From contig JANXBX010000006.1 of NCBI GenBank assembly GCA_025060595.1, positions 65,657 to 129,656 of the forward strand: a DNA stretch of 64,000 bases. The letters are read 5' to 3'. The notes under the pieces are model-generated. The model saw only the letters and a list, made by a program, of their open reading frames with translations. It ran no database searches and had not been told where the DNA came from. How positions within the stretch are numbered: position 1 is the stretch's first letter; each line of letters begins with the position of its first letter. The position numbers and the translations under genes are program-made. Below are positions 1 through 64,000 of this stretch, piece after piece. This DNA is from Synergistota bacterium (GTDB lineage: Bacteria; Synergistota; GBS-1).

Positions 1-521
1 TATCACTCCAGAGGGAAGATGTGCCCATACATGAATTCCGAAGATAGCATCTACATCATTTAAATGCCCCTCATCAACGACCTTTTTCGCTCCAGCTCCA
101 CCTTCCTCAGCTGGTTGAAAGATGAGCTTTACTTTACCACGAATATTATCTTTAACCTCAGCCAATATCTTAGCTGAGGCAAGCAGCATAGCAGTGTGCG
201 CATCGTGCCCACAAGCATGCATCTTGCCAGGAACTTTAGACTTGTAAGGAACATCATTTTCTTCCTCTACAGGTAAAGCATCCATGTCTGCCCTGAGGGC
301 AACGGTCTTTCCCTTCTCGCTACCCACAATAACCCCCACAACGCCCGTCTGAGCCGCTTTAAATACTTTAAATCCCAGACTCCCTAGCTCTTCTTCCACA
401 AACTGAGAGGTTCTGAATTCCTCAAACCTAAGCTCTGGATGCTGATGAAGATCTCTCCTAACTTTAACTATATAGGGCTCTAACTCCTTAGCGATCTCCT
501 TGATCCTATCTTCCACATTCA
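1..521 (-). CDS. M20D family amidohydrolase (aminoacylase / hippurate hydrolase / AbgA-like). N-terminal part only; the C-terminus runs off the window start.
   Basis: Reverse-strand translation gives MNVEDRIKEIAKELEPYIVKVRRDLHQHPELRFEEF...KMHACGHDAHTAMLLASAKIL...LIFQPAEEGGAGAKKVV. The HPEL and HACGHD metal-binding motifs are typical of M20D amidohydrolases. It is adjacent to AbgT. Confidence 0.8.
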
Positions 522-533
522 CCCTAATCCCCC

Positions 534-2060
534 CTACTTAAGTCTTATGCCAGCTCCTGGTCCCACCGGAAGGCCTAAGAAATACCATATTATCGCCATA
601 ATTATCCAAGTCACTAAGAACAGCATAGAATATAAGAAGGTCCTTGAAATTATAGTACCTATACCTACGTCTTTTTTGTAAATTGAGGCATAACCTATAA
701 CTATCGGGAAGTAAGTCATAAGCGGAGTAAATGAGTTAGTGCTTGAATCACCTATTCTGTATAAAACTAATGTCCACTCAGGAGTATAACCAAGATAGTA
801 CATCATGGGTACTATAACAGGAGCCATAAACGCCCATTTGGTAGAACCGCTTGTTATGAAAAGATTTATGAAGGTTGAAATCAATGTGATGGCAACAAAT
901 AAACCTATTCCTGTGAACCCTGCACCCTTAAGGAAGTCCGCAAGCTTTATAGCAAGCACAGAGGCCATGTTTGTCTGAGTAAAGGTATAAATGAAGTTAG
1001 CTATGGGAAGTATTATAACGATATACGATGCCATAGTTTTCATGCTTTCCACCATGTAGTTAACCATGTCAGTTGGCCTCTTGATCTTTTCCATGCTCTT
1101 ACCATAGACATATCCTCCTATCACAAAAAAGATAAAGAGTATCGGAACCATGCCTTCAAGGAGAGTAGATGGTACTATCGTATTCTTGGCAGGGTCTCTT
1201 AAAGGACCACCGGGAATAAACGTTAGCAAAAGAACTATTAAAAGATATATGCCAGAAGACCATAAGGCTTTCCTAAGCGCACTAATCTCCTTGTCACTAA
1301 GATGACTTAAATACTCAGGTGGGACTTGCGCACGATCATACTCTTCCTCCCATTTAGCGAATCTCGGCATAGCATACTTTATGGTGAATATAGTACCAAC
1401 TATGGTAAGCACGAAGGTCGAAACTACCATAAAGTAATAATTAGCGGTAGGATATACGCTATACTTGGGATTTACCGCCTTAACAGCGGTATCAGTAATC
1501 CCCGCAAGCAAGATATCAGTACCAGCTATAAATAAGTTAGCGGTGAAACCTGAAGCTGCTGCAACATAGCCTAAAATAAGCCCAAAGATCGGATCCTGTC
1601 TTCTTGAATAAAATAAAGCCGCTGATAAAGGAGGAATGATGACTAAAGCCGCATCGGAAGCTAAATTACCGCAAATGCCGAAAATAAAAATAGCTGGTAT
1701 AAGATACTTGTCCGAGACTCTCGTCATGGTCCTCATGAGAGCCGGGATGAAACCCACCTTTTCAGCAAATCCAGCAGCCATAACCATAACTAACACCAAA
1801 CCTAATGGTGGGAACTTCGCAAAATTGGAAACCACGTTATTAAGGATCCAAGCGAGACCGCTCCTATTTAAAAGGCTTATCACTTTTATCTCCTTACCCT
1901 TTGAAGGATCTATAGCGGAGGCTCCTTCAAACACACCAGAGAGTAATATTACTAAAATCCAAAGAAAAAGGAAAATCCAGAACATATGCGGAAGCTTGTT
2001 ACCTACCCTTTCTATCCAGTTGACAAAACGTGTTAGAGCACTTCCCCTAGCTTCGGACAT
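534..2060 (-). CDS. abgT: AbgT family transporter (p-aminobenzoyl-glutamate / short peptide uptake)
   Basis: A 508-aa polytopic membrane protein. The overall sequence (MSEARGSALTRFVNWIERVGNKLPHMFWIFLFL...) is recognisable as the AbgT family. It pairs with the M20 amidohydrolase next door. Confidence 0.8.
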   Translation of the reverse strand: MSEARGSALTRFVNWIERVGNKLPHMFWIFLFLWILVILLSGVFEGASAIDPSKGKEIKVISLLNRSGLAWILNNVVSNFAKFPPLGLVLVMVMAAGFAEKVGFIPALMRTMTRVSDKYLIPAIFIFGICGNLASDAALVIIPPLSAALFYSRRQDPIFGLILGYVAAASGFTANLFIAGTDILLAGITDTAVKAVNPKYSVYPTANYYFMVVSTFVLTIVGTIFTIKYAMPRFAKWEEEYDRAQVPPEYLSHLSDKEISALRKALWSSGIYLLIVLLLTFIPGGPLRDPAKNTIVPSTLLEGMVPILFIFFVIGGYVYGKSMEKIKRPTDMVNYMVESMKTMASYIVIILPIANFIYTFTQTNMASVLAIKLADFLKGAGFTGIGLFVAITLISTFINLFITSGSTKWAFMAPVIVPMMYYLGYTPEWTLVLYRIGDSSTNSFTPLMTYFPIVIGYASIYKKDVGIGTIISRTFLYSMLFLVTWIIMAIIWYFLGLPVGPGAGIRLK

Positions 2061-2137
2061 ATCCCTACCCCCCTCGCTAAATAAGATTTTAACAACTTAC
2101 ACTACTATAATTATAACATGCTTAAATTAATCATAAT

Positions 2138-3796
2138 TTATCCTCTATCATCTACATTCGCAGCCAAGACAGCCACTATCTCTCCTTTGTCATTTCTAAC
2201 GGGACAAGATACCGCAAAAGCAGGTCTATTTGTTCCCAAACTCACGTAGGGCTCCCCAACAAAGGGCTCACCCTTCAAAGCGCCTTGGAACCAGGGCCTA
2301 AAAGACCAATCGATATTCCTATCAAGCTTAGAATCAGCGTGGATTATCTTACCGTTTAAACCAACAAGAAGGGGCGTTCTTATGTAAGGATGGCCCTGAA
2401 AGGCCTTATCAAAAAGAGGAATTAAACGATTAAGTTCAAGATTTTTAAACTCTGGAGTTTCAGCTAACTTCAAGAGTACACTTAAGCTTTCTTTGGCCAT
2501 GCGCTCCTTGGTTTCTTTGCTCCACGTTTCCTTAGTATATTGACCAGCTATATTCCTCAATCGACCAGCTACATCAACAAGTCTCTTAACATAGCCCTCT
2601 ATATGCTCTATGGCGGTGCTCTGTTCATTTATGGAAGCGGTAACTTCCTGGATACTTGCTGCCATCTCTTGAGAAAGGGAGGCCAACCTTTCAGACTCAT
2701 GGGCTATCTCGTTTAATCTCTCAACCTGCCCCTTAACCTTATCATCTATAAGATCTAAGGCCCTAGAAACCTCAGAGAAGGTTTGGGAAAATCTATCTAA
2801 GGAAGATACAACCTCTTCACCCTTTTTCAAGTTACCTTTAACAAGCTCAGCTCCCTTAGTTACCTCGGCAGCTACAGATGTAGCATTTCCCCTCATCTCC
2901 TTAGCTAGCGTAGCTATATCCAAAGCCGAAGCTCTCGATCTTGTAGCGAGCTTTCTTACCTCTTCAGCCACAACAGCAAAGCCCCTTCCGCTTTCCCCAG
3001 CTCGAGCAGCCTCTATAGCAGCGTTCAAGGCTAAAAGATTGGTTTGCTCAGCTATCTCAGCCAAGGTATCGACAAAACGATTAATCTGCTCCATTTGCTC
3101 AGCGAGCTCCAACACCCTTTTAGCGGTCTCCTCATTGGAAATTGTAACCTGTCTTATATCTCTCAACAGCGATCCCATCTTTTCCTTAACCTCTTGAGAT
3201 AAAACCTCTGCTTCACCAGATAACTTCCTTACACCCGATGTAGTGCTCGATATATCCTGTGCCAAAGAAGCTAAAGCCTCTATGCTATTAGCTACCTTCT
3301 GAGCTACCCCAGCCTCTTCATCAGCGGCAGTAGATACCTCATTCATGGCATTAGATGCCTCCTTCAACCCTTTCCTGTTAATTTCAACATCTTTATCAAG
3401 AAGAGATATAAAGTGGCTAAGCTCCTCCGAGCTTCTCTGAACATTGCCTATTAATTTGAAGAAGACATCAAGAAGAGGTAAGATAGCATTTCTGACATTT
3501 TGAGGGAACCCCTCCTTCCTTCTGAGAAGAGCGTGATCAACACCTACGATATCGCCGCTCCCTAGGAGCTTAATCAGAGCCTCAATCCTAGACAAAAACC
3601 TTAAATCCTTTAAGGCCCAAAATAGACCAAAGATACCGCTACCTACACCCAGGATGGCCAAGCCCAATGGTAGCGACAGTCGAGCCCAGGGAATCCCCCT
3701 TAAAAAATAAATAATAACTATAAACTCTAAAAAAAGACCTGTTAAAATAAATAGAGCGAATACTCTGATTTTCAAGGCAAAAATCCCTCCTCCCAT
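2138..3796 (-). CDS. Methyl-accepting chemotaxis protein. It has two N-terminal TM helices, a HAMP-like segment, an MCP signalling domain and a C-terminal Cache-like domain.
   Basis: MCP signature [31 protein letters not shown]. The C-terminal ~130 aa ([48 protein letters not shown]) resembles the Cache sensor signature. Confidence 0.8.
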
Positions 3797-3827
3797 TAAA
3801 TTTTAAAAACATGAAAACCTAAAATAA

Positions 3828-5033
3828 ATGATAGCATGTCTAAAAAAACGGTCAAGGTTTTGCTATCATATTCCTATGATAAAGCTATTCCAAAAACTAG
3901 AAAGGGTAAGCTTAATAGACAGGTTGAATCGATTTACACTTTTAGTCTCAAACGATAAGGGAGATATTATGAAAGCCTATCTTCCTAATTCAGGTAGCCT
4001 AGAGGAGTTATTAATCCCCGGTAGAGTTATATTAGTTACTCAAAATCCCGGTGGAGGACTGCCTCTTAGGGTAGCAGGAACCATAGATGAAGATGGAAAC
4101 GCAATAATGATAGACTCCTTAAAGATTAATGAGATATTCCCGGCAATTATAAATAATATCCCCTCATTAAAAGGATATAGTATATCCCAAAGAGAGGTGA
4201 GATATAAAAACGCAAGATTCGATTTTCTACTAGAGAAAGAGGGAGAAAAGCTTATATTAGAAATTAAGGGATGTACCCTATTTACACAAGATGTGGCATC
4301 CTTTCCAGACGCTCCTACTAAAAGAGGAGTCAAACATTTAAAGCTGCTTTCAGACCTGCAATCAGACCTTAAAGGTGGTATCCTCTTTTTAATCCAAAAG
4401 CCGGTTAAATATTTCCTGCCTAACTTTCATACAGATTTAGAGTTCGCAAGGGAGATATTCAAGGCAAAGGATAAAATTCTTATAGAAGCTATAAGCTTAA
4501 AATGGGATGAAGAGTTAAACCTTATCGAAGATTCCATATCTAAGGTGGAAATCCCCTGGGAAGCAACTAAGCCCTTCTTAGAGGACAAAGGTGTATATCT
4601 GATACTCATGTTTAACGAGAAAGATAAACAGATAAGCTTCTCAAGAGGATTAAGGGAAAAATCTGCCCTTTTCCCCAGAGGCTTTTACATATATACCGGT
4701 TCAGCGTTAAAGGGACTCTCCTCAAGGATAAAGAGACATATTAAAAAAGAAGGAAAAAACTTCTGGCATATAGATTATATAAAAAGACACATGAAAACTC
4801 TAAAAGCTATAACCATAAAAAGCCCTAACAAGATAGAGTGCGAAATAGCTAATGAGCTTATGACAATAGCAGATAGCTACATCCTAAACTTCGGATCAAG
4901 CGACTGCAACTGCAAAAGCCACTTACTTTATTTCCAAAAAGATCCAAGAAAAATGGATAAATTTATTAAAACTATATTAAAATTTAGATTCGACATTATA
5001 AAAGACATTGTTGAAAGGACTTCGCAATGGTAA
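3828..5033 (+). CDS. sfsA: SfsA (sugar fermentation stimulation protein A) domain fused to a C-terminal DUF123 / GIY-YIG-like nuclease domain
   Basis: The N-terminal ~235 aa carry SfsA hallmarks (LIDRLNRF..., SFPDAPTKRGVKHLKLLSDL). The C-terminal ~130 aa carry GVYLIL...FYIYTGSALKGLSSRIKRH...FWHIDYI, a GIY-YIG-like DUF123 signature. The true start may be the internal Met at ~3876. Confidence 0.7.
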   Translation: MIACLKKRSRFCYHIPMIKLFQKLERVSLIDRLNRFTLLVSNDKGDIMKAYLPNSGSLEELLIPGRVILVTQNPGGGLPLRVAGTIDEDGNAIMIDSLKINEIFPAIINNIPSLKGYSISQREVRYKNARFDFLLEKEGEKLILEIKGCTLFTQDVASFPDAPTKRGVKHLKLLSDLQSDLKGGILFLIQKPVKYFLPNFHTDLEFAREIFKAKDKILIEAISLKWDEELNLIEDSISKVEIPWEATKPFLEDKGVYLILMFNEKDKQISFSRGLREKSALFPRGFYIYTGSALKGLSSRIKRHIKKEGKNFWHIDYIKRHMKTLKAITIKSPNKIECEIANELMTIADSYILNFGSSDCNCKSHLLYFQKDPRKMDKFIKTILKFRFDIIKDIVERTSQW

Positions 5034-5056
5034 AATAGCATCAAGGGGGTGCCTTT

Positions 5057-5722
5057 ATGAATAGACACAGAGTGGGATTAATAAGGGTTCTAACTATAGA
5101 AAACGAGGAGCTTTTAAACGCTCATGGCAGAATGATAGAAAAGGCCTTCCCTGAACTTAAAGTTATAAGCAAATGCATAGAGGATCAACCAAATGGAATT
5201 TACGATGAAGAAACAGAAAGAATAGCAAAGCCAAAGATTTTACGGTTAATCAGAGAATTCGAGGAAAAGGAAAGCGTTGAAGCTATAATCATAAGCTGTG
5301 CTGCGGATCCGGCAGTTGAAGAGGCAAGGGAAACATCGAAGATACCAGTAATAGGCGCAGGGTCTTCCTCTGCTGCAATGGCATTGGCCCTTGGTAAAAA
5401 GGTGGGGGTGCTAAACTTAACGGAAAAAACACCGAAGGTTTTCAAAAGCATTTTAAAGGAAAACTTGGTTGCCGAAGATAGCCCCGAAGGAGTTAAAAAC
5501 ACCTTAGATCTCCTAACCGATTGGGGCAAGGAAAAGGCATTGGAAGCCGCCATAAGGTTAAAGGAAAGAGGATCTCAGGTTATAGCTTTCGCCTGCACTG
5601 GATATTCAACGATCGAGCTCGCCCCCTTACTGGAGAAAGAGATTAAAATCCCCATAGTAGATGCAGTCTTAGCCTCAGGAGCAGTTACACTTTATGCTTT
5701 AAAGATATTTAAAGGTAGGTGA
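5057..5722 (+). CDS. Asp/Glu/hydantoin racemase family protein
   Basis: A 221-aa protein with the layout typical of the Asp/Glu/hydantoin racemase (arylmalonate decarboxylase / maleate isomerase) fold, including AIIISCAADPAVEEA and VIAFACTGYST segments. Confidence 0.6.
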   Translation: MNRHRVGLIRVLTIENEELLNAHGRMIEKAFPELKVISKCIEDQPNGIYDEETERIAKPKILRLIREFEEKESVEAIIISCAADPAVEEARETSKIPVIGAGSSSAAMALALGKKVGVLNLTEKTPKVFKSILKENLVAEDSPEGVKNTLDLLTDWGKEKALEAAIRLKERGSQVIAFACTGYSTIELAPLLEKEIKIPIVDAVLASGAVTLYALKIFKGR

Positions 5723-5729
5723 GAAGAGC

Positions 5730-6812
5730 ATGATACTGAAGGTGAATGAAAAAATCGCTGAGGCTGCAGTTTTAGGAGGGGCCTTTCTAGGCGGCGGTGG
5801 AGGCGGAGATTTAAAGTTAGGGCTTTCTCACGCCATCTTAGCACTAGGCTTAGGTGAAATAGTAATAGCAGATATAGATAGTTTACCTCAAGATAGCTAT
5901 ATAGTAACTGCATCCTTAGTAGGTGCCCCAGCTGCAAAGGAAAGATACGTACTTCCATCACACATGGTCAAATCCTTCGAGTTGCTAAGGGAAACAATTA
6001 AACTTGAAATTAATGGAATAATATCCTCTGAAAACGGTGGATACTCAACTATAAATGGATGGATAGTTTCAGCACTTACCGGTATACCAATAGTAGATGC
6101 GCCTGCAGATGGAAGAGCTCATCCAACAGGAGTAATGGGGGCTATGGGATTACACAAACTTAGAGATTATATATCAATCCAAACTGCCGTAGGAGGAAAT
6201 AAGGATGAGGGAAGATATACAGAAATCCTCGTTAAGGGAAGCCTTGAAAGAGCCTCAAGGATGGTAAGAGAGGCTGCGGTTCAAGCTGGAGGCTTAGTAG
6301 CGGTAACAAGAAACCCTGTAAAAAGGGAGTACGTTAAGGAAAACGGAGCTATCGGAGGAATAACACAAGCAATAGAGATCGGAGGGCTTATGAAAAAATA
6401 CAAAGATGATCCATACACGCTATCAGAGAAGATCATAGCTTACTTCGGCGAAGGAAAAATAATAGACAAGGTAAGAATAGAAGAAGTATCTTTAAAGACC
6501 GAGGGAGGCTTCGATGTTGGGAAAATAATGGTTAAAGGGGAAAAAGACAGCTATGAAATAACCTTCTGGAATGAATTTATGACCTTGGAGAGCTTAAGCG
6601 GTGAAAGGCTCGGAACCTTCCCAGACCTTATATCCATGATAGAAATTGGGAGCTCTATCCCTCTAACTTCCTCTCAGGCGAAGGAAGGCATGGAAGCGCT
6701 TTTACTAGTGATACCAAAAGAGAAAATCCTTCTAGGCTCAGGCGTAAAGGACCCAGAGATTTTAAAAGGGATAGAAAAAGTTATAGGTAAAAAGATAGTA
6801 GGAGGCGATTAA
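5730..6812 (+). CDS. DUF917 family protein (hydantoinase / ASKHA-like)
   Basis: 360 aa. The N-terminal poly-Gly motif VLGGAFLGGGGGGD is characteristic of DUF917. It sits in an operon with racemase-fold proteins. Confidence 0.5.
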   Translation: MILKVNEKIAEAAVLGGAFLGGGGGGDLKLGLSHAILALGLGEIVIADIDSLPQDSYIVTASLVGAPAAKERYVLPSHMVKSFELLRETIKLEINGIISSENGGYSTINGWIVSALTGIPIVDAPADGRAHPTGVMGAMGLHKLRDYISIQTAVGGNKDEGRYTEILVKGSLERASRMVREAAVQAGGLVAVTRNPVKREYVKENGAIGGITQAIEIGGLMKKYKDDPYTLSEKIIAYFGEGKIIDKVRIEEVSLKTEGGFDVGKIMVKGEKDSYEITFWNEFMTLESLSGERLGTFPDLISMIEIGSSIPLTSSQAKEGMEALLLVIPKEKILLGSGVKDPEILKGIEKVIGKKIVGGD

Positions 6813-6814
6813 AA

Positions 6815-7753
6815 ATGCTAAAACAGGTCATTGAGGCATTTGAGCTTCTTGACAGCGCTTATATTAACGGGGAGAGGGTAAAAGAGGCCTTAAACCAGAG
6901 GGGTCTTAATAACGTGGAAGTTAAAAGGATCAGCGGAGAAAAGGGCTCTACAGATTTTATAAAGATCCTGATACCTGGTAAAAGAGGAAAATCCTCTGGT
7001 GGAAGCGCACATACTTTAGGAATAATAGGAAGGCTTGGAGGCATAGGAGCAAGACCAGAAAGAATTGGACTCGTATCTGACGCTGACGGAGCTATAACTG
7101 CCATAGCTGTAGCGCTAAAACTCGGAGACATGATTAAAAACGGTGACGTCCTTGAGGGAGATGTCATAATCGCAACTCACATATGTCCAAATGCTCCAAC
7201 CCAGCCTCATGAGCCTGTTCCCTTCATGGGTTCACCTGTTGATATGGCTACAATGAACAAGTTTGAGGTAGATCCCCAAATGGATGCTATATTATCTATA
7301 GATACCACTAGGGGAAACAGGATAATAAACGTTAGAGGCTTCGCCATAACTCCAACAGTAAAAGAGGGATGGATTTTAAGAGTAAGCGATGACCTTCTTG
7401 ACATAATGGGCTATGTAACAGGGAGAATGCCAGCGGTTGTTCCTATAACTATGCAAGATATAACTCCTTACGGCAACGGCATCTACCACCTAAATAGCAT
7501 CATGCAGCCTGCAACAGCAACAAATGCACCAGTTGTAGGAGTTGCCATCACCGCTGAGATCCCGGTTCCAGGTTGTGCTACCGGAGCAAGTCAAGCAATA
7601 GATATAGAGCTCGCTGGGAGATTTTGTATAGAGGTAGCAAAGGGATTTGGAAGAGGAAAGGTGAAGTTCTATAACGAAGAGGAGTTCAAAAGGTTAATAG
7701 AACTTTACGGTCCCATGAACCATCTGCAAGGGCTGGGGAGGCAATGCAAATGA
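6815..7753 (+). CDS. Hypothetical protein, possibly DUF1177 family
   Basis: 312 aa with no recognisable catalytic motif. It is co-operonic and tightly spaced with the DUF917 and AroM genes. Confidence 0.35.
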   Translation: MLKQVIEAFELLDSAYINGERVKEALNQRGLNNVEVKRISGEKGSTDFIKILIPGKRGKSSGGSAHTLGIIGRLGGIGARPERIGLVSDADGAITAIAVALKLGDMIKNGDVLEGDVIIATHICPNAPTQPHEPVPFMGSPVDMATMNKFEVDPQMDAILSIDTTRGNRIINVRGFAITPTVKEGWILRVSDDLLDIMGYVTGRMPAVVPITMQDITPYGNGIYHLNSIMQPATATNAPVVGVAITAEIPVPGCATGASQAIDIELAGRFCIEVAKGFGRGKVKFYNEEEFKRLIELYGPMNHLQGLGRQCK

Positions 7754-8406
7754 GGCTCGGCCTTATAACCATAGGTCAATCACCAAGGTCAGATGTAGTC
7801 CCAGAGATGCGACCATATATCAAAGATGTAGAGATATTCGAACTTGGCGCATTAGATGGTCTCTCCTTAGAGGAGATTAAAAAGCTTCATCCTAAAGAGG
7901 GAGAGCCAGTTTTGGTAAGTAGACTTAGGGATGGCACACAAGTTAAGCTAAACGGAAACATAATAGCCCAAAGATTAAAAGAGTGCGTGAAAAGGCTCGA
8001 AAATGAGGTAGATATAATAGGGCTATTGTGCACAGGAGAGTTTAAAGAGTTACGCTCAAATAAAATTCTAATTGAGCCATCTCTTATATTAACTAAGGTA
8101 GTTGAAGCTTTAAATGTTGAAAGACTCGGAGTGCTGATTCCCGAACCTGAACAAGAGGAGATGACCTTAAGAAAGTGGGATGGCAAGGCAAAAGAAATAT
8201 TGATAAGTAGCGTATCTCCTTATACCGGAAGGGAAGAGGATTTTTTAAGCGCTGGAGAGAAACTAAAGAACTGTGACATGGTGGTTTTAGACTGCATAGG
8301 CTACAACCTAAAGGTAAAAAGCCTTATAGGGAAAATAACAGAAAGACCGGTTCTCCTACCAAGAACCCTTATGGCAAGAGTTATAGGAGAGCTCTTAGAG
8401 AGGTGA
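7744..8406 (+). CDS. AroM family protein
   Basis: The N-terminal LGLITIGQSPRSDV is the AroM-family signature start. 220 aa. Confidence 0.55.
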   Translation: MQMRLGLITIGQSPRSDVVPEMRPYIKDVEIFELGALDGLSLEEIKKLHPKEGEPVLVSRLRDGTQVKLNGNIIAQRLKECVKRLENEVDIIGLLCTGEFKELRSNKILIEPSLILTKVVEALNVERLGVLIPEPEQEEMTLRKWDGKAKEILISSVSPYTGREEDFLSAGEKLKNCDMVVLDCIGYNLKVKSLIGKITERPVLLPRTLMARVIGELLER

Positions 8407-8413
8407 TGAAATA

Positions 8414-9382
8414 TTGAAAATAGAAATTAATAGGGATCTATATAGCGCCTGTGAGACAGCTTTAAGGGAATGCATGGGAGTAAAAGAAGATGAAATAGTG
8501 CTTATAATAGCTGACGAGGAAAAAAGAAATATAGGCTTACACCTATGGATAAAGGCAAAAGAGCTTAAAACGGAAGCAATATACGTAGAAATGTTACCGA
8601 GAAAGATGCACGGAGAAGAGCCACCCCTACCCATAGCTGAAGCTATGAAATCAGCAGATGTAGTTTTAGCACCTACCTCTAAATCCATAACGCATACCCT
8701 TGCTAAAAAGGAGGCTTGCGAACGTGGAACGAGAGTAGCAACCCTTCCTGGAATAACGGAAGACATATTTATAAGAACATTAAACGCGAACTATGAGGAA
8801 ATGCTTAAGATAACTAATAAAGTGGCAGACATCCTTGACGAAGGAGAAAACATTGAAATAATAACTTCCCTTGGAACACATTTAAGCTTTTCCATAAAGG
8901 GTAGAAAGGCTAAAAGAAGCACAGGGATATATAGAAAGGTTGGAGAGTGTGGCAACCTCCCTGGAGCGGAAGCTTTCATAGCTCCGGTAGAGGGGACGGC
9001 TCAAGGAGTAGCAATTATAGATGGATCGATGGCAGGAATAGGCTTGTTAAAGAAGCCTATTCGTCTAATAATTAATGAAGGAATGGTCAAAACTATAGAA
9101 GGAGGTGAAGAGGCGGAAAAGCTCAAAGATATTCTATCGAGGTATAGCGAAGAGGCGAAAAATATAGGAGAGTTTGGTATAGGAACTAATCCAAAAGCCA
9201 TGATAAGCGGAAACACTCTTGAAGATGAAAAGGTTTTGGGAACCATTCATATAGCGATAGGAAACAATATAGACTTTGGGGGAACGATCAAGGCACCAAT
9301 TCATCTTGATGGTGTAATAAAGGTTCCAACAGTTATCGTAGACGGAAGACCTCTCATAAGAGAGGGTAAGCTCCTAATTTAG
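8414..9382 (+). CDS. Peptidase M29-like (aminopeptidase T / AmpS family) protein
   Basis: TTG start. 322 aa. Conserved C-terminal GTIHIAIGNN...HLDGV block, as in thermophilic M29 aminopeptidases. Confidence 0.55.
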   Translation: MKIEINRDLYSACETALRECMGVKEDEIVLIIADEEKRNIGLHLWIKAKELKTEAIYVEMLPRKMHGEEPPLPIAEAMKSADVVLAPTSKSITHTLAKKEACERGTRVATLPGITEDIFIRTLNANYEEMLKITNKVADILDEGENIEIITSLGTHLSFSIKGRKAKRSTGIYRKVGECGNLPGAEAFIAPVEGTAQGVAIIDGSMAGIGLLKKPIRLIINEGMVKTIEGGEEAEKLKDILSRYSEEAKNIGEFGIGTNPKAMISGNTLEDEKVLGTIHIAIGNNIDFGGTIKAPIHLDGVIKVPTVIVDGRPLIREGKLLI

Positions 9383-9398
9383 AAAGGAGGGGAATCAA

Positions 9399-10982
9399 AT
9401 GGAAGCGAAAGGAAGACACCCATCAGCGCTTGAGCCTGCGGTCCTTATACTTAACATAGCGATGGCCGTATTCGGAGCCATAATAGGGCTTGAACTTATA
9501 ACTCGTTTAGGTATATCAACCAATACCTCAATTATCGGTGCCTTAATAGCTATTATCCTTGCAAGGGTTCCGGTTATGGCTTTACAGAAGTTCTTAGATA
9601 TTAATAGGCAAAACTTGGTTCAAACCACGATATCAGGAGCAACCTTCGGAGCAGCAAATGCCATATTCCTGCCAGCAGCGATACCTTGGCTTCTTAAAAG
9701 ACCTGACCTTGTTATGCCTATGTTAATAGGGGCCTTCTTAGGAGCAGTAGTAGACATGACCATACTTTATTGGCTTTTCGATACAAGAGCTTTCCCAGCA
9801 AAACATGCTTGGCCACCAGGAATCGCTACAGCTGAGACCCTTCTTGCAGCCGCCCAAAAGGGTAAAAGAGCTATGTATCTCATATATGGAATGCTTGGTG
9901 GGGGAACCCTAGCTTATTTTGGCATACCTGCTGACGTAGCTGGAGTAGCTTGGATAGGGAATATATGGGCTTTAGCGATGTTCGGCATAGGCTTAATAAT
10001 TAGAGGATACTCAGTTAAGCTATTTGGCATCGATATTAATAAGTACTACATACCTCATGGGATAATGATAGGTGCCGGTGTAGCAGCCTTAGTCCAGATG
10101 TTCATGGTCTTGCGCGAGAAAAAAGCTTATACTAGAGAAGAGCATAAAGAGTACAAGCCCTCGAGACCTGATAAAGACATAGCTCTGGGCTTAAGCAAAG
10201 GTTTCATACTATACATAGCTATAGGCCTGCTTATAGCTGTTACCAGCGGATTATATACGAATATGTCAGCAGGAATGTTTATATGGTGGATAATATTTGC
10301 GGCTATAGCAGCGCTTGTTTCTGAGCTTATGGTGGGGCTTTCAGCAATGCATGCGGGGTGGTTCCCAGCTTTCGCAACGGCATTAATATTCCTAACCATA
10401 GGAATGCTTATGGGATTTCCACCCATAGCTTTAGGCTTACTTGTAGGATACACGGCTTCAACTGGACCGGCTTTTGCAGACATGGGATACGACCTTAAAA
10501 CTGGTTGGATAATAAGAGGATATGGAAAAGACCCAGCCCTAGAAATGGAAGGAAGGAAACAACAATATATAGCTGAGTTAACAGGACTTGTAGTAGCAGT
10601 CATCATGGTAATGATTTTAGCCAAAACATACTTAGTTCAGGATCTTGTACCCCCTGTTGACAGAGTATACGTTAAGACCATAGAAGCTGGAGCTAACCCT
10701 CAAATAGCTAAATATCTAATCATATGGGCTATACCTGGAGCTATAATACAGGCAATTGGCGGACCGGATAGACAGATAGGAATACTACTCGCTACAGGTC
10801 TTCTAATATTAAACCCCTTAGCTGGTTTCACAGTACTTGCGGCCTTAGGAATCAGGCTTTTGGTCTTAAGCAAATATAAGCAGGAAGGACAAAACGTCCT
10901 TTATGTTCTTGGAGCAGGCTTTATAGCGGGAGCCACACTTGTTAGCTTCTTCAGATCAACACTAAGGCTTGGAAGGAAGTGA
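9399..10982 (+). CDS. Polytopic membrane permease, possibly OPT (oligopeptide transporter) superfamily
   Basis: 527 aa, highly hydrophobic, 14 or more predicted TM segments. It is flanked by two peptidase-like genes. Confidence 0.4.
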   Translation: MEAKGRHPSALEPAVLILNIAMAVFGAIIGLELITRLGISTNTSIIGALIAIILARVPVMALQKFLDINRQNLVQTTISGATFGAANAIFLPAAIPWLLKRPDLVMPMLIGAFLGAVVDMTILYWLFDTRAFPAKHAWPPGIATAETLLAAAQKGKRAMYLIYGMLGGGTLAYFGIPADVAGVAWIGNIWALAMFGIGLIIRGYSVKLFGIDINKYYIPHGIMIGAGVAALVQMFMVLREKKAYTREEHKEYKPSRPDKDIALGLSKGFILYIAIGLLIAVTSGLYTNMSAGMFIWWIIFAAIAALVSELMVGLSAMHAGWFPAFATALIFLTIGMLMGFPPIALGLLVGYTASTGPAFADMGYDLKTGWIIRGYGKDPALEMEGRKQQYIAELTGLVVAVIMVMILAKTYLVQDLVPPVDRVYVKTIEAGANPQIAKYLIIWAIPGAIIQAIGGPDRQIGILLATGLLILNPLAGFTVLAALGIRLLVLSKYKQEGQNVLYVLGAGFIAGATLVSFFRSTLRLGRK

Positions 10983-12040
10983 AAAGATATATGACCCTTT
11001 ACGAGTTTGAGCTTGGGCTTGCAGCAAAAAAGCTCGTTAGAGATATACTTGATGTTCAACCTGATGAAATAGTAGCGATAACAGCAGATACGCTATCCAG
11101 CGAAGCTGTGGCTAACGCCACCGCAAGAGCAGTTTTCGAAGCTGGAGCAAAACCTATGACCATATGGGTTGCCACACCCTTGGGGGTTGGAAAAGCCGCT
11201 GATCCGATGCTTCCTCAAAAAGCCTTAATAGGAGCCTTAAACAATGCAGATGTATGGATAGAGTTTAACTACCAGTGGCTCTTATACTCAACGGTATTTG
11301 ATAGGGTGATTGCGGAAAACAAAAACCTAAGATATATATGCCTTGTGGGAATGAACCCAGATATGATGGTAAGAGTCATAGGAAGGGTGGATATAAAGGT
11401 TTTAGCACAATTCCTAAAAACGATTGCAGAGATAACTATGAAAGGGAAACACGTGAGAGTAACAACACCCGCTGGAACAGATGTGGAATTTGATAATCAC
11501 CCGCAAAGGCCACCTATAGTTCACTCAGGATACATACCTAAAGGGACCTATGGAATGCTACCTGGACAGATAAGCTGGACACCCAAGCTCGAGACTATAA
11601 AAGGGTACATAGTTTTCGATGGCTCCATATATCCACCTATAGGGTTGCTAAAAGAACCTATTAAACTAACCATCGAGAAGGGCAGAATAGTAAAAATAGA
11701 AGGGGGAAGAGAGGCAAGGGAGCTTGAAAGCTGGATCAAAAGCTTTAACGATCCAAACATGTATCAGTTAGCCCACATTTCTTATGGGTTTAATCCGGGA
11801 GCAAAACTTACCGGTGATATAGTTGAAGATGAAAGAGTATGGGGAGCAACCGAATGGGGAATAGGAAACATAGGTCCCAGATTAGTTCCAGATATACCAG
11901 GAGGGGTACCTGCAGCCTCCCATACCGATGGAATATGCTTAAATTCATCAGTATGGATCGATGGAGTTCAAATAACAGATAAAGGGGTCGTAGTAAACCC
12001 ACCTGAGCTTGTTGAACTTGCAAAAAGGATAAAGAAATAG
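10979..12040 (+). CDS. Peptidase M29 family protein (aminopeptidase / 2,5-dihydroxypyridine dioxygenase-like)
   Basis: 353 aa. Conserved WGATEWGIGN...HTDG block, paralogous to the gene at 8414. Confidence 0.5.
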   Translation: MKRYMTLYEFELGLAAKKLVRDILDVQPDEIVAITADTLSSEAVANATARAVFEAGAKPMTIWVATPLGVGKAADPMLPQKALIGALNNADVWIEFNYQWLLYSTVFDRVIAENKNLRYICLVGMNPDMMVRVIGRVDIKVLAQFLKTIAEITMKGKHVRVTTPAGTDVEFDNHPQRPPIVHSGYIPKGTYGMLPGQISWTPKLETIKGYIVFDGSIYPPIGLLKEPIKLTIEKGRIVKIEGGREARELESWIKSFNDPNMYQLAHISYGFNPGAKLTGDIVEDERVWGATEWGIGNIGPRLVPDIPGGVPAASHTDGICLNSSVWIDGVQITDKGVVVNPPELVELAKRIKK

Positions 12041-12086
12041 AAAATTACCTTCAAATCAGATTAAAATTAGATACCAAGTATGTTAT

Positions 12087-12114
12087 AGGGCTCCAGTATT
12101 ATACTGGAGCCCTA
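12087..12114. terminator. GC hairpin, putative bidirectional intrinsic terminator
   Basis: The sequence gggctccagtattatactggagccc is a perfect inverted repeat between the peptide operon and the ATPase. Confidence 0.5.
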
Positions 12115-12150
12115 ATAGTCATAAGTTTTAAAATTAATGGAGTGTAAAAA

Positions 12151-14226
12151 GTGAGAACATATAAAAAGCTATCCCTCATTGGACTTGATTGCCCTAACTG
12201 TGCAGTAAAAATCGAAAAGGATGTAAAGGGCATAAAGGGAGTTAAAGATGCGATAGTATCCTTAAGCTCTCAAAAACTAACCTTAACGATAGAGGAGGAA
12301 AGTAGCTGGCCAGACATCTTAAATCAGGTAAAGCTTGTGGTTAATAAGTACGATACAAACATAAAAGTCTTAGAAAAGGACCTTGAAGATAAACATAAGA
12401 TAACTAAAGAGATTATAAAACTAGCTTTAGGAACCTCTCCCTTTGTGATAGCTTTTCTCGCTAATGGCAGCTTAAAGCAGGCGCTATTTATCCTTTCCTA
12501 TATTGCAATTGGACACAGCGTGCTTTTAAAGGCATTTAAAAATATACTAAGCGGCCAAGTATTCGACGAAAACCTGTTAATGTCAATTGCCACCTCTGGA
12601 GCGCTTTTGATAGGTGAGGTGCCTGAAGCAATTTCCGTAATGCTCTTTTATAAGATAGGCGAGCTTTTGCAAAACATAGCAGTAGAAAACTCAAGAAGAT
12701 CTATAACCGCATTATTGGACCTGCGTCCGGAGTTTGCAAACTTACTAATTGGAAACGAAACGAAAAAAACTAAAGCAGAAGCGATAAAGATAGGAGACAC
12801 AATAATTGTGAGACCGGGGGAGAGAATCCCGCTTGATGGCATAGTCATAGAGGGAAGCTCAAGCGTTGACACATCTACTATTACAGGGGAATCTATGCCG
12901 AGAAGCGTAACAGTTGGAAACGAGGTTTTAGCGGGATTTATAAATCTAGATGGCCTGTTAAAGATAAAGGTAACCAAGGAGTTCAAGGAATCGACGATTA
13001 GTAAGATCTTAGAGCTAGTTGAAAATGCAAGTGCCAGAAAGGCAAGAACCGAAAACTTTATCACTAAGTTTGCAAGGTTTTACACACCTATTGTCATTCT
13101 CCTGGCTCTACTTATAGCTTTAATCCCGCCTATGGCGTTCGGACGACCCTTCTCCCTATGGATATATAGAGCTTTGGTTTTCTTAGTAGTCTCATGCCCA
13201 TGTGCACTGCTAATATCGATACCCCTTGGCTTCTTTGCAGGAATCGGATCAGCTTCAAGGAATGGCATTCTGATGAAAGGAAGTAACTACTTAGAAGCCT
13301 TAAACGACGTTAATACGATAATCTTCGATAAGACCGGAACCTTAACCATGGGAAGATTTAAAATAAAAAACATATGGTCAGCTAAAGGATACGAAAGAGA
13401 AGATATCCTTAATTATGCAGCCCATGCAGAGTTCTACTCTAATCATCCCATAGCCCAATCAATTTTAAACGAATACAGCAATATAGACGAAACTAAGATA
13501 AAGGAGTACAGAGAAATACCCGGCTTTGGGGTAGAAGCGAAAATAAACGATAAAAGAGTTCTAGTAGGAAATGCTAAACTGTTATCGGATAGAGGAATAG
13601 ATATTGATAAAGAAATCGAAACAGAAACGGGAGTTTACGTAGCCATCAACGATAAGCTTGCAGGATACATCACCTTTGAAGATGAGATAAAGAAAGACGC
13701 AAAGGAAACGATCGACCGCCTAAAGGAAATCGGAATTAAAACCGTACTTTTCACAGGGGATCATAAGAATGCAGCGAAATACGTTGCAGAAAGCCTAGGG
13801 ATAGACGAATTTTACCATGACCTTTTACCCCACCAAAAGGTGGAGAAACTGGAAGAATTAAAAACCAAGAAAAGCAGAGGAAATATAATTTTCGCAGGAG
13901 ATGGCATAAATGATGCAGCAGTCATCGCTAGAGCAGATATAGGCATCGCAATGGGAGCATTAGGACAAGATGCAGCCATCGAAGCTGCAGACGTGGTCAT
14001 CATGAACGATCAAATTAAAAGTATACTTACAGCTATACATATAGCAAGAAAAACCAAAAAGATAGTGTGGCAAAACATCTTCCTTGCCTTATCCATAAAG
14101 TTTCTCGTTTTAATCACGGCCTCGCTAGGAATGGTAAATATGTGGGAAGCGGTCTTTGCGGATGTAGGAGTAGCTCTTATGACAATCTTAAACTCACTGA
14201 GAATAACCAATGAGAATTTCGATTAA
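12151..14226 (+). CDS. Heavy-metal translocating P1B-type ATPase (Zn/Cd/Pb type)
   Basis: GTG start. N-terminal HMA domain with GLDCPNC. CPC motif (VVSCPCALL). DKTGTLT phosphorylation site. TM8 Asp (ADVGVALMTILNSLR) typical of P1B-2 ZntA/CadA. Confidence 0.85.
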   Translation: MRTYKKLSLIGLDCPNCAVKIEKDVKGIKGVKDAIVSLSSQKLTLTIEEESSWPDILNQVKLVVNKYDTNIKVLEKDLEDKHKITKEIIKLALGTSPFVIAFLANGSLKQALFILSYIAIGHSVLLKAFKNILSGQVFDENLLMSIATSGALLIGEVPEAISVMLFYKIGELLQNIAVENSRRSITALLDLRPEFANLLIGNETKKTKAEAIKIGDTIIVRPGERIPLDGIVIEGSSSVDTSTITGESMPRSVTVGNEVLAGFINLDGLLKIKVTKEFKESTISKILELVENASARKARTENFITKFARFYTPIVILLALLIALIPPMAFGRPFSLWIYRALVFLVVSCPCALLISIPLGFFAGIGSASRNGILMKGSNYLEALNDVNTIIFDKTGTLTMGRFKIKNIWSAKGYEREDILNYAAHAEFYSNHPIAQSILNEYSNIDETKIKEYREIPGFGVEAKINDKRVLVGNAKLLSDRGIDIDKEIETETGVYVAINDKLAGYITFEDEIKKDAKETIDRLKEIGIKTVLFTGDHKNAAKYVAESLGIDEFYHDLLPHQKVEKLEELKTKKSRGNIIFAGDGINDAAVIARADIGIAMGALGQDAAIEAADVVIMNDQIKSILTAIHIARKTKKIVWQNIFLALSIKFLVLITASLGMVNMWEAVFADVGVALMTILNSLRITNENFD

Positions 14227-14255
14227 GAAAGCTTTATAGGCGTATCGCTCGCTTT

Positions 14256-15458
14256 TCAAGGTAAGCTTTCTTCCTTCCTCTTAGCCTCTATGAAAGCCCT
14301 CCTTAATGCCTCTTTAATATCCTTGTCCTTAAGAACCAGAATAGCCATTCTTCCTAAGGCTTTAGCGCCTAAAACTATGGCCTCATGAGCTCTCTCAGAT
14401 TTAGTAAGCTCTGAGAATTCCCTTGTGTGCAGAGGTACCTTCTTTCCAGTTATATCTAAGACAGGTTGAATGGCTGGACATCTATGACTGACATTACCTA
14501 TGTCTGATGAGCCCATAGGACCTGGTGGCTCGGACAGCTCAACCTTAAGATCACGTAATATATCCTCGAAAAGCCTCTCAGCCACCTCATTTGGAAGCAT
14601 GTTATCAAAGCTAAACTCATAGTTTCGCCAAGTCACCTCTGTAGCTGTAGCCAAAGCAGCACCCTTAGCGCAATTAAAGACCTGCTCAACGAGTCTTTTA
14701 AGATAACCCCTCCATGGTGCCCTAAAGTAGAACCTCGCTACAGCCCTTTCCGGGACTATATTAGGAACACTACCACCATCAACTATAACACCATGCATTC
14801 TAACTTCCGGCTTCACATGTTGCCTTAACATATCTATAGCATGAAAGAAAAGCTGAAGACCATTTAAAGCGTTCCTACCCTCCCAAGGAGCTGAAGCAGC
14901 ATGGGAGGATTTCCCCTTAAACTCAAACTCTATGGCATCAAGAGCCAACGAACGATATTTGGCAAAACTTATACCTCCACCCGCATGGATCATCATAGCT
15001 AAGTCCACATCATCAAAAACTCCTCTTTCAGCCATCAAAACTTTGGCCCCGCTCGTTTCCTCAGAAGGAGTACCTATGACTAAAAGCTCCCCTCTTAGCT
15101 CACCCCTTTTAAAGAGTTTTATCAAAGCTATCCCAGCTAATGTGGACATAGCACCATGAACGTTATGACCACAAGCATGACCAATCTCTGGTAAAGCATC
15201 ATACTCCACTAAAAGAACCACCTTAGCACCATCACCATTTTTCACCTTACCGATAAAGGAATAGGGTATACCTATAAATGGCGATTCCATATCAAATCCA
15301 TGTCTTCTAAGAAGATCCATGTGGATCTTACTTGATCTTTCCTCTTCTCCGGAAAGCTCAGGGTTATCCGCAAGGTAATCACTTAAGGCTATGGCCTCCT
15401 GAGCGCTTTCCTCTACTAATCTATCAATCTCGTTAAAAAGCCCTCTGTATTTTTCCAT
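14256..15458 (-). CDS. M20 family amidohydrolase (AbgB-like)
   Basis: 400 aa. Metal-ligand motif ...EIGHACGHNVHGAMS... and an M20 dimerisation region. Confidence 0.8.
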   Translation of the reverse strand: MEKYRGLFNEIDRLVEESAQEAIALSDYLADNPELSGEEERSSKIHMDLLRRHGFDMESPFIGIPYSFIGKVKNGDGAKVVLLVEYDALPEIGHACGHNVHGAMSTLAGIALIKLFKRGELRGELLVIGTPSEETSGAKVLMAERGVFDDVDLAMMIHAGGGISFAKYRSLALDAIEFEFKGKSSHAASAPWEGRNALNGLQLFFHAIDMLRQHVKPEVRMHGVIVDGGSVPNIVPERAVARFYFRAPWRGYLKRLVEQVFNCAKGAALATATEVTWRNYEFSFDNMLPNEVAERLFEDILRDLKVELSEPPGPMGSSDIGNVSHRCPAIQPVLDITGKKVPLHTREFSELTKSERAHEAIVLGAKALGRMAILVLKDKDIKEALRRAFIEAKRKEESLP

Positions 15459-15461
15459 GAT

Positions 15462-16805
15462 TTACCTCCTTATGATCTTCCCTTCTGGCGGTTCTATAAT
15501 TTTCCCATCTTCCACAGAAACCTTTCCATTAACCACAACATACCTTATACCCTTTGGGGAAGCTAATGGCTCCTTAAAGGTAGCCATATCTTTAAACTCC
15601 TTAGGATCAAATATGGTTATATCCGCATAAAAGCCCTCCTTTATCTTTCCTCTATATTCCATGAAGGCATTATCTGCGGGAATCGTTGTAGCATGCCTTA
15701 AAGCCTCTTCCCAACTAAATCCCGCTTCCCTAAGCCACAACAACGCCCTAGGAAAGGCACCAGATGCCCGGGGATGTCCCCAACCACCTCTTATAACAGC
15801 ATCAGAAGCTATAGCACACATGGGGTGAAGGATACAAAGCCTCATCTCATCTTCATTCATAACGTGAGCAACAACCAACGTTTCTGGCGCATTTTGCCTT
15901 AAAAAGCTAAAAAGCTCGGGATCAAGCCTACGCCCCCTGAAACTTCCACTTGCCACCTCTATATATTCTAGCCCCTTACCCCACCTCTCCTCAAACCCAG
16001 GATCGAAAACAGCCGAACCTATGTAGGTACAAAAGGCAGAGTAGGGATAGCTATCGAATCTCAAATCCACACCCTCCGATATCGCTTCCTCAATCAATCT
16101 TAAGGCCTCTTTAGAATAGCCAAAAGCCGTCATACTCCCTAAATGAGATATAATAACTCTCACCTTAACATCTTTAGCTAAAGAAATGGCTTCCTTCACT
16201 GCCTCAATACACCTTGGACCATCATACCTTATATGTATAGAAATGAATCTCCTCTCGAATTCCCTTAAAACCCAAGCTAGACCATATATCTCATCTTTAT
16301 CAACATATGGAGTATATTCAAGACCGAGAGAAAAACCGAAAGAACCATGTCTTAACTCTTCTCTCAATATCTCTCTCATGGCCTCGATCTCAGAGGGACT
16401 GGCACACCTATAAGGATCATTTATACCTATAGACTCCCTTAAGGCTCTATGACCCGTTAAAAAGCCAAGGTTGATATACTTATCTTTCACGACCTTTTCT
16501 ATTTCTCTAACCAAAGCACCAGAGCCGCAGTTTCCAGAAATCCCAGTAGTTACACCTTGAAGAAGGAGCAACTTCTGTACCGTATAAGGATCAGAAGGAT
16601 CCTCATCTACATGCATATGAGTATCTATAAAGCCAGGTGAAACAACAAGACCAGTAGCATCAATAACCCTCTTAGCATTCACCTCGGCTTCTAGATCTGC
16701 AACCTTCTCTATATATACATCTTTTATTAATATAAGAGCAGATTTAAAGGTCTGGGACTCACCATCCCAGACCTTATCTCCCATTATGGCTAAATCATAA
16801 ATCAT
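15462..16805 (-). CDS. N-acyl-D-amino-acid deacylase (D-aminoacylase), amidohydrolase superfamily
   Basis: The N-terminal MIYDLAIMGDKVWDG...GLVVSPGFIDTHMHVDE is characteristic of D-aminoacylases. Confidence 0.75.
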   Translation of the reverse strand: MIYDLAIMGDKVWDGESQTFKSALILIKDVYIEKVADLEAEVNAKRVIDATGLVVSPGFIDTHMHVDEDPSDPYTVQKLLLLQGVTTGISGNCGSGALVREIEKVVKDKYINLGFLTGHRALRESIGINDPYRCASPSEIEAMREILREELRHGSFGFSLGLEYTPYVDKDEIYGLAWVLREFERRFISIHIRYDGPRCIEAVKEAISLAKDVKVRVIISHLGSMTAFGYSKEALRLIEEAISEGVDLRFDSYPYSAFCTYIGSAVFDPGFEERWGKGLEYIEVASGSFRGRRLDPELFSFLRQNAPETLVVAHVMNEDEMRLCILHPMCAIASDAVIRGGWGHPRASGAFPRALLWLREAGFSWEEALRHATTIPADNAFMEYRGKIKEGFYADITIFDPKEFKDMATFKEPLASPKGIRYVVVNGKVSVEDGKIIEPPEGKIIRR

Positions 16806-16806
16806 G

Positions 16807-18186
16807 TCACTGATATCCTATGAAAGTAGCTATTGCTATAAAAAGCATTTGAACAGGGAATATTAACAGGAAGAAAGGAGTAAAGAACTTCCACCACCTT
16901 TCTATAGGGACCTTAGCTATACTACATATGACCGGGAGAAGAGTCGTAGGCCAAAGGAGATTAGAGAAACCATCTCCATACTGGAAGGCTAAAACAGCAG
17001 TTTGCCTCGTTATGCCAAGCAAGTCAGATAGGGGAGCCATAATAGGCATGGTAACAGAGGCCTGTCCTGAACCAGAAGGTATGAAGAAGTTTATTATTGT
17101 TTGAACAACAAGCATACCCTCAGCTCCAACCCATGGAGGAAGTCCCTCAAGAGGTTTTGACAAACCGTATATAACGGTATCTATTATTCGTCCTTCTCTC
17201 ATAACTATGAGTATCGCTCTTGAGAGTCCTATAACAAGCGCCCCAAAAACTATATCTCTTGCACCTTCAAGGAAGGACTCAGCAATCTTATTAGGAGTAA
17301 AACCAGCTATTAGGGCACAAACAACGCCCATAATTAAAAATAAACCCGCTAACTCATTGAAATACCAACCAAGCTCTATAACTCCCCAAATAAGCAAGCC
17401 CACTGTAAAGATAACAATACCAAAAATTAATTTTTCCCTTAGTGTAAACTCCCTAACTATAAGCTCATCATGCCTTAAGGCTAACACACCCATATCTAAG
17501 CCATACATTAAGCTCTTCTTAGGATCCTTTTTAATTCTTCTGGCATATCTTATGGTCCACCAAACGGCCAAAGTTACAAAGGTAAACCAGCTTACGATCC
17601 TAAAGCCCAAACCTGAAAAGAGCGGTAACTCCGAAAACTTTTGAGCCAAACCAACGGTAAACGGATTCATAAAAGCTGCAGCAAATCCCATACCAACGCC
17701 AAAACAAACCATGCTTAAACCAACTATGGCATCATAACCCATAGCTATAGCGAGTCCAACAAAAAGGGGAACGAAGCCTAAGGCCTCTTCAAACATACCG
17801 AAAACAGATCCGCATAGGGCGAAGAAATACATGAAGACAGGAATCATAAATATCTCTTTGCCCTCAAGCTTTCTCAGCAAGAAACCTATAAAGGAGTGCA
17901 ATGCTCCCGTCTTCAAAACCATATAGAAGGAAGCATAAACGATGAAGACGAAAAATATGACCTCAGCTGCATCTATCATCCCTTTCTGAACGGCAATAAA
18001 GGTTTCAAAGAAACCGACAGGATTAGGATCAACCAGCTTATAGGTTCCAGGAACAACCACAGTCTTATTAGTCTTCGGATCCTTTACCCTATCAAACTCC
18101 CCAGCTGGAAGAGCATAAGTAAGAATAGCAGCTATCACCACTAAGGAAAAGAGCAAAACAAAGGTGTGAGGAACACGGACTCTCAT
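16807..18186 (-). CDS. YfcC family (DcuC/AbgT-related) putative amino-acid transporter
   Basis: A 459-aa membrane protein with the YfcC-family N-terminal region (FVLLFSLVVIAAILTYALPAGEFDR...). Confidence 0.7.
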   Translation of the reverse strand: MRVRVPHTFVLLFSLVVIAAILTYALPAGEFDRVKDPKTNKTVVVPGTYKLVDPNPVGFFETFIAVQKGMIDAAEVIFFVFIVYASFYMVLKTGALHSFIGFLLRKLEGKEIFMIPVFMYFFALCGSVFGMFEEALGFVPLFVGLAIAMGYDAIVGLSMVCFGVGMGFAAAFMNPFTVGLAQKFSELPLFSGLGFRIVSWFTFVTLAVWWTIRYARRIKKDPKKSLMYGLDMGVLALRHDELIVREFTLREKLIFGIVIFTVGLLIWGVIELGWYFNELAGLFLIMGVVCALIAGFTPNKIAESFLEGARDIVFGALVIGLSRAILIVMREGRIIDTVIYGLSKPLEGLPPWVGAEGMLVVQTIINFFIPSGSGQASVTMPIMAPLSDLLGITRQTAVLAFQYGDGFSNLLWPTTLLPVICSIAKVPIERWWKFFTPFFLLIFPVQMLFIAIATFIGYQ

Positions 18187-18253
18187 CTAAACTTCCCCTC
18201 CTCTCTAAAATAAAATATTTCTGCAAAAATGATAAATTAAAAACTTAGCTATG

Positions 18254-20275
18254 TCAATATATACTATTCTTTGTACCATTTCCCTCCTCTCTCAAAACTT
18301 CAAGAAAAGCTTTAACTACCTTAGGATCAAAAAGCTTTCCGCTTTCTCTTTTTATATAATCGATGGCTTCTTCCCTGCTCCATGCTTTTCTGTAGGGACG
18401 ATCATGTATCAAAGCATCATAAACATCAACTACAGCAAATATCCTCGCTGAAATAGGGATTTCCTCTCCCTTCAAGCCCTTAGGATAACCGCTTCCATCC
18501 CATCTCTCGTGATGATAATAGGGGATTTCTAACGCTGGCCGAAGATACTCTATTTTTGAGAGAAGCTCATAAGCATAAACCGGATGCTTTTTCATTATCT
18601 CCCAATCTTCCTCGCTCAGCTTACCAGGTTTAAATAATATACTATCTGGAATAGCGAGCTTACCTATGTCATGAAGCAACGCCCCTCTTCTTATGTGAAG
18701 GAGAGCTTCCCCGCATATCCCGAGCTTTTTCGCCACTTTAACCGTTAATTCCGTTACCCTCTCGCTATGCCCTTCGGTTTCCCTATCTCGAAGCTCAAGC
18801 ACCTTAGCCAAGCTCTCGATAGTAGCCTCATAAGCTTGAATCAGTTTAAAATTGGTGGTCTCAAGGGATCTTAAAAGCTCAATGTTATCTATAGCTATTG
18901 CCAACTGCCCAGCTAAGGTTTCAAGGAAACTAAGCCACTCCTCATCGACATCAATAAAACTTCTCTTAAAAATTTCTAAAACTCCCAGGACCTTCCCCTT
19001 ACTTATAAGTGGAGCAACAACATAGCTTTTAAAGCCCTCTTCTCTCATAAGCCTTCCCCTAACCGGATCCTCATCCGCGTTTTCTAGCCACAGAACTCGC
19101 TTTTCAAGGATAGCTCTTCCAGCTAATCCTTCCCCCACCCTGATTCGGATCCTCTCCCAATTCCTGGTAGTGAAACCGAAACCACAGCAATTGATCCCCA
19201 ACTCCATAACCCAAGGATCAAGATGAAGCACAGAAGCAGCGTTAACGCCAAGCTGATTTACCACCTCCTCGAGAACAACCTTTATCGTTAACTTTGGATC
19301 TAAGCTACCACTTATCGCCCTATCTATGTTCCTTAAAGCTTGAAGCCTATTAAGCCTCTTTTGAGACTCCTCAAAGAGTCTAGCGCTTTCCAAAGAAGAG
19401 GCAGCAAAGTTAGCAATGGCCTGAAAGACCTCTACTTTTTCTTTCGTAAAGAAGCCTAGCTCCTTAGAGTACAAGGTTAAAACCCCATAGACCTTTTCCT
19501 TACTTATCATAGGGAAAGAGGCAACCGTTTTAATACCGAAGGGCTCAGCCCTATCCCCCCATACCTTGAAGAAAACATCTTTATATATATCCTCTATAAC
19601 CTGAGGAAGACCGCTTCTAATTGCCCTACCAGCGCTACCCATACCATAAGGGCTATCATCCCAGCGTACTATCAGACCATCGAAATAGGGGTGACCTTCA
19701 GGATAATTAGCTAATATCCTTACCCGTCCATCGGGCTCAGCCCAACCTATCAGAGACATATAAGAGCCAAAGTGTTCAACACAGCTTTTAACGACTATTC
19801 TCGCCCTCTTAAGAAAATCTAGATCTTCCAATATAAGCTCTTTAGCCAGGTTATACATATTAGTCATTGAGTTAACATATGTTTTAAGCTCAGTTATATC
19901 CTCTCCAGCGCTTATAATTTCCACTATATTACCAGACTCATCACGTAAAAAGCTATTGTGCCAGGCTATAAGCCTTCTTCTGCCATCCTTAGTAAGTATC
20001 GGATTCTCATTATACTTAACTGGCTCAAGCTCCCCATTAATTAGCTTTTGAAAGACCCTTTCAACATCCTTTCTAATCTCCTGAGGGAGAAAATTATCAA
20101 ACCAGCTCTTACCCAAAATCTCCTCTTCACTACAACCTAAAATCTCACAACCCTTGCGATTGATGAAGGTCACCCTTCCATCCCTATCAAGGGTGAGAAT
20201 GATCACTTGAGCTAAATTTAAAAGAGCCTTTAACTTGTTTAAGTCGCTCCCGTAATCGACCTCACCTCTCATCAA
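18254..20275 (-). CDS. PAS-GAF-GAF-HD-GYP domain phosphodiesterase (c-di-GMP signalling)
   Basis: C-terminal HD-GYP motifs HDIGKLAIPDSIL...HHERWDGSGYPKGL. N-terminal PAS (VIILTLDRDGRVTFINRKGCEILG) and two GAF-like regions. Confidence 0.85.
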   Translation of the reverse strand: MMRGEVDYGSDLNKLKALLNLAQVIILTLDRDGRVTFINRKGCEILGCSEEEILGKSWFDNFLPQEIRKDVERVFQKLINGELEPVKYNENPILTKDGRRRLIAWHNSFLRDESGNIVEIISAGEDITELKTYVNSMTNMYNLAKELILEDLDFLKRARIVVKSCVEHFGSYMSLIGWAEPDGRVRILANYPEGHPYFDGLIVRWDDSPYGMGSAGRAIRSGLPQVIEDIYKDVFFKVWGDRAEPFGIKTVASFPMISKEKVYGVLTLYSKELGFFTKEKVEVFQAIANFAASSLESARLFEESQKRLNRLQALRNIDRAISGSLDPKLTIKVVLEEVVNQLGVNAASVLHLDPWVMELGINCCGFGFTTRNWERIRIRVGEGLAGRAILEKRVLWLENADEDPVRGRLMREEGFKSYVVAPLISKGKVLGVLEIFKRSFIDVDEEWLSFLETLAGQLAIAIDNIELLRSLETTNFKLIQAYEATIESLAKVLELRDRETEGHSERVTELTVKVAKKLGICGEALLHIRRGALLHDIGKLAIPDSILFKPGKLSEEDWEIMKKHPVYAYELLSKIEYLRPALEIPYYHHERWDGSGYPKGLKGEEIPISARIFAVVDVYDALIHDRPYRKAWSREEAIDYIKRESGKLFDPKVVKAFLEVLREEGNGTKNSIY

Positions 20276-20437
20276 GATACCCCCTCATGACATAAAATTT
20301 TAAGAGCTTATTGACAGAAGAAAAAACAAAGATTAAAATCTTCCTGGTCATTTCAACAGAGTTTCAAAATCAAAACAATATAATTTTGGAGATTTCGCAA
20401 CAAATATCTCCAAAACCTTAAAGGAGGTTATTCAGTT

Positions 20438-22456
20438 ATGAGCGGTATTAAAAGCCTCAGGTTAAAGATGTTAATCCTTCTACTTCTTCCCACCATAGCT
20501 CTATCAACTATTATAACATTTATTACTGAAAAAAGACTGAGTTTCTCAATTGCCTCCATAGTTGAAAACATGTCGCTTGAGTTATCTGTTAAAGGAGCTA
20601 ACATAATTGATGAGTGGCTTAAGAGCGTAGTAAATGACATGGACTGGCTTGCAGGAACGAATGCGGTAAAGGATGCATTAAAGAGCGGTGACTGGAATAA
20701 TCTGCTAAAAAACTACCTTCCGCCAAGAATAAAGAATAAACCATTCCAAGATTTGTTTATAGCTGATGCTACGGGAAAGGCCGCAAGCCCGACCACCCCT
20801 GACTCAACTGTAGATGTAAAAGATAGAGAATACTTTAAGCAAATATTTCAGCAAGGTAAAGATCTCCATATCGGAAACGCTATTATCTCAAGAGTAACAA
20901 ATGAACCTGTCTTTGTAATTGCTAAAGCAGTGAAAGATGAAAAGGGTAATACTATGGGAATAATTTTTGCAGCCATACCTCTTACCACCTTTTCTAAGAT
21001 AGCCTCGGAAATAAAGTTAGGAAAATCGGGATATGGATGGATAGTAGACGCAAGCGGAACTGTTGTAGCGCATCCTCGCCAGGAATATCTCATGAAGCTT
21101 AAGATAAGCGAGGCCTCCAAAGCTAACTTTAAGGGACTTGAGGAAGCATCAGGAGACATTCTAAACGGCAAAACAGGATACACCAAAGTTACTCTACCTA
21201 ATGGATCTACTAATTTAACTTTCTATGCTCCCATCAAGGTCGCTAAGGGCTGGGCTTTCCTAGTAGACATGCCTGAGAAGGAGCTATATTCTTATAGTGC
21301 AGGCATAGTAAGAAACATAATAGTGCTTTTGGGAATATTAATAGGCGCAACAGCTTTAATAATCCTCCTTGTGAGCTTTTCCATATCCAAGCCTTTAAAG
21401 GAGCTTGCCCAGAAGGTGGCAAACTTCGGTAAGGGAGATTTAACGGTTAGCTTCCAGGCAAAGGGTAAAGATGAGGTAGCCCAAATAGCTCAGGCATTAA
21501 ACCTAATGGCGAATTCCTTAAGAGAATCTTTAAAGACCATAAGTGAAGGATCCAATCAGGTAACATCCTCGGCAGAAAACCTCGCAACTATAGCAGAAAA
21601 TGTAAGCACAGCAAGTGAGGAGCTTGTAGCGCAAATGGAGGAAATAAACAAGGCAGCGCAAGATGCTTCTGCATCCATAGAAGAGGTCAATGCTGGTATC
21701 GAAGAGATAGCATCAAGCGCTCAAAACCTCTCAAAAGCCGCACAGGACTTAACGGAAAGGGCAAAAGAGGTTGATAATGCCGTTAAAGAGGGAGAGGAAG
21801 CCATAAAGCTTATAGTTGATGTAATAAATCAAACTAAGGAAAAGTCTAAAGATACAGAAAGGGCGGTATCTGAGCTTTCCGAAATGGCCAAAAACATCGG
21901 AGATATACTCCAAACTATAAGCTCTATAGCTGAACAGACTAACTTATTAGCATTAAATGCCGCTATCGAGGCAGCTCGCGCAGGAGAGGCTGGTCGCGGA
22001 TTTGCCGTTGTAGCTGATGAAATAAGAAAGCTTGCTGAAGGGAGCAAAGTGGCGACAAATAAGATATCCCAGATACTAAACCAAATAAAGCAAGGGGCTC
22101 AAACTGCAGGCCTAGCCACATCTGAAACTGCAAAAGCGGTAGAAAAGGCTATGGAAAGCTCCATAAGAGTGAAAGATAAGCTCTTAAGTATATTAAGAGA
22201 GATAGAAGGAATGAGCTCTCAAATAGAGAGCCTAGCGGCAACAGCTCAAGAACAAAGCGCAGCTACTCAAGAGATGAGTAGCGCTCTAGACATAGCTACA
22301 AGATCCATAACCTCTATAGCTCAACAGGTTGAAGCTGCTACTGAGGTATCAAAGAAGCAAGCGGACTCAAGCCAGAACGTCAGTGCCTCTGCAGAAGAGC
22401 TATCCTCCATAACTGAGAGCCTGCAGGAGATGATAAGGAAGTTTAAGGTAGCATAA
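20438..22456 (+). CDS. Methyl-accepting chemotaxis protein with a periplasmic dCache_1-type sensor
   Basis: TM1, then a ~270-aa extracytoplasmic domain, TM2, HAMP and an MCP signalling domain ([34 protein letters not shown]). Confidence 0.9.
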
Positions 22457-22463
22457 AATAAAT

Positions 22464-22493
22464 AAGGCCTCCCCTTTTAAAAGGGGAGGCCTT
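22464..22493. terminator. Bidirectional intrinsic terminator
   Basis: The sequence aaggcctcccc-ttttaaaa-ggggaggcctt lies between convergent genes. Confidence 0.7.
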
Positions 22494-22508
22494 TAATTCA
22501 ACCTTTAC

Positions 22509-23858
22509 TTAAACTTCTGGAGCAGGTGGGATTATCTTCGACTCCATTAAAAGCTTGACCATTTCCCTTGACGACTTTATCGCCTCTTCCGCCTTCTTAA
22601 GCAGTTCCTCACGAGTAAGCTTAACCCTCGCTATACCTTGCTCTATAGCCTTAAGTCCGACAGCCGCGGCTTCCTCCACATATACCTCCCACATTTCCAT
22701 GGTAGGAAGTATAAAATCCTCTGAAAGAAGATTCTTTTTCTCAACATAGTCAGCCAAGGCGGTAGCAGCAGCTATACACATCTCATCAGTTATAGTTTTA
22801 GCTCTAACATCCAACGCTCCACGGAATATGGCTGGAAAACCAAGAGAGTTATTAACCTGATTTGGGAAATCAGATCTTCCTGTTGCAACTACCTTAGCCC
22901 CCGCCTCCTTAGCATCCCATGGCCATATCTCAGGAATAGGGTTAGCACAAGCAAATACCACTGCATTCTTAGCCATACCCTTTACCCAATCCTTCTTCAC
23001 AGTATCAGGCCCAGGGGTGGAAAGAGCTACTAATGCATCGGCACCCTTCATAGCGGCTTGGGCATCCCCAGCCACCTTTTCAGCGTTGGTCTTTTCACAC
23101 ATCTCCCACTTCTCCTTAAACTTATCTTTGTTCTTTTCTATGTCGGTCCTACCCTTATGAAGGGTACCCTTAGAATCACAAAGTATTAAGTTTCCACCAG
23201 GAACGCCAGCAGCCATAAGAAGCCTCGCAGTGCATATACCGGAAGCACCTGCACCTAAAATGACTATTTTCATATCCTGAAGTTTCTTCCCTACTATCTT
23301 AGCAGCGTTAATCAAGCCAGCTAATACCACAGCGGCGGTACCTTGCTGATCATCATGCCATACAGGTATTTCCATTTCATTTCTTAACCTCTCAAGTATA
23401 TAGAAACACTTAGGCTGTTCTATATCCTCGAGATTTATTCCACCAAAGGAAGGTTGAAGGTATTTAACGGTCTTAATAAACTCATCGGGATCCTTAGTAT
23501 CAAGGCACACAGGAACAGCATCAACTCCACCAAGGTACTTAAAGAGCAGAGACTTACCCTCCATAACAGGCATGGCAGCTTCAGGACCTATGTCACCTAA
23601 TCCTAATACCCTTGTCCCATCAGTTACTACAGCAACTACATTCCACTTCCAGGTATACTCATACACAAGCTCCTTATTAGCCTGAATAGCTTTGCATGGA
23701 GCAGCAACACCAGGAGTATACCAAATAGCAAAATCGTCGATGCTTCTTACAGCACACCTTAAGCCAGTTTGAATTTTACCGCGGTAAAACTTGTGCAATC
23801 TCATCGCATCCTCAGCTGGCTTGCTCGCCTTCTTTAAGAGCTCCTCCTTAGTTAACAT
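22509..23858 (-). CDS. NAD(P)-dependent malic enzyme (short prokaryotic form)
   Basis: Malic enzyme N-terminal and NAD-binding signature regions (...LHKFYRGKIQT...YTPGVA...VVTDGTRVLGLGDIG...). Confidence 0.9.
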   Translation of the reverse strand: MLTKEELLKKASKPAEDAMRLHKFYRGKIQTGLRCAVRSIDDFAIWYTPGVAAPCKAIQANKELVYEYTWKWNVVAVVTDGTRVLGLGDIGPEAAMPVMEGKSLLFKYLGGVDAVPVCLDTKDPDEFIKTVKYLQPSFGGINLEDIEQPKCFYILERLRNEMEIPVWHDDQQGTAAVVLAGLINAAKIVGKKLQDMKIVILGAGASGICTARLLMAAGVPGGNLILCDSKGTLHKGRTDIEKNKDKFKEKWEMCEKTNAEKVAGDAQAAMKGADALVALSTPGPDTVKKDWVKGMAKNAVVFACANPIPEIWPWDAKEAGAKVVATGRSDFPNQVNNSLGFPAIFRGALDVRAKTITDEMCIAAATALADYVEKKNLLSEDFILPTMEMWEVYVEEAAAVGLKAIEQGIARVKLTREELLKKAEEAIKSSREMVKLLMESKIIPPAPEV

Positions 23859-23871
23859 CTGTATCCCTCCC

Positions 23872-24423
23872 TTAAAGCACTCTATATTTCTTTACTCCCT
23901 CTACATAAAGATCGTTACCATTAGCATCTATACCCACTATCAGAGGAAAATCCTCCACCTCAAGCCTGTATATGGCCTCGGGCCCGAGATCTGGAAAGGC
24001 TATAACCTCTGCTTTCTTTATGCGCTTTGCAAGCAAAGCTCCAAGTCCACCTATGGCTAAAAAGTAAACTGCCTTATGCTTTTTCATAGCCTCAATAACC
24101 TGAGGCTTTCTTAACCCCTTACCTATCATACCCTTTAACCCATGCTCTATTAACGTAGGAGTATAAGGGTCCATTCTACCGCTCGTGGTAGGACCAGCAG
24201 AGCCTATCACCTGACCAGGCTTAGGGGGACAAGGTCCAACATAATAAATTACTTGCCCCTGAAGATCAACGGGAAGCTTTTCTCCACGAGATATCATCTC
24301 AAATAAGCGCTTGTGAGCTGCATCACGACCAGTATATATAACACCAGAGAGCAACACTTCATCTCCCGATTTAAGGCTTAAAACCACTTCATCCGTTAAA
24401 GGAGTAGTTATCCTTTTAACCAT
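23872..24423 (-). CDS. Fe-S hydro-lyase beta subunit (class I fumarate hydratase / L-tartrate dehydratase beta)
   Basis: 183 aa. FumB/TtdB-type C-terminal domain. Immediately downstream of the alpha subunit. Confidence 0.85.
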   Translation of the reverse strand: MVKRITTPLTDEVVLSLKSGDEVLLSGVIYTGRDAAHKRLFEMISRGEKLPVDLQGQVIYYVGPCPPKPGQVIGSAGPTTSGRMDPYTPTLIEHGLKGMIGKGLRKPQVIEAMKKHKAVYFLAIGGLGALLAKRIKKAEVIAFPDLGPEAIYRLEVEDFPLIVGIDANGNDLYVEGVKKYRVL

Positions 24424-24437
24424 GCGTTAGCACCCCC

Positions 24438-25292
24438 TTAAAGGACTACCTCAACGTGCCTTGCAACATGACACTGAATACTGACTGCCACAGGCAAAGC
24501 AACCAAGTGCGTCGGATACATCTCGATGTTAACTGCCAGAGCAGTTACTCTACCACCCAATCCCTGAGGACCTATACCTAATTTATTTACTTCCTCTAAA
24601 ATCTCCCTCTCAAGAGCAGCTACTTTAGGATTCGGATGAAACTCTCCTACCTTTCTAAGTAAAGCTTTCTTCGAGAGAACCGCCGCCTTATCCATAGTCC
24701 CGCCGACACCCACACCAACTAATATAGGAGGACAAGGATTAGGGCCAGCCTTTTCAACAGCCTCTAAAACAACTTTCTTTATTCCCTGAGGGCCATCCGC
24801 TGGAATTAGCATTCTAACCTGAGACATGTTCTCACTACCGCCACCTTTAGGCATAACAGCTATCTTAAGTTTATCTCCAGGAACGATATCAGTGTAAATC
24901 ACGGCAGGGGTATTATCCTTCGTATTCTTTCTCTCAAAGATCGGGTCGTCAACAATAGATTTCCTCAAATAGCCGTTTATATAGCCGCGCCTTACACCCT
25001 CGTTTATAGCATCATAGAGATTACCGCCAACTATATGAAGATCCTGACCTAACTCAACGAAAACAAGCACAATACCTGTATCTTGACAAATAGGAACCTC
25101 CTCTTTGGCAGCAACGAGAGCGTTTTCCACAAGGAGATTGAGAATATTCTTACCAATAGGGGATTCTTCAATGTCGTAAGCCTTTTTAATAGCATCCATA
25201 ACATCAGAGGGCAATATATTACAAGCTTCTATACACATCTTCTCAATGACAGGAATAATCTCGTTTACATGAAGCTCCCTCACACAGATCAC
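24438..25292 (-). CDS. Fe-S hydro-lyase alpha subunit (class I fumarate hydratase / L-tartrate dehydratase alpha)
   Basis: 284 aa. FumA N-terminal catalytic domain with conserved Cys residues. Confidence 0.85.
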   Translation of the reverse strand: MICVRELHVNEIIPVIEKMCIEACNILPSDVMDAIKKAYDIEESPIGKNILNLLVENALVAAKEEVPICQDTGIVLVFVELGQDLHIVGGNLYDAINEGVRRGYINGYLRKSIVDDPIFERKNTKDNTPAVIYTDIVPGDKLKIAVMPKGGGSENMSQVRMLIPADGPQGIKKVVLEAVEKAGPNPCPPILVGVGVGGTMDKAAVLSKKALLRKVGEFHPNPKVAALEREILEEVNKLGIGPQGLGGRVTALAVNIEMYPTHLVALPVAVSIQCHVARHVEVVL

Positions 25293-25309
25293 TCCTCCTT
25301 TACATAGAG

Positions 25310-25975
25310 CTAAAGGGAAGAAAGCACATTCTTGGATATATTTTGTATATGCTCTCTTATTGCTTCCTCAGCCTTTACAAGATCCCTTTCCTTTATAGCT
25401 TCCCAAATCTTTTCATGTTCCCTCAAAGAGTCCAAAGCTCTACCTGCAGTAAGAAGAGAGCGAAACTTATATCTTATAAGATGAACATTAGCACGCTCAT
25501 AAAGCTGTTTCAAAACGGAGTTATTAGCGAGATTTATTATTTTATCATGGAACTTACTATTTAGCTCAGAGTAACGAACAAAATCGTATTTCTCTAAGGC
25601 ATCTTTCATCTCTTTTATTATGTCACCCAGCTCAGCGATATCCTTCTCGCTTGCCCTAGTACAAGCAAGCCTAATAGCCGTGATCTCTAGCCCTTCACGA
25701 ACTTCAAAACACTCTGCCAAAGTTTTCTCAGACACAGGAGCAATTACAGCGCCTTTTCTTACCTCTAAAACTGCAAGTCCCTCATAAGCAAGTCTCTCAA
25801 GGATCTTCCTCGCAATCCTCCTTGATATCCCGAATTTCTCCATAAGTTCAGCCTCTCTCAGTCTCATTCCTTCTGGAAAATAACCTGTAACGAGCGACGT
25901 GTAAACCTTATTAAATACTTCTTCGAAGGTTAATGCCTCAGCCGAGGAAGACGATCCTCTTTTACCCCTTTTCAT
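25310..25975 (-). CDS. GntR family transcriptional regulator (FadR/FCD subfamily)
   Basis: N-terminal winged HTH (ISRRIARKILERLAYEGL) followed by an FCD effector domain. Confidence 0.85.
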   Translation of the reverse strand: MKRGKRGSSSSAEALTFEEVFNKVYTSLVTGYFPEGMRLREAELMEKFGISRRIARKILERLAYEGLAVLEVRKGAVIAPVSEKTLAECFEVREGLEITAIRLACTRASEKDIAELGDIIKEMKDALEKYDFVRYSELNSKFHDKIINLANNSVLKQLYERANVHLIRYKFRSLLTAGRALDSLREHEKIWEAIKERDLVKAEEAIREHIQNISKNVLSSL

Positions 25976-26046
25976 TGCAACCCCCCCTATTTCTCAAATC
26001 CCCCTCCTAATCTACCATCGAATCAACCCTTTTATTTTAATGAACT

Positions 26047-27135
26047 CTATAATTCCTTTTTCCTTGCTTCACTTAAAAACCTATTAAAGAGCTCTGAGGC
26101 ACCTATTCTTTCGCACACATCTTTAAATTCCTTCAACACTTCAGAAGTCAAAAGCACGTCTTTACCTTCGCTTTCAGCCGCCTTTAGAAACTCTATCTCT
26201 CCTGGCATATAAATCCTTTCCCCTTCTTTGGTCGGAGAAGATTTTACCTTTCTGATGTAATCATCAACGAGAGTCTCGAAATCTCCAGGAACAAAAACTG
26301 ACGGATCCAAAACCATAAATAAATGGCCTATTCTCATCACCTTAGAAAAGTCATCATTTGCTCCTACATCCTCAAGAAAAGCCGAACCTGTCAACAAGCC
26401 GCTTAACAGATCTATTATCAAGGCAAGACCATAACCTTTAGGCCCGCCTATTGGAAGCAAAGTCCCTTTCAAAGCCTTAACCGGATCATCAGTAGGCAAT
26501 CCATTCTCATCTATAGCCCAACCTAAAGGAATCTTTTCACCTTTTAAAGCCGCCAATCTTATCCTTCCACGAGCAACTACAGAGGTAGCCATATCAAGAA
26601 CAATGGGAAGCTTGTTCTTAGCTGGTATACCTATAGCTATAGGATTGGTCCCAAAAAGAGGAGTCTTCCCACCCCACGGAGCCATTGCTGGAGCAGTGTT
26701 AGATATGGCCAAACCGATCATGCCAGCTTTAGTAGCTCTTATAACATAGTAAGCCAAGCTTCCTAGATGATTAGAATTTCTAACTCCTACAACTCCAACA
26801 CCATATTTACCGGCAAGCTCAATGCATCTATCGATCGCCCAACATCCAACAACAGGTGCTATACCATTACCCGCATCAGCAAGTATAACCGCCCCCCGCG
26901 AGGAAACCTCCCTTATATCCGTTTTAGGGTTCATGAGGCCCAAGTTTATCCTCTTAATATAAACTGGAAGGCGAGCTATACCATGAGACTTTACTCCTCT
27001 AAGCTCAGAAAAAATTAAAGAATCAACGAAAAGCTCAGCATCCTTCTGAGGAACTCCTACTAAAGACAACAGGGAAGAGCAAAAACTCCGCAAACTATCC
27101 ATCTTCACCTCAACATTACTCATAAGGCACTCCAT
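26047..27135 (-). CDS. Ldh_2 family oxidoreductase (malate / L-lactate / L-sulfolactate dehydrogenase type)
   Basis: 362 aa. The N-terminal ...ELRGVKSHGIARLPVYIKRI... is typical of Ldh_2. Confidence 0.8.
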   Translation of the reverse strand: MECLMSNVEVKMDSLRSFCSSLLSLVGVPQKDAELFVDSLIFSELRGVKSHGIARLPVYIKRINLGLMNPKTDIREVSSRGAVILADAGNGIAPVVGCWAIDRCIELAGKYGVGVVGVRNSNHLGSLAYYVIRATKAGMIGLAISNTAPAMAPWGGKTPLFGTNPIAIGIPAKNKLPIVLDMATSVVARGRIRLAALKGEKIPLGWAIDENGLPTDDPVKALKGTLLPIGGPKGYGLALIIDLLSGLLTGSAFLEDVGANDDFSKVMRIGHLFMVLDPSVFVPGDFETLVDDYIRKVKSSPTKEGERIYMPGEIEFLKAAESEGKDVLLTSEVLKEFKDVCERIGASELFNRFLSEARKKEL

Positions 27136-27288
27136 TTTATTTACCTCCTTCAGAACCTTTCAAGAGGCTATTATATCAATTAAAGTAAAATAAAAAAAGG
27201 AGGGGGGAGGGGGGTGGGGATCGCTACGCTATCACTTCCCCCTCTCGATCTTATTATGTTTATCCTAACCCGAAGGGTTGATATCTCT

Positions 27289-28200
27289 TTACTCAGGAAT
27301 AGCCATATCAGGCTGACCGTTCGCACTCTGAACAGCCTCAGGATAGTAGCGTCTCACAAACTCGACAGTTAGAGCAGCCTGATAAGCCATATCTTTACCA
27401 TTTTGAGCGGTCGTCTTTACACCATGAGCGCTAACAACGGAGTTACCCGTCTTAAGATGTATAGGAGCAGCTATTCTAACCATCTCAGGAGCCTCAAAAA
27501 CCCTTATAAAACCACCAGAAGCTGGAGGATTATCTACATGAACATCCAAGGGAACTTTAACAGCCTGTCTTAAGGCAGCTATCATGGGAAGCTGCATATC
27601 TCTAACAGGGTTAATAGAATCAGCACCTAGATTCTCAAGCAACTTGAAGGACGCGGGATTAGCATGTCCACAGTGAGCGGATACCTTGAACCTCACATTC
27701 TTAGGAAGCTCTCCGGCCTTTCTCATCTCATTTAGTACCCAGAGCATACCTTCATCATAAACCAATATTCCCCTAACACCCAACTCAACACCACGCAAAA
27801 CATCCTCAATGGCCCTGACAAGCTGCTCAGCACCCCTTAGCCTATAACCGATTCTAACACCCTGAGAAGTTAACATGGTAGCGCTCGTATCATAAGTAGC
27901 TCTGGGACCAACAGACATATTAAGCTCTATACCATTATCCTTACAAATAGCAACAAACTCCTTTATCTCCTTAGCGGTGTAACGCATCATACCGAACGTA
28001 TCATCAACACGGTTTATAGTTATTCCCAAACTTTTAGCAGTATCCAAAAGGGCCCTCAAAGCCTCAGCAGAGTTAACGGTGGGAACCTCTATACGGAAGT
28101 GAGCCCCATCCGGAAACCTCATATTAGAAGTAGGTAAATCCCACGAATCTGAACCAGGTAAACCAAGCTTCTTTAAAAACGCTCTTGTCCGATCGAACAT
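27289..28200 (-). CDS. Hypothetical protein (possible TIM-barrel enzyme)
   Basis: A 303-aa ORF. Family not recognised from sequence alone. Confidence 0.3.
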   Translation of the reverse strand: MFDRTRAFLKKLGLPGSDSWDLPTSNMRFPDGAHFRIEVPTVNSAEALRALLDTAKSLGITINRVDDTFGMMRYTAKEIKEFVAICKDNGIELNMSVGPRATYDTSATMLTSQGVRIGYRLRGAEQLVRAIEDVLRGVELGVRGILVYDEGMLWVLNEMRKAGELPKNVRFKVSAHCGHANPASFKLLENLGADSINPVRDMQLPMIAALRQAVKVPLDVHVDNPPASGGFIRVFEAPEMVRIAAPIHLKTGNSVVSAHGVKTTAQNGKDMAYQAALTVEFVRRYYPEAVQSANGQPDMAIPE

Positions 28201-28352
28201 AACTCATTCCCTCCTTAAAAATCTAAGTTCTCTTCAATGCTAACATTAATATAGCACTTTCAAACCAACTTGTCAATATAATCTTCGAGCACAACTTATA
28301 AATATTTTTTGTAAACATTCTTGTTACAAAAACGAACATCAATAAAAGAAGA

Positions 28353-28381
28353 GCCCATACGGATAATATACCCGCATGGGC
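28353..28381 (-). terminator. Intrinsic terminator after tctA (hairpin plus U-run on the minus strand)
   Basis: The sequence gcccatacgg-ataatatac-ccgcatgggc is followed on the minus strand by cucuucuuuuauu. It shares its stem motif with the hairpin at 35596. Confidence 0.5.
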
Positions 28382-28402
28382 CACTATCCCTTCCAAACCT
28401 CT

Positions 28403-29860
28403 TTAAACTCCCTTCTTCACATATCTATACTGCAAAAGATAGCTTGCCACCACTAGCAGGATTATTACAAGACTTATGGGACGAGTAAAGAAAGATATGA
28501 AAAGATTTCCAAGGCCACCAGAAATTATCAAAGCTTTTCTGAAGTTCGTCTCTATCATGGAACCAAGTATTAAAGATAAAACTATGGGGCTGACGGGGAA
28601 ACCACCTTTTTCCATAGCATATCCAAGAAGGCCAAATATGATCATAAAAAGGACATCATAAACGTTGTTTTGCAGAGCATAAGAACCAACGATGCAAAGT
28701 ACGGAAATAAACGGAATCAAGAACCACTTAGGAAGGTTCAACATCCTAAGCATCAAGTTGCTTCCAAGAATACCAAGAACATAAGCGAAAATCGTTCCTA
28801 TAACTAGAAAAACAAGTATCATATAAAAATAATGTCTTTCCGTTAGCATAAAGGTAGGACCTGGTAATAACCCATGAAGGTAGAAAGAACCCAACATAAC
28901 AGCTGTAACAGAATCACCGGGTATTCCAAGAGTTAAAAGGGTTGTTATAGCTCCACCAATAGCAGCATCATTGGCTATTTCAGGTGCAGCAACTCCCTCA
29001 TAAGCTCCCTCACCAAAAGGTCTGGTTGGTTCCTTTATCAGCTGTTTTGAAACACCATAAGATACCAACGCTCCTATGTCTCCACCAGTTCCAGGAAGCA
29101 GCCCTATTATAGCCCCTATAGGGGCAGACCAGATAAAACATTTGGCTACCTTTTTAAAAACATCAAATCTAGGGAATAACCCTCTAAGGTTGAAATAAAA
29201 TCCCTCAACTTTAAAAGATCTCCTGCTACTTAGCTGGACAAACACCTCCTTCATACCAAAAAGACCAATCATTGCAACGATGTAGTTTATCCCGCCCCCT
29301 AGAGCAGTTATACCAAAGGTAAATCTCATTAAGCCTGTTATGGGATCCATACCTACAAAGGCTATTATTAAACCCAAACAGGCCGCTGCCAGCCCCTTAA
29401 GCATACTCCCCTTACTTAAAACGGAAACAAGAGTTAAACCCCAAAGACACATCAAGAAGTACTCATGATCTCCAAACCTTAAAGCAAATTTTCCAATAAT
29501 GGGGCCAAGAACAGCAAGAAAGAGTATCCCAAAAAAACCACCAAGTAAGCTTACAAACATGGAAAGGCCTAAGGCAGTATCTGCTTCCCCTTTCTGCTTT
29601 AAGGGATAACCATCGAATACTGTGGCTACTGCAGCAGCAGTTCCAGGAATGTTCAAAGTGATAGCTGAGATAGAACCTCCCATAACTCCTCCACAGAAGG
29701 CACCTATTATAAAAGCCAAAGCATCCATCATATGCCAGCCAAAGGTTAAGGAGACGACCAGAACCATAGTCATGGTCACCGTTAAACCAGGCAGTGCCCC
29801 CATTATTAACCCAATGATTGTTCCTATCAAGATGTACACAAGAAGAAGAATTATACTCAT
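28403..29860 (-). CDS. tctA: Tripartite tricarboxylate transporter, large permease TctA
   Basis: A 485-aa membrane protein with the TctA-family N-terminus (GALPGLTVTMTMVLVV). Confidence 0.9.
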   Translation of the reverse strand: MSIILLLVYILIGTIIGLIMGALPGLTVTMTMVLVVSLTFGWHMMDALAFIIGAFCGGVMGGSISAITLNIPGTAAAVATVFDGYPLKQKGEADTALGLSMFVSLLGGFFGILFLAVLGPIIGKFALRFGDHEYFLMCLWGLTLVSVLSKGSMLKGLAAACLGLIIAFVGMDPITGLMRFTFGITALGGGINYIVAMIGLFGMKEVFVQLSSRRSFKVEGFYFNLRGLFPRFDVFKKVAKCFIWSAPIGAIIGLLPGTGGDIGALVSYGVSKQLIKEPTRPFGEGAYEGVAAPEIANDAAIGGAITTLLTLGIPGDSVTAVMLGSFYLHGLLPGPTFMLTERHYFYMILVFLVIGTIFAYVLGILGSNLMLRMLNLPKWFLIPFISVLCIVGSYALQNNVYDVLFMIIFGLLGYAMEKGGFPVSPIVLSLILGSMIETNFRKALIISGGLGNLFISFFTRPISLVIILLVVASYLLQYRYVKKGV

Positions 29861-29877
29861 CCTAATCCCTCCTTACG

Positions 29878-30378
29878 CTACGGTAAAGCAACTAAAAAGA
29901 TCTTATTAAAAACAATATCTATTGAGTACACGATACAGAGAGACATGGCAAGAAGAATTACAGTCTTCTTTAAGATATTCCCATTAAGCTCGTTCCCAGA
30001 AAAAGCGAACATCGTTCCCATACAGAAAATCAGCGTAGTAAGTTTAAAGTGAAGCTTCTCCACAACCATAACATACACCACGAGCGCAAGGAAATATAAT
30101 ATAACAGTCCGCAAGTCCCTCATGTTAGCGAGATGAGTTTCTCTATCGATTTTATGCTCTTTCCAAAACTTAAACTGAGTTATCAATATAGATAACAATA
30201 GAATCAAAAGCGTAACAGCAACCAAAAAAGGAAAGATCAAGGGAGAATCAATAGTCAATAAAGGAATGTTATCAACTTTATTGAAAGTGTAAAGGCTATA
30301 AAAAACAAGGGAATTCGCAACAAACATAACAACTAAGGTTACTATGTCTAATAGCCTAGAGTAATCCATCACCCTCAC
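29878..30378 (-). CDS. tctB: Tripartite tricarboxylate transporter, small subunit TctB
   Basis: A 166-aa four-TM protein immediately upstream of tctA. Confidence 0.6.
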   Translation of the reverse strand: MRVMDYSRLLDIVTLVVMFVANSLVFYSLYTFNKVDNIPLLTIDSPLIFPFLVAVTLLILLLSILITQFKFWKEHKIDRETHLANMRDLRTVILYFLALVVYVMVVEKLHFKLTTLIFCMGTMFAFSGNELNGNILKKTVILLAMSLCIVYSIDIVFNKIFLVALP

Positions 30379-30383
30379 CTTCT

Positions 30384-30557
30384 CTAAGCTTTTTCTTCAA
30401 TAGCCTCGCTTGGACAAACGCTCTTACAGGCATAACACTCCACACACAAATTCACATTTATATAAGCCTTACCATCAACCATTTGAGTTGCACCAGTTCC
30501 GCAGACCGCAATACAAGCTTCACAAGCTTCGCACTTACTAACATTGACTACCAGCAT
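30384..30557 (-). CDS. 2x[4Fe-4S] ferredoxin (57 aa). It is below the ORF-track length cutoff and so is absent from it.
   Basis: Reverse-strand translation gives MLVVNVSKCEACEACIAVCGTGATQMVDGKAYINVNLCVECYACKSVCPSEAIEEKA. Two CxxCxxCxxxC(P) motifs. A GGGGGA ribosome-binding site 8 nt upstream. It ends 6 nt before the tctB start. Confidence 0.7.
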   Translation of the reverse strand: MLVVNVSKCEACEACIAVCGTGATQMVDGKAYINVNLCVECYACKSVCPSEAIEEKA

Positions 30558-30598
30558 TGATTATTCCCCCTTTTAAGTATCCTCCGCGTTTTAAAATA

Positions 30599-30631
30599 GG
30601 CTCACCCCTCTTTAAAAGGGAGGGGTGAGCC
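30599..30631 (-). terminator. Intrinsic terminator downstream of tctC
   Basis: The sequence ggctcacccctc-tttaaaa-gggaggggtgagcc is a perfect 12-bp stem followed by a U-rich run on the minus strand. Confidence 0.7.
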
Positions 30632-30646
30632 TTTAAATCTCAAAAT

Positions 30647-31657
30647 TTATTTAGGCCTCTTTATGCCGAAATCCTCTGGTGACTTCTTAGCAACGCCAGC
30701 ATCGTAAAGAAGCCAGGCGGCCTTAGCCGTCCAGTTTTTAACATACTCATAAGCATAAGGACCAGAGTAATCCAAAGGCACCAGGAAGAATTTCTTGCAA
30801 TACTCAAGCCATCTTGGGTCTTTCGCAGCTTCATCCATAGCCTTCGTTAAGACCTCTACAACCTCTTGTGGAACACCTCTTGGGGCAAAGAGCCCAAAGT
30901 AAGGACCATAAGGCAAATGCTTAGCAAGAGATGGGAAAGCCTTACCCATAGGAGTAACGTCCAAGCCTGGGACAGGTTCGTTAGTGAAGGAAGCCAATAT
31001 CTTTATCATCTTACTCTGGTGAGCTTCGATCATCTGCTGAACCATCTCTATAGTAGAATCAACATGGCCACCCATACAAGCAGTTACAGCTGGCTTTCCA
31101 CCCTGATAAGGAACAAAGGTGAATTTGCAACCAAGTTCCTTCTCCAAAAGAAGTCCACAAACATGAGGAACAGTAGCCGGACCAGCGGTACTCAACTTAA
31201 GCTTTCCAGGATTCTCTTTAGCATACTTTATAAACTCCTCTACGGTATTAAAGGGAGAATTAGGAGGAACAGCTACCACAGGAATAGCTTCAGCTACAAG
31301 TCTAATTGGGATAAAATCTATGTAAGGACTTAACTCGGCTGTTCCCATAACCTGCCAAGTAGACATCGCTTCAGAACCAAACATTAAGGTATAACCATCC
31401 TTTGGACGAGACATAACCTGTGAAGCAGCTATAGCGCTTGCAGCTCCAGGGACATTCGTAATCCCGATTCCAACACCAAGCTTCTCCTGAAGTATGGGGA
31501 GTATACCACGAGCAATAACATCAGTAGCACCACCCGCAGGGAAACCAACAAAGACAGTAATAGGTTTTTCAGGATACTTCGCATAAGAGCTCGTAACAAA
31601 GCCCAAAGCCAAAACCACCATCAAGGCCACCAAACCTAATACCACTACCTTACGCAT
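30647..31657 (-). CDS. tctC: Tripartite tricarboxylate transporter substrate-binding protein TctC (Bug family)
   Basis: Signal peptide followed by the Bug/TctC signature PITVFVGFPAGGATDVIAR. Confidence 0.85.
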   Translation of the reverse strand: MRKVVVLGLVALMVVLALGFVTSSYAKYPEKPITVFVGFPAGGATDVIARGILPILQEKLGVGIGITNVPGAASAIAASQVMSRPKDGYTLMFGSEAMSTWQVMGTAELSPYIDFIPIRLVAEAIPVVAVPPNSPFNTVEEFIKYAKENPGKLKLSTAGPATVPHVCGLLLEKELGCKFTFVPYQGGKPAVTACMGGHVDSTIEMVQQMIEAHQSKMIKILASFTNEPVPGLDVTPMGKAFPSLAKHLPYGPYFGLFAPRGVPQEVVEVLTKAMDEAAKDPRWLEYCKKFFLVPLDYSGPYAYEYVKNWTAKAAWLLYDAGVAKKSPEDFGIKRPK

Positions 31658-31734
31658 GAAATGCCACCCCCTTCTTTATTTTTAAGATTTAGACAATGAA
31701 AAGCTTTCCCTCCCTCTCCCTCTATCACCCCCTT

Positions 31735-32496
31735 TTATATGTACATGCGTTGAGGATCGATCTTTTTCCTAAGAAGATCAATTTCCTCGGCAGTAGGCTC
31801 ATCAGTAGTTTTAACTCCGCTCGATAAATCTAAAGCGACTCCTGTATTTTGAATAACATCTTCAGGCTTTACACCAGGATGAATAGAGAGAACCTTAATA
31901 GCCTTGGTCTTCTCATCAAAACCAAAGACACATAGGTTTGTTATTATTTTTACATCCTCAGGTACAGGAAGCCCCTCCTCCTTCCTGCTATCATAGCCCC
32001 TTAGATATCCTACGCTCGTTAGATAATCTAAGCTATCCACTATCTTTCTCTTCTCGTGCCTCATCATTATAAGAAGCCTCCTAGCCATTGTAGCCATATC
32101 TGCAGCTCCACCGCTACCATTTATATGCCTTGTACCTTTCTCCGTTTTAACAAGCGTGCTGTTTATATTCCCATATTTATCAACCTGAAGCCCTCCCAAA
32201 AACCCAACATCTATCAGGCCCTTCTGAAGAATAGCTCCCAGCGTACCGACGAAGCTTGTAAAGTGCTCAGCTTTATACCAAAGCCTTGGATCAGCAACTC
32301 CCACTCCCATCTCTTCAGCCTCAGGATTAATAACCCCTATTTCATAAATTATCGTTAAATTAGGAGCGTGAGTGTTTTGAGCAAGTAAAGCAGCTATCTG
32401 AGGCAAACCCAATCCTACAACTACATTCTCCCCATCCCTTAAAAGCCTTGCGGCCGTAACCGCCATTAACTCATTAGTTGTGTAAGGTAAAGACAC
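31735..32496 (-). CDS. CoA-transferase subunit B (3-oxoacid / glutaconate CoA-transferase beta)
   Basis: 253 aa. ...GNINSTLV...GSGGAADMA... is typical of family I CoA-transferase beta subunits. Confidence 0.85.
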   Translation of the reverse strand: MSLPYTTNELMAVTAARLLRDGENVVVGLGLPQIAALLAQNTHAPNLTIIYEIGVINPEAEEMGVGVADPRLWYKAEHFTSFVGTLGAILQKGLIDVGFLGGLQVDKYGNINSTLVKTEKGTRHINGSGGAADMATMARRLLIMMRHEKRKIVDSLDYLTSVGYLRGYDSRKEEGLPVPEDVKIITNLCVFGFDEKTKAIKVLSIHPGVKPEDVIQNTGVALDLSSGVKTTDEPTAEEIDLLRKKIDPQRMYI

Positions 32497-32509
32497 CTCA
32501 AATCACCCC

Positions 32510-33409
32510 TTAATAACCATATACTGGATCCGCCTTTATCTTATTCAATCGTCTAACGCCACCCACTTTTTCCAAAAATTCCTCAAAATCCTTAGTACCT
32601 AAAATGTACTCATCAACAAATTTCTTAAATTTTTCCCCGTCCTTACTAACCTCAGCATATTCTTCAAGCATCTCCTTGTCATAGTCATAGCACTTGTACA
32701 CAGCGTTAGGAAAAGCCCCAAAAGGTACCTCAGCAACAGCATGAACATAAACGCTGGGTATAATGACCTTTTCAGGATGTCTCTTAACAAACTCAGTTGA
32801 AACTACCTTTTCAACAGTAACGAATAACTTTTTCGCAGACTTTGCAGTCTCCACATCCCAATAAGGGCCTTCAATGATAACGTTACCCTTTTCATCGGCA
32901 TATTGAGCGTGAATAATCGCAAAATCCGGTTGAAGAGCCTTAAGATATACATACTTTTCACCATCAAAAGGAGATCTCTCAACCCTAACGGCGTCATCCT
33001 TTTTCTCAAGCAAGACTTTAAGCATTTCGGTTCCCAACAAGTATTTTGTAGGAATAAATGGTATACCCATAGATCCTGCTAAAAACCTCAAAGCCATACT
33101 TGTTCCACTATACTCCCTAACATCTATCAATTTTTTATCTATAGCCTCGTTAATTCTCTCAAGCCTCCCAAATCTATCAAGAGAACCAGCACTGTACTCG
33201 AGTCTCTTAACTAATCCCGCCCCAACAAGAAGATCTGTCTCCATACCGCCCACTATTTGGTATACAGTTAGATTCTTCTTACCCTGCCTTATAAGCTCAA
33301 AAACGAAGGCCACAGGATTCCTCGTTATAGCGAAACCACCTAGAGCTATATGAGCACCATCGGGAATCTCAGCTACGATATCCTTTAAAGCTCTCACCTT
33401 GCTGTTCAA
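32510..33409 (-). CDS. CoA-transferase subunit A (glutaconate CoA-transferase alpha-like)
   Basis: 299 aa. The N-terminal VAEIPDGAHIALGGFAITRNPVAFV is the alpha-subunit signature. Confidence 0.85.
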   Translation of the reverse strand: MNSKVRALKDIVAEIPDGAHIALGGFAITRNPVAFVFELIRQGKKNLTVYQIVGGMETDLLVGAGLVKRLEYSAGSLDRFGRLERINEAIDKKLIDVREYSGTSMALRFLAGSMGIPFIPTKYLLGTEMLKVLLEKKDDAVRVERSPFDGEKYVYLKALQPDFAIIHAQYADEKGNVIIEGPYWDVETAKSAKKLFVTVEKVVSTEFVKRHPEKVIIPSVYVHAVAEVPFGAFPNAVYKCYDYDKEMLEEYAEVSKDGEKFKKFVDEYILGTKDFEEFLEKVGGVRRLNKIKADPVYGY

Positions 33410-33424
33410 AACAGGTTCACCTCC

Positions 33425-33889
33425 TTAACTCTTAACGACCTCGGAGGTGCCCATCTTCGCAAGGGTTATCTTACAATCGCCATCTTCAACTTCAACAGGC
33501 AAAAGCTCAGGAGCAAGCCCACTATTAAGCTCCATAGAGTACATGAAAATATTAGCTATAGGACAGGAAAGAGGATTAATCTTAGAGCTTAAGAAAGCGT
33601 CTCTTACATTTTTCAAGCAACATCCCTTTATCTTCATCTTAAGAGTATAGTTATCCTCTTCAAATTCCACTTCACCACAGAACCCGCTTTCCTTCAACCA
33701 TTTCTTTATCGTCTCTCTATCCTTGATACCTTCACCAAGCTTATCCTTAGCGAAGGCAACACCAACTCTCGTAAGCCTATAACGAGCTCCCTTCCCACGT
33801 TCATTCCAAAACTCTTTCTGAACCTCAAAAACCAAATTCTCCATAAACTTTTCAAATAAACTCATTCGATTTACCTCCTTTCGAATCAC
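33425..33889 (-). CDS. Hypothetical protein (possible V4R / hydrocarbon-binding-like small protein)
   Basis: 154 aa with several conserved-looking Cys residues. Family uncertain. Confidence 0.3.
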   Translation of the reverse strand: MIRKEVNRMSLFEKFMENLVFEVQKEFWNERGKGARYRLTRVGVAFAKDKLGEGIKDRETIKKWLKESGFCGEVEFEEDNYTLKMKIKGCCLKNVRDAFLSSKINPLSCPIANIFMYSMELNSGLAPELLPVEVEDGDCKITLAKMGTSEVVKS

Positions 33890-34545
33890 TCGGAGTAGTA
33901 AGGCTTACCAAACTTCTCGCTAAAAACTATGTCCTTAAGAGCTAACCTTGGTCGAGGATTGGGCATTCTTGCAGGCTTACCTATAGATATTATGCTTATT
34001 ACCTTATAGTCCTCCGGTATCTCAAAATAGGTCCTTACCTTCTCTTCATCCCTCACATCTATGCAAGGAGCAATAACCCAACAGGCTCCCAAGCCCAGAC
34101 TTGCAACCGCAAGAAGGATATTCTCTATAGCCGCAGAGGTATCGTAAGGAAGATCCCAAACATCCTTTCTACCTATGACCATAAGTATCAAATCTCCTTG
34201 ACTTACGAACCCAGATACATCACCAGATGTAAGCTTCTTAAAAGCAGCTAATTTCTTCTGTTCATCCTGAAGCCCTTTGAATCTCTCTTGCATGTGCTTA
34301 CTTAAAAATTCACCCGTAAACCTTCTTCCACTTGCCTTCTTTGACACATCTGCCAAGAACTTTTTCCCTTCCTCATCCCTAACGATTATGAACCTCCAAG
34401 GCTGAGCATTTTCACCAGAAGGTGCCCAACGGGCGCATTCCAATATAAACCTTAAATCTTCTTCAGATACTTTTTCCGGAGTATAATCCCTTACACTTCT
34501 TCTCTCGTAAACCACTTGAAAAAACGTATCTTTTCTTGAATCCAC
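33886..34545 (-). CDS. Nitroreductase family protein
   Basis: RRSVRDYTPEKVSEEDLRFILECARWAPSGENAQPWRFIIV is the canonical nitroreductase FMN-binding motif. Confidence 0.8.
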   Translation of the reverse strand: MDSRKDTFFQVVYERRSVRDYTPEKVSEEDLRFILECARWAPSGENAQPWRFIIVRDEEGKKFLADVSKKASGRRFTGEFLSKHMQERFKGLQDEQKKLAAFKKLTSGDVSGFVSQGDLILMVIGRKDVWDLPYDTSAAIENILLAVASLGLGACWVIAPCIDVRDEEKVRTYFEIPEDYKVISIISIGKPARMPNPRPRLALKDIVFSEKFGKPYYSE

Positions 34546-34586
34546 AATCGCTCCCTCCTTGCCTAAATTTTATGGCAGGGTTACCC

Positions 34587-35555
34587 CTAAAAGCGAGGTA
34601 ACCCCAAGGAATAAAGGCTTTTTCCACCTCTACGAGGCCCTTTCAACAATGCCTCAACTTCCTTCTCATCTCTTTCTGTTAAGTACTTAGCGTCAGGAAG
34701 CTTGCCAGGCGGGAATCTCTCCAATATATCGTTGTGAAGCTTAATAAGATAATCTATAATCTTGTCCACAGCGTTATAAGCCTTTTCAGCTCTGGCTAAA
34801 GATGGCTTTCCGATAACCCCCTGAGGATAAACCATAAGCTCCAAACCACCCATACCCACTTGAGCATGACCAGGTATGGGATATTGATATATATCCCCAC
34901 CTTTATCTACATGCCCCTCGGGCATAAATCCCCACGGCTCAGAGTCCTCCATATGCTCAGGCTCGTTCATCTCGGGAAAGAGAGCTAAAGATATAGAGGC
35001 TTCAACCTCATCTGCATGCCTAAAGGGGGTGTCCCATGGCCCACCGTGAGCTTTATCTTTAAGCTCATTTGCTACAACCGTTGGCCAGTTAACCATACAT
35101 ATTATCGCAGGAACTTGATATTGCTTCCAGAAAGCTTGTATAGCAAGAGGAATAACATACTCTTGACCATGACCATTAAGAAGGATTTGCTTTCTAAAAC
35201 CCGCGTTCCAGTAACCAGCTATAACTGACATAAGATAGGGAATAAACACCTCATCGGGAACAATGACAGTACCAGGCTGACCTACCTGATTCCATGGGTG
35301 AGAGCCAAACCAAATAGGCTGTGATACAGTACAACCCGTTTCCTTCGCAACAGTTTCAGCGATCCTTGTAACTATAAAAGTATCCTCTCCAAAACACTGT
35401 CCCTTACCGTGATTTTCCGTACAGCCTACAGGAATTATTATGATATCGTTCTTCTTAAGTCTTTCCTCTACCTGACGCCAGGTCATATTTTGAAAGTATA
35501 TACCATCAGCTTTATCCATGGAGCCTGTAGAGTATTTATATCTCATAAACTGCAC
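34587..35555 (-). CDS. Creatininase family amidohydrolase (long form)
   Basis: IIIPVGCTENHG...ILLNGHGQ matches the creatininase / ArfB metal-binding pattern. Confidence 0.7.
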   Translation of the reverse strand: MQFMRYKYSTGSMDKADGIYFQNMTWRQVEERLKKNDIIIIPVGCTENHGKGQCFGEDTFIVTRIAETVAKETGCTVSQPIWFGSHPWNQVGQPGTVIVPDEVFIPYLMSVIAGYWNAGFRKQILLNGHGQEYVIPLAIQAFWKQYQVPAIICMVNWPTVVANELKDKAHGGPWDTPFRHADEVEASISLALFPEMNEPEHMEDSEPWGFMPEGHVDKGGDIYQYPIPGHAQVGMGGLELMVYPQGVIGKPSLARAEKAYNAVDKIIDYLIKLHNDILERFPPGKLPDAKYLTERDEKEVEALLKGPRRGGKSLYSLGLPRF

Positions 35556-35595
35556 CTCCTCCCCTTATAGAAACACCATACCAAGCGTGACAAAA

Positions 35596-35628
35596 CCCAT
35601 ACGGATTTACTTATTCTACCCGTATGGG
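35596..35628 (-). terminator. Intergenic hairpin (terminator / attenuator) between the cupin and creatininase genes
   Basis: The sequence cccatacgg-15 nt loop-ccgtatggg is a perfect 9-bp stem. A UUUUG run follows on the minus strand. Confidence 0.45.
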
Positions 35629-35637
35629 CCTTTGAAA

Positions 35638-36006
35638 TTACTTCGCTAAGTGTTCAGGAAGCGGTGGAGAATAAGCCCAGACAAGCTTTATAGGCTCATC
35701 TCCCGTATTAATTATCTCGTGCTTTACCCCACACGGAGCAAATATAGCTGTTCCTGGTGTAAGCTCGTACTCACCGTAACCCTCGACTATAAGCTTTCCT
35801 CTACCAGAGATAATAAACATCGCTTCCTCATGACCCTCATGACAATGGGCAGGAATCCTACTTCCCACCTCTGTAACATTTACCCCCATAGAAATCTTAG
35901 TAGCTCCTACAGTCTTATTACATATAAGAACCTTAGAGACCCTAGGAGGAACCCTCTTTACTCCTTCAACTTCACTTTCATGAACAGTGAATTTAGCCAT
36001 CTTCAT
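35638..36006 (-). CDS. Cupin domain protein
   Basis: 122 aa. The cupin_2 motifs HCHEGHEEAMFIISGRG...GVKHEIINTGDEP. Confidence 0.75.
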   Translation of the reverse strand: MKMAKFTVHESEVEGVKRVPPRVSKVLICNKTVGATKISMGVNVTEVGSRIPAHCHEGHEEAMFIISGRGKLIVEGYGEYELTPGTAIFAPCGVKHEIINTGDEPIKLVWAYSPPLPEHLAK

Positions 36007-36028
36007 CTACCCCTTTCCTCTAGAAGTT

Positions 36029-36253
36029 TTAACCTCCAAGATATACGGGAAAAATCTCTACCTTATCCCCATCTTTTAAAAGGTAATCTATATCTTGCCA
36101 TTTACCGTTCACGGTAACTATTCCCACTTGATCCACAGGAACTCCCATATTCACAAGCAAATCTCCTATCTTAAGGCCATTTTTAACCTCTATTTCCCTT
36201 TCCTCAGCCCTGGCATACTTTTTAAGATAAAGGTGAAACCTTACTTTTACCAT
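36029..36253 (-). CDS. MoaD/ThiS family sulfur-carrier-like protein (C-terminal GG)
   Basis: 74 aa ending ...KVEIFPVYLGG. It lies directly downstream of the AOR gene. Confidence 0.6.
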   Translation of the reverse strand: MVKVRFHLYLKKYARAEEREIEVKNGLKIGDLLVNMGVPVDQVGIVTVNGKWQDIDYLLKDGDKVEIFPVYLGG

Positions 36254-36256
36254 ATC

Positions 36257-37960
36257 TTAAACTATAGCCTTTTTCATCTCCTCTTCAGGAACATCAAAAA
36301 CAGCGTTTGTTGGAGGAAGCGGCTCCTTATAGAAGAACTCAGCAAGTCTATCATGAGCCGGGCTTATTCCGGCTCTCACATTAAACTCCCTCTCTACCTT
36401 GAGAGTCTCGATTCCCATCTCCCATACCTGATCGACAGTAAACTTAACCCCATAACGATAATAAAGCATATCAGCAAGCAATTGAGGCTCCTTAAGAAGA
36501 GGCGGTCTAGCAAATATACAGAAACCAAGACACTCTAAGGTTGTGATTTTTATCTGAAGGTTTCTTGAAAGCTCCCCCTGCTTTTCTCTACTTAACGGAT
36601 TAACTTCATTCCTCGAACCAAAAGCGTTACCCGCAGTATGGTCAGCACCCATAGGTGATGTAGCGTAAAGCACGCCATTTCCTTTTAAAGCCCTTGGATC
36701 ATATCCAGGAATACCTTGCCCTTTTGCAACAGGCACTCTGTAGACACCTAAAACCTTCCCTGTTATTTCAACGCCATTACCCAAAACCCTACCTAGAACG
36801 GATCCTTTCCTTATCTCATCAAGGAGAACCATACAGCTTTTCTCATCACCAAACTTAGCTAAACCAGCATCTATTGCAACACCTAAAACGCCACCTATCT
36901 CTATCGTATCCATTCCGATATCGTTTATCTCCCTATTTAACCTTGCAACGGAGTCCAAATTATCAAAACCAAGATTTGAACCTACAAGAGCTATAGTCTC
37001 ATACTGTAATGTGGAAACTATCTTCTTACCACGCTCATCCGGATAGATGTTACCGCACATTATCATGCAACCAGGCATACAAGTAACACCAGTTCTACCC
37101 TCTCCGCCTCTCTTCACAACCGTTTCATAAAGAACCTCCCCACTTAAGTTCTTAGCATATTCAAAAGCACCATATCTAAAGTTCATCGTTGGAAGAGCAC
37201 CAATAGCATTTACAGCATTGACTATCTGAGCGGTTCCATATTTTTTATAAGCATCACCCGTCTTAGGATCCTCTAAAAGCGCTCTATTTATCTTCTTCGC
37301 AACCTCTAAAAAGGCATCCTTATCGTAATAAGAAACGCTTTCCTTAGAGGGCTTAACTACTATTGCTTTAATACCCTTACTCCCCATAACAGCGCCAACT
37401 CCACCCCTAGCGGCAAACTTAAGCTCCCCATTAGGATCACTCAAGGCAATAGATGCAGATCTTAACCTCATCTCCCCAGCAGGTCCAATACAGATTATCG
37501 CTACATCTTTGCCATACCTAGAATAAAGCCTTTCAACCGTAGCATAAGTTCCTAAACCCCTAAGATCGTTGGCAGACAACAGCTTGACATTATTCCCATC
37601 TATTTCCAGAAGATATAACTCCTCATCCTTAGGCAATCCTTCAATAATCAAAGCCTTTATGCCAGCCCTCGACAAGTATGTGCCGGCTAAACCTCCACTA
37701 TTAGCCTCCTTTATGCCATTCGTAAGGGGGCTTTTACAACCAACAGATATCCTACTTACGCTTGAAACTGCCGTACCACCCAATAAACCAGGAGCGATCA
37801 CAAGCTTATTAAACTCACCTAGAGGATCACAGGTAGCATCAACTTCGTCTAAAACAATTCTTGAAGTAAGCCCTCTTCCACCTAAAAATTTATAATCTTC
37901 CTTAACAGCTCCCACTCTTATCTCCTTAGTTCCAACATCCACCCTAATTATTTTGTCCAT
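36257..37960 (-). CDS. aor: Tungsten-containing aldehyde:ferredoxin oxidoreductase (AOR family)
   Basis: 567 aa. AOR N-terminal domain (MDKIIRVDVGTKEIRV...GGRGLTSRIVLDEV) and the tungstopterin-binding C-terminal domains. Confidence 0.9.
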   Translation of the reverse strand: MDKIIRVDVGTKEIRVGAVKEDYKFLGGRGLTSRIVLDEVDATCDPLGEFNKLVIAPGLLGGTAVSSVSRISVGCKSPLTNGIKEANSGGLAGTYLSRAGIKALIIEGLPKDEELYLLEIDGNNVKLLSANDLRGLGTYATVERLYSRYGKDVAIICIGPAGEMRLRSASIALSDPNGELKFAARGGVGAVMGSKGIKAIVVKPSKESVSYYDKDAFLEVAKKINRALLEDPKTGDAYKKYGTAQIVNAVNAIGALPTMNFRYGAFEYAKNLSGEVLYETVVKRGGEGRTGVTCMPGCMIMCGNIYPDERGKKIVSTLQYETIALVGSNLGFDNLDSVARLNREINDIGMDTIEIGGVLGVAIDAGLAKFGDEKSCMVLLDEIRKGSVLGRVLGNGVEITGKVLGVYRVPVAKGQGIPGYDPRALKGNGVLYATSPMGADHTAGNAFGSRNEVNPLSREKQGELSRNLQIKITTLECLGFCIFARPPLLKEPQLLADMLYYRYGVKFTVDQVWEMGIETLKVEREFNVRAGISPAHDRLAEFFYKEPLPPTNAVFDVPEEEMKKAIV

Positions 37961-38207
37961 TCTTTTAATCCCCCCTTACTCAACCTAAGTGTGCCTGTTG
38001 AGAGCTTCATATCATCCGCGATTACTTGTCAATTTAAAGTTAACATATTTTGGTTTCAATGTCAAGCTATCATTTAGATCAAAGTATTGATATTCATTAT
38101 GAACATTTTTGTTCTCATGATTTATTATATTTAATGTTCTCTATAAAGCAACTCAGTTTCATAAAAAGTAAAACAATCTCTCAAAGCTTTCTGATATAAT
38201 CATTCTT

Positions 38208-38681
38208 ATGAGGAAAGGGCTAACGCTAATAGAGCTTCTTATAGCCTTAGCTATAGCAGCATTAATAGGTGGAACTCTCCTAGGGCTACTTATGGGGGCT
38301 ACAAGAAGCAGAGAGTTTTCAGAAAATGTCGCTTTAGAAAACCAGATAGTAAGGGGAATTTTAGAACTACTTTACTCCGATCTAAGAGCGTCTTTTCAAA
38401 TTAAGACGGGTTTAAACTTTGTAGGAGAAAAGACGAGGCTATCTTTCCTAAAAGCTGGAAGAAACGGATTAGAAAAGGTCGACTACGAACTAAAGGATGG
38501 AAAGCTTTTAAGAAATAATGAGGTTTTGTTGGAAGATGGTAGTTTTGGCATATCTTTTAAATTCATCAAGGATAAGAAATATATGGAGGTTTGGGAAGTT
38601 CAGGGAGATAAACCTGATGCAGTCGAAGTCGAGATAAAATATAGGGGAGCAAGTTATAAGAGGCTTATCTTAACCTATTAA
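38208..38681 (+). CDS. Prepilin-type N-terminal cleavage / methylation domain protein (type IV pilin or pseudopilin)
   Basis: MRKGLTLIELLIALAIAALIGG is the class III signal peptide with G/TLIELL. 157 aa. Confidence 0.8.
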   Translation: MRKGLTLIELLIALAIAALIGGTLLGLLMGATRSREFSENVALENQIVRGILELLYSDLRASFQIKTGLNFVGEKTRLSFLKAGRNGLEKVDYELKDGKLLRNNEVLLEDGSFGISFKFIKDKKYMEVWEVQGDKPDAVEVEIKYRGASYKRLILTY

Positions 38682-38694
38682 GGAGGGGATATAT

Positions 38695-40872
38695 TTGAAA
38701 ACGACATTAAAGATGATACTTATTGCATCCTTGATTTTATTTCCCGGATACGCTTGGGGGATAGCAAATTGGACAGTAATGATTTACATGGCAGCGGATA
38801 ACGATCTAGAATATTATGCTTTAAATGATTTTTTAGAGCTTTCATCAGTAGGCTCAAGCACAAACGTTAAAATAGTGGTCCAGCTTGACAGAGGTGGATA
38901 CGATTCAAGATATGGGGCTTGGACTAAAGCCCATAGGTTTTACGTAACTAGAGGAATGACCCCAACTGAAGGTAATGCAATCTCAAATTGGGGAGATGGA
39001 AAGGGTGGAAGAGAGATAAATACGGGAGATCCAGGAGAGCTTAAGAAGTTTGTAGAATGGGCAATAACTAACTATCCAGCAAATAATTACCTTCTTGTGC
39101 TATGGAATCACGGACAAGGTTGGAAAAACAAAAGCGAAAAGGAAGGAAAAGAGCCCACCAAGTGGATTTTCTACGATGATACCAGCGACGATGTATTATG
39201 GATGTTTGAGTTGAAAGAGGCATTAAAAGGAAAGAGATTAAGCATAGTCGCAATGGATGCCTGTTTAATGGGAACTATAGAAGCTATGACCGAGCTTCTC
39301 GGAATAGCAGATTATTTCGTAGGTTCGGAAGCAGAGGTACCCGCAAATGGACTACCCTACAACACGATAATGAGCTCCCTTTTATCTAATCCGTCGATGA
39401 CACCAAGGAGCTTATGCGAGATTATAGTGGAAAAATATGGAGACTTTTATAAAAGTAGCGTCCTTCCAGTGACCATCTCAGCAATAGATATGAGTAAGTT
39501 AAACCAAGTTATAGAGGCATTAGATAATTTCGTAGAGGGAACGATTTCAAGAAAGGACTGGAACTCCATTAAAAACGCAAGAAGCAGCGTTTTAAGTTTT
39601 CCGTATGAAGAAGATTATAGATATCAAATCGACTTGGGAAACTTCACCAGTGACCCGAGCCTTAAGAGCGCAATAGGAAACGCGGTTTTCAAGAAATATA
39701 ACTCTTCAGAGTTAAGCAATGCTTCAGGAATATCTATATACTTTCCCCAAGGAAGAGAGTACAATCCTTTCTATAGCGATACAAGAAGAACGTTCTTAAG
39801 CCTGTCCAAATGGAATAACCTGCTTAAGGAATACCTGAAAGGAACAGCGCCTCGAGCCGATATCCCAAAAAGCGATGTTAAACCTAATATAGATGGAATA
39901 ATAAAAGGAAATGAGTGGGAAGACGCATATATTATAGAAAAGGAAGGAGTTAAGATTTACCTAAAGTGCGATGAAAAATATATTTATATAGCCGTAGATG
40001 ATATAAAAGACTCTACGCTCAACATAAACGATAGGGTAGGAATATACTTTGATACAAATGGAGATTGGAGCTGGCCTCAGAGCAGGGGTAACGAAGGTAA
40101 CTATTGGATCAGATACGATGGAACAAAGTGGGAGGGAGTTTTTAGAGCCATCTGGGGCAATTCTGGGATGCCAAACTCCGATGAAAACTATGAAAGTCTC
40201 TCAAGCAACGAACTTACCTTTGCGACGTCTCTCTCTACAGGACATTTGGTTTACGAAATAAGGATAGATTATACCCTAAGATGGAAGGCAAATCCTGGTG
40301 ATGAGGTCCATCTTTACATATTTGCTTATGATGGAGGAAAAAATCAGGACGATATTTGCTGGCCACAAGATTTAACAGGCATTGACTATGGACATCTTTC
40401 TCCCCTTAATTATGGAACGGTCAAGCTCGGTGAAAGGATAGAAATCCCATCGATAGAAGTAAAACCAGAGGAAATAGACTTCGGAGAAGTTAAAGTGGAT
40501 AAAACCGAAACCAGAAATATAACGGTTAAAAACGTGGGAACAGGAACATTATTTGTAGAAGCGAGCTTAGAGGGGAAGGGTTCTTCAAGCTTCTCCATAT
40601 CTCCCGCAAGCTTAGCTCTTTCTCCAGGGGAATCAGGTAATATAAGCGTATCCTTCAAACCAAAGAGGGATGAAAGCTATACCGCCTACGTAGTCATCCG
40701 AAGCAACGATCCCTTAAAAGACACCTGTTATGTCTACCTAAGAGGAGAAGGTAAAGAAGAGATCTGGCTTTTAGGGGGATGTACAGCGTCTGGGTGTGAA
40801 AACGGGCTTTCCTACCTTCTTTTCTTAATACCTCTATTCTTAATAGGCTCCCTTTCCAAGAAGGACAACTAA
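38695..40872 (+). CDS. Clostripain-like cysteine peptidase (family C11) with a C-terminal Ig-like / choice-of-anchor-D-like domain and a putative sorting tail
   Basis: Signal peptide, then the C11 hallmark WTVMIYMAADNDLE and the catalytic region SIVAMDACLMG. C-terminal beta domain (ITVKNVGTGTLFVEASLEG...YVVIRSNDP). The tail GGCTASGCENGLSYLLFLIPLFLIGSLSKKDN is a hydrophobic helix followed by a basic end. Confidence 0.75.
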   Translation: MKTTLKMILIASLILFPGYAWGIANWTVMIYMAADNDLEYYALNDFLELSSVGSSTNVKIVVQLDRGGYDSRYGAWTKAHRFYVTRGMTPTEGNAISNWGDGKGGREINTGDPGELKKFVEWAITNYPANNYLLVLWNHGQGWKNKSEKEGKEPTKWIFYDDTSDDVLWMFELKEALKGKRLSIVAMDACLMGTIEAMTELLGIADYFVGSEAEVPANGLPYNTIMSSLLSNPSMTPRSLCEIIVEKYGDFYKSSVLPVTISAIDMSKLNQVIEALDNFVEGTISRKDWNSIKNARSSVLSFPYEEDYRYQIDLGNFTSDPSLKSAIGNAVFKKYNSSELSNASGISIYFPQGREYNPFYSDTRRTFLSLSKWNNLLKEYLKGTAPRADIPKSDVKPNIDGIIKGNEWEDAYIIEKEGVKIYLKCDEKYIYIAVDDIKDSTLNINDRVGIYFDTNGDWSWPQSRGNEGNYWIRYDGTKWEGVFRAIWGNSGMPNSDENYESLSSNELTFATSLSTGHLVYEIRIDYTLRWKANPGDEVHLYIFAYDGGKNQDDICWPQDLTGIDYGHLSPLNYGTVKLGERIEIPSIEVKPEEIDFGEVKVDKTETRNITVKNVGTGTLFVEASLEGKGSSSFSISPASLALSPGESGNISVSFKPKRDESYTAYVVIRSNDPLKDTCYVYLRGEGKEEIWLLGGCTASGCENGLSYLLFLIPLFLIGSLSKKDN

Positions 40873-42246
40873 GAGTGTCCTGATTATTATCTTCAAGTCA
40901 AGCCATAAGGACCAATTTTGTATGTAGTACGCATCAAGGCGCAGCCTCTCCTCGAAAGTGGTGAGGTTGCGCCCGCTTATCTGCCAAAGCCCCGTTATCC
41001 CAGGTTTAACCTCCAATATTACGTCAAAGTAGTCCCCTATTTTCTCCCTTTCCCTTGGAAGATAAGGTCTCGGCCCAACTATACTCATCTCTCCCCTAAG
41101 AACGTTCCAGAGCTGAGGAAGCTCATCGAAGCTCCATCTCCTCAAAAACCTCCCAACCCTTGTAAGTCTTGGATCATGTCCCCTTAGTTTAGCAAACTTT
41201 TCCCACTCCTCTCGGGCCATTGGATTCTCTTTAAGATATTTCTCAAGGATATCGTCAGCGTTAAGGTACATGGTCCTAAATTTATAACAAGGAAATGTAG
41301 TACCTCCCTTACCAAGTCTTGGTGCTACATACAAAGCAGGACCAGGAGAGTCAATTTTAATTAATATAGATATAAGTAGAAGTATAGGGGATAAGATTAC
41401 CAAAGCAGGGATAGATATAAGAAGATCGAAAGCCCTCTTTACTAAGGCATTCCAACCCTTTATGAGGTTTCTTTTTATTTCTATAAGAAATAGACCCTCT
41501 ACCTCCTCAAGGCGAACAGAGGCAGAGGAAAGCCCATAAATGTCCGGAACAACTTTAACTGGAACGTTAAGTCGCCCGCATCTTAGGGCTATAGAGTTAA
41601 GGCCGTTACGACTCAGGGATGGAACAGCAATGATGACCATGTCAACCCTTCTCTCATTAATGATCCTTTCTATGTCCTCTAAACCCCCTAAAACAGGAAG
41701 ACCTTCAACAACATCTTCAAAAGCTTCATTATCAATAAAACCGATAGCTTCGTATCCCCAAAGCGGGTATTTCCTCAGCTTAGACAATATTAACTTGCCT
41801 GTCTCTCCTGCTCCAACTATTAGAGTTTGTTTTCTAAAAAGCCCGATCTTCAAAGAAAGATATCTTATTAAGTATCTCACATAGAAGATCACCGGCAAAG
41901 ATATCAAGAAAGAAAGCAATACGACAACTCGAGAAAACTCAAGAAGCCTATAAAGAAAGCTGAAAGAGAGGAATAAAAGAGCGGTTATAAATGTAGCCTT
42001 ACCTATATAAAAAAGCTCATCTAATGGATCTAAGAAGGACTCCACGTATAGACCTTCCCATGCTAGGGCTAATATCCAGATTAAAAGAATAAAAGGTATT
42101 ATATCAAGATATGCCCCCCATGGAACAGCTCCCCCTACGAAGAAACCTTTTAAAACCTCATGCCTTAAAAGATAAGATAAAACGAAGGATAAAAGTATAG
42201 CAAAAGCATCACCGATCAAAAGAAGCATAGGGAAAATTTTTCTCAA
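40840..42246 (-). CDS. Undecaprenyl-phosphate sugar phosphotransferase (WbaP / EpsB-type bacterial sugar transferase)
   Basis: 468 aa. N-terminal TM block. C-terminal PF02397-type domain (FDELPQLWNVLRGEMSIVGPRP). Confidence 0.85.
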   Translation of the reverse strand: MRKIFPMLLLIGDAFAILLSFVLSYLLRHEVLKGFFVGGAVPWGAYLDIIPFILLIWILALAWEGLYVESFLDPLDELFYIGKATFITALLFLSFSFLYRLLEFSRVVVLLSFLISLPVIFYVRYLIRYLSLKIGLFRKQTLIVGAGETGKLILSKLRKYPLWGYEAIGFIDNEAFEDVVEGLPVLGGLEDIERIINERRVDMVIIAVPSLSRNGLNSIALRCGRLNVPVKVVPDIYGLSSASVRLEEVEGLFLIEIKRNLIKGWNALVKRAFDLLISIPALVILSPILLLISILIKIDSPGPALYVAPRLGKGGTTFPCYKFRTMYLNADDILEKYLKENPMAREEWEKFAKLRGHDPRLTRVGRFLRRWSFDELPQLWNVLRGEMSIVGPRPYLPREREKIGDYFDVILEVKPGITGLWQISGRNLTTFEERLRLDAYYIQNWSLWLDLKIIIRTLLVVLLGKGAY

Positions 42247-43322
42247 CTTTTCACCACCTCTAAATAAAGCGAGGAAAGCTTTTCTATCAAAACTTCAAGG
42301 GAAAATTCCCTTTCAACCCTTCTTCTACCCTGTATTCCCATCTTTAACCTTAAATCCCTATTCTCTATAAGCCTTCTAAGGTAAAGAACTAGCTCATTTT
42401 CGTCTTTGCCCACAAAGCCCGTTTCCCCATGGATAACTACATCCCTATTTCCAACCACATCAGTCGCAACAACAGGTTTAGAGCAGGCCATAGCCTCAAG
42501 CACAGCTATAGGCATACCTTCCCATAAAGATGTCTGAAGATATATATCTATGCCTTTAAGATAAGATATAGCCTCTTTTCTACTAAGCCAGCCTAAAACC
42601 TTTACGGGAGAGCTTTTAATCTCGTCTTCAAGTTCTCCTCCGCCTATCCACAAAAACTCAACTAAAGGAGAGGAAAGTTTACAAGCTATGTTCTTAAAAA
42701 GCCATGGAGCTCTCGCATAAGTCACTCTACCAACGATAGCTACTCTAATTTTATCCTCATTAAAGATATGAGGTGGAATTTCGTCTATCTCCTCAAGGTC
42801 GATAGCGTTATTCAAAAGCTTCGCTTTAAGCGAAAGCTTCTTAGCTTCAGCGAGCTCACTAAGCGAACACGCGAGTATTACCCCCCCAAATGAAGCGGCT
42901 ATCTTCTCAAGATAGAAAAATAGAGCTCTTTTCCATACAGAGACATCTTTCATTAAGAAAGAAAAACCCCTTGGAGAGTAAAAAACCCTCTTCCTCCGGA
43001 GAAGAAAAGCAGCAAGCCTTCCTAAAAATCCAGCTTTAGAAGAGTGAAGGTGAATTATATGAGGATCATATCTTTTTATCAACTTAATCAAACCAAAGAG
43101 AGCCTTTAAATCCGCAATAGGAGAGATTTCCCTTGTCATTGGAAGATATATCTTTTTTACATCTTCTCTGATAAGAGACTCCCAATTAGAAGGGGTTTCC
43201 TTTCTTAAGGAATAAATGAGATAAACTTCGAAAAGATCACGAGGAAGATTATTACATATCTGCCTTACCGATTGAAAGACCCCTCCGCCGAAGGACTCAA
43301 CTACCTGAAATACTCTATACAT
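42243..43322 (-). CDS. Glycosyltransferase family 4 (GT-B fold)
   Basis: 359 aa. The C-terminal EGMPIAVLEAMACSKPVVATDVVGNRDVV...GETGF matches the GT4 motif. Confidence 0.75.
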   Translation of the reverse strand: MYRVFQVVESFGGGVFQSVRQICNNLPRDLFEVYLIYSLRKETPSNWESLIREDVKKIYLPMTREISPIADLKALFGLIKLIKRYDPHIIHLHSSKAGFLGRLAAFLLRRKRVFYSPRGFSFLMKDVSVWKRALFFYLEKIAASFGGVILACSLSELAEAKKLSLKAKLLNNAIDLEEIDEIPPHIFNEDKIRVAIVGRVTYARAPWLFKNIACKLSSPLVEFLWIGGGELEDEIKSSPVKVLGWLSRKEAISYLKGIDIYLQTSLWEGMPIAVLEAMACSKPVVATDVVGNRDVVIHGETGFVGKDENELVLYLRRLIENRDLRLKMGIQGRRRVEREFSLEVLIEKLSSLYLEVVKS

Positions 43323-43355
43323 TACAACAATAATTTTATCAGATTAAAAATTTTT

Positions 43356-43385
43356 GGGGTAGAGGGCGGGAGCACCCCCTACCCC
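43356..43385 (-). terminator. Possible terminator at the end of the lys/arg operon
   Basis: GC hairpin ggggtagaggg...cccctacccc with flanking A/T runs. It is less canonical than the other terminators. Confidence 0.3.
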
Positions 43386-43391
43386 ATCTAT

Positions 43392-44429
43392 CTATAGGGT
43401 GGGAGGAATGGAGCTCAAAACATCCTTCAATATCTCAATGGAAATAAGATATTCCTTCAAATTTATGTGCTCTCTCGGAGTGTGATCAAGGGAGCTATCA
43501 CCAGGGCCATAAGCCACTGAAGGACAACCCCAAGCCGGAGCAAGCAAGTTCATATCGGCTGTACCGCTCTTCATCTTATGCTTCGGAGTTAAGCCTCTTC
43601 TTCTTATAGCCCTGTTAAAGGCTGAAACTAAAGGATTGCTTCTGTCACACTTATAAGCTTTAGCCTTAAAGTGTGGTACCCAACCATCGCCTAATATATT
43701 AAGAAGATCATCGGGATCAAGCCACAAGGGAAGCCTAAAGGAGATCCCCAGGTCAAGCCTTTCAAACAAACCATCGCTAAAAGATCTTATTTCCCTAACC
43801 TTTATATCAACCCTATCTATAGAGCCATCTCTACCTTCGTTTAACCCTTCTAAAAGCTTAGATATATCATTTAGGCTCCTTAAACCTTCCTCTATAGCTC
43901 CATCGTTTCCAGAAGCAGGGTGAGAAACCTCAGAGATAAAGCTCTTCTTTATAAACAATGAGCCCTTGTATCCTAATGTAACTCCATCAATACCGCTCGG
44001 CTCACCTATTATTAGATAAGAGGGTGGCTTTGAAACCTTCTTTAAAAGATGAAGAGCTCCTGTCGATGGTCCCTCCTCTTCAACTGCACCAACTACTACA
44101 AGCTTAAGATGCTCAGGAATAGAAACCTCAGAAGCAGCCACTATAAAGGCTGCTAACGGACCTTTTGCATCAACACTTCCCCTACCATAAAGAAGATCAC
44201 CATCGATTCTCGGCTCTATCCATCCAGGAGCTGTATCCATATGTCCCACAAGATAAACCTCGGTTTGCCCTTTACCACGAACAGCGATAAAGTTTCCTAC
44301 CTCATCCAAATAAGCTTCATCAAAATTAAGATTCTTTGAAGCATCAAGTAAAAACTCACCTATTTCCTTTTCCTCTCCAGCGAAGCTTTTTATCTCAACC
44401 ATCCTGCGAAGAAGCTCTATCGGACACAT
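43392..44429 (-). CDS. lysK: [LysW]-lysine/ornithine hydrolase (LysK / ArgE-like M20 peptidase)
   Basis: M20 motifs (VYLVGHMDTAP...GSVDAKGPLAA). Last gene of the LysW operon. Confidence 0.7.
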   Translation of the reverse strand: MCPIELLRRMVEIKSFAGEEKEIGEFLLDASKNLNFDEAYLDEVGNFIAVRGKGQTEVYLVGHMDTAPGWIEPRIDGDLLYGRGSVDAKGPLAAFIVAASEVSIPEHLKLVVVGAVEEEGPSTGALHLLKKVSKPPSYLIIGEPSGIDGVTLGYKGSLFIKKSFISEVSHPASGNDGAIEEGLRSLNDISKLLEGLNEGRDGSIDRVDIKVREIRSFSDGLFERLDLGISFRLPLWLDPDDLLNILGDGWVPHFKAKAYKCDRSNPLVSAFNRAIRRRGLTPKHKMKSGTADMNLLAPAWGCPSVAYGPGDSSLDHTPREHINLKEYLISIEILKDVLSSIPPTL

Positions 44430-45597
44430 CTCTTGAAAGCACCCTCCTAACTTTATCTACGACAAAAAGGATTTCCTCCTCACTTATAACAAGAGGAGGA
44501 AGAAACCTCATTACAGTAGGCCCAGCTTGAAGGGCTAAAACCCCTTCTTCAGCCAGAGCCTTAAGGTAAGGGGCGCTCCTTTTCTTTAACTCGATACCTA
44601 TCATTAAACCTAAACCCCTTACATCTTTAACAAAGGGGGAATCTATGCTTTTCAATCCATCGATAAATAAACCACCTAATTTTTCAGCCCTTTTGTCGAG
44701 GACCTTCTCTCTCATAAACCTTATTGCCGCCCTCGCAGCAGCACATGAAAGAGGATTTCCGCCAAAGGTCGAACCATGGGTTCTAGATGGTACTTTGCCT
44801 AAAGACTCTCTCATTACGACTGCACCTATAGGAAGACCTCCTGCCATACCTTTAGCTAAACAAACCATATCAGGGGAAAGATCATGCCACTGGAAACCGA
44901 AGAACTTACCGGTTCTACAGAAACCAGTTTGAATTTCATCAGATATAAATAAAGCCCCTTTACTTTTACAAAGATCCTGAGCAAATCTTAAAAACCCCCC
45001 ACTTATAGGGTAAACCCCTCCTTCACCCTGAACGGGCTCGAATATAAACGCTGCAGTATCTTCATCTATCGCCTTCTCAAGCTCTTCCCCATTCTCTGGT
45101 TCCACGTGAACAAAACCCGGAACCAACGGTTCAAAAGGCTCTCTATATTTAGGATTCCAAGTAGCGCTTAAGGCCCCAAAGGTTCTTCCATGAAAACCCC
45201 TTTTCAAAGCAACTATCTTCTTTCTCCCTGTTAGAAGTCTCGCAAACTTTATAGCCGCTTCAATAGCCTCTGTACCACTGTTACATAAAAAAACGCTACC
45301 CATATACTCCGGCATAACATCAAGAAGCTCTTTATAAAGAAGGGCTCTCTCCTCATGATAAAAAGTTTCGGAGCAAACTATAAGTTTTTTAGCCTGCGTT
45401 TCTATAGCTTCAAGAACATAAGGATTAGCATGCCCTACTATGCCTACCCCGTGCCCTCCAACACAATCTATATATTCCCTCCCCTGATCATCCCAAACTC
45501 TAGCTCCCTCTCCCCTAACTAACCTCAAGGGCACCTTGGGATATACTCCACTTCCATACTTCTCTTCCAGCTCTATCAGATTCAAGGTTAAGCTCAC
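44395..45597 (-). CDS. lysJ: [LysW]-aminoadipate semialdehyde / acetylornithine aminotransferase (LysJ / ArgD), PLP-dependent class III
   Basis: 400 aa. Class III aminotransferase motifs (DCVGGHGVGIVGH..., LIFDEIQTGFCRTG, CLAKGMAGGLP). Confidence 0.85.
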   Translation of the reverse strand: MSLTLNLIELEEKYGSGVYPKVPLRLVRGEGARVWDDQGREYIDCVGGHGVGIVGHANPYVLEAIETQAKKLIVCSETFYHEERALLYKELLDVMPEYMGSVFLCNSGTEAIEAAIKFARLLTGRKKIVALKRGFHGRTFGALSATWNPKYREPFEPLVPGFVHVEPENGEELEKAIDEDTAAFIFEPVQGEGGVYPISGGFLRFAQDLCKSKGALFISDEIQTGFCRTGKFFGFQWHDLSPDMVCLAKGMAGGLPIGAVVMRESLGKVPSRTHGSTFGGNPLSCAAARAAIRFMREKVLDKRAEKLGGLFIDGLKSIDSPFVKDVRGLGLMIGIELKKRSAPYLKALAEEGVLALQAGPTVMRFLPPLVISEEEILFVVDKVRRVLSRDVSDRASSQDG

Positions 45598-46414
45598 TCC
45601 TTCCTCTAAATATGGTTCCTTTACCCTGGAGAGCTGATATAATCGGGCTCTCGATACAACCAGAGGCTATTACACCTTCCCTGACTCCTCCTCTAACAGC
45701 TTCAAACAATGCCATCACCTTTTTCTTCATTCTACCTTTGGCTATCTGAAGTATCTCCTCTTCCATGTCAAGAGAAACCTCTTGAATTAAGCTTTCAGGA
45801 TCACTTAAATCCCTTAAGAGGCCTGGCACATCCGAGAGAATAACCAAGCTTTCACTTCCTAAGGACAAAGCTATCTTTGATGCAAGGGTATCTCCATCAA
45901 CGTTAAGGAGCTCTCCATTAAAGCCAAAGGCCAAGGGAGCTACTACAGGAACAAAACCCATATTTAAAAGCTCCCTTAAGAAAGAATCGTTAATCCTCTC
46001 TATCTTGCCGGAGTAGTCATCTTTTATAACCTTAACCTTCCCATCAGGTGTAAGAGCCTTTATAATCTTCCTCTCGGCTTCAATCAGCCTACCATCGGCT
46101 CCGCTTAAACCTATAGCTTGAACCCCTATGCTTTGAAGCTGAGCAACAAGAAATCTGTTTATCTTTCCAGCACACGCCATAACAAAGACTTCAAGAACCT
46201 CTTTCGTCGTTCTTCTGCTTTCAAACCCAGAAGGAGAAACCACCTTTTCTACCTCGACACCTAGCTTCCTTGATAGCTCATTTGTAGCCTCACCACCGCC
46301 ATGGACTATAACAAGCTTTTCACCCATATCATAAAGCCTTTTAATATCACTGCATACATTTTTGAAATTCCCATTCAGGCTTCCACCTATCTTTAAAACT
46401 ATCAAAAACTTCAC
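45515..46414 (-). CDS. lysZ: [LysW]-aminoadipate / acetylglutamate kinase (LysZ / ArgB)
   Basis: Amino-acid kinase fold (LIVLKIGGS...VIVHGGG). The likely start is the GTG at 46412-46414, preceded by AGGGGG. The ORF-track start further upstream is an in-frame extension. Confidence 0.8.
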   Translation of the reverse strand: MKFLIVLKIGGSLNGNFKNVCSDIKRLYDMGEKLVIVHGGGEATNELSRKLGVEVEKVVSPSGFESRRTTKEVLEVFVMACAGKINRFLVAQLQSIGVQAIGLSGADGRLIEAERKIIKALTPDGKVKVIKDDYSGKIERINDSFLRELLNMGFVPVVAPLAFGFNGELLNVDGDTLASKIALSLGSESLVILSDVPGLLRDLSDPESLIQEVSLDMEEEILQIAKGRMKKKVMALFEAVRGGVREGVIASGCIESPIISALQGKGTIFRGRSELNLESDRAGREVWKWSISQGALEVS

Positions 46415-46418
46415 CCCC

Positions 46419-47447
46419 CTAAACGGGATAAACAGGTACAAGCTTTAACCCCATATCTTCAGGCAATCCCAAAGCGATATTAGCCGCTTGAACTGCACTG
46501 CCTGATGCTCCTTTAACCAGATTATCTATAACGCTTACCACGGTTAATGCTCTTCCACCAGGATGAAGTTTAAGCCCGATCATACAAAGATTAGTCCCTG
46601 TAACCCATCTTGGATCAGGAAAACGAAGATGCTCCGGCTTAAAAGGACAGAGCTCAATAAAAGATTCAGAAGAATATCTATCCCTATAGATCTTAAGTAT
46701 CTCCCTTTCACTAAGATCCTCTTTAAGCTCACATCTAACAACAGCTTGAATACCTCTGACAAGCTCAACAGCTGTTATCCTTATCTCTCCATTAACTCCC
46801 GTCTCTTGAGTGACCTCAGCAAGGTGCCTATGCTCATAAGTAGCATAGATCCTTAAGGCCCTGCTTCTTTCTGGATGATGTCCGCCCTCTGAAGGCTTAG
46901 CTCCTCCCGCAGAAGAACCAACCCTTACATCCGCATGAAAACTTTCCAATAGCTTCTTCTCAGCCAATGGCAAAAGAGCCAAATTTATAGCTGTTGCATT
47001 ACATCCCACACCCGAGATCAACTTAGCGCTTCGTAACTCCTCTCTATGAGCCTCGGGAAGACCATAGACTGAACTTTTCAGAAGCTCCGGATAAGGATGG
47101 CTCCAAGAGTACCACTTTTCATACTCCCTGGGCTCCTTAAGCCTGAAGTTAGCGCTTAAGTCAACAACCTTTTTCCCCTTATCGTATATTTCTTTAACGA
47201 GATCAGCTCCCTCACCATGAGATAGAGCAACAAAGGCTATATCAAAATCCTCATCAAGGGCTTCTCCGTAACTTATAAAGTTATCCTTAAAAAAAGGCCT
47301 TAGGTGAGGATGATACCTCCAGATGGGCTCCCCTACCGCCCCCTGAGAGGCAACGCCTATAACCTTTATCCCTTCATGAAAAGAAAGTATCCTCAACAGC
47401 TCTCCTCCAGTGTATCCCCTTCCTCCGAACACAATAGCCTTTATCAC
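46419..47447 (-). CDS. lysY: [LysW]-aminoadipyl-phosphate / N-acetyl-gamma-glutamyl-phosphate reductase (LysY / ArgC)
   Basis: IKAIVFGGRGYTGGELLRIL is the NAD(P) Rossmann start. Catalytic Cys region SGVGCNATA. Confidence 0.85.
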   Translation of the reverse strand: MIKAIVFGGRGYTGGELLRILSFHEGIKVIGVASQGAVGEPIWRYHPHLRPFFKDNFISYGEALDEDFDIAFVALSHGEGADLVKEIYDKGKKVVDLSANFRLKEPREYEKWYSWSHPYPELLKSSVYGLPEAHREELRSAKLISGVGCNATAINLALLPLAEKKLLESFHADVRVGSSAGGAKPSEGGHHPERSRALRIYATYEHRHLAEVTQETGVNGEIRITAVELVRGIQAVVRCELKEDLSEREILKIYRDRYSSESFIELCPFKPEHLRFPDPRWVTGTNLCMIGLKLHPGGRALTVVSVIDNLVKGASGSAVQAANIALGLPEDMGLKLVPVYPV

Positions 47448-48290
47448 GAAAGCACCTCCTCAACATAGTCAGCTATCATCTCTCCCACATCGATTCCAAC
47501 ATCTCTGGATGATCTTGCAAACTCTGGCGTAGAATTAACTTCATTAACTAGAAGCCCTCTTTCGCTCTCAAAGAGATCCAAAGCTATAAAGTCTCCACCA
47601 ACGATAGAAGCCACCTTTTCCGATATTCTAATTAACTCATCACTTACGGAACATAACGCAGCTTTAGCTCCTCTAGCCGTATTTGTTACCCAATGGGAAG
47701 AGCTTCTATAAACCGCATACTTAACTTTCCCACCTATAACAAGAACCCTGATATCCCTTCCAGGCTTCCTTACATACTCTTGAATATAAAAGGCCTTCTG
47801 ATGAACTCCTCCTAAGTTCCAGCGACAAAATATTATAGCTTCGGCAGCATCCCTATCATTAACCTTTGCTAAGAGCCTTCCCCAGGAACCGTTAACGGGC
47901 TTTATAACAGCAGGATAACCAATCTCCTCTAAGGCCTCTAAAGCCTTCTCAGGGGTAAAAGCAAGATAGGTACGGGGAACAGGAATTCCCTCCTTGGCCA
48001 AAAGCTCGGTAGTCAAAGCTTTATCGTTACAGACGACCATTGTTCTAAAGGGATTTATAACCTTAACTCCCCTATCCTCAAGCAAAAAGGATATATAAGT
48101 AGCCTGAGAGGCACTTAAGGTTCTATTTATAGCTAATCTAGCTCCAGGAACTCCATTACCTAACTCCCAAAGGGTCCTATTCCCCAGAACCTTTTCCACC
48201 TTTATCCCCCTTCTACTTAAAGCTTTATCTATTATCCTTTCCTCATCCCTCAAAATCGTATAGATTAAGAGAATCTTCTTGTCCTCCGTC
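47444..48290 (-). CDS. RimK-type ATP-grasp ligase, second paralogue (LysX/ArgX-type LysW-gamma-glutamate or alpha-aminoadipate ligase)
   Basis: ATP-grasp motifs ([27 protein letters not shown]...). No canonical start codon lies between the LysW stop and KKILLIY, so the 5' end is uncertain. The ORF-track start at 48337 would overlap lysW by 40 nt. Confidence 0.7.
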
Positions 48291-48296
48291 CCAAGG

Positions 48297-48485
48297 CTAC
48301 TCCCCCCAATCCTCTTCAACCTCGGGAGCAACCTCAAGCTCCAAAGGATTAAGACTCACAATCTCAAGTTCAACACCACAATCAGGACATATAACAATTT
48401 CTCCCACCTCTGGATCTTCAAGCTCTAATACCACATCACACTCAGGACAACGAGATTTAATCACCATTAAATTCACCCCCATCAA
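48297..48485 (-). CDS. lysW: Amino-group carrier protein LysW
   Basis: 62 aa. Zn-ribbon CPECD...CPDCG. Acidic C-terminal tail ending EDWGE, the LysW hallmark. Confidence 0.85.
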
Positions 48486-49318
48486 AGGAAACTTTTTATA
48501 TACCTTACTATCTCCCCTGGTATGTCCACACCCGTAGGGGCAATGCTATTTCTAAACTCAGGGGAGTGATTTATCTCGTTAACCAAGAGCTCACCCGAGG
48601 GTGTCTCAAAAATATCAAGGGCTACCACCTCTCCATCTACAGCACGAGCTGCTCTTTCAGAAAGCTCAACTAGCTCAGAAGTTAATGGGCAGTTTCTAGC
48701 TTCACCACCACGAGCGGTATTTGTTATCCAGTGAGGCGAAACCCTATATATGGCAGCAACACACTTGCGTCCTATAACGAAGCTTCTTATATCCCTGCCA
48801 GGCTTATTCACATACTCTTGAATATAGAAGATCTTCTGAAGCCCATTTCCTAAAGTGTACTTATGTTCCAATACCGCCTCAGCCGCATCTTTATCATTAA
48901 CCTTCGCTAAAAGCCTTCCCCAAGAACCATTAACAGGCTTAACAACCGCTGGATATCCAACCCTCTCTATTGCCTTTAAAGCATTCTCTGGAGAAAAAGC
49001 AAGATAAGTACGCGGAACAGGAATACCATTTTCCACCAAGAGAAGAGTTGTTATAGCTTTATCTAGACAGCTAGATATTGCCCTAGAGGAACTTATTACC
49101 CTTATTCCGTTACTTTCAAGGACCCGCGATACATAGAAAGCATGAGAGGCTGAAATAACGCGGTTTAAAACCACCGCAGGGGGTTTAATAGAAAGCTCCC
49201 CATTAGCAAAGAGAGGAAGTAAAAGACTATCCTCGTGAAGAAGATTTAGAGCAACACCCTCCCTTTCAAAGGCATCGATAAGCAACTTTTCCTCAACTCT
49301 TAACCTTGAGTAGACCAT
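48482..49318 (-). CDS. lysX: RimK-type ATP-grasp ligase LysX (LysW--alpha-aminoadipate / glutamate ligase)
   Basis: 278 aa. ATP-grasp ([27 protein letters not shown]). Paralogous to the gene at 47444. Confidence 0.8.
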
Positions 49319-49368
49319 CCAAGCCTGCGCTTCCCCAAGTCAACCACCCTCCTTAAAAGATAGATATA

Positions 49369-49410
49369 AAAAAAGCCCCGCTCACCCTGGGAAGGTGAGC
49401 GGGGCTTTTA
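49369..49410 (-). terminator. Intrinsic terminator in the leader of the lysX operon, the attenuator
   Basis: Minus-strand RNA AGCCCCGCUCACC-UUCCCAG-GGUGAGCGGGGCU, a 13-bp perfect stem, then UUUUUUU. It sits between the leader ORF and lysX. Confidence 0.6.
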
Positions 49411-49430
49411 AAAATCCCTAGAGTTTAGCT

Positions 49431-49544
49431 TCAGCCTAAAGCTGAAGCAATAAACCCACCTTCCCAAGCCCTAAGCTTAGGCTTCTTGTAACCCTTGTTC
49501 CGCTTCAAAAGAGACTTGGAAAGATGAGCCTTTAAATTAATCAC
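49431..49544 (-). CDS. Putative Lys-rich leader peptide (37 aa) of the LysW operon
   Basis: AGGGAGG, then a 9-nt spacer, then GTG. The ORF reads VINLKAHLSKSLLKRNKGYKKPKLRAWEGGFIASALG. It has 7 Lys including a KK-P-K run, and 2 Arg. It lies downstream of a TTGACA-18-TATATT promoter and upstream of the terminator. Confidence 0.45.
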   Translation of the reverse strand: MINLKAHLSKSLLKRNKGYKKPKLRAWEGGFIASALG

Positions 49545-49577
49545 CCCAATTAACCTCCCTCACCAATTATCGCGCAT

Positions 49578-49607
49578 AATATAGCATACTACTCTCTTCC
49601 CTGTCAA
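49578..49607 (-). promoter_or_regulatory. Sigma70-like promoter for the leader and lysX operon
   Basis: On the minus strand, TTGACA (49602-49607), an 18-nt spacer, then TATATT (49578-49583). Confidence 0.4.
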
Positions 49608-49775
49608 GGGTTTTTGAAATCAATATTTAAAGAAATTTACACCAGGGAAGTCTCAGAAATAACACCTTAAAAATAATCTCCTTTCAAACTTATAGACACA
49701 TAAATAGTCACTATCTATAATATTATTAACTTAAGCTGTAGATATTAAGCAAAATCTTAAGGAGGGATACCTCTT

Positions 49776-50987
49776 ATGGATCTTTCCTCTTTAATATTTA
49801 TTATAACTTATATACTTTTAGCAATAGGACAGCCACCTATCTTTCGAATAGATAGAACGGGTGCGGTACTTATAGGCGCTACAGCTATGTTAGCATTAAA
49901 GGTTATATCCATTCAAGAAGCTTACTCGGCAATAGATTATAAAACGATAGCTACACTTTTCGGCTTAATGGTCTTGGTGGCCCACTTTCGACTATCAGGA
50001 GCTTTAAATCTATTAGTAAAATACCTGATTTCAAAAGTTAAAAACCCCTCTGAACTTTTATATTTTATAATCTTTAGCGCTGGTATTCTCTCAGCATTTC
50101 TAATGAATGATACGATATGCTTACTTTTCACTCCTCTGGTTTTAAAGATAACCAAGATATCAGGATTAAATCCTAAACCCTTTCTCTTAGCCCTATGTAT
50201 GTCTGCAAATATTGGAAGCGTTGCCACGATCACTGGAAATCCCCAAAACCTTATAATAGGTATCTCCTCTGGACTAACATATAGTGAATTCTTTTACTAT
50301 CTTTTCCCGGTTGCCATATTAGGGCTCCTCACTCTAATAACAATACTCAAAATAGCTTACAAGAAAGAATTATCAAAGCCTATAAATAACGAAGTAAAGC
50401 TTAAATTTAGATACAAAAAACCCATCGTAATTAAATTCTATATCATCGCTCTATTATGTTTAATTGGCTTCTTTATAGGGCTACCCATACAAGGAGTGGC
50501 CATGATTACCGCCTGCCTACTTTTGATTACAAGGAGAATAAAACCTGAAAAAGTTTACAATCTGATAGACTTCAAGCTTTTAGTCCTTTTCATAGGCCTA
50601 TTCATAATAATAAAATCCTTCGAAAACTCAGCCCTATTTAAGCATCTCTCAGAAATCTCTGGAACCTTTCTAAAAAACCCACTTACCTTTGTATCATCGG
50701 TTACCATTTTATCTAACGCTGTAAGTAACGTCCCTGCAGTCTTAATATTCAAGCCCTTCATAGAAACCCTATCTTTAGGCAAGGAAGCATGGCTATACCT
50801 CGCCATGAGCTCAACATTAGCAGGAAATCTTACCGTACTTGGCTCTATAGCAAACATAATAGTCATAGAGTCAGCCTATCCGAAGGTAAAAATATCCTTC
50901 CTTGAGTACCTAAAGCTTGGCTTACCGGTAACCACTCTTACGCTACTTATTGGAACCCTATGGTTAAAAATAGCTTTACTCTGGTGA
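49776..50987 (+). CDS. ArsB/NhaD superfamily anion permease
   Basis: A 403-aa membrane protein. The SANIGSVATITGNPQNLIIG motif is typical of ArsB/NhaD/CitMHS-type permeases. Confidence 0.55.
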   Translation: MDLSSLIFIITYILLAIGQPPIFRIDRTGAVLIGATAMLALKVISIQEAYSAIDYKTIATLFGLMVLVAHFRLSGALNLLVKYLISKVKNPSELLYFIIFSAGILSAFLMNDTICLLFTPLVLKITKISGLNPKPFLLALCMSANIGSVATITGNPQNLIIGISSGLTYSEFFYYLFPVAILGLLTLITILKIAYKKELSKPINNEVKLKFRYKKPIVIKFYIIALLCLIGFFIGLPIQGVAMITACLLLITRRIKPEKVYNLIDFKLLVLFIGLFIIIKSFENSALFKHLSEISGTFLKNPLTFVSSVTILSNAVSNVPAVLIFKPFIETLSLGKEAWLYLAMSSTLAGNLTVLGSIANIIVIESAYPKVKISFLEYLKLGLPVTTLTLLIGTLWLKIALLW

Positions 50988-51037
50988 TGAATCCTGATAT
51001 AATGGTCGCGCTTGTATATAGCTAAGCAGCTAAAGTA

Positions 51038-52054
51038 TCATCTATTAATCATAATGAAAAGATCATTAGCTAAATCTTTATCAAGATTTTTTAAAACTTT
51101 ATACTGCTTTATAGCAAAATTTTCCTCACCAAGCGCTAAATAAACCAGACCAAGACCATAACGTGATTTAGCGTGATCAGGTTTTAGCTCCACAGCTTTC
51201 TCTAAAGCATTTGATGCCTCAACATAGCGTTCAAGTTTCGCATAGCACACACCAAGATTATAATAGGCCAAGGCATAATCTGACTTTAACTCATTCACTT
51301 GCCTATAAATCCTTATTGCTTCACCATAGCGGCCGATCTTGCCATAAGCTGACCCAAGGTCATTAAGCATATTAATATCATCTGGCTTCAGCTCAACAGC
51401 ACACTTGAAGGCCCTTACCGACTCAGAATATTGATTTAGCTCCCAATAGTGCACTCCTATGCTATAATAGGATAAAGCGAGATTATCATTGGCTTCCTTA
51501 TAGTCAGGTCTTATCCTTACGGCCTGTCTAAAAGTCTCTATAGCATTTTCATACCGACCCAGTTTAGCATAGGATAAACCGAGATTATAATAGGCTTCAG
51601 CACAATTAGGCTCTAACCTTATAAATTCCTTGAAAGCTTTGATCGCATCCTCATAGCAACCGAGATATCCATAGACTAAGCCAAGACCTATATACGCTTC
51701 AGCAAAATTAGGATCCAGCTTTAAAGCTTTCTTAAACGATTCTATTGCTTCAGCATAACGTTCCAGCTTTATGTACGATAATCCATGGCTAGAATAACCC
51801 TTAGGCTCAACATACTGACCGAATTTAATACTAGATAAACTAAGCCCATGATAAGCTAAGACAAAATCAAGCCTTAATCTTATAGCTTCCTTAAGCTCTT
51901 CAATTCTTTCATCATCCTCTTCCTCAAAAACTCTTATACCAATACCAGAATAAAATTTAAGCATACTCTGCGCAAAAGCCATAGAAACAGGCAAGAAACA
52001 GAAAGTGAAAATAAAACAAGCTAATAAAAACCTTCTTCTTTGTAACATATCCAC
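51038..52054 (-). CDS. Secreted TPR-repeat protein
   Basis: Signal peptide, then 8 or more tandem 34-aa TPR units (AEAYYNLGLSYAKLGRYENAIETF... repeated). Confidence 0.8.
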   Translation of the reverse strand: MDMLQRRRFLLACFIFTFCFLPVSMAFAQSMLKFYSGIGIRVFEEEDDERIEELKEAIRLRLDFVLAYHGLSLSSIKFGQYVEPKGYSSHGLSYIKLERYAEAIESFKKALKLDPNFAEAYIGLGLVYGYLGCYEDAIKAFKEFIRLEPNCAEAYYNLGLSYAKLGRYENAIETFRQAVRIRPDYKEANDNLALSYYSIGVHYWELNQYSESVRAFKCAVELKPDDINMLNDLGSAYGKIGRYGEAIRIYRQVNELKSDYALAYYNLGVCYAKLERYVEASNALEKAVELKPDHAKSRYGLGLVYLALGEENFAIKQYKVLKNLDKDLANDLFIMINR

Positions 52055-52255
52055 ACCACCCTAAGAAGCCTTAAAACAGGCTAATATCATTAGGTATTAT
52101 CTCAAAAATAAAATTAAAGTCAATAGATTTACAAAAGGCAGAAAAGAAATAAAAATTATTTTAAGCAAGATGCCAACCGCATCAGAAAATCATTGACTTT
52201 TAAAACTCATTAATTTAAATTATCCTTGAAGTAATTTCAGAAAGGAGGGAAGGAT

Positions 52256-53635
52256 ATGATTTTACCTATCATTATCATTTACATGATCGCTATGCTACTT
52301 ATAGGATGGTGGGCAAGCAAATATTACATAAAAGGTATGACCGACTTCCTACTTGCTGGTAGAAGGCTTGGCGTATTACTTGGTGCTGCCACTTTAGCAG
52401 CGACGCACTTTGGCGGTGGAGCTGTAATGGGTGGAGGAGAATATGGCTTTAAATATGGTATCTCTGGCGCATGGTATGGAGTATCTTGCGGAATTGGCTT
52501 GCTGTTCTTAATTTTAACGGCAGAAAGATTTAGAACCCTTGCTCTTTATACTGTGCCTGATTATCTTGAACAAAGATACGGCGGAAAAACAATAAGAGTC
52601 TTAGGGGCATTACTTTCACTTATAGCCCTTATAGGTATTCTTGCAGCTCAAGTCTTAGCTGCAAGAAACGCTTTAAGCATAGTAGGATTAAAGGGGAATA
52701 CCGGCGCCATAATAGCAACCTTAGTATTTATAATTTACACTACCACTGGAGGACTATGGGCCGTTACGCTAACCGATCTATTTCAGCTCATCTTAGCAGC
52801 TATAGGGGTAATAATAGGAGCTTTTGTAGTTCTTGTTAAGGTTGGAGGCTTTACTGGATTAACATCCGCTTTAACTTCAAAAGGAGTTGCCGCAAGCTAC
52901 TTCAGCTTCTGGGGAATGGGAACGGCTAGCATAATGTGGTTACTCCTTCCTACAGTAATGTATACCCTTATAGGTCAGGACTTTTACCAGAGACTATTTG
53001 CTACAAAAGACCCAAAAACAGCTAAGAACGCAGCTCTTCTTGGTGGAATAATATTAGTTATAATAAGCTTTTTCCCAACGATAATAGGAATGGGAGCTAA
53101 AGCGTTATCAAGTGAAGATCTGGGAAGAATGTCTGTACCATGGGTCTTACAAAACCTTATGCATCCTATCCTAGGAGGAATAGTTCTATCGGCTATACTT
53201 GCGGCCATAATGTCCACAGCGGATTCCCTTCTTACCGCTGCCACATCCCATATAATTAAAGACCTCTGGATCGAAACTTTCAAGGCAGATGAGTTAAAAG
53301 AAGAGAGGAAGCTCTTAACCTTATCAAGGATCTTTACCTTCATAGTCGGCATTTTATCACTTATAATAGCTCTTATCGTCCCAGGAATAATAGACGCACT
53401 TATATACTCCTACACTATGTACACAGCAGGAGTATTCATACCTGTAATAGGAGGAATCTTATGGAGTGGAGCAACAAAGGCAGGAGCGATTACATCTCTT
53501 GTTGGTGGAGCAATAGTAGCGCTCTACGGCATATTAACAGGAACAGAAGTCTTTGGAGCACCTGCTGAAATATACTCAGCTTTAGTATCATTAGTATTAT
53601 TTATACTAGTATCAGCGGTAACGAAAAAGGCTTAA
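52256..53635 (+). CDS. Sodium:solute symporter family (SSF) transporter
   Basis: A 459-aa, 13-TM membrane protein with SSF N-terminal motifs (...DFLLAGRRLGVLLGAATLAATHFGGGAVMG...). Confidence 0.85.
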   Translation: MILPIIIIYMIAMLLIGWWASKYYIKGMTDFLLAGRRLGVLLGAATLAATHFGGGAVMGGGEYGFKYGISGAWYGVSCGIGLLFLILTAERFRTLALYTVPDYLEQRYGGKTIRVLGALLSLIALIGILAAQVLAARNALSIVGLKGNTGAIIATLVFIIYTTTGGLWAVTLTDLFQLILAAIGVIIGAFVVLVKVGGFTGLTSALTSKGVAASYFSFWGMGTASIMWLLLPTVMYTLIGQDFYQRLFATKDPKTAKNAALLGGIILVIISFFPTIIGMGAKALSSEDLGRMSVPWVLQNLMHPILGGIVLSAILAAIMSTADSLLTAATSHIIKDLWIETFKADELKEERKLLTLSRIFTFIVGILSLIIALIVPGIIDALIYSYTMYTAGVFIPVIGGILWSGATKAGAITSLVGGAIVALYGILTGTEVFGAPAEIYSALVSLVLFILVSAVTKKA

Positions 53636-53643
53636 AAACAAAA

Positions 53644-53669
53644 GGGGCTGGAGGTTTTCTTCCAGCCCC
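53644..53669 (+). terminator. Intrinsic terminator after the SSF gene
   Basis: The sequence ggggctgga-ggttttct-tccagcccc followed by ttaattt. Confidence 0.65.
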
Positions 53670-53687
53670 TTAATTTATACCATTTAT

Positions 53688-54068
53688 TTAGAGTGGACAC
53701 AACGATAGCCTATGCAAATAGGGACAGTGAGCGCAATTAGGTAAGTTCCCCCAGCAATCGCTTTGGTTACTTAAAGTAAAATCACAACCTTCCTTAAAGG
53801 GGCACTCGAAACAAGAAGGAAGATAATTGAAAGTTAATCTTAAAAACATTTCAGAGTATTTATCTCTCCAAACATCCATTAGATTATCACAAGCTATATT
53901 ACCTAAGGAAACCTCTTTTATATTCCTCTCCTTATTTAGGACCTTGACCTTCCATGACCTTGAAAAGTATAAGCACGGAGCTATTTCTCCATCACATCTT
54001 ATAAAAAGAGCTCTGTTTGAAGCAAAAGGACAACCCCTTGCAAACCTTGTTAGATGATAACAACACAA
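53688..54068 (-). pseudogene. Orphan SPASM/twitch-domain fragment. This is the C-terminal auxiliary Fe-S domain of a radical SAM maturase with no radical SAM core upstream.
   Basis: 126 aa. SPASM motifs RCDGEIAPC, GNIACDNLMDVW and CAHCPYLHRLSLC. No CxxxCxxC core region. The AT-rich upstream 290 bp has no ORF. Confidence 0.45.
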
Positions 54069-54379
54069 CTGAAGAACAAAGCACTGGAGGATAAGTCACA
54101 GTGCTAAGGATAATCATACTTCATTTGTCATCCCAGTGATATTAGCTATCACAATTTTTAATAAGATAATTCCTCAGAAAGGCCATTAGATTCTAACGAG
54201 GAGCCTCTATTACTTTAACAGCTTAAATTCCGCACCTTACTTAAAAAGCTTTAAATCTATTGACTTGATAGAAGAGACCGTTTAAACTTAAGATAAAAGC
54301 TAAAGAGCGGCAGAGAAAGGGAGAGCCATTCTTAGAGTGAAGAGTGGCTCTCCTTTTACTTTATAGGAGGTGACCAGGT

Positions 54380-56080
54380 TTGAAAAAAGAACAAAAAACA
54401 GGAAACGCATCAAAACTCTTAGAAAGTATCGAAAACATGTTCTTCGAGATTTTCCAATTAACTTGGCTTTTAAACGAAAATATAAAGGTTTTTGAAAACA
54501 TAGCTGAAAGTTTCTCTAACGTAGAAAAGCTTAATATTAAGAGCTTTGACAATGCCTCAATAATAATGGAGATAGTGAATGAACTTGTAAAAATATCCAA
54601 CAAACTAAGGGAAGAAACTCTACGAGCGAAAAACATTACAGAAACACTTGAAAACACCTGTAGAAACTTAAGCATCTCTATAGCTATGGCGCGGAACGCT
54701 TTAGAAGAACAAGAAAAAATCTTCAAAAAGGTTGTAGAAACTAATGAAAATCTTATAAATCAATCAGGAGCCGTAGCAGAAATAATAAAAACTTTAAACC
54801 TGCTTGCTAAACAGATAAACCTGCTTTCTCTCAACGCCTCTATAGAAGCCGTAAAGGCCGGTGAAAAAGGGAAAGGCTTTGCGGTTGTATCACAAGAGAT
54901 AAGAAAACTCTCAGAAAAAACAAGAGAGGCTAACTCTGAAATAGAAAAAACGATCAAAAATATCGTGAACACGATAAAGGAATCTTTTGAAATAACTAAT
55001 AAATCCTTTGAAGAGTTTTCGAAACTTAAAGAATCGTTTAAGGCGTTTATGGGTTTTATATCCCAAACGGCCTCAGGATTCGAAAACGTTTTTCAAGTAA
55101 CAACAACGATAAATAGCATATCTGATGAAGTTCTTAAAGTAACAAACAAAATAGAGGAATCTTCAAGGGAAATTTTTGATACATCTAAGAATGTAAGAGA
55201 GCTATCAAGGGAGGTGGGAAATACCGTAAAGACCCAAGAAAGCAAAAACCAAGAGGTTTTAAAAATGATATCCTCTCTCAACAAAACCCTTTTCGATATA
55301 CAAAGGCAAGCATCCACCTTAAGATCCGAACAGGAGATAATTTTTGGAGTCAATCCTTTCACAAATCCTAAAACTATAAGAGAGATGTACTACCCCATAA
55401 TAAAGTGGGCTTGCGAAAAAGCAGGTTATACATCAAGAATGGTTATCGTTCACAGTTACGATGCTTTGACTCAAGCCTTAAAAGAAGAGATAGTTGATGG
55501 AGGTTGGTTTTCCCCATTCGCATATGTTGAAGCAAAGGAGACTTTGGATAATATAGTTCCTATAGCGACTCCCATAGTTAACGGAAGAGCAAGCTACGAT
55601 GGATATATTATTACCTCCAAAAAGTCCAATATAAAAAGCCTTAAAGACCTTAAAGGAAAGCGCTTCGGATTTGTAGATCCCAAAAGCGCTTCAGGTTATC
55701 TATTTTCAAAATATGCTCTACTTCAAGAGGGAATAAACCCTGATAAGGACTTCAAAGAAACCCTCTTCCTGGGAAGTCACGATAATGTTATAAAGGCTGT
55801 TCTTCAAGGAGAAATAGATGCAGGTGCCACTTACAATGAAGCACTAGAAAGAGCTAAAGAACAGGGAGTAGACATAAGTGATGTAGTTATAATAAACACC
55901 GTTAAAGATATACCTAAAGACGCAATAGTCTTACTTAATCGCCTACCACATAACTTCATAGAAAAATTCAAGGAGGCGCTTCTTTCATTTAAACAAGCCA
56001 AGGGAATTCAAGGTTTTGTTGAAGCAAGAGATGAGCGCTATGACATCATAAGAAGGGTTAAAAAAACTATATCTTTATAA
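54380..56080 (+). CDS. Soluble chemoreceptor-like protein: an MCP signalling domain fused to a C-terminal PhnD/SsuA-type periplasmic-binding-protein domain, with no TM segments
   Basis: TTG start after AGGAGGTGA. MCP signature LLSLNASIEAVKAGEKGKGFAVVSQEIRKLSEKT. The C-terminal ~250 aa match PhnD-like binding proteins (IIFGVNPFTNP...LKGKRFGFVDPKSASGYL...AGATYNEALE). No hydrophobic helices. Confidence 0.75.
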   Translation: MKKEQKTGNASKLLESIENMFFEIFQLTWLLNENIKVFENIAESFSNVEKLNIKSFDNASIIMEIVNELVKISNKLREETLRAKNITETLENTCRNLSISIAMARNALEEQEKIFKKVVETNENLINQSGAVAEIIKTLNLLAKQINLLSLNASIEAVKAGEKGKGFAVVSQEIRKLSEKTREANSEIEKTIKNIVNTIKESFEITNKSFEEFSKLKESFKAFMGFISQTASGFENVFQVTTTINSISDEVLKVTNKIEESSREIFDTSKNVRELSREVGNTVKTQESKNQEVLKMISSLNKTLFDIQRQASTLRSEQEIIFGVNPFTNPKTIREMYYPIIKWACEKAGYTSRMVIVHSYDALTQALKEEIVDGGWFSPFAYVEAKETLDNIVPIATPIVNGRASYDGYIITSKKSNIKSLKDLKGKRFGFVDPKSASGYLFSKYALLQEGINPDKDFKETLFLGSHDNVIKAVLQGEIDAGATYNEALERAKEQGVDISDVVIINTVKDIPKDAIVLLNRLPHNFIEKFKEALLSFKQAKGIQGFVEARDERYDIIRRVKKTISL

Positions 56081-57170
56081 GCTCGTATGCTTGGTTTCCT
56101 AAACCTATCTCCTCAGCATAGTCAAGCATGACCTTCCAGTTAGTTTTAGGATGAATCAAGGTAAACTTATCCTCCCCTTTACGCATGTCTTTTTCGGAAA
56201 GAGGACCAAAGGGATTTGGCAAAGCCTGATTTACAAGATCAACTGAAGCCTTATCTATAGCAACAGGATCAAAAGAGGCTAAAACACCTATATCAGGAAC
56301 TATAGAAGCATCGTTATAATTCCAGCAGTCACAAAATGGAGAAACATTAGTAATGAAGTTTATGTGAAAGGCTGGCTTATTCTTCAAAACCGCATAGGCA
56401 TACTCCACTATACGCTCACACGCTTCCAAGCTCATATCCCAATCTATATCTATCGCCTCTGAAGGACAAACAACTATACACTGACCACATCCAACGCATA
56501 TTTCGTAATTTATGTAAGCCTTCCTATTCTCATCAAAGCTTATAGCGCTATAATTACAGTTTCTAATGCACGCTCCACAAGAAACACAATCATTCTTTGA
56601 GATCCTGGGCTTAGAGTTAGAGTGCATCTTAAGCTTGCCTTCCCTGGAAGCACAACCCATTCCAACATTTTTAATTGCGCCTCCAAAACCGGTTAACTCA
56701 TGTCCTTTAAAGTGATTTAAGGAAATAATCACATCAGATTCCGCTATAGCAGAAGCTATCAACGCATAAGAAAAGTGTTTTAAGTTTATCTCTACCTTTC
56801 TACAATCAAAGCCCCTTAATCCATCGGCTATTAAAACATGACACCCAACCGTTAACGGATTAAACCCATTCTTGAAAGCAGCTTCAAGATGACTTACCGC
56901 GTTAGACCTGCTTCCCCTATAAAGTGTATTCGTATCTGTCAAAAAGGGTTTGGCACCTAAATCTCCCAAAATCTTAACGAGCCTACCAACAAAGTTATGC
57001 CTCACATAGGCCAAGTTTCCGAGCTCTCCGAAATGCATCTTTATGGCCACAAATCTTTCGGAGAGACTCAAATGACCTATGTGGGCCGTTCTAAGAAGAC
57101 GTTCAAACTTATCCAGAAGATTCTCCCGAGAAGAAGCTCTAAGGTCCATAAAATATACCTTTGAAGCCAT
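56067..57170 (-). CDS. DUF362 domain Fe-S protein with an inserted 2x[4Fe-4S] ferredoxin domain
   Basis: The N-terminal MASKVYFMDLRAS... is typical of DUF362. CVSCGACIRNC...CVGCGQCIVVCP are ferredoxin motifs. Confidence 0.75.
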   Translation of the reverse strand: MASKVYFMDLRASSRENLLDKFERLLRTAHIGHLSLSERFVAIKMHFGELGNLAYVRHNFVGRLVKILGDLGAKPFLTDTNTLYRGSRSNAVSHLEAAFKNGFNPLTVGCHVLIADGLRGFDCRKVEINLKHFSYALIASAIAESDVIISLNHFKGHELTGFGGAIKNVGMGCASREGKLKMHSNSKPRISKNDCVSCGACIRNCNYSAISFDENRKAYINYEICVGCGQCIVVCPSEAIDIDWDMSLEACERIVEYAYAVLKNKPAFHINFITNVSPFCDCWNYNDASIVPDIGVLASFDPVAIDKASVDLVNQALPNPFGPLSEKDMRKGEDKFTLIHPKTNWKVMLDYAEEIGLGNQAYELIKI

Positions 57171-57176
57171 TATTTA

Positions 57177-57494
57177 TTACTCCTCCTCTCCTCCATAATA
57201 GGCTATACTTGGATTAATGGCCTCAACCACCTTAATTCTCTTAAATCCCATACCCTCTAATTTACTAACGATGTCCCTTGTGATCTTATCTACTATGGTC
57301 CAACCCAAGGCTTTACAGAAGGGACATACACTAAGCCTCCGAGCTAAACTGACCCATATTTCAGCATAGCTTTCCTTAATCGTCATACCATAAACTAAAC
57401 CAAGGGAAACGATATCGCTTTCGGTCTCGGGATCCTTAACCTTCTTAAGCTCCTCCAAAACACTCTTTTCAATTTCATTAAGCTCTCTTTTCAC
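57177..57494 (-). CDS. DUF59 / MIP18-like metal-sulfur cluster assembly factor
   Basis: VKDPETESDIVSLGLVYG matches the DUF59 core motif. 105 aa. Confidence 0.5.
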   Translation of the reverse strand: MKRELNEIEKSVLEELKKVKDPETESDIVSLGLVYGMTIKESYAEIWVSLARRLSVCPFCKALGWTIVDKITRDIVSKLEGMGFKRIKVVEAINPSIAYYGGEEE

Positions 57495-57669
57495 TTCAAG
57501 CTCACCTCTGAATCAAAAGATTTATATAATTATAGCACTAAATAATATAATACGGTAGCGGATTCTCGCAAAGAAAGACCATCAAATTAGCTTTTAGTTC
57601 TATAATCAAAGGGATCTTTAATCGCACTCCTGATATAGATGTGACCATTCCTAAGCTTTATAAATATAA

Positions 57670-57702
57670 AAGGGCTCTCAAGCTTAAAACTTGAGAGCCC
57701 TT
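57670..57702 (-). terminator. Intrinsic terminator after the cupin gene
   Basis: The sequence aagggctctcaag-cttaaaa-cttgagagccctt, a 13-bp stem, followed on the minus strand by a U-rich run. Confidence 0.65.
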
Positions 57703-57727
57703 CGAAATCAAAGATTAATAGCTGTAC

Positions 57728-58135
57728 TTAATCCTCCTCAAAGATCTCATAAGGGCACGATGTAGGCCACTGAGGTAGCAAGCCAACAAACATTATTCCT
57801 GCTACAACCAAAAGCCTTAAATCCTCATCGCCTGTATTAAATACCCTGTGACATGTATTCTCTTTATTATAAACGGCATCACCAGCCTCGAAAGGAAACC
57901 TCTGTCCCTCTACCTCAACTTCCCCTTTACCTTGAAGAACGTAATATATTTCCTCACAATTATGACGATGAAGAGGGCTATGAGCACCTGGCGGAATCTC
58001 CACTATCCCAACTATTAGCGATTTTGTAGGAAATCCAGTCTCAGGATATATTACCTTCCAGTCCCTTACTCCCTTTTTCTTTTCCATGGGAGCTCCTCCT
58101 ATAAACTCGCTCTTTTTTATGACCACCTTATGCAA
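57728..58135 (-). CDS. Cupin domain protein
   Basis: 135 aa. Cupin motifs PGAHSPLHRHNCEEIYYVLQGKG...AVYNKENTCHRVFNTG. Confidence 0.7.
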   Translation of the reverse strand: MHKVVIKKSEFIGGAPMEKKKGVRDWKVIYPETGFPTKSLIVGIVEIPPGAHSPLHRHNCEEIYYVLQGKGEVEVEGQRFPFEAGDAVYNKENTCHRVFNTGDEDLRLLVVAGIMFVGLLPQWPTSCPYEIFEED

Positions 58136-58167
58136 TGTTTGTACACCTCCTTATGTTCTTATCTCTA

Positions 58168-59502
58168 TTAAAATATAGCCATAAATACCAATATCATAAC
58201 AAGGGTTGTAACCGCATTAATAGCAGTGGCCAAAGTATAGGTCTTAAAACCACCTTTAGTAGTTAGCCCTGAGACCTTAGCAACAACCCAAAAACCGCTA
58301 TCGTTTATATGACATCCCAAAAGAGCTCCAGAACCAATAGCCAATGCTAGCCACAAGCCAGGTACATTGAGCTGAGATATCAAAGGAGCCATAAGATTGG
58401 CAGTGGTTATTATAGCAACAGTTCCTGAACCTTGAGCTATCTTTATAACAGAAGCTATTATCCATGCTAAAAACAGAATAGGTATCTGATAAACTTTCAT
58501 AGCTTCTGCTAAAACCTTTCCTATATTACTTCCACCTAAAACGGCCCCAAGAGATCCACCTGCGCCAGTTATAAGTAAAACTATTCCAGCGCTTGCAAGA
58601 GCCTTATCTACAGACTTAGATAAACTCTCTCTGTCCATGGTGGTATAACCCACATAGAGGGCACACATCGCACCTAAAAGCATAGCTATGTTCCTATCAC
58701 CTATGAAAAGAAGGAAGCTACCAAAAGGACCTGGTTCCTTTCCAGCTATAACCCTTACCAAAGAAGCTAAAAGAATCAAAACTATAGGTGTAACTATAGG
58801 AAGAAGAGAAAGAGCAAGAGAGGGAAGTTTACCCTTCGTTGTCTCTTCGTAAGAAACATCCTTAAAGAAAACATCTTCATCTTCAGAGGTATTCCAGAAA
58901 CCCTTAACCTGAGTTATAAACTTATAGATGTAGAGAGCCAAGAAAGCTCCAGGTGCTCCAACTAAAAAGCCTCCCAAGATCATCTTTCCTAAAGGAACCT
59001 TCAAGGTATCAGCCACAACCAAAGGCCCAGGGGTAGGTGGAATAAGCATATGAGCCGTTCCTAAACCGATGATAAGCGAAGATAAAAGAAGAGGCACGCT
59101 TCCACTAGTAACTTTAGCGATCCTTCTTGCTATAGGAGCTAAGATTATAAAGCCGACGTCAAAAAATACAGGCGTAGATACTATCAGCGAAGCGGAACAA
59201 AGCGCTTCAGGTGTCCTCTTAGGAGAGAAAACCCTCAGTAAGGATCTAACTATACTCTCAACAGCACCAGAGTCAGCCAAAAGCTGTCCTATAATCACAC
59301 CGAAACCTACAACTAAGCCTATTCCCGTCATTGTGGTACCAAATCCAGAAGCTATTGTAGAAGCGGTTTTTAAAGCACCTTGACCCGAAGCTATTCCAAA
59401 GTACAAAGCTCCCAAGATCAAACCAAAGACTGGAGACCATCTATAGCGTATTATAAGTATCAGAGCTATCGCTATAGCAACAACTAAATGAAACACAAGC
59501 AT
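58168..59502 (-). CDS. GntP family permease (gluconate / sugar-acid:H+ symporter)
   Basis: A 444-aa membrane protein with the GntP-family N-terminal and internal patterns. Confidence 0.8.
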   Translation of the reverse strand: MLVFHLVVAIAIALILIIRYRWSPVFGLILGALYFGIASGQGALKTASTIASGFGTTMTGIGLVVGFGVIIGQLLADSGAVESIVRSLLRVFSPKRTPEALCSASLIVSTPVFFDVGFIILAPIARRIAKVTSGSVPLLLSSLIIGLGTAHMLIPPTPGPLVVADTLKVPLGKMILGGFLVGAPGAFLALYIYKFITQVKGFWNTSEDEDVFFKDVSYEETTKGKLPSLALSLLPIVTPIVLILLASLVRVIAGKEPGPFGSFLLFIGDRNIAMLLGAMCALYVGYTTMDRESLSKSVDKALASAGIVLLITGAGGSLGAVLGGSNIGKVLAEAMKVYQIPILFLAWIIASVIKIAQGSGTVAIITTANLMAPLISQLNVPGLWLALAIGSGALLGCHINDSGFWVVAKVSGLTTKGGFKTYTLATAINAVTTLVMILVFMAIF

Positions 59503-59521
59503 AAATTAACACCTCCTCCTA

Positions 59522-60640
59522 TTAAAATGCATATTTATTCAAGGCTTCTTCATTTACATCTATCCCTAAGCCTGGTCCATCAGGCGGGATAGCATAACCA
59601 TCAACTATCTCCAACGGGGTTCTCAGCACCTCCTCCCTTAAGGGTGTTAAAGAGACATCCCTTGGCACCTCTAAGCGGTTAGGAACTGCACAAGCAAAGT
59701 GAAGGGTAGCTGCAAAACCCACATCGCTACCATAAAAGTGAGGTGAATAAGGAAGCCCTCTTTCTTTCAGCAGATCGCATACCTTTCTCATTTCACCTAT
59801 ACTTCCCACTCTCGTTATATCAGGCATACCAATATCTATAGCTTTAAGGTCAAGGGCTTTCCTAAAGTCGCTAATACCGAAATAGTTTTCTCCAGCAGCA
59901 AGGGGGATGGTTAATCTTTCAGCTATTTCCGACATGGTTTTCAGGTCTTCACAGAGCGTAGGCTCTTCTATCCAGTCAGCTCCAGCTTCTTCCACCCTAA
60001 GCACCATTTCATAAGCCTCCTCGCTTTCCCAACCTTGATTAGCATCCACGTAAACCTTAACATCCTTACCAACGATAGATCTCGCCTTCTTTACAAGAAT
60101 AACATCCTCTTCTTTGTCAAAACCTACCCTTATCTTCAAAGCCTTAAAACCAAGTTTTAAACACATAGTTAAAGAGCTCTCCAAATCAGACATATCCATA
60201 CCTATCGCATAAAGTAGAACTTTATCCTTTTTCCCTCCGAGAAGCTTATAGAGAGGCTTATCCTCTACTTTACCCTTTATATCCCATAGCGCTATGTTAA
60301 TGGCACTTATAGCCTGGTATATACAACCGCGAGCCCCCCACTGAAGACCTAATCTATAAAGCCTTGACATAACTCTATGGGTTAATCCCTCCGGATCAAG
60401 AGGGTTTTCGCCAATCAAAAGAGGTTTAAGACCATACTCTATGGTAGCCTTTCTCTCATAAATCGCCCAAGAAGGAAAGTTAACGAAAGCCTCACCCCAA
60501 CCCGATATTCCTGCATCAGTCTCAACTTTAACCAACGCAAAGTTTCTATGAGTCAAAACACCCAATGAAAATTTAATAGGTTTAGGCAATTTACATTTAA
60601 GAGGAATGAATTTAACCTCAGTTATCCTCACATCTATCAC
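59522..60640 (-). CDS. Enolase-superfamily enzyme, mandelate racemase / muconate lactonizing subgroup (probable sugar-acid dehydratase or epimerase)
   Basis: N-terminal capping domain (...VKVETDAGISGWGEA...). Barrel-domain metal ligands (KVYVDANQGW, IEEP, LAAGENYF). Confidence 0.85.
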   Translation of the reverse strand: MIDVRITEVKFIPLKCKLPKPIKFSLGVLTHRNFALVKVETDAGISGWGEAFVNFPSWAIYERKATIEYGLKPLLIGENPLDPEGLTHRVMSRLYRLGLQWGARGCIYQAISAINIALWDIKGKVEDKPLYKLLGGKKDKVLLYAIGMDMSDLESSLTMCLKLGFKALKIRVGFDKEEDVILVKKARSIVGKDVKVYVDANQGWESEEAYEMVLRVEEAGADWIEEPTLCEDLKTMSEIAERLTIPLAAGENYFGISDFRKALDLKAIDIGMPDITRVGSIGEMRKVCDLLKERGLPYSPHFYGSDVGFAATLHFACAVPNRLEVPRDVSLTPLREEVLRTPLEIVDGYAIPPDGPGLGIDVNEEALNKYAF

Positions 60641-60692
60641 CCCCTATAATAATATATAATATGTATGATATTTAGCAAAACAAAAAAACAAA

Positions 60693-61397
60693 CTACCTAT
60701 CCTCTATAAGTTTAAAAATCTCCTCAAAATGCTTTAGCATTGCTTCTTTTGCCTTCTCTTTATTTTTCGTCCTCAAGGCATTAACTATAACCCGATGAGT
60801 ATCAACAGACTCAGTCCAGCTTCTATCTTTCTCCTTAATACACTTTTCCTTAATATATCTCCATAAATGCTTTCTCATCAAGAACAAAAATCCCTCCAAC
60901 GTACTCTCAAGTATAGAGTTCTTAGTAAATTTAGCCAAATAACTATGAAAGAAATAATCAGCTTCTATAAAGGAATCAACATCACCTATCTTACCTGCCT
61001 CATTCATCTTATTCACGAAAGACTCAAGGGTCTTGATTTCGTCTTCAGAAATCCTCTCACATACAAGCTCTGCGATACCAGGCTCCAAAGCTTTCCTAGC
61101 CTCAATTATATCTATGGTATTTTCATCCTCTTGAAGTATCTCAAGAGCCCTACTAAAGGAGATGGGAAGATATCCTGTTACGTAAGTACCATCTCCCGCT
61201 TTCCTTTCTAAAACTCCAGCCATTTCTAAAGCAACTAAAGCCTCCCTTACCGCCGTTCTACTAACACCAATTCCTTCAGCTATGACCTGTTCTGGCGGTA
61301 TCTTATCACCTACCTTAAACTTTCCAGCTTGAATGTTGTTTATTATCTGTTTAGCTACATATACGGACTTCTTGTCCCTATCAAGCTTCTCAAACAG
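60693..61397 (-). CDS. GntR family transcriptional regulator (FCD subfamily)
   Basis: An HTH (IAEGIGVSRTAVREALVALEMAG) lies upstream of the tracked ORF, followed by an FCD domain. The in-frame upstream stop is at 61404-61406 and there is no ATG/GTG/TTG between it and the HTH. The start is possibly CTG at 61395-61397, with GGAGG 9 nt upstream, or a sequencing error. Confidence 0.65.
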   Translation of the reverse strand: MFEKLDRDKKSVYVAKQIINNIQAGKFKVGDKIPPEQVIAEGIGVSRTAVREALVALEMAGVLERKAGDGTYVTGYLPISFSRALEILQEDENTIDIIEARKALEPGIAELVCERISEDEIKTLESFVNKMNEAGKIGDVDSFIEADYFFHSYLAKFTKNSILESTLEGFLFLMRKHLWRYIKEKCIKEKDRSWTESVDTHRVIVNALRTKNKEKAKEAMLKHFEEIFKLIEDR

Positions 61398-61438
61398 AGA
61401 GCTTCACCTCCAACTATCCCTATTAATTCCCGTATACC

Positions 61439-62065
61439 CTAATACTTAACCCCCAAAGCCACAAATATACTCACGCTTGCATAATCACCCTTACAGCATG
61501 ACCGAGCACAGCAGCTTTCCCCAATACCTTCCACAAAAACGCCCTTAAGCCCAGCATCTAAAAACCACTTCTTTACTTCTTCCCTTTTAAACCCCATCCA
61601 GCGATCGTGATGCTCCTCTTTTAAAAAGGTAAAGTTATGTTCATCCAAGTCGGTTATTACAAGCTTTCCACCCGGTTTTAGCACACGGGCCATCTCTCTT
61701 ATAGCTTTAGCCGGATCTTCAACATGATGAAGGCACATGTTAGCAAAAATATAGTCAAAAGAGCTATCCAGAAAAGGTATGCTTTCAGCCCCGCCGATAA
61801 CATAAATCACTTTTTCAAAATTAGAAAACTTGCTCCTCATTTTCTCTAACATGGCTTTCGATTGATCCATAGCTACAACCTTTAATCCCTTGGTAACTAA
61901 TCCCTCTGTTATAAATCCTGTTCCAGCTCCAACATCGAGAGCTTCCTTACCCTCTTTAACATCTGCAAGAGCTATAGCCTTCTCTCTAACAGCCTCTGAA
62001 AAAAAGCTAGACCTCATTTGATCCCAATTAATAGCTACTCTGTCAAAATATTCCTTACTATCCAA
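61439..62065 (-). CDS. Class I SAM-dependent methyltransferase (Methyltransf_11-like) with a Cys-rich C-terminus
   Basis: SAM-binding motif ALDVGAGTGFIT. Acidic motif II. C-terminal ESCCARSCCKGD. Confidence 0.8.
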   Translation of the reverse strand: MDSKEYFDRVAINWDQMRSSFFSEAVREKAIALADVKEGKEALDVGAGTGFITEGLVTKGLKVVAMDQSKAMLEKMRSKFSNFEKVIYVIGGAESIPFLDSSFDYIFANMCLHHVEDPAKAIREMARVLKPGGKLVITDLDEHNFTFLKEEHHDRWMGFKREEVKKWFLDAGLKGVFVEGIGESCCARSCCKGDYASVSIFVALGVKY

Positions 62066-62084
62066 AAATATCCCCCCCTCACCC

Positions 62085-62136
62085 AGATTAAAATATGGGT
62101 TAGGCAGGTTAACCTGCCTAACCCATATTTTAATCT
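62085..62136. repeat. 52-bp perfect palindrome
   Basis: The sequence agattaaaatatgggttaggcagg-ttaa-cctgcctaacccatattttaatct. It lies between the methyltransferase start and the truncated TRAP permease remnant. Confidence 0.85.
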
Positions 62137-62186
62137 AAACTTCTTTCTTTCGCCAGGTATAGGTCCCAAATATTACAAATAAGGTT

Positions 62187-62898
62187 TCAAGGAACAAAGC
62201 TAAGATCGTCACCCATGTCCAAATAGGAAGTCCCAATGCAGAGCGAGCATTCCAAGATCGAGGAGCATATTGTAAGTGTAGGCTTAAAGGTCATGAAAAG
62301 CGCCAAAGCTATCAGGATAAAAAGGGAGTATCTGCTTGCTCTTATAACCTGCTTTATAAAGACTGACTTAAGGTCAAATCTCTCCTCTCCACCTACCTGC
62401 AATGGAAAAGGCTAAATCTATAAAAAACTGCCCCGCCCCAGTTACACTAAGCAACGACCCAAATATTATAAAAACGATAATCACATTAGCAGAAACATCT
62501 AAAGCCGTCCCAAAAATCCCTTCAGTTCCATAATAAATTATGGTTGCGATCCTATTTAGGCTGTAACCCCTATGTCCGATAACAGCGGGTAGCCATTTGC
62601 CAATAAACACATATATTAAAAAGGCTATAGCTGTAACTGGCAACATCATACCAATGCTACGGCGTGCTCCTTCTATACTGACTAACACAGCGAAAATGGC
62701 TAAAACTATCTCCAAAGGCGTCCTCTGCCCAACCCCAATAAGGGTAATCTGCCTCCAAGCGACCATCAAGTAAATTCCTGAAAAAAGCGTCATGAAAACC
62801 AAAGCTAAATCAATAAAAACTGAGGTCTTATTCTTTTTACGACTTATTAAAAACATATATATAAAAACCCCAATCCAGTGGACCACCCTTTGATCCAA
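62187..62898 (-). pseudogene. TAXI-type TRAP transporter fused permease, truncated and frameshifted
   Basis: ORF 62374-62898 encodes ...GARRSIGMMLPV...HRGYSLNRIATIIYYGTEGIFGTALDVSANVIIVFIIFGSLLSVTGAGQFFIDLAFSIAGRWRG, which matches the conserved mid-N-terminal region of the ~650-aa fused DctQM permeases. The reading frame then breaks, a second-frame ORF covers 62187-62402, and the gene ends at the palindrome. Confidence 0.55.
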
Positions 62899-62976
62899 AG
62901 TGGATAAAGAACCAATAGCATTTGATAAAACGAAGGGTTCCTTCTTACATCCTCAAGAAGGAACCCCTATAAATGC

Positions 62977-63927
62977 CTATTTTAAAACCCCTTTCTCCTT
63001 AAAGAATCTCTCAGCCCCAGGGTGAAGCGGAATAGGGACGTCTTTACCATTTTCCACATTCATAACCTTAGCTGATTCAATGGTCTTTATAAGGATATCC
63101 AAATTTTCATACACAGCCTTACATATCTTATAGGCTATTTCCTCTTCTAAATCATCTCTGCAAAAAACAGCAGTTGTAGCAGCAACAGTAACCACATCTT
63201 CGTTTAATCCAGAATAAGTGTTTTTAGGGATGATAAACTTTATAAAATAAGGAGAAGCTTTAGTAACGCGCTCTATCACATCATCCTCAAACCTTATCAT
63301 TACCCAATCTTTGCTTCTTGCCGCTAACTCTATAACAGCTTTCTGGGGTATAGCAGCCATAGCTAATAAAGCATCAGCATTACCATTTAGGAGAGCTTGA
63401 ACGCCTTGGGTGTAAGAAACATAAATAGGCTTTAAATCCTCAAGGGCCATGTTATATTGCTTCAATATCTCTTTAAATAGCACTATCTGGCCTCCACCCG
63501 CTGGTCCAAGAACTACCCTTTTACCCTTCAAATCCCTCACAGTTTTTATACCAGTGGTTTTAAGAGTTAAAACATGAACAACGCTTGGCTGAATCGTAAA
63601 TAGGCCTCTTAAGTTTTTATATGCTTCCTTGTAAGGTTCAAGTCCATGATATCCAGCATAAAGTATATTACCATTAGCCATACCAATTTGAACCTTGTTT
63701 TTGGCAACCAAGACAACATTTTCAACTGATCCACCCGTAACTTCAGCGGTTGCCTGGACTCCCTCAACATATTTATTAATTATGCTTGCAATAGCCCCTC
63801 CTAAGGGATAGAAGTAACCCCCTGTTCCTGCAGTTCCTATAGAAATGTGTTTAGTAGCAGCCAGAGCGACTACATTAAAACTCAGCAATGCAAAAGCTAT
63901 CAGAAACAAAATCACAAGCCTTTTCAT
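62977..63927 (-). CDS. TAXI family TRAP-transporter solute-binding protein
   Basis: Signal peptide, then ISIGTAGTGGYFYPLGGAIASIIN, the TAXI signature. Confidence 0.8.
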   Translation of the reverse strand: MKRLVILFLIAFALLSFNVVALAATKHISIGTAGTGGYFYPLGGAIASIINKYVEGVQATAEVTGGSVENVVLVAKNKVQIGMANGNILYAGYHGLEPYKEAYKNLRGLFTIQPSVVHVLTLKTTGIKTVRDLKGKRVVLGPAGGGQIVLFKEILKQYNMALEDLKPIYVSYTQGVQALLNGNADALLAMAAIPQKAVIELAARSKDWVMIRFEDDVIERVTKASPYFIKFIIPKNTYSGLNEDVVTVAATTAVFCRDDLEEEIAYKICKAVYENLDILIKTIESAKVMNVENGKDVPIPLHPGAERFFKEKGVLK

Positions 63928-64000
63928 CTAAATACCCCCTTTCTGCATTTTTTTAAATAATAAAATTTGTTAAAAAACATTAACAGTAAGCGATATGGTG

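Follow-up and report, generated by a model that had tools for sequence, protein, structure and literature searches.

A widespread fusion of SfsA with a GIY-YIG-like DUF123 domain in anaerobic bacteria

The SfsA-DUF123 gene and its SfsA half

The stretch of DNA analysed here, referred to as the window, comprises 64,000 nucleotides of a metagenome-assembled genome of a Synergistota bacterium. A single uninterrupted open reading frame (ORF) of 401 aa occupies positions 3828..5033 of its forward strand, and holds all of the motifs that had been quoted in a preliminary description of this DNA (LNRF, SFPDAPTKRGVKHL, GVYLIL, FYIYTGSA, RIKRH and FWHIDYI). Translation probably starts at the second methionine ('MIKLF...', window position 3876), because the NCBI gene model and the closest homologues begin there, which gives a fusion gene at 3876..5033 (+) encoding 385 aa followed by a stop codon rather than the 401 aa of the longest ORF from 3828. 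A 100% identical NCBI protein of 385 aa is named 'MAG: DNA/RNA nuclease SfsA [Synergistetes bacterium]'. Throughout, residue numbers such as D116 and Y241 are counted from the methionine at window position 3876, and the spans of Pfam domains (30-93, 101-228 and 282-368) are given on the 401-aa ORF. No second copy of the SfsA or the DUF123 domain was found within the window. The gene has a GC content of 35.6%, compared with 41.4±2.5 for the ORFs of the window, and a GC3 of 34.9%, which is typical of the window (36.8±3.2). Recent horizontal transfer was considered, but the low overall GC was rejected as evidence for it: the normal GC3 gives no clear sign of transfer, and the low GC looks like an effect of amino-acid composition.

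The preliminary description had proposed that SfsA and DUF123 are combined in one in-frame protein, and this is upheld by the single ORF, by three Pfam domains that score above their cutoffs and by collinear homologues. SfsA_N (PF17746) was matched at residues 30-93 (E 2.1e-10, 41 bits against a cutoff of 25), the SfsA RE domain (PF03749) at residues 101-228 (E 2.8e-31, 108.6 bits against a cutoff of 22.8) and DUF123 (PF01986) at residues 282-368 (E 1.4e-24, 86.9 bits against a cutoff of 25), both the SfsA and the DUF123 models therefore being matched well above threshold. The protein also scores 142.1 bits against the NCBIfam equivalog model TIGR00230 for sfsA, the cutoff of which is 126.45.

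The N-terminal OB-fold of the SfsA half (PF17746; 3915..4106, +) has R16, N18, R19 and F20 as invariant residues, and is followed by the PD-(D/E)xK 'RE' domain (PF03749; 4128..4511, +), which carries the FPDAxTxRGxKH and HxD motifs. The PD-(D/E)xK catalytic motif lies at 4221..4274 (+) and comprises D116 (4221-4223), E129 (4260-4262) and K131 (4266-4268), the span also taking in C133 (4272-4274). D116, E129 and K131 are invariant in an alignment of 34 fusion sequences and align with E. coli SfsA, and the D...E-x-K catalytic motif of SfsA appears as 'ID-EVK' in earlier work (PMC1189080). The same 34-sequence alignment gives F143-P144-D145-A146, R150, H154, H185 and D187 as further invariants of this half. 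Position 133, two residues after the catalytic lysine, is an invariant cysteine in the fusions, whereas it is valine in E. coli SfsA and alanine in that of P. furiosus.

An AlphaFold2 model of the 385-aa protein was obtained with a pLDDT of 93 and a pTM of 0.89. Foldseek superposed its SfsA half on the structures of E. coli and P. furiosus SfsA (4dap and 4dav) with an E value of about 1e-21, a TM score of 0.85-0.87 and an rmsd of 2.1-2.5 Å over 228-234 columns. As judged from this superposition of the model, the N-terminal 228 residues are a complete SfsA, in keeping with the normal-length SfsA module that had been described earlier. Stand-alone SfsA proteins (E. coli 4dap; P. furiosus 4da2, and 4dav with DNA) share with the fusion both the OB-fold plus PD-(D/E)xK arrangement and the D...ExK, FPDAxTxRGxKH and HxD motifs; what distinguishes the fusion is an additional nuclease-type module of ~150 aa, packed against the SfsA half through a conserved I-P-W helix. 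The two-part layout of NucS/EndoMS, in which an N-terminal DNA-binding domain precedes a PD-(D/E)xK mismatch endonuclease, also resembles the SfsA half and was recovered as weak Foldseek matches (2vld and 5gke, E 3e-3 to 2e-2). The analogy is no more than loose, as the TM score is only 0.19-0.31, the rmsd is 11-15 Å and the sequences are unrelated.

The I-P-W helix forms the junction itself (4551..4580, +), where I226 and W228 are at least 90% conserved, and it is absent from aligned stand-alone DUF123 proteins. The linker across the junction is conserved, and 34 homologues with 36-67% identity align collinearly over the full length of the protein. High model confidence extends across the junction (pLDDT 94-96), which points to the fusion folding as one compact unit rather than as beads on a string. 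The fusion proteins are basic; their median pI is 9.4.

The DUF123 module and its likeness to GIY-YIG nucleases

The C-terminal module had been estimated at ~130 aa, a figure that has to be corrected to about 150 aa. Its DUF123/COG1833 GIY-YIG-like core (4590..4946, +) contains the 'GIY' element G239-x-Y241, the 'YIG' element Y271-x-Y273-x-G275, R284, R287 and H288, W297-H298-x-D300, and E321, all of which are invariant in the 34 fusions. The invariants continue towards the C-terminus as F339-G340-x-S342-D343-C344-x-C346-x-x-H349, the D343-C344-x-C346-x-x-H349 part of which (4902..4922, +) is an invariant His/Cys cluster in the alignments and corresponds to the cluster of COG1833 (PMC1564403). 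A long C-terminal helix (4947..5030, +; helix 361-383 of the model) completes the module. Stand-alone DUF123/COG1833 proteins, which are found in archaea and some bacteria, have the GxY, YxG, R, H, WHxD, E and FGxSDCxCxxH motifs and the His/Cys cluster in common with the fusion, and when five fused and 14 stand-alone DUF123 sequences were aligned, Y, G, YxG, R, H, WHxD, E and FGxSDCxCxxHL were invariant across the whole set. E321 is followed in every case by Cys or His at position 322, in keeping with a probable metal site, predicted from these conservation patterns, made up of H288, H298, C/H322, C344, C346 and H349; a 'metal-binding cluster' had been described for COG1833 (PMC1564403).

The label GIY-YIG-like, which the preliminary description had given to this module, holds at the level of the family and of the motifs. 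PF01986 is matched by all 27 fused C-terminal domains that were tested, and the GIY and YIG strands with their tyrosines, followed by R284, are all invariant. The YIG-Arg segment aligns with UvrC 'IYVGKAKDLKKRL' and with positions 7-37 of PF01541. COG1833 was assigned to GIY-YIG by published fold recognition (PMC1564403), and stand-alone DUF123 members are named 'GIY-YIG nuclease family protein' by NCBI; together with the motifs, these support the designation of the C-terminal module as GIY-YIG-like, a classification drawn from sequence comparison. The label does not extend to a match with the canonical GIY-YIG profiles, which were all scored below cutoff: PF01541 was matched by 14 of the 27 fused domains and PF20815 by seven, and the best score was 20.1 bits against a cutoff of 22.6 (E 8e-4), covering ~30 residues of the YIG-Arg helix. 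Alignment by hhalign to the GIY-YIG domains of E. coli, B. caldotenax and T. maritima UvrC gave ~20 columns, again in the YIG-Arg helix only, at a probability of ~3%. The C-terminal half modelled alone reached a pLDDT of 91; it had no relative in the PDB by sequence, and in a Foldseek search of the PDB the best E value was 0.73 and no solved GIY-YIG structure was matched. Against viral models, the best Foldseek match was a T5orf172 domain (E 0.014, probability 0.92), which belongs to the Pfam GIY-YIG clan.

The confinement of the GIY-YIG likeness to the YIG-Arg helix, at 20.1 bits for a cutoff of 22.6, and the failure of Foldseek to match any solved GIY-YIG fold in the PDB are what could be expected if the protein had one catalytic module only, DUF123 being a module that senses metal or redox state, binds DNA or mediates dimerisation and thereby regulates or targets the SfsA nuclease, or if the whole protein were a non-catalytic DNA-binding regulator. 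The canonical GIY-YIG asparagine, moreover, is replaced by aspartate plus the His/Cys cluster in all COG1833 members (PMC1564403), and SfsA first became known from a regulatory phenotype and non-specific DNA binding (PMC1189080). We nonetheless regard this explanation as distinctly improbable. The residues of GIY-YIG chemistry (two Tyr, Arg and Glu) are invariant in fused and stand-alone DUF123 alike, a conservation that would be hard to account for in a purely structural DUF123. E321 is invariant, though no tool aligns it to the canonical GIY-YIG glutamate, and D343 is invariant as well.

Distribution, origin and genomic setting of the fusion

The same fusion was sought in other genomes, as the preliminary description had advised, and was readily found. 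All 120 of the best database clusters listed have PF17746, PF03749 and PF01986, at 35-100% identity and lengths of about 353-427 aa. A relative was located in at least 597 genome stretches, of which the best 80 were kept as reference-genome loci, and in 80 of 80 the tblastn match is to the full-length fusion (query ~1-380). Between them, the best 120 clusters and best 80 loci span more than ten phyla. The hosts include Nitrospirota, Syntrophales/Thermodesulfobacteriota, Omnitrophota, Fibrobacterota, Phycisphaerales and Neomarinimicrobiota; Spirochaetota, Aquificales, Syntrophomonadaceae and Synergistota (Acetomicrobium); and Negativicutes, among them Veillonella parvula and the isolate genomes of Dialister succinatiphilus YIT 11850 and Colibacter massiliensis. 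When ORFs were called on the 80 loci and the window, one ORF held the whole fusion in 77 of the 81. Each of the other four nevertheless has a full-length tblastn match: in L057, L061 and L080 the match region was taken by an antisense shadow ORF that a crude overlap filter had retained, and in L044 the match lies within a plus-strand ORF of 407 aa that fell outside the cluster. Far from being a local oddity, the fusion is thus a widespread conserved family whose members come from many phyla of anaerobic bacteria. Among Thermococcales SfsA proteins, by comparison, no fusion was found, 120 of 120 of those listed being unfused.

This distribution also disposes of the possibility that an assembly, frameshift or gene-calling error had joined two genes, as can occur in metagenome-assembled genomes such as the source of the window. 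The preliminary description had named a frameshift at the junction as an outcome that would overturn its proposal; in fact the frame is unbroken, an identical protein is deposited at NCBI, the 34 homologues are collinear, the junction and its linker are conserved, and the fusion is present in all 120 listed clusters and all 80 loci, isolate genomes included. An artefact has a negligible probability and is excluded.

For the DUF123 domain itself we found 6,405 representatives at 50% identity with E<=1e-3, and 1,803 with E<=1e-30. Of the 6,405, the top 150 are almost all shorter than 260 aa, most being 136-225 aa, which is consistent with stand-alone proteins. Fusions of other kinds are rare. 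Among the long representatives, one other fusion, with a methyltransferase domain, was noted; the remaining long ones were rejected as fusions because they look like extended gene calls. Fused DUF123 domains have two common deletions relative to stand-alone ones in the alignment. When 40 of them were placed in a neighbour-joining tree with 60 stand-alone domains, a sample weighted towards the relatives of a single proteobacterial query, the fused domains formed a clade of their own. The single clade and the shared deletions suggest that one old fusion event took place and that the fusion then spread.

The surroundings of the gene were compared at the 80 fusion loci and the window by clustering of their ORFs. 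Within the window, a divergent chemoreceptor gene lies upstream of the fusion gene, and an unrelated metabolic cluster (racemase, S-Me-THD/DUF917, DUF1177 and AroM) lies downstream. No conserved neighbour was found, as no family occurs in more than seven of the 81 loci, and the recurring neighbours are housekeeping genes in lineage-specific synteny, such as gyrA in Veillonella and ffh in Syntrophorhabdus and related lineages. With lineage-specific synteny alone at the 81 loci, the proposal of a functional partner from the gene neighbourhood was rejected. No adjacent methyltransferase was found in the 81 loci, and searches for defence-system and phage families gave no match (PADLOC 0 families, PHROGs 0). 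Nor were stand-alone SfsA and DUF123 genes adjacent to one another in any of nine contexts inspected (seven for DUF123 and two for archaeal sfsA). The absence of a recurrent partner, methylase, or defence or phage match makes the fusion look like a self-contained, chromosomal gene of housekeeping type, which seems to belong neither to an operon nor to a restriction-modification system or defence island.

These surroundings bear directly on the idea that the protein is a nuclease of a defence system or selfish element, restriction-like or homing-endonuclease-like in its action. Both folds are frequent in restriction and homing endonucleases (PMC1564403, PMC1189080), a review reports SfsA-type domains in Pseudomonas antiphage proteins (PMC13276650), and some stand-alone DUF123 genes are borne on plasmids, one gene lying ~1.5 kb upstream of cas6. 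However, PADLOC and PHROG were without match, the 81 loci lack both a methyltransferase and a recurrent partner, the flanks are of housekeeping type, the gene is single-copy in the window with a typical GC3, and no plasmid-borne fusion was found by tblastn with the DUF123 half. We therefore consider a nuclease of this kind very unlikely.

A possible two-centre nuclease

Catalysis by PD-(D/E)xK enzymes depends on Mg2+; that by GIY-YIG enzymes relies on one metal together with a set of Tyr, Arg and Glu residues. It is reasonable to suppose that the fusion acts on nucleic acid, because neither module shows any variation in its catalytic-type residues, and we predict with high confidence a nucleic-acid enzyme with two intact centres. 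A nuclease function had already been predicted for the SfsA and DUF123 families separately (PMC1564403, PMC1189080). The reading that we favour, and to which we give somewhat better than an even chance, is that of a stand-alone DNA-cutting enzyme of three rigidly packed modules, in which a bound substrate would be cut twice, once by each of two active centres. DNA would be gripped jointly by the OB-fold and the SfsA domain, as seen for P. furiosus SfsA in 4dav; the PD-(D/E)xK centre of SfsA (D116/E129/K131) would cut one phosphodiester bond; and the DUF123 centre (Y241, Y273, R284 and E321), buttressed by the His/Cys metal cluster, would cut a second. Each strand might receive one of the two incisions, or the pair might flank a lesion or structure in a UvrC-like manner; in anaerobic bacteria the protein would then serve as a small nuclease for repair or processing. 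Our confidence that the substrate would be DNA is moderate, and it is low for the precise two-incision scheme. The gene neighbourhoods at the 81 loci give no support for a role in DNA repair or processing.

Two known arrangements are instructive here. UvrC/Cho has the same design as the fusion, in that one chain combines a centre of GIY-YIG type with a second nuclease centre unrelated to it, but the domain order is reversed and the profile similarity is very weak (probability ~3%). UvrB-binding, Endo V-like and HhH domains were not found in the fusion by Pfam at E<=1. By this analogy the fusion may work in a UvrC-like way, but it is not a member of the UvrC family. The second parallel is a fusion of endonuclease III with DUF123 in Methanococcales (MJ0613 and MMP0538), the only fusion given for COG1833 in a 2006 survey of GIY-YIG proteins (PMC1564403). 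There too DUF123 is C-terminal to an enzyme that acts on DNA, a shared position that suggests two activities cooperating on one substrate, and the parallel also suggests that DUF123 may be a 'second-cut' module placed on a partner that recognises a lesion or structure. It differs from the SfsA fusion in that its N-terminal partner is a base-excision glycosylase/AP lyase (HhH-GPD) and not a PD-(D/E)xK nuclease, and in its range, which is a single archaeal order as against many bacterial phyla for the SfsA fusion.

The principal competitor to DNA cutting is an RNA-processing or RNA-repair nuclease, in which DUF123 would add a second RNA cut or an end-processing step. The NCBI family name, 'DNA/RNA nuclease SfsA', leaves room for this; ssRNA binding is frequent among OB-folds, and Foldseek also matched OB-folds of the IF1/eIF1A type. 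In E. coli K-12, sfsA lies between thpR and dksA and near hrpB, gluQ and pcnB, and thus beside genes concerned with RNA such as thpR (RNA 2',3'-cyclic phosphodiesterase), hrpB (RNA-dependent NTPase) and pcnB, but these RNA-related neighbours recur at none of the 81 fusion loci. P. furiosus SfsA, moreover, was crystallised with DNA (4dav), and the GIY-YIG enzymes that have been characterised are nearly all DNases. DNA binding has also been reported for E. coli SfsA (PMC1189080). On balance we think an RNA substrate unlikely, though less so than a protein with a single catalytic module.

Both domains, their predicted nuclease nature and the idea of two fused nucleases were known beforehand, and the Pfam pipelines already log the fusion architecture automatically. 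In the literature searched we found no mention of an SfsA-DUF123 fusion and no paper containing both 'SfsA' and 'GIY-YIG', no biochemistry of SfsA, DUF123 or the fusion, no function assigned to either family, and nothing relevant under DUF123, PF01986 or 'Uri superfamily endonuclease'; a 2012 survey of PD-(D/E)xK proteins leaves GIY-YIG unmentioned. The fusion is accordingly a real, widespread and undescribed variant of known families, and not a new kind of system. Databases name it only as 'SfsA' ('DNA/RNA nuclease SfsA' or 'sugar fermentation stimulation protein A'), and the present annotation thereby hides its second nuclease-type domain.

The conservation of the fusion with both catalytic-type sets intact amounts to 'guilt by association' for a common substrate, and provides a lead towards the function of two large and old orphan families of predicted nucleases, with a single protein as the point of entry to their biochemistry. 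As the fusion is present in cultured organisms (Veillonella parvula, Dialister and Acetomicrobium), the question is directly testable. The boldest reading, that the protein is an undescribed two-site repair endonuclease, that COG1833, seen together with the archaeal endonuclease III fusion, is a general 'second-cut' module and that SfsA has a role in DNA incision, is put forward tentatively, and we hold it to be a good deal less probable than DNA cutting by two centres as such. If the two-site repair reading were true, it would give a concrete role in DNA incision to SfsA, which has been unexplained since the 1990s.

Genes flanking the fusion gene

A gene for a methyl-accepting chemotaxis protein of 552 aa lies beside the fusion gene (window 2138..3796, minus strand). 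The encoded protein has two membrane helices at its N-terminus, an MCP signalling domain mid-protein (residues 222-373) and a match to dCache_1 at the C-terminal end (residues 435-548), an order that is the inverse of the usual arrangement of sensor followed by signalling domain. Upstream there is an AbgT-family transporter gene (window 534..2060, minus strand), and downstream a tight cluster of four genes (window 5057..8406, plus strand) that encode an Asp/Glu/hydantoin racemase, an S-Me-THD-like (DUF917) protein, a DUF1177 protein and AroM. The cluster is probably a small-molecule (hydantoin-like) catabolic unit that has no relation to the nuclease.

A conserved cysteine beside the catalytic lysine

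The SfsA module of the fusion protein carries a cysteine, Cys133 (window 4272..4274), two residues past the catalytic lysine in an E-x-K-x-C motif, and this residue is invariant in the fused SfsA modules (34/34). In contrast, the equivalent position is occupied by valine in E. coli SfsA and by alanine in the P. furiosus protein. Cys133 would be placed on the active-site face of its strand.

DUF123 and SfsA as separate proteins

DUF123 is also found outside the SfsA fusion. One stand-alone DUF123 gene lies on the Allochromatium vinosum plasmid pALVIN01 (locus L082, 3556-5450), where it overlaps a DUF1810 gene at that gene's end; the next gene encodes an NYN-domain (RNase-like) protein, and cas6 lies approximately 1.5 kb further downstream. 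A rare alternative fusion is represented by P0368, a 384-aa protein of the representative library in which an N-terminal DUF123 precedes a class I SAM methyltransferase domain.

The main argument for the rival explanation, that the role of SfsA is RNA-directed, comes from E. coli K-12 (locus L090, NC_000913.3, 158000-166000), where sfsA stands in a run of RNA-related genes comprising thpR, sfsA, dksA, gluQ and pcnB, with hrpB divergent. The stand-alone sfsA of Pyrococcus furiosus (locus L094, CP003685.1, 6001-6693) starts 3 bp past a rubrerythrin gene, within a cluster encoding rubrerythrins, ferritin, Fur and a pyridine-nucleotide oxidoreductase, and its neighbourhood is of an oxidative-stress type. 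In Thermococcus kodakarensis (locus L095, AP006878.1, 6001-6714) sfsA is followed by genes for a Toprim-domain protein and a Xer-type integrase, with genes for an XPD-like helicase and an OLD-family nuclease nearby, and here the neighbourhood is of a DNA-metabolism type.

What the first reader, a model, noticed from the sequence alone, without database searches (positions are those of the whole stretch)
5057..12040. Tight operon of two racemase-fold proteins, DUF917, a DUF1177-like protein, two M29-type metallohydrolases and a permease: candidate uncharacterised catabolic module
Seven co-directional genes have gaps of 10 nt or less or short overlaps. They are an Asp/Glu/hydantoin racemase-family protein, DUF917 (ASKHA/hydantoinase-like with a GGGGGG motif), an unrecognised 312-aa protein, AroM (racemase-like fold), an M29-like aminopeptidase, a 527-aa permease, and a second M29/NicX-like protein.

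The flanks carry AbgT, M20 amidohydrolases, a D-aminoacylase and a YfcC transporter. The combination points to uptake and stepwise hydrolysis plus epimerisation of a D-amino-acid-containing or cyclic amide substrate, for example hydantoins, diketopiperazines or peptidoglycan-derived peptides. As far as I know no pathway has been assigned to this particular gene combination.
Basis: inference. Interest (0 to 1): 0.55.

Follow-up and report, generated by a model that had tools for sequence, protein, structure and literature searches.

The report
Conserved uncharacterised peptide-amide breakdown operon
Seven tightly packed genes (a peptide importer, two racemase-type enzymes, three peptidase-fold metal enzymes and a DUF917 enzyme) form an operon of unknown function that recurs across many bacterial and archaeal phyla, is near-identical in gene order to one in Pyrococcus horikoshii, and most likely salvages unusual small peptides that ordinary peptidases cannot cut.

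Summary
Window 5057-12040 (+) carries seven co-directional genes, each with a Shine-Dalgarno site. Gaps are 7, 2, -10 (probably -4), 7, 16 and -4 nt, and a strong hairpin follows the last gene.

The genes are a two-Cys hydantoin-racemase-like protein (orthologue of PDB 2EQ5), DUF917/S-Me-THD, a true DUF1177, AroM (also two conserved Cys), an M29 aminopeptidase-like protein, an OPT permease and a NicX-like M29 relative.

The set is not a chance neighbourhood. In 80 DUF1177-anchored genome loci, AroM, DUF917, racemase, M29 and OPT recur on the same strand. Where OPT is missing, an Opp/Dpp ABC importer or an NCS1 permease often takes its place.

Pyrococcus horikoshii has the same seven genes in the same order (60-86% aa identity, 68% nt identity over 7 kb). 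Other Synergistota carry a differently ordered, much more distant version, which points to inter-domain transfer of the operon.

An AlphaFold model of DUF1177 matches Zn-exopeptidase folds. One Thermococci locus adds a cyclodipeptide oxidase.

No pathway is assigned. One 2024 paper noted part of this association. I favour catabolism of cyclic or mixed-chirality small peptides; the substrate remains inferred.

The parts
5057..5722 (+). Rac: two-thiol Asp/Glu/hydantoin-racemase-superfamily enzyme, orthologue of the P. horikoshii 'hypothetical hydantoin racemase' (PDB 2EQ5)
   Evidence: PF01177 at 89 bits. 2eq5 matches at E 2e-92 over residues 1-216. C81 (SCAADP) and C180 (ACTG) align with the Cys of 2EQ5 and of the Klebsiella racemase 3QVJ. 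Both Cys are conserved in at least 93% of 27 operon homologues.
5730..6812 (+). DUF917 / S-Me-THD family protein, a paralogue of the thiohydantoin desulfurases
   Evidence: PF06032 at 77 bits and PF20906 at 79 bits. NCBIfam thiohydantoin desulfurase scores 290 bits, below the 440 equivalog cut-off. PDB 2o3i matches at 4.5e-8. Conserved residues include G21-G26, E101, N109, D123, GRAHP(H131), R180, R194, D262, N281-E282 and D299.
6815..7753 (+). DUF1177: very strongly conserved protein with a Zn-exopeptidase-like fold, and the anchor of the module
   Evidence: PF06675 at 466 bits. It is 86% identical to the P. horikoshii protein and 62-74% identical to the other 80 genome loci, which span many bacterial and archaeal phyla. 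The AF2 model has pLDDT 82.8 and pTM 0.88. Foldseek PDB hits are M17 and M28 aminopeptidases, the DapE catalytic domain and glutaminyl cyclase, at E about 2e-8 and TM about 0.5. Invariant residues are D47, D89, D91, H122, C124, H132, D143, E151, D163, D215, H225 and C254.
7744..8406 (+). AroM family protein (racemase-like). The likely true start is 7750, overlapping the DUF1177 stop as ATGA.
   Evidence: PF07302 at 248 bits. NCBIfam PRK10481 scores 238 bits, above the 198 cut-off. C96 (CTG) and C184 (CxG) are conserved in at least 93% of 52 homologues. AroM follows DUF1177 in 28 loci, 15 of them with a -4 overlap. One single-contig DUF1177-AroM fusion exists, P0126.
8414..9382 (+). M29a: M29 (AmpS/PepS)-type metallo-aminopeptidase-like protein
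   Evidence: PF02073 at 46 bits, above the 27 cut-off. It aligns to PepS (4icq) across the PTEE, DE and NH motifs and to NicX at H318/D320. Conserved residues are E186, E253, E270/E272, H279, H297 and D299.
9399..10982 (+). OPT-family permease, the presumed importer
   Evidence: PF03169 at 78 bits. It has 12 hydrophobic segments. In other loci its place is taken by Opp/Dpp-type ABC importers (SBP_bac_5, OppC_N, oligo_HPY) or by NCS1 permeases.
10979..12040 (+). M29b: NicX-like member of the M29 fold
   Evidence: NicX (7cn3) matches at E 2e-14. H266, H315 and D317 align with NicX H265, H318 and D320. The P. horikoshii orthologue carries a precomputed PF26233 NicX hit. The M29 Pfam score of 17 bits is below the cut-off. 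The M29 first-Glu position is Q197.
12088..12112 (+). Perfect 11-bp stem / 3-nt loop hairpin 48 nt after the last stop codon. It is a probable transcript end of the operon; an operator for the downstream ZntA gene is the alternative.
   Evidence: Sequence. The RNA fold gives -25.7 kcal/mol, z = -6.2 against shuffles. The T-run is weak, and the terminator scan did not call it.

Best explanation
This is a cytoplasmic salvage and catabolic operon for small peptide-derived amides that standard L-specific peptidases cannot hydrolyse. My preferred substrates are cyclic dipeptides (2,5-diketopiperazines) and the mixed-chirality dipeptides they yield.

Proposed flow:
1. The OPT permease imports the compound.
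2. The two-thiol racemase Rac interconverts C-alpha stereoisomers of the ring compound. This feeds DUF917, the gene it almost always precedes. DUF917 carries out water-dependent chemistry on the heterocycle, that is, ring opening or ring conversion.
3. AroM, a second two-Cys racemase-fold enzyme, is translationally coupled to DUF1177, a Zn-exopeptidase-fold enzyme. As a pair they epimerise and hydrolyse the linear product.
4. M29a (a dinuclear M29 aminopeptidase type) and M29b (a NicX-type His-His-Asp metal site, used here for hydrolysis and not for oxygenation) finish the conversion to free amino acids.

Shown here: the operon structure, the family memberships, conservation of catalytic-type residues, recurrent co-occurrence, interchangeable importers, and the archaeal-type origin of this copy.

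Inferred: the direction (catabolic), the pairing of the enzymes into two sub-modules, every individual reaction, and the substrate.
For: Operon and conservation:
- The genes are tightly packed, each with a Shine-Dalgarno site, and a hairpin follows the last gene.
- Among 80 DUF1177-anchored loci, the same-strand neighbours are AroM in 49-51, DUF917 in 35-37, M29-type in 28, Rac in 24-26 and OPT in 23-24. Among the 39 loci with at least 5 kb on both sides, 10 carry AroM, DUF917, Rac, M29 and OPT together.
- Adjacency counts are DUF917>DUF1177 33, DUF1177>AroM 28 (15 with an ATGA overlap), AroM>M29 18 and Rac>DUF917 17.
- P. horikoshii has the same seven-gene order.

Import, not export:
- Where OPT is absent, the loci carry binding-protein-dependent Opp/Dpp ABC systems (SBP_bac_5, OppC_N, oligo_HPY), or an NCS1 permease directly next to DUF917 or Rac.
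- The regulators are PucR-type (13 loci) or AsnC/Lrp-type.

Catalytic competence:
- Rac C81/C180 align with the Cys of 2EQ5 and 3QVJ.
- AroM has C96/C184 conserved.
- The M29a and M29b metal-ligand positions are conserved.
- DUF1177 has a Zn-exopeptidase-like fold.

Peptide and amide theme of the accessory neighbours: PepV, M20D, a Xaa-Pro-dipeptidase-like amidohydrolase, gamma-glutamyltransferase, S66 LD-carboxypeptidase, CN_hydrolase and a LarA-like racemase.

Link to cyclic dipeptides:
- Locus L002 (Thermococci) has the operon followed by another racemase and a CDOA/CDOB cyclodipeptide-oxidase pair.
- Andreas & Giessen 2024 found PF01177, DUF917, AroM, OPT/ABC transporters and peptidases enriched around non-CDPS CDOs (PMC11055893).
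- Ordinary peptidases do not cleave diketopiperazines, and the paper names no responsible gene (PMC3852281).

DUF917 chemistry: the only named members act on a 5-substituted thiohydantoin ring (NCBIfam names).

Host context: an anaerobic organic-acid and peptide fermenter, with aldehyde:ferredoxin oxidoreductase, a C11 peptidase and dCache chemoreceptors.
Against: - No enzyme of the operon has a demonstrated activity, and no substrate was tested.
- The CDO link rests on 1 of 82 loci here plus one paper's enrichment statement.
- Accessory genes point in several directions. S66 LD-carboxypeptidase suggests linear D-containing peptides. CN_hydrolase and NCS1 suggest hydantoin or N-carbamoyl compounds. 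GGT suggests gamma-glutamyl peptides.
- DUF1177's metal ligands could not be mapped. Its TM-score to peptidases is only about 0.5, its identity to them is 9-14%, and its invariant Cys residues are atypical for that clan.
- DUF1177 also occurs without any of the other genes in 8 of 39 complete loci, and in Bathyarchaeia it sits beside an MBL-fold protein, Usp and methionine aminopeptidase.
- The DUF1177-AroM fusion is a singleton from one contig.
Confidence: 0.45

Rival explanations
1. A hydantoin-utilisation-like pathway built from non-homologous parts. A 5-substituted hydantoin, or a related N-carbamoyl or cyclic ureide, is imported and racemised by Rac. DUF917 opens the ring to an N-carbamoyl amino acid. 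A peptidase-fold enzyme (DUF1177 or an M29 type) then removes the carbamoyl group, playing the role of the M20 L-carbamoylase. AroM racemises the N-carbamoyl intermediate.
For: - Rac's nearest characterised relatives are hydantoin/allantoin racemases.
- The only named DUF917 activities are on thiohydantoin rings.
- An NCS1 permease (the cytosine/purine/uracil/thiamine/allantoin permease family, PF02133) sits directly next to DUF917 or Rac in L053, L075 and L079.
- A CN_hydrolase, the family that includes D-carbamoylases, lies between DUF917 and DUF1177 in L080 and is also present in L046.
- PucR-type regulators, the purine/allantoin catabolism regulator family, occur in 13 loci.
- The authors of PMC11055893 read these genes as hydantoin/allantoin-related.
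Against: - Peptide importers dominate: OPT in about 24 loci and Opp/Dpp ABC in about 15, against NCS1 in 3.
- Dipeptidase neighbours (PepV, Xaa-Pro-dipeptidase-like) and three peptidase-fold genes per operon are more than a carbamoylase step needs.
- No amidohydrolase-superfamily or HyuA/B hydantoinase and no M20 carbamoylase lies in the operon.
- It is unclear where anaerobic peptide fermenters such as Pyrococcus would find natural 5-substituted hydantoins.
Confidence: 0.2
2. Catabolism of linear D-amino-acid-containing oligopeptides, for example peptidoglycan stem peptides or racemised or damaged peptides. OPT or Dpp imports them. Rac and AroM invert terminal D-residues or the released D-amino acids. 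DUF1177, M29a and M29b are the exopeptidases. DUF917 has an accessory role.
For: - Each operon has two racemase-fold enzymes with intact Cys pairs and three exopeptidase-fold proteins.
- The importers are of peptide type.
- An S66 LD-carboxypeptidase lies directly upstream of DUF1177-AroM in L008 and L012.
- PepV and M20D are neighbours.
- By analogy, the B. subtilis dpp-ykf genes combine a peptide ABC importer, a D-aminopeptidase, an LD-carboxypeptidase and a dipeptide epimerase. This is from my own knowledge and was not tested here.
Against: - It gives no role to DUF917, which is next to DUF1177 in 33 loci. It also does not explain the NCS1 or CDO variants.
- From my own knowledge, known members of the Asp/Glu/hydantoin racemase superfamily act on free amino acids or small rings, not on peptides.
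- None of the known peptidoglycan-peptide recycling families is part of the core.
Confidence: 0.2
3. A biosynthetic or tailoring cluster for a peptide-derived secondary metabolite, with OPT as the exporter. This is one of the two readings offered in PMC11055893.
For: Association with cyclodipeptide oxidase, an enzyme known from biosynthetic clusters. Epimerases are common tailoring enzymes.
Against: - No synthetase, ligase, CDPS or NRPS appears among the recurrent neighbours.
- The alternative transporters depend on a binding protein and are therefore importers.
- The accessory genes are hydrolases.
- The regulators are catabolic types (PucR, AsnC/Lrp).
- The carriers are mainly peptide-fermenting anaerobes.
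Confidence: 0.05
4. Members of known, unrelated pathways that happen to be adjacent: AroM in aromatic amino-acid (shikimate) metabolism, NicX-like proteins in nicotinate degradation, and DUF917 in ergothioneine degradation.
For: Family names only. E. coli aroM lies next to aroL (reference cited in PMC11055893). NicX is the best PDB match of M29b. Thiohydantoin desulfurase is the best NCBIfam match of DUF917.
Against: - The seven genes travel together across phyla and across domains.
- DUF917 scores well below both equivalog cut-offs.
- No shikimate, nicotinate or ergothioneine gene appears among the neighbour families I annotated.
- A dioxygenase reaction is implausible in strict anaerobes such as Pyrococcus.
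Confidence: 0.03

Closest known systems
Gene clusters around non-CDPS cyclodipeptide oxidases (Andreas & Giessen, Nat Commun 2024, PMC11055893)
   Same: The same enriched families: PF01177 racemase, DUF917, AroM, OPT or Opp/Dpp transporters, and peptidases. Carriers include anaerobes and Thermococcus. Locus L002 here joins the two: the operon is followed by CDOA (PF00881) and CDOB (PF19585).
   Different: The window operon has no CDO, and only 1 of 82 loci examined here does. DUF1177 and the M29/NicX-like pair are not mentioned in that paper or its supplements. No function was assigned there either.
Hydantoin-utilisation (hyu) operons: NCS1 permease, hydantoin racemase, hydantoinase and M20 L-carbamoylase (from my own knowledge of Arthrobacter/Microbacterium hyu genes)
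   Same: The logic is the same: an importer, a two-Cys PF01177 racemase, a ring-acting enzyme and a peptidase-clan hydrolase. The racemase supplies the stereoisomer that the hydrolases accept. NCS1 permeases replace OPT in three variants.
   Different: There is no amidohydrolase-superfamily or HyuA/B hydantoinase and no M20 carbamoylase in the operon. DUF917, DUF1177, AroM and two M29-fold proteins stand in their place, and the usual importer is a peptide transporter.
Thiohydantoin / S-methyl-thiohydantoin desulfurases of ergothioneine catabolism (NCBIfam NF058529, NF058532)
   Same: Same protein family (DUF917/S-Me-THD), matched over nearly the full length of the protein (residues 8-356 of 360).
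   Different: The scores are 290 and 255 bits against cut-offs of 440 and 450, so this is a paralogue and not an equivalog. No ergothionase or thiourocanate hydratase is in the operon or among the neighbour families annotated.
NicX, 2,5-dihydroxypyridine 5,6-dioxygenase (PDB 7cn3), and M29 aminopeptidases (PepS, 4icq)
   Same: M29 fold. M29b H266/H315/D317 align with NicX H265/H318/D320. M29a keeps the M29 Glu, Glu, His and His-x-Asp positions.
   Different: The hosts are strict anaerobes (Pyrococcus, a Synergistetes MAG), so O2-dependent ring cleavage is implausible. There are no nic genes. M29b is below the Pfam M29 cut-off.
P. horikoshii 'hypothetical hydantoin racemase', PDB 2EQ5
   Same: It is the orthologue of the first gene (E 2e-92 over the full length) and keeps both Cys. 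The P. horikoshii contigs examined (L081/L082) carry the same seven-gene operon; I infer, and did not check, that 2EQ5 is the product of its first gene.
   Different: It is a structural-genomics entry. The library held no paper on its function.
E. coli AroM (PRK10481)
   Same: Same family, above the NCBIfam cut-off.
   Different: From my own knowledge, E. coli aroM is co-transcribed with aroL, has no DUF1177 partner and has no known function. Here AroM is translationally coupled to DUF1177.

Membership tests
Asp/Glu/hydantoin racemase superfamily (PF01177) - gene 1 | Pfam model above the gathering score | tested here: met
   89.3 bits against a cut-off of 31.
Asp/Glu/hydantoin racemase superfamily (PF01177) - gene 1 | Two catalytic Cys, one in each pseudo-symmetric half | tested here: met
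   C81 and C180 align with the Cys of 2EQ5 and 3QVJ. Both are conserved in at least 93% of 27 homologues.
Hydantoin racemase (as an enzyme activity) - gene 1 | Racemisation of 5-substituted hydantoins | not testable with these tools
   The similarity to 3QVJ is only E 4e-11. The 2EQ5 name is a prediction.
DUF917 / S-Me-THD - gene 2 | Both Pfam domains above the gathering score | tested here: met
   77.1 and 79.4 bits against a cut-off of 27.
Thiohydantoin desulfurase equivalog (NF058529 / NF058532) - gene 2 | Score above the curated equivalog cut-off | tested here: not met
   289.8 bits against 440, and 255.2 bits against 450.
DUF1177 (PF06675) - gene 3 | Pfam model above the gathering score, over its full length | tested here: met
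   466 bits, covering model positions 2-271 of 272.
Zn-dependent exopeptidase (MH-clan-like) fold - gene 3 | Structural similarity of the catalytic domain | tested here: met
   Foldseek probability 1.00, E about 2e-8 and TM about 0.5 to M17, M28, DapE and glutaminyl cyclase.
Zn-dependent exopeptidase (MH-clan-like) fold - gene 3 | The canonical His/Asp/Glu co-catalytic metal ligands at equivalent positions | tested here: inconclusive
AroM (PF07302 / PRK10481) - gene 4 | Models above their cut-offs | tested here: met
   248.5 bits against 23.8, and 238.5 bits against 198.
Two-thiol racemase mechanism - gene 4 | A conserved Cys pair in CTG / CxG motifs | tested here: met
   C96 and C184 are conserved in at least 93% of 52 homologues. 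Activity itself was not testable.
Peptidase M29 - gene 5 | Pfam above the gathering score, and metal-ligand positions kept | tested here: met
   46.3 bits against 27. E186, E272 and H279 align with the PepS motifs, H297 and D299 align with NicX H318 and D320, and all are conserved. The numbering of M29 ligands in reference enzymes is from memory.
Peptidase M29 - gene 7 | Pfam above the gathering score | tested here: not met
   17.2 bits against 27.
NicX-like (PF26233) - gene 7 | His-His-Asp metal triad of NicX | tested here: met
   H266, H315 and D317 align with 7cn3 H265, H318 and D320. That these are the Fe ligands is from my own knowledge of the NicX literature. The PF26233 hit is on record for the P. 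horikoshii orthologue.
NicX dioxygenase (as an enzyme activity) - gene 7 | O2-dependent cleavage of 2,5-dihydroxypyridine within a nic cluster | tested here: not met
   No nic genes lie in the operon or among the neighbour families annotated. Anaerobic carriers make the activity implausible, which is an inference.
OPT transporter (PF03169) - gene 6 | Pfam above the gathering score; polytopic membrane protein | tested here: met
   77.9 bits against 25.8. 12 hydrophobic segments.
Cyclodipeptide-oxidase gene cluster | Presence of CDOA (PF00881) together with CDOB (PF19585) | tested here: not met
   Neither is in the window operon. The only nitroreductase in the window (33886-34545, minus strand) has no CDOB partner. 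The pair is present in L002.
hyu (hydantoin utilisation) operon | A hydantoinase (amidohydrolase superfamily or HyuA/B) and an N-carbamoylase | tested here: not met
   None of the seven genes matches these families.

The most novel reading that the evidence does not exclude
The operon encodes a catabolic route for 2,5-diketopiperazines (cyclic dipeptides), for which I found no gene described. DUF917 would be the ring-opening cyclic dipeptidase, fed by a DKP racemase. DUF1177-AroM would be a previously unknown dipeptide epimerase/dipeptidase complex. This would give the first functions to DUF1177 and AroM. It would also explain why peptide-fermenting (hyper)thermophiles, which meet heat-generated DKPs, exchanged the operon across domains.
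Probability: 0.2. Interest if true: 0.8.

Novelty: new variant of a known kind. Interest (0 to 1): 0.55.

Why it matters
Three of the seven families have no characterised function in this context: DUF1177, AroM, and the NicX-like M29 proteins of anaerobes. A fourth, DUF917, has only one known chemistry.

DUF1177 is unusually conserved. It is 62-87% identical across the genome loci sampled, which span many phyla and both domains. More than 8000 clusters at 90% identity collapse to 633 representatives at 50% identity, most of them fragments. That level of conservation implies a tightly constrained and widely used activity.

The operon is a compact set of seven genes and can be tested directly. 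Orthologues are present on contigs assigned to P. horikoshii, Thermococcus litoralis, Brevibacillus fluminis and an Alkalihalobacillus strain, which are candidate organisms for experiments. A crystal structure of one component already exists (2EQ5).

Solving the operon would assign functions to several widespread DUFs. It could also identify the genes behind microbial degradation of cyclic or D-containing small peptides. That process matters for peptide fermentation, for turnover of quorum-signal and natural-product compounds, and for biocatalysis through dynamic kinetic resolution.

The near-identical operon in a Synergistetes bacterium and in Thermococcales is also a clean example of inter-domain transfer of an operon.

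Tried and rejected
- Flanking genes as part of the module: rejected. AbgT, MCP, HD-GYP and the DcuC-Amidohydro_3-M20D trio are syntenic only in the close relatives L001 and L018, and ZntA is unique to the window.
- Shikimate role for AroM, nicotinate role for the NicX-like proteins, ergothioneine role for DUF917: rejected. The equivalog cut-offs are not met, and no such genes appear among the neighbour families annotated.
- CDO in the window: none in or near the operon. A lone nitroreductase at 33886-34545 (minus strand) is 27% identical to the L002 CDOA and has no CDOB partner.
- The 280-aa 'X282' protein common in other versions of the operon: absent from the window.
- Promoter and terminator scans: the counts equal the shuffled expectation, so they are uninformative. 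The hairpin at 12088-12112 was found by eye and then folded.
- Rfam and tRNA scans of the window: nothing found.
- Literature searches for DUF1177, PF06675, thiohydantoin desulfurase, 2EQ5 and DKP hydrolase genes: no functional paper found. The only relevant papers were PMC11055893 and PMC3852281.
- Fusion evidence: one DUF1177-AroM fusion and two PucR-DUF1177 fusions exist, but each is a singleton from one contig. I treat them as suggestive only.

Full report
**1. Observation**

The region 5057-12040 holds seven + strand ORFs exactly as reported. Each has a GGAGG-like ribosome-binding site.
- The gaps between successive genes are 7, 2, -10, 7, 16 and -4 nt, and the gene upstream ends 23 nt before the first gene.
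- For AroM, the ribosome-binding site spacing favours the second ATG, at 7750. That start overlaps the DUF1177 stop codon as ATGA.
- A perfect 11-bp hairpin lies at 12088-12112, 48 nt after the last stop codon. It folds at -25.7 kcal/mol, z = -6.2, and plausibly ends the transcript.
- The promoter and terminator consensus scans gave counts no different from shuffled sequence.
- The upstream co-directional gene is an SfsA-DUF123 fusion, and the downstream gene is a ZntA-type P-type ATPase.

**2. What the genes are**

Pfam and NCBIfam and PDB sequence searches give the following.

- *Gene 1, Rac.* A PF01177 racemase and the orthologue of the P. horikoshii 'hypothetical hydantoin racemase' 2EQ5 (E 2e-92). 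Its C81 and C180 align with the Cys pair of 2EQ5 and of the Klebsiella racemase 3QVJ.
- *Gene 2, DUF917/S-Me-THD.* It scores 290 bits on the NCBIfam thiohydantoin desulfurase model, against a cut-off of 440. It is therefore a paralogue of the only named activity in the family.
- *Gene 3, DUF1177.* A full-length member of the family at 466 bits.
- *Gene 4, AroM.* It scores above both curated cut-offs.
- *Gene 5, M29a.* An M29-type protein whose conserved E186, E272, H279, H297 and D299 align with PepS and NicX metal-site motifs.
- *Gene 6, OPT.* An OPT permease with 12 hydrophobic segments.
- *Gene 7, M29b.* A NicX-like protein. H266, H315 and D317 align with NicX H265, H318 and D320. It falls below the Pfam M29 cut-off and has Gln at the position of the first M29 Glu.

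Alignments of operon homologues show two Cys in AroM (C96 in CTG, C184 in CxG) conserved in at least 93% of 52 sequences. The operon therefore encodes two apparently competent two-thiol racemase-fold enzymes.

**3. DUF1177**

The family is strikingly conserved.
- It is 86% identical between this bacterial copy and P. horikoshii, and 62-74% identical to copies from Chloroflexota, Bacillota, Spirochaetota, Bathyarchaeia and others.
- In every comparison it is the best-conserved protein of the operon.
- More than 8000 clusters at 90% identity were found.
- Only 633 representatives at 50% identity match the family profile, and most of these are fragments.

An AlphaFold2 model (pLDDT 82.8, pTM 0.88) matches Zn-dependent exopeptidases in the PDB: M17 leucyl aminopeptidase, M28 aminopeptidases, the DapE catalytic domain and glutaminyl cyclase. 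These matches have E about 2e-8, TM about 0.5 and 9-14% identity.

**4. Is the association real?**

I anchored on DUF1177 and fetched 80 genome loci.
- Same-strand neighbours within 7 kb were AroM (49-51 loci), DUF917 (35-37), M29-type (28), Rac (24-26) and OPT (23-24).
- Many contigs are short. Among the 39 loci with at least 5 kb on both sides, 10 have AroM, DUF917, Rac, M29 and OPT together, and 8 have DUF1177 alone.
- Adjacency is stereotyped: DUF917>DUF1177 in 33 loci, DUF1177>AroM in 28 (15 with a 4-nt overlap), AroM>M29 in 18 and Rac>DUF917 in 17.
- The commonest bacterial layout is PucR - OPT - Rac - DUF917 - DUF1177 - (X282) - AroM - M29.
- Where OPT is absent there is usually an Opp/Dpp-type ABC importer (SBP_bac_5, OppC_N, oligo_HPY). 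In three loci an NCS1 permease lies directly next to DUF917 or Rac.

Accessory neighbours are nearly all amide hydrolases or stereo-inverting enzymes:
- PepV, an M20D amidohydrolase, a Xaa-Pro-dipeptidase-like amidohydrolase, gamma-glutamyltransferase and a ThrC-like PLP enzyme.
- S66 LD-carboxypeptidase, CN_hydrolase, a further M20 peptidase and a LarA-like racemase.

A DUF1177-AroM fusion exists but was seen only once.

The window's own flanks are conserved only in its two closest relatives.

**5. Origin of this copy**

P. horikoshii contigs carry the same seven genes in the same order, flanked by AsnC/Lrp-type regulators.
- Amino-acid identities are 65% (Rac), 62% (DUF917), 86% (DUF1177), 60% (AroM), 71% (M29a), 71% (OPT) and 81% (M29b).
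- The DNA aligns collinearly at 68% identity over about 7 kb.
- Other Synergistota loci have the different bacterial layout and only 34-50% identity for the proteins other than DUF1177.
- In neighbour-joining trees of OPT, DUF917, M29b and Rac, the window and its two close bacterial relatives are sister to Thermococci. In the OPT and M29b trees a Thermoplasmata copy branches outside that group; in the DUF917 tree it falls among the Thermococci. All other Synergistota copies lie far away (no support values were computed).
- This indicates inter-domain transfer of the whole operon, probably from archaea into this bacterial lineage. GC content (42.4% in the operon, 41.0% in the window) is uninformative.

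**6. Literature**

Full-text searches found no functional study of DUF1177, AroM or this DUF917 subgroup.

The one relevant paper is Andreas & Giessen 2024 (PMC11055893). It reports that cyclodipeptide-oxidase genes outside CDPS clusters, including those in Thermococcus, Clostridium and Blautia, sit among PF01177 racemases, DUF917, AroM, OPT/ABC transporters and peptidases. It assigns no function. DUF1177 and M29 are not mentioned in its text or supplements.

Locus L002 (a Thermococci MAG) links the two observations. There the operon runs Rac-DUF917-DUF1177-AroM-M29a-OPT and is followed by another racemase, then CDOA (PF00881) and CDOB (PF19585). It was the only such case among 82 loci.

Perzborn et al. 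2013 (PMC3852281) show that ordinary peptidases do not cleave diketopiperazines. Some bacteria do, enantioselectively, and these include strains that hydrolyse hydantoins. The abstract names no responsible gene.

**7. Interpretation**

The well-supported core is this: an importer-linked catabolic module that combines C-alpha stereo-inversion with hydrolysis of peptide-type amide bonds. It is organised as two recurrent pairs, Rac-DUF917 and DUF1177-AroM, plus M29-type finishing enzymes.

The interchangeable importers (OPT, Opp/Dpp, NCS1) suggest a small, peptide-like and possibly cyclic substrate. Three points make diketopiperazines my preferred candidate:
- the known ring chemistry of DUF917 (from NCBIfam names);
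- the similarity of Rac to hydantoin and allantoin racemases;
- the CDO link.

5-substituted hydantoins or N-carbamoyl compounds, and linear D-containing peptides, are serious rivals. The accessory genes give each of them some support (CN_hydrolase and NCS1 for the first, S66 LD-carboxypeptidase for the second). Every reaction assignment is inference.

**8. Verdict**

Its evidence from the flanking genes does not hold, and part of the gene association was already in print.
- The module is a real, widespread and uncharacterised operon. It follows the logic of hydantoin-utilisation-type pathways (racemase plus ring-acting enzyme plus peptidase-fold hydrolase) but is built from different families. 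I therefore class it as a new variant of a known kind, of moderate interest, with a concrete and testable higher-interest reading.

Noticed in passing
window 5057-12040 vs L081 8271-15239 (P. horikoshii); also L002, L003, L004: The whole operon is shared with Thermococcales in identical gene order (60-86% aa identity, 68% nt identity over 7 kb). Other Synergistota carry a differently ordered and far more distant version. NJ trees place the window copy as sister to Thermococci. This looks like inter-domain transfer of the operon.
   Followed up: partly
L034:10948-11796 and about 20 other loci (e.g. L011, L020, L039, L056, L062, L069, L070): A conserved protein of about 280 aa with no Pfam, NCBIfam or PDB sequence match ('X282'). 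In about 21 bacterial versions of the operon it sits inside the operon, most often between DUF1177 and AroM. It is absent from the window and from the archaeal-type versions.
   Followed up: partly
L002:14397-16059: In a Thermococci MAG the operon is followed by a further PF01177 racemase and a cyclodipeptide-oxidase pair (CDOA nitroreductase, 178 aa; CDOB DUF6092, 100 aa). Just upstream lies a second module: ABC transporter - Rac - DUF917 - Rac - NicX-like.
   Followed up: partly
window 3828-5033 (+): An SfsA nuclease (OB and RE domains) fused to a C-terminal DUF123 domain. It ends 23 nt before the operon and is conserved in that position in the two closest relatives (L001, L018), but not elsewhere.
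   Followed up: no
window 12088-12112, and 12151-14226 (+): A perfect 11-bp palindrome lies between the operon and a ZntA/CadA-type P-type ATPase. The ATPase gene is absent at this position in L001 and L018, so it looks like a local insertion. The palindrome could be a terminator or a metal-regulator operator.
   Followed up: partly
window 14256-18186 (-): A convergent three-gene unit: a DcuC/YfcC-type carrier, an Amidohydro_3 (D-aminoacylase-like) protein and an M20D amidohydrolase. It is present next to the operon in L018 but missing in L001, which suggests a separate small amide-catabolic module.
   Followed up: partly
P0126 (532 aa); P0146 and P0153 (733 aa each): One DUF1177-AroM fusion and two PucR-DUF1177 fusions occur in metagenome assemblies. 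Each was seen on a single contig, so assembly or frameshift artefacts cannot be excluded.
   Followed up: partly
Bathyarchaeia loci L005, L016, L030, L035, L037, L045, L049, L060: DUF1177 occurs in a different conserved context: an MBL-fold protein - DUF1177 - Usp - type II methionine aminopeptidase, then two unknown minus-strand genes and an FtsX-type ABC permease. AroM, DUF917 and Rac are absent.
   Followed up: no
window 20438-42246: The context genes fit an anaerobic fermenter of organic acids and peptides: dCache chemoreceptors, malic enzyme, class I fumarase, an Ldh_2 dehydrogenase, TctA/TctC, aldehyde:ferredoxin oxidoreductase, a C11 clostripain-like peptidase with Ig-like domains, and a lone nitroreductase (33886-34545, minus strand). 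The 64-kb window has no tRNA gene and no Rfam match.
   Followed up: no

Follow-up and report, generated by a model that had tools for sequence, protein, structure and literature searches.

A two-ligase LysW carrier-protein operon with a putative Lys/Arg attenuator in a Synergistota genome

A complete LysW-type amino-group-carrier operon lies at positions 49318-43392 on the minus strand of the window, the 64-kb stretch of DNA analysed here. Seven genes follow one another in the order ligase 1, lysW, ligase 2, lysY, lysZ, lysJ, and lysK. None of the genes is disrupted, all evolve under strong purifying selection, and at least four related lineages carry this operon as well. It represents a bacterial variant of a system for which Thermus and archaea have so far supplied most of the characterised examples. 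On balance, the operon probably functions as a dual carrier-protein system for lysine and ornithine/arginine under Lys/Arg attenuation.

The source is a metagenome-assembled genome (MAG) labelled Synergistota at NCBI. The initial annotation had judged the genome to be of bacterial type, and this view is borne out by identical proteins that NCBI names 'Synergistetes/Synergistota bacterium' and by a locus equipped with a sigma-70 promoter, Shine-Dalgarno sites, and intrinsic terminators.

Operon organization and the shared enzyme set

The gene order and coordinates proposed in that annotation were recovered in full, with family-level matches for all seven genes. Its description of tight packing also holds, but not that of overlaps of a few nucleotides. 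Overlaps range from 4 nt (ligase 2/lysY) through 23 nt (lysW/ligase 2) and 35 nt (lysJ/lysK) to 71 nt (lysZ/lysJ), and gaps of 20 and 13 nt separate ligase 1 from lysW and lysY from lysZ, respectively. A terminator-like hairpin of 14 bp with nine G-C pairs (43355..43386, minus strand) begins 6 nt past the lysK stop codon. The cluster is a single transcription unit that extends from a promoter at about 49607 to this terminator at 43355.

The carrier protein and the later enzymes resemble those of the Thermus lysine pathway. The lysW gene (48297..48461, minus strand) encodes a 54-residue protein scoring 83.7 bits against TIGR01206 (cut-off 53). It has a CxxC...CxxC zinc ribbon with all four cysteines and ends in EEDWGE, which matches the EDWGE tail noted earlier and that of the Thermus protein. 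Alignment with Thermus LysW (3WWL; 67.9 bits) reaches through this end. The reductase LysY (342 aa; 46419..47447, minus strand), assigned to [LysW]-aminoadipyl/glutamyl-phosphate, scores 335 bits against the argC family. Its best matches are Thermus LysY 2OZP and 5EIO (about 240-243 bits) rather than canonical ArgC (185 bits), and its active site reads GCNAT, with the Cys-Asn pair of LysY (PMC12041015).

The [LysW]-aminoadipate/glutamate kinase LysZ (296 aa; 45515..46405, minus strand) reaches 292 bits against NF010659 (cut-off 223) and scores 218 bits with Thermus LysZ 3U6U versus 113 bits with ArgB. Its C-terminal tail of about 30 residues overlaps lysJ. For the [LysW]-semialdehyde aminotransferase LysJ (396 aa; 44395..45585, minus strand; domain Aminotran_3), the best model is LysJ_Th_th at 478 bits, under the cut-off of 700, and the argD subfamily scores 423 bits against a cut-off of 410. 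The M20-family [LysW]-lysine/ornithine hydrolase LysK (345 aa; 43392..44429, minus strand) gives 300 bits with TIGR01902 (cut-off 163) and 351 bits with NF003367 (cut-off 363). The nearest solved structures for the operon proteins are Thermus LysX (3VPD), LysW (3WWL), LysZ (3U6U), and LysY (2OZP).

By homology, ligase 1 would use ATP to couple alpha-aminoadipate, via its alpha-amino group, to LysW, at the C-terminal Glu gamma-carboxyl. The bound aminoadipate would then be phosphorylated by LysZ, reduced by LysY, and transaminated by LysJ, and LysK would free lysine. In the dual-product reading, ligase 2 would load the same LysW with glutamate, which the same four enzymes would convert to ornithine, the arginine precursor. 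The model for two ligases sharing one enzyme set is the LysX and ArgX pair of Sulfolobus. In Thermus itself, both LysZ and LysY can work on LysW-Glu intermediates, with about 60% of native activity for LysZ and an estimated 15-20% for LysY.

Two ligases with different signatures

Ligase 1 (278 aa; 48482..49318, minus strand) is a LysX-type [LysW]-aminoadipate ligase. It scores 326 bits against TIGR02144 LysX (cut-off 276) and 280 bits against the Thermus LysX structure, and its dN/dS is 0.03-0.06. In the motif classes defined in PMC12998189, its signature F-I-T-NS is identical to that of the aminoadipate-specific LysX of T. thermophilus. Because ligase 1 carries this exact LysX signature, lysine is very likely one product of the operon.

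The opposite assignment, an operon dedicated to arginine and ornithine like the ArgW-type system of haloarchaea, with lysine made via diaminopimelate, appears very improbable. Such a role would fit the lack of aminoadipate-forming genes: as the initial annotation had reported for homocitrate synthase, homoaconitase, and homoisocitrate dehydrogenase, a search of the 64 kb found none of these genes, and none of the arg or dap genes either. Arginine-dedicated bacterial LysW clusters also exist (L014; gene order lysW-X-Y-Z-J-K-argG-argH). However, single ligases of the F-I-T-NS type adjoin hcs/hacAB/hicdh and not arg genes, and the [LysW]-aminoadipate kinase model gives lysZ its top score.

Ligase 2 (291 aa; 47444..48319, minus strand) is a paralogous LysX-family ligase that shares 51% identity with ligase 1 and scores 306 bits with the LysX model. 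We propose, from its residues, that it is a [LysW]-glutamate (ArgX-like) ligase. Its signature L-V-T-RS falls outside the three characterised classes. It retains 48 of the 60 family-invariant columns, with a dN/dS of about 0.055. Asn258 is lost, the otherwise invariant basic residue 257 is shifted to 258, and the lid motif 'EHK' is altered. These changes are kept across its orthologues, which comprise P0001-P0009 only: L-[VI]-T-RS appears in all nine clusters, and the conserved lid there reads 'I[FSY][CYH]RW'. Asn258 is present in every characterised aminoadipate acceptor (NS, NT, NA) and missing from the Glu-specific ArgX enzymes of Sulfolobus (GF) and Natrinema (AL) (PMC12998189, PMC10433800). 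Residue 182 of ligase 2 is Leu, and the single change F182I enables glutamate loading by Thermus LysX (PMC12998189). The motif rule for specificity is nonetheless imperfect, since a motif swap in Natrinema ArgX left specificity unchanged (PMC10433800).

In a phylogeny with characterised LysX and ArgX enzymes, the check put forward in the initial annotation, ligase 2 did not fall with ArgX. Its grouping with S. tokodaii ArgX had at most 10% bootstrap, and identity as an ArgX orthologue was rejected. Ligase 2 instead tends to cluster with ligase 1 of the same operon (74% bootstrap), and appears from its sequence to have arisen by duplication of the local LysX within this lineage. A gene-conversion tract between the two genes indicates that these paralogues still exchange sequence.

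Such exchange would also suit an operon that makes lysine alone, with alpha-aminoadipate loaded by both ligases. Ligase 2 would then be an isoenzyme that differs in kinetics or regulation, or would act as a partner subunit for ligase 1, and arginine would come from a canonical N-acetyl pathway with its genes elsewhere, the situation in Thermus. We regard this as unlikely, although both ligases exceed the LysX equivalog cut-off and are nearest to Thermus LysX. The conservation of the ligase 2 changes across orthologues argues against it. Moreover, a distinct function is more parsimonious than the retention of a redundant copy until dS is saturated, at the dN/dS of ligase 2.

A third substrate has also been considered, perhaps aspartate or some other dicarboxylic amino acid, with a product such as 2,4-diaminobutyrate, as in the actinomycete carrier-protein routes to non-proteinogenic amino acids. 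The segment [AS]257-R258-S259 is unlike the characterised classes, a long basic side chain replacing the usual Asn, Gly, or Ala, and the distinct conserved lid of ligase 2 points the same way. Some related ligases also occur in a Streptosporangium locus (L010) with secondary-metabolism-like content. Yet the operon and its neighbourhood hold no extra tailoring enzymes, the neighbours are unrelated, and the later enzymes are ordinary LysZ, LysY, LysJ, and LysK of the Thermus type. This possibility is therefore quite improbable.

Comparison with other carrier-protein systems

Comparison with 78 other LysW loci places the ligase pair in a wider context. Wherever both ligase motifs were readable, two-ligase loci always combined one Asn258 ligase with one lacking Asn258. 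The genes argG/argH/carA were present at 21 of the 51 loci holding a ligase without Asn258 and at 1 of the remaining 27 (Fisher p = 4e-4, the loci counted not being phylogenetically independent). Where such a ligase stands alone, arg genes occur at 6/6 loci. This co-occurrence of the second ligase type with arg genes in other bacteria speaks against the lysine-only alternative. That alternative gains from P0101, an A-I-T-K-S ligase that is the sole one of its locus and lies beside aconitase and isocitrate-dehydrogenase-type genes. From this context, a basic residue at 258 (Lys in P0101) may be compatible with aminoadipate. Further in its favour, no arg genes adjoin the operon studied here, and none were found within 10 kb on either side of it in four relatives, which also counts against the dual-product reading.

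Two-ligase LysW clusters are common in Anaerolineae MAGs and metagenomes, often adjoining argG/argH, and are thus not special to this genome. As here, an F-[IV]-T-NS ligase shares lysW, lysY, and lysZ with a ligase that lacks Asn258 in the Anaerolineae/Chloroflexota clusters (L006, L026, L039, L063, and others), and L063 has the same ligase-lysW-ligase order. Unlike the present operon, these clusters are linked to argG/argH/carA and often to hcs/hacAB/hicdh; L006, for example, reads argG-argH-lysW-X[FITNS]-X[LVTGA]-Y-Z-hcs x3-hacAB-hicdh. Their second ligases are of the [LM]-x-T-GA or [FY]-x-A-[AE]-S type and belong to other clades, whereas [AS]R-S is found here. Both ligases of these clusters are annotated in databases plainly as 'LysX'.

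The initial annotation had compared the operon with Sulfolobus, where a single LysW and a single LysZ/Y/J/K set serve both LysX and ArgX (Ouchi et al. 2013, summarised in PMC12998189). The functional logic of two paralogous ligases, one LysX-type and the other without Asn258, serving a single carrier and a single later-enzyme set stands. The implied ArgX orthology does not: the second ligase here reads L-V-T-RS and Sulfolobus ArgX I-Y-V-GF. Gene order differs as well. The two ligases flank lysW here. To our knowledge, Sulfolobus argX does not, so the likeness is one of function and not of arrangement. The host here is bacterial and its operon carries an attenuator, whereas Sulfolobus regulates by LysM (PMC3597687).

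Thermus has a single LysX, as stated earlier, together with a separate N-acetyl arginine pathway (PMC12998189); the present operon adds a second, diverged ligase. Also unlike Thermus, all late genes are gathered in one compact operon that has no aminoadipate-forming genes linked to it. The haloarchaeal ArgW/ArgX system of Natrinema gari shares a carrier with an EDWGE tail and a Glu-specific ligase without Asn258 (Ala-Leu) (PMC10433800). The motifs of this ligase and of Sulfolobus ArgX are not the same, which shows that Glu specificity is reached with different residues (PMC10433800). That system has a single ligase and no carrier-borne lysine, unlike the present operon with its LysX-type ligase and Lys-rich leader.

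The leader region and its predicted attenuator

Upstream of ligase 1 lies a sigma-70-type promoter (49578..49607, minus strand) composed of TTGACA, an 18-nt spacer, and TG-TATATT, with 11/12 consensus matches and an extended -10 TG. Matching -35/-10 hexamers were seen by eye in L009, L016, and L003. The promoter is followed by a leader peptide ORF of 37 codons with a GTG start, MINLKAHLSKSLLKRNKGYKKPKLRAWEGGFIASALG (49431..49544, minus strand), which contains seven Lys and two Arg codons. It is called as a 37-aa gene in L002 and is conserved in four lineages. The Lys-rich leader reported by the initial annotation is thus real, with 6-7 Lys codons in three lineages and three Lys plus four Arg codons in the L003 lineage. 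Its reading as a pointer to lysine is upheld by the Lys codons, to which conserved Arg codons, unmentioned earlier, are added. The 6-7 Lys codons argue further against arginine as sole product, and a leader in which Lys predominates in three of the four lineages would suit lysine alone.

Lys and Arg are enriched in leader codons 10-25 (p about 2e-4), and codons 14-17 (AAG CGG AAC/T AAG) are invariant despite saturated dS. The invariant CGG is the rarest Arg codon, accounting for 2% of Arg codons in the window. For Arg by itself, enrichment does not reach significance in three of the four lineages (p = 0.17). The two Arg codons in the basic leader could reflect an RNA or peptide constraint and not Arg sensing.

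The attenuator RNA (49364..49532, minus strand) has a minimum free energy of -89.5 kcal/mol (z = -5.8) and matched no family in Rfam. Its 1:2 helix encloses the Lys/Arg codons, and a hairpin of 8-9 bp spans the leader stop codon. An 18-bp terminator followed by a U-run occupies 49409-49371, and segment 2 can pair with the terminator 5' arm to form an antiterminator of 13-14 bp. RNAalifold predicted a conserved antiterminator on four lineages, and in 4/4 the fold of lowest energy combines the 1:2 helix with the terminator. The region thus has the build of a ribosome-dependent attenuator and presumably works as one. When Lys-tRNA, and probably Arg-tRNA too, is scarce, the ribosome would stall in the Lys/Arg-codon block and open the 1:2 helix; segment 2 would then pair with the terminator 5' arm, and RNA polymerase would read through. 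With both amino acids plentiful, the ribosome would pass segment 2 and the terminator would form. A Lys/Arg-codon attenuator is typical of primary amino-acid biosynthesis, which weighs against a third substrate.

The lysine cluster of Thermus is reportedly also under leader-peptide attenuation; the leader here is longer and mixes Lys with Arg codons. The thr and ilv leaders of E. coli are multivalent ribosome-mediated attenuators. They share with the present region a short leader ORF, clustered end-product codons, alternative 1:2, 2:3, and 3:4 pairings, and an intrinsic terminator. Here, in contrast, the codons are Lys with Arg and occupy the loop that joins segments 1 and 2. A further difference is a second conserved, putative mini-ORF (TTG GGG AAG CGC, MGKR...; 49338-49300, minus strand) that overlaps the ligase 1 start in another frame. 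Its TTGGGGAAGCGC is invariant in four lineages. A strong Shine-Dalgarno sequence, AAGGAGG (49354-49348, minus strand), lies 9 nt 5' of this TTG and 27 nt 5' of the ligase 1 ATG, which is replaced by TTA in L009.

The seven-gene LysW operon and its relatives

The ORF list for 41-52 kb contains seven co-directional genes on the minus strand, running from 49318 to 43392. Their families, assigned with NCBIfam and Pfam, bear out the complete LysW operon with two ligases described in the initial annotation. The first gene encodes ligase 1 (49318-48482, minus strand; 278 aa), which matches the LysX model TIGR02144 with 326 bits against a cut-off of 276. It is followed by lysW (48461-48297, minus strand; 54 aa; TIGR01206, 83.7 bits vs a cut-off of 53; PF21344), whose product is a four-Cys zinc ribbon with the tail EEDWGE; its alignment to Thermus LysW extends through the C-terminal EDWGE. 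Next come the paralogous ligase 2 (48319-47444, minus strand; 291 aa; LysX, 306 bits), lysY (47447-46419, minus strand; 342 aa; argC family, 335 bits) and lysZ (46405-45515, minus strand; 296 aa), the last assigned to the [LysW]-aminoadipate kinase family NF010659 with 292 bits (cut-off 223). The operon closes with lysJ (45585-44395, minus strand; 396 aa), a class-III aminotransferase with Thermus LysJ as top model, and lysK (44429-43392, minus strand; 345 aa), an M20 deacylase whose top model is [LysW]-lysine hydrolase and which also passes TIGR01902 (300 bits, cut-off 163). A sigma-70 promoter with 11/12 matches and a TG lies upstream (49607-49578, minus strand), and a terminator-like hairpin is located 3' of lysK (43386-43355, minus strand).

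The nearest solved structures are all from Thermus: LysX (3VPD), LysW (3WWL), LysZ (3U6U) and LysY (2OZP/5EIO). Against the operon proteins, canonical ArgB and ArgC score clearly lower than Thermus LysZ and LysY. The lysY product, nearest to Thermus LysY, carries at its active site the Cys-Asn pair that tells LysY from ArgC (PMC12041015). The lysJ product passes the argD subfamily cut-off and falls under the LysJ equivalog cut-offs. By homology, the operon encodes a LysW carrier pathway with an aminoadipate-type first ligase. In Pfam scans, none of the remaining ORFs of the 64-kb window matched an arg, dap or aminoadipate-forming gene. As initially noted for the window, genes for homocitrate synthase, homoaconitase and homoisocitrate dehydrogenase are absent from it; neither these nor aminoadipate aminotransferase genes occur in the window or in the ±10 kb flanks of the relatives.

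Several gene borders deserve mention. The 23-nt overlap of lysW and ligase 2 (48297-48319, minus strand) suggests that translation of ligase 2 is coupled to that of lysW. A conserved KRIGGSS N-terminal extension of ligase 2, considered as a new domain, is actually the lysW EEDWGE-stop tail read in another frame. The C-terminal tail of lysZ runs about 30 residues past the end of the family profile and overlaps the lysJ start by 71 nt (45515-45585, minus strand), and the lysJ start differs between gene callers (396 or 379 aa).

The operon neighbors in the window are transporters, peptidases, organic-acid enzymes and chemoreceptors. Between 5057 and 18186 lie genes for an Asp/Glu racemase, DUF1177, AroM, an M29 peptidase, an OPT oligopeptide transporter, an M20 peptidase, an amidohydrolase and DcuC. 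This set of genes for using peptides and amino acids is in keeping with life by peptide fermentation, and against that background a de novo Lys/Arg operon controlled by starvation is notable. Two closely related genomes, those of the window and of the near-identical contig (L001/L008), differ by a local rearrangement at window positions 53688-56080. The window carries a SPASM-domain fragment of 126 aa and a chemoreceptor/phosphonate-binding fusion gene of 566 aa; in the other contig the radical-SAM/SPASM gene is intact, and an aldehyde:ferredoxin oxidoreductase comes after it.

The seven-gene operon recurs with unchanged order on the near-identical contig of GCA_026414785.1 (27 kb), in a Logan assembly and in the comparison loci L009, L015, L016/L017 and L003/L004/L018, with ligase 2 identities of about 87%, 81% and 70%. 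A search of genome contigs returned one related species (L009) and two actinomycete loci. Across all seven genes, dN/dS is 0.03-0.08 in the two closer comparisons and reaches at most 0.16 against L003; dS is saturated. Low dN/dS at saturated dS indicates that ligase 2 is a maintained, functional gene. The reading of ligase 2 as a decaying duplicate was ruled out by a dN/dS of about 0.055 and by the retention of 48 out of 60 columns invariant across three reference structures, among them the GSWGR motif and the region of the D/E/N metal ligands.

Specificity signatures and origin of ligase 2

The specificity motif of these ligases reportedly goes back to the T. kodakarensis structure paper. It is read here as five residues at Thermus LysX positions 182, 192, 203 and 258/259, as defined in PMC12998189 and PMC10433800, and reference motifs were recovered correctly from PDB sequences. 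The LysX class carries F-I-T-NS, Sulfolobus ArgX I-Y-V-GF and the bifunctional Thermococcus enzyme Y-I-T-NA, and F182I by itself makes Thermus LysX able to load glutamate (PMC12998189). At the last two positions, Sulfolobus LysX has Asn-Thr, and Natrinema ArgX, Glu-specific by experiment, has Ala-Leu (PMC10433800). Hence, the published signatures place Asn258 in all characterized aminoadipate acceptors and in no characterized Glu-specific enzyme.

Ligase 1 reads F-I-T-NS, the signature of an aminoadipate-type LysX. Ligase 2, 51% identical to it, reads L-V-T-RS, and L-[VI]-T-RS is found in 9/9 clusters of ligase 2 orthologues (P0001-P0009); database matches beyond these clusters reach at most 54% identity. 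Further conserved changes replace 'LEHK' by 'I[FSY][CYH]RW' in the mobile lid and 'EFKNS' by 'EF[AS]RS', the latter shifting an invariant basic residue from 257 to 258, and a conserved departure occurs at G207. On a 2-kb metagenome contig (L037), an L-V-T-K-S ligase adjoins an F-I-T-NS ligase and lysW; ligases with a basic residue at 258 may form a wider, uncharacterized specificity class. The rule that a basic residue 258 means Glu specificity is unsupported by P0101 (A-I-T-K-S; L095), the sole ligase at a locus with aconitase and IDH-type genes nearby.

The initial annotation had likened the ligase pair to the LysX plus ArgX of Sulfolobus. The arrangement itself holds, since two ligases, one LysW and one LysZ/Y/J/K set are kept in L002, L003, L009 and L015-L018. 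The likeness does not extend to the ArgX signature or to orthology. I-Y-V-GF is absent from ligase 2, which has in common with ArgX only the aliphatic character of residue 182 and the lack of Asn258. Orthology to Sulfolobus ArgX was ruled out by score (154 bits to 3VPB vs 238 to Thermus LysX) and by tree, with a neighbor-joining bootstrap of at most 10% for grouping with S. tokodaii ArgX. Nor do both ligases look ArgX-type, an outcome also raised initially, given the F-I-T-NS of ligase 1. An operon serving arginine only is very improbable, even with aminoadipate-forming genes absent from the window.

Grouping of ligase 2 with the second ligases of Chloroflexota has a bootstrap of 0%. Its grouping with the ligase 1 clade receives 74% over the full length, 54% in the N-terminal third and 5% in the C-terminal half, and reciprocal monophyly of the two paralogues does not hold in the central block. 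In the L003 lineage (70% identity; L003 5273-7144), the two ligases have a run of 52 consecutive identical residues, the sign of a gene-conversion tract. The simplest account of these sequence patterns is a lineage-specific duplication, with gene conversion probably ongoing in the middle and the substrate-binding C-terminal half diverging. On a further MAG contig (L005, 9116-9952), the cluster P0008 might be taken for an independent single-ligase architecture, as lysW is missing. It is instead a ligase 1::ligase 2 chimera joined across the 52-aa block, from assembly collapse or real recombination.

The leader region upstream of ligase 1

A leader ORF of 37 codons (49544-49431, minus strand) lies between the promoter and ligase 1, and it is annotated as a gene in L002. 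It is preceded by GAGGGAGG and encodes MINLKAHLSKSLLKRNKGYKKPKLRAWEGGFIASALG, with 7 Lys and 2 Arg; the Lys-rich leader recorded initially is therefore present. The region thus combines the promoter, a Shine-Dalgarno site and this short ORF, in which Lys and Arg codons cluster, making up 8/16 core codons (p = 2e-4). The corresponding peptides are MSKLVAHLPKRWLKRNKQSKKPKLLAWEGESVASALG in L009 (7 Lys, 2 Arg), MNRLGTHLPKICLKRNKQFKKPKPRGWEGGFFASALG in L016 (6 Lys, 3 Arg) and MFNLLAHLPRVCLKRNKRSRKPGLLVGGGELIASASG in L003 (3 Lys, 4 Arg). The core TTG AAG CGG AA(C/T) AAG is invariant across the four lineages, and only 2% of the Arg codons in the window genes are CGG. Taken alone, Arg is significantly enriched in L003 and in none of the other three lineages.

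The leader RNA folds with -89.5 kcal/mol (z = -5.8), far more stable than shuffled controls. In a long helix, codons 6-12 pair with codons 25-31 and enclose the Lys/Arg block; a hairpin covers the stop codon, and an 18-bp terminator with a U-run precedes ligase 1. Segment 2 (CUUGGGAAGGUGGG) and the terminator's 5' arm have complementary sequences. The RNAalifold consensus of the four lineages is exactly this pairing of segment 2 with the terminator arm, the 2:3 antiterminator, and each of the four sequences folded singly gives the 1:2 helix and the terminator. At saturated dS, these lineages have kept the ORF, the KRNK core and the helices; some helix pairs have changed on one side or on both, and covariation is weak in this set of four sequences. 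With segment 1 masked, the terminator is still favored thermodynamically in three of the four lineages. The antiterminator must therefore act kinetically, and folding does not prove the mechanism. A lysine riboswitch was rejected, as Rfam at gathering thresholds matched no riboswitch or known leader in the whole window.

Judged from its sequence, the leader region is built like a classical attenuator. Its Lys and Arg codons, mixed and interchangeable as they are, agree with a pathway whose two end products are basic. Such an attenuator would sense Lys, and probably Arg too. If so, the leader would be a compact case of multivalent attenuation outside Proteobacteria and Firmicutes.

The only strong Shine-Dalgarno sequence before ligase 1 is AAGGAGG, 27 nt upstream of the ligase 1 ATG. 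It stands 9 nt upstream of a conserved TTG-GGG-AAG-CGC mini-ORF, which runs in a different frame across the start of ligase 1; the two elements together span 49300-49354 (minus strand). In L009, TTA takes the place of the ligase 1 ATG.

LysW loci with two ligases and the proposed pathway

ORFs were called in 94 fetched loci and compared by BLAST with the window proteins and with the arg and aminoadipate-pathway proteins of an Anaerolineae locus. Two-ligase LysW clusters are common among them. Wherever both motifs are readable, an F-[IV]-T-NS ligase has an Asn258-less partner, whose motif is [LM]-V-T-GA, [FY]-[AST]-[AT]-[AGE]-[SL] or L-V-T-[RK]-S. The ligase tree suggests that second ligases arose, or were homogenized with their partners, at least three times.

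L006, from Anaerolineae, reads argG-argH-lysW-X[FITNS]-X[LVTGA]-lysY-lysZ-hcs x3-hacA-hacB-hicdh; L014 reads lysW-X[LMTGA]-Y-Z-J-K-argG-argH, and L063 reads argG-argH-X[FTAAS]-lysW-X[FITNS]-Y-Z-J-K-carA. The genes argG, argH or carA are present in 21/51 loci with an Asn258-less ligase vs 1/27 with only Asn258 ligases (Fisher p = 4e-4); the loci are not phylogenetically independent, and the pattern is consistent. The single exception is cut off at the ligase. All six loci whose only ligase lacks Asn258 carry arg genes, and linkage to hcs, hacAB and hicdh is seen at loci with a single Asn258 ligase. P0101, with aconitase and IDH-type genes near, is a counter-example to a simple rule.

Our favored reading, held with moderate confidence, is that the operon makes lysine through ligase 1 and ornithine/arginine through ligase 2. 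Ligase 2 would load glutamate onto LysW, and the shared LysZ, LysY, LysJ and LysK would turn LysW-bound glutamate into ornithine. The proposed loading draws on the logic of the motif, the arg-gene association of Asn258-less ligases and the promiscuity of Thermus enzymes. Even Thermus LysZ and LysY take LysW-Glu intermediates, which makes a glutamate-to-ornithine route on LysW plausible.

Two other outcomes were weighed against dual lysine and arginine synthesis, with some probability left unassigned. Lysine as the only product is unlikely: the closeness of both ligases to Thermus LysX and a leader mainly rich in Lys in three of the four lineages stand on its side, and the maintained, Asn258-less ligase 2 stands on the other. 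A third substrate for ligase 2 is improbable. Ligase 2 would then be a new ligase specificity class, whose non-aminoadipate, non-glutamate substrate would yield a third diamino acid from the operon. Doubtful as this class is, its marks would be L-[VI]-T-R-S, the basic residue moved from 257 to 258 and the 'RW' lid. In a milder version, ArgX-like Glu ligases would have emerged from the resident LysX of bacteria on several independent occasions. The present lineage would then have tied its dual pathway to an attenuator for two amino acids, Lys and Arg, as well as to a further Lys-Arg mini-ORF located at the first gene.

Four arrangements have been published: the lysine-only system of Thermus, the single bifunctional ligase of Thermococcus, LysX plus ArgX in Sulfolobus and the arginine-only system of haloarchaea (PMC12998189). 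In the searched literature, LysX with ArgX is reported for Sulfolobus only, Thermus and Deinococcus have LysX only, Thermococcus is bifunctional and haloarchaea use ArgW/ArgX. A preprint relays a pathway-database range of the LysW arginine route that includes some bacteria. That literature yielded no description of bacterial operons with LysX and a second ligase, of the [AS]-R-S ligase class or of the Lys/Arg leader. Compared with the four arrangements, bacteria with LysX and a second ligase on one carrier represent a fifth situation.

The operon adds no new principle and is of interest for carrier-protein pathways and pathway evolution. The bacterial second ligase appears to have arisen more than once or been kept partner-like by gene conversion, with different pocket residues each time. 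These ligases form a natural variant set for how aminoadipate and glutamate are distinguished, and they bear on the 'bifunctional ancestor' model of lysine/arginine pathway evolution. Database entries identical to the two ligases bear the name 'MAG: lysine biosynthesis protein LysX [Synergistetes/Synergistota bacterium]'. As automatic annotation calls both ligases 'LysX', metabolic reconstructions of such MAGs may miss an arginine route.

A further cluster type appears in metagenome loci (L021, L023, L025, L043, L045-L048, L072), ordered lysW - short ligase-like ORF - lysK - X[YSAGL/FSTGL] - X[FITNS] - lysY - lysZ - lysJ. It contains up to three ligase-family matches, and the second ligases fall together with one from Streptosporangium (L010).
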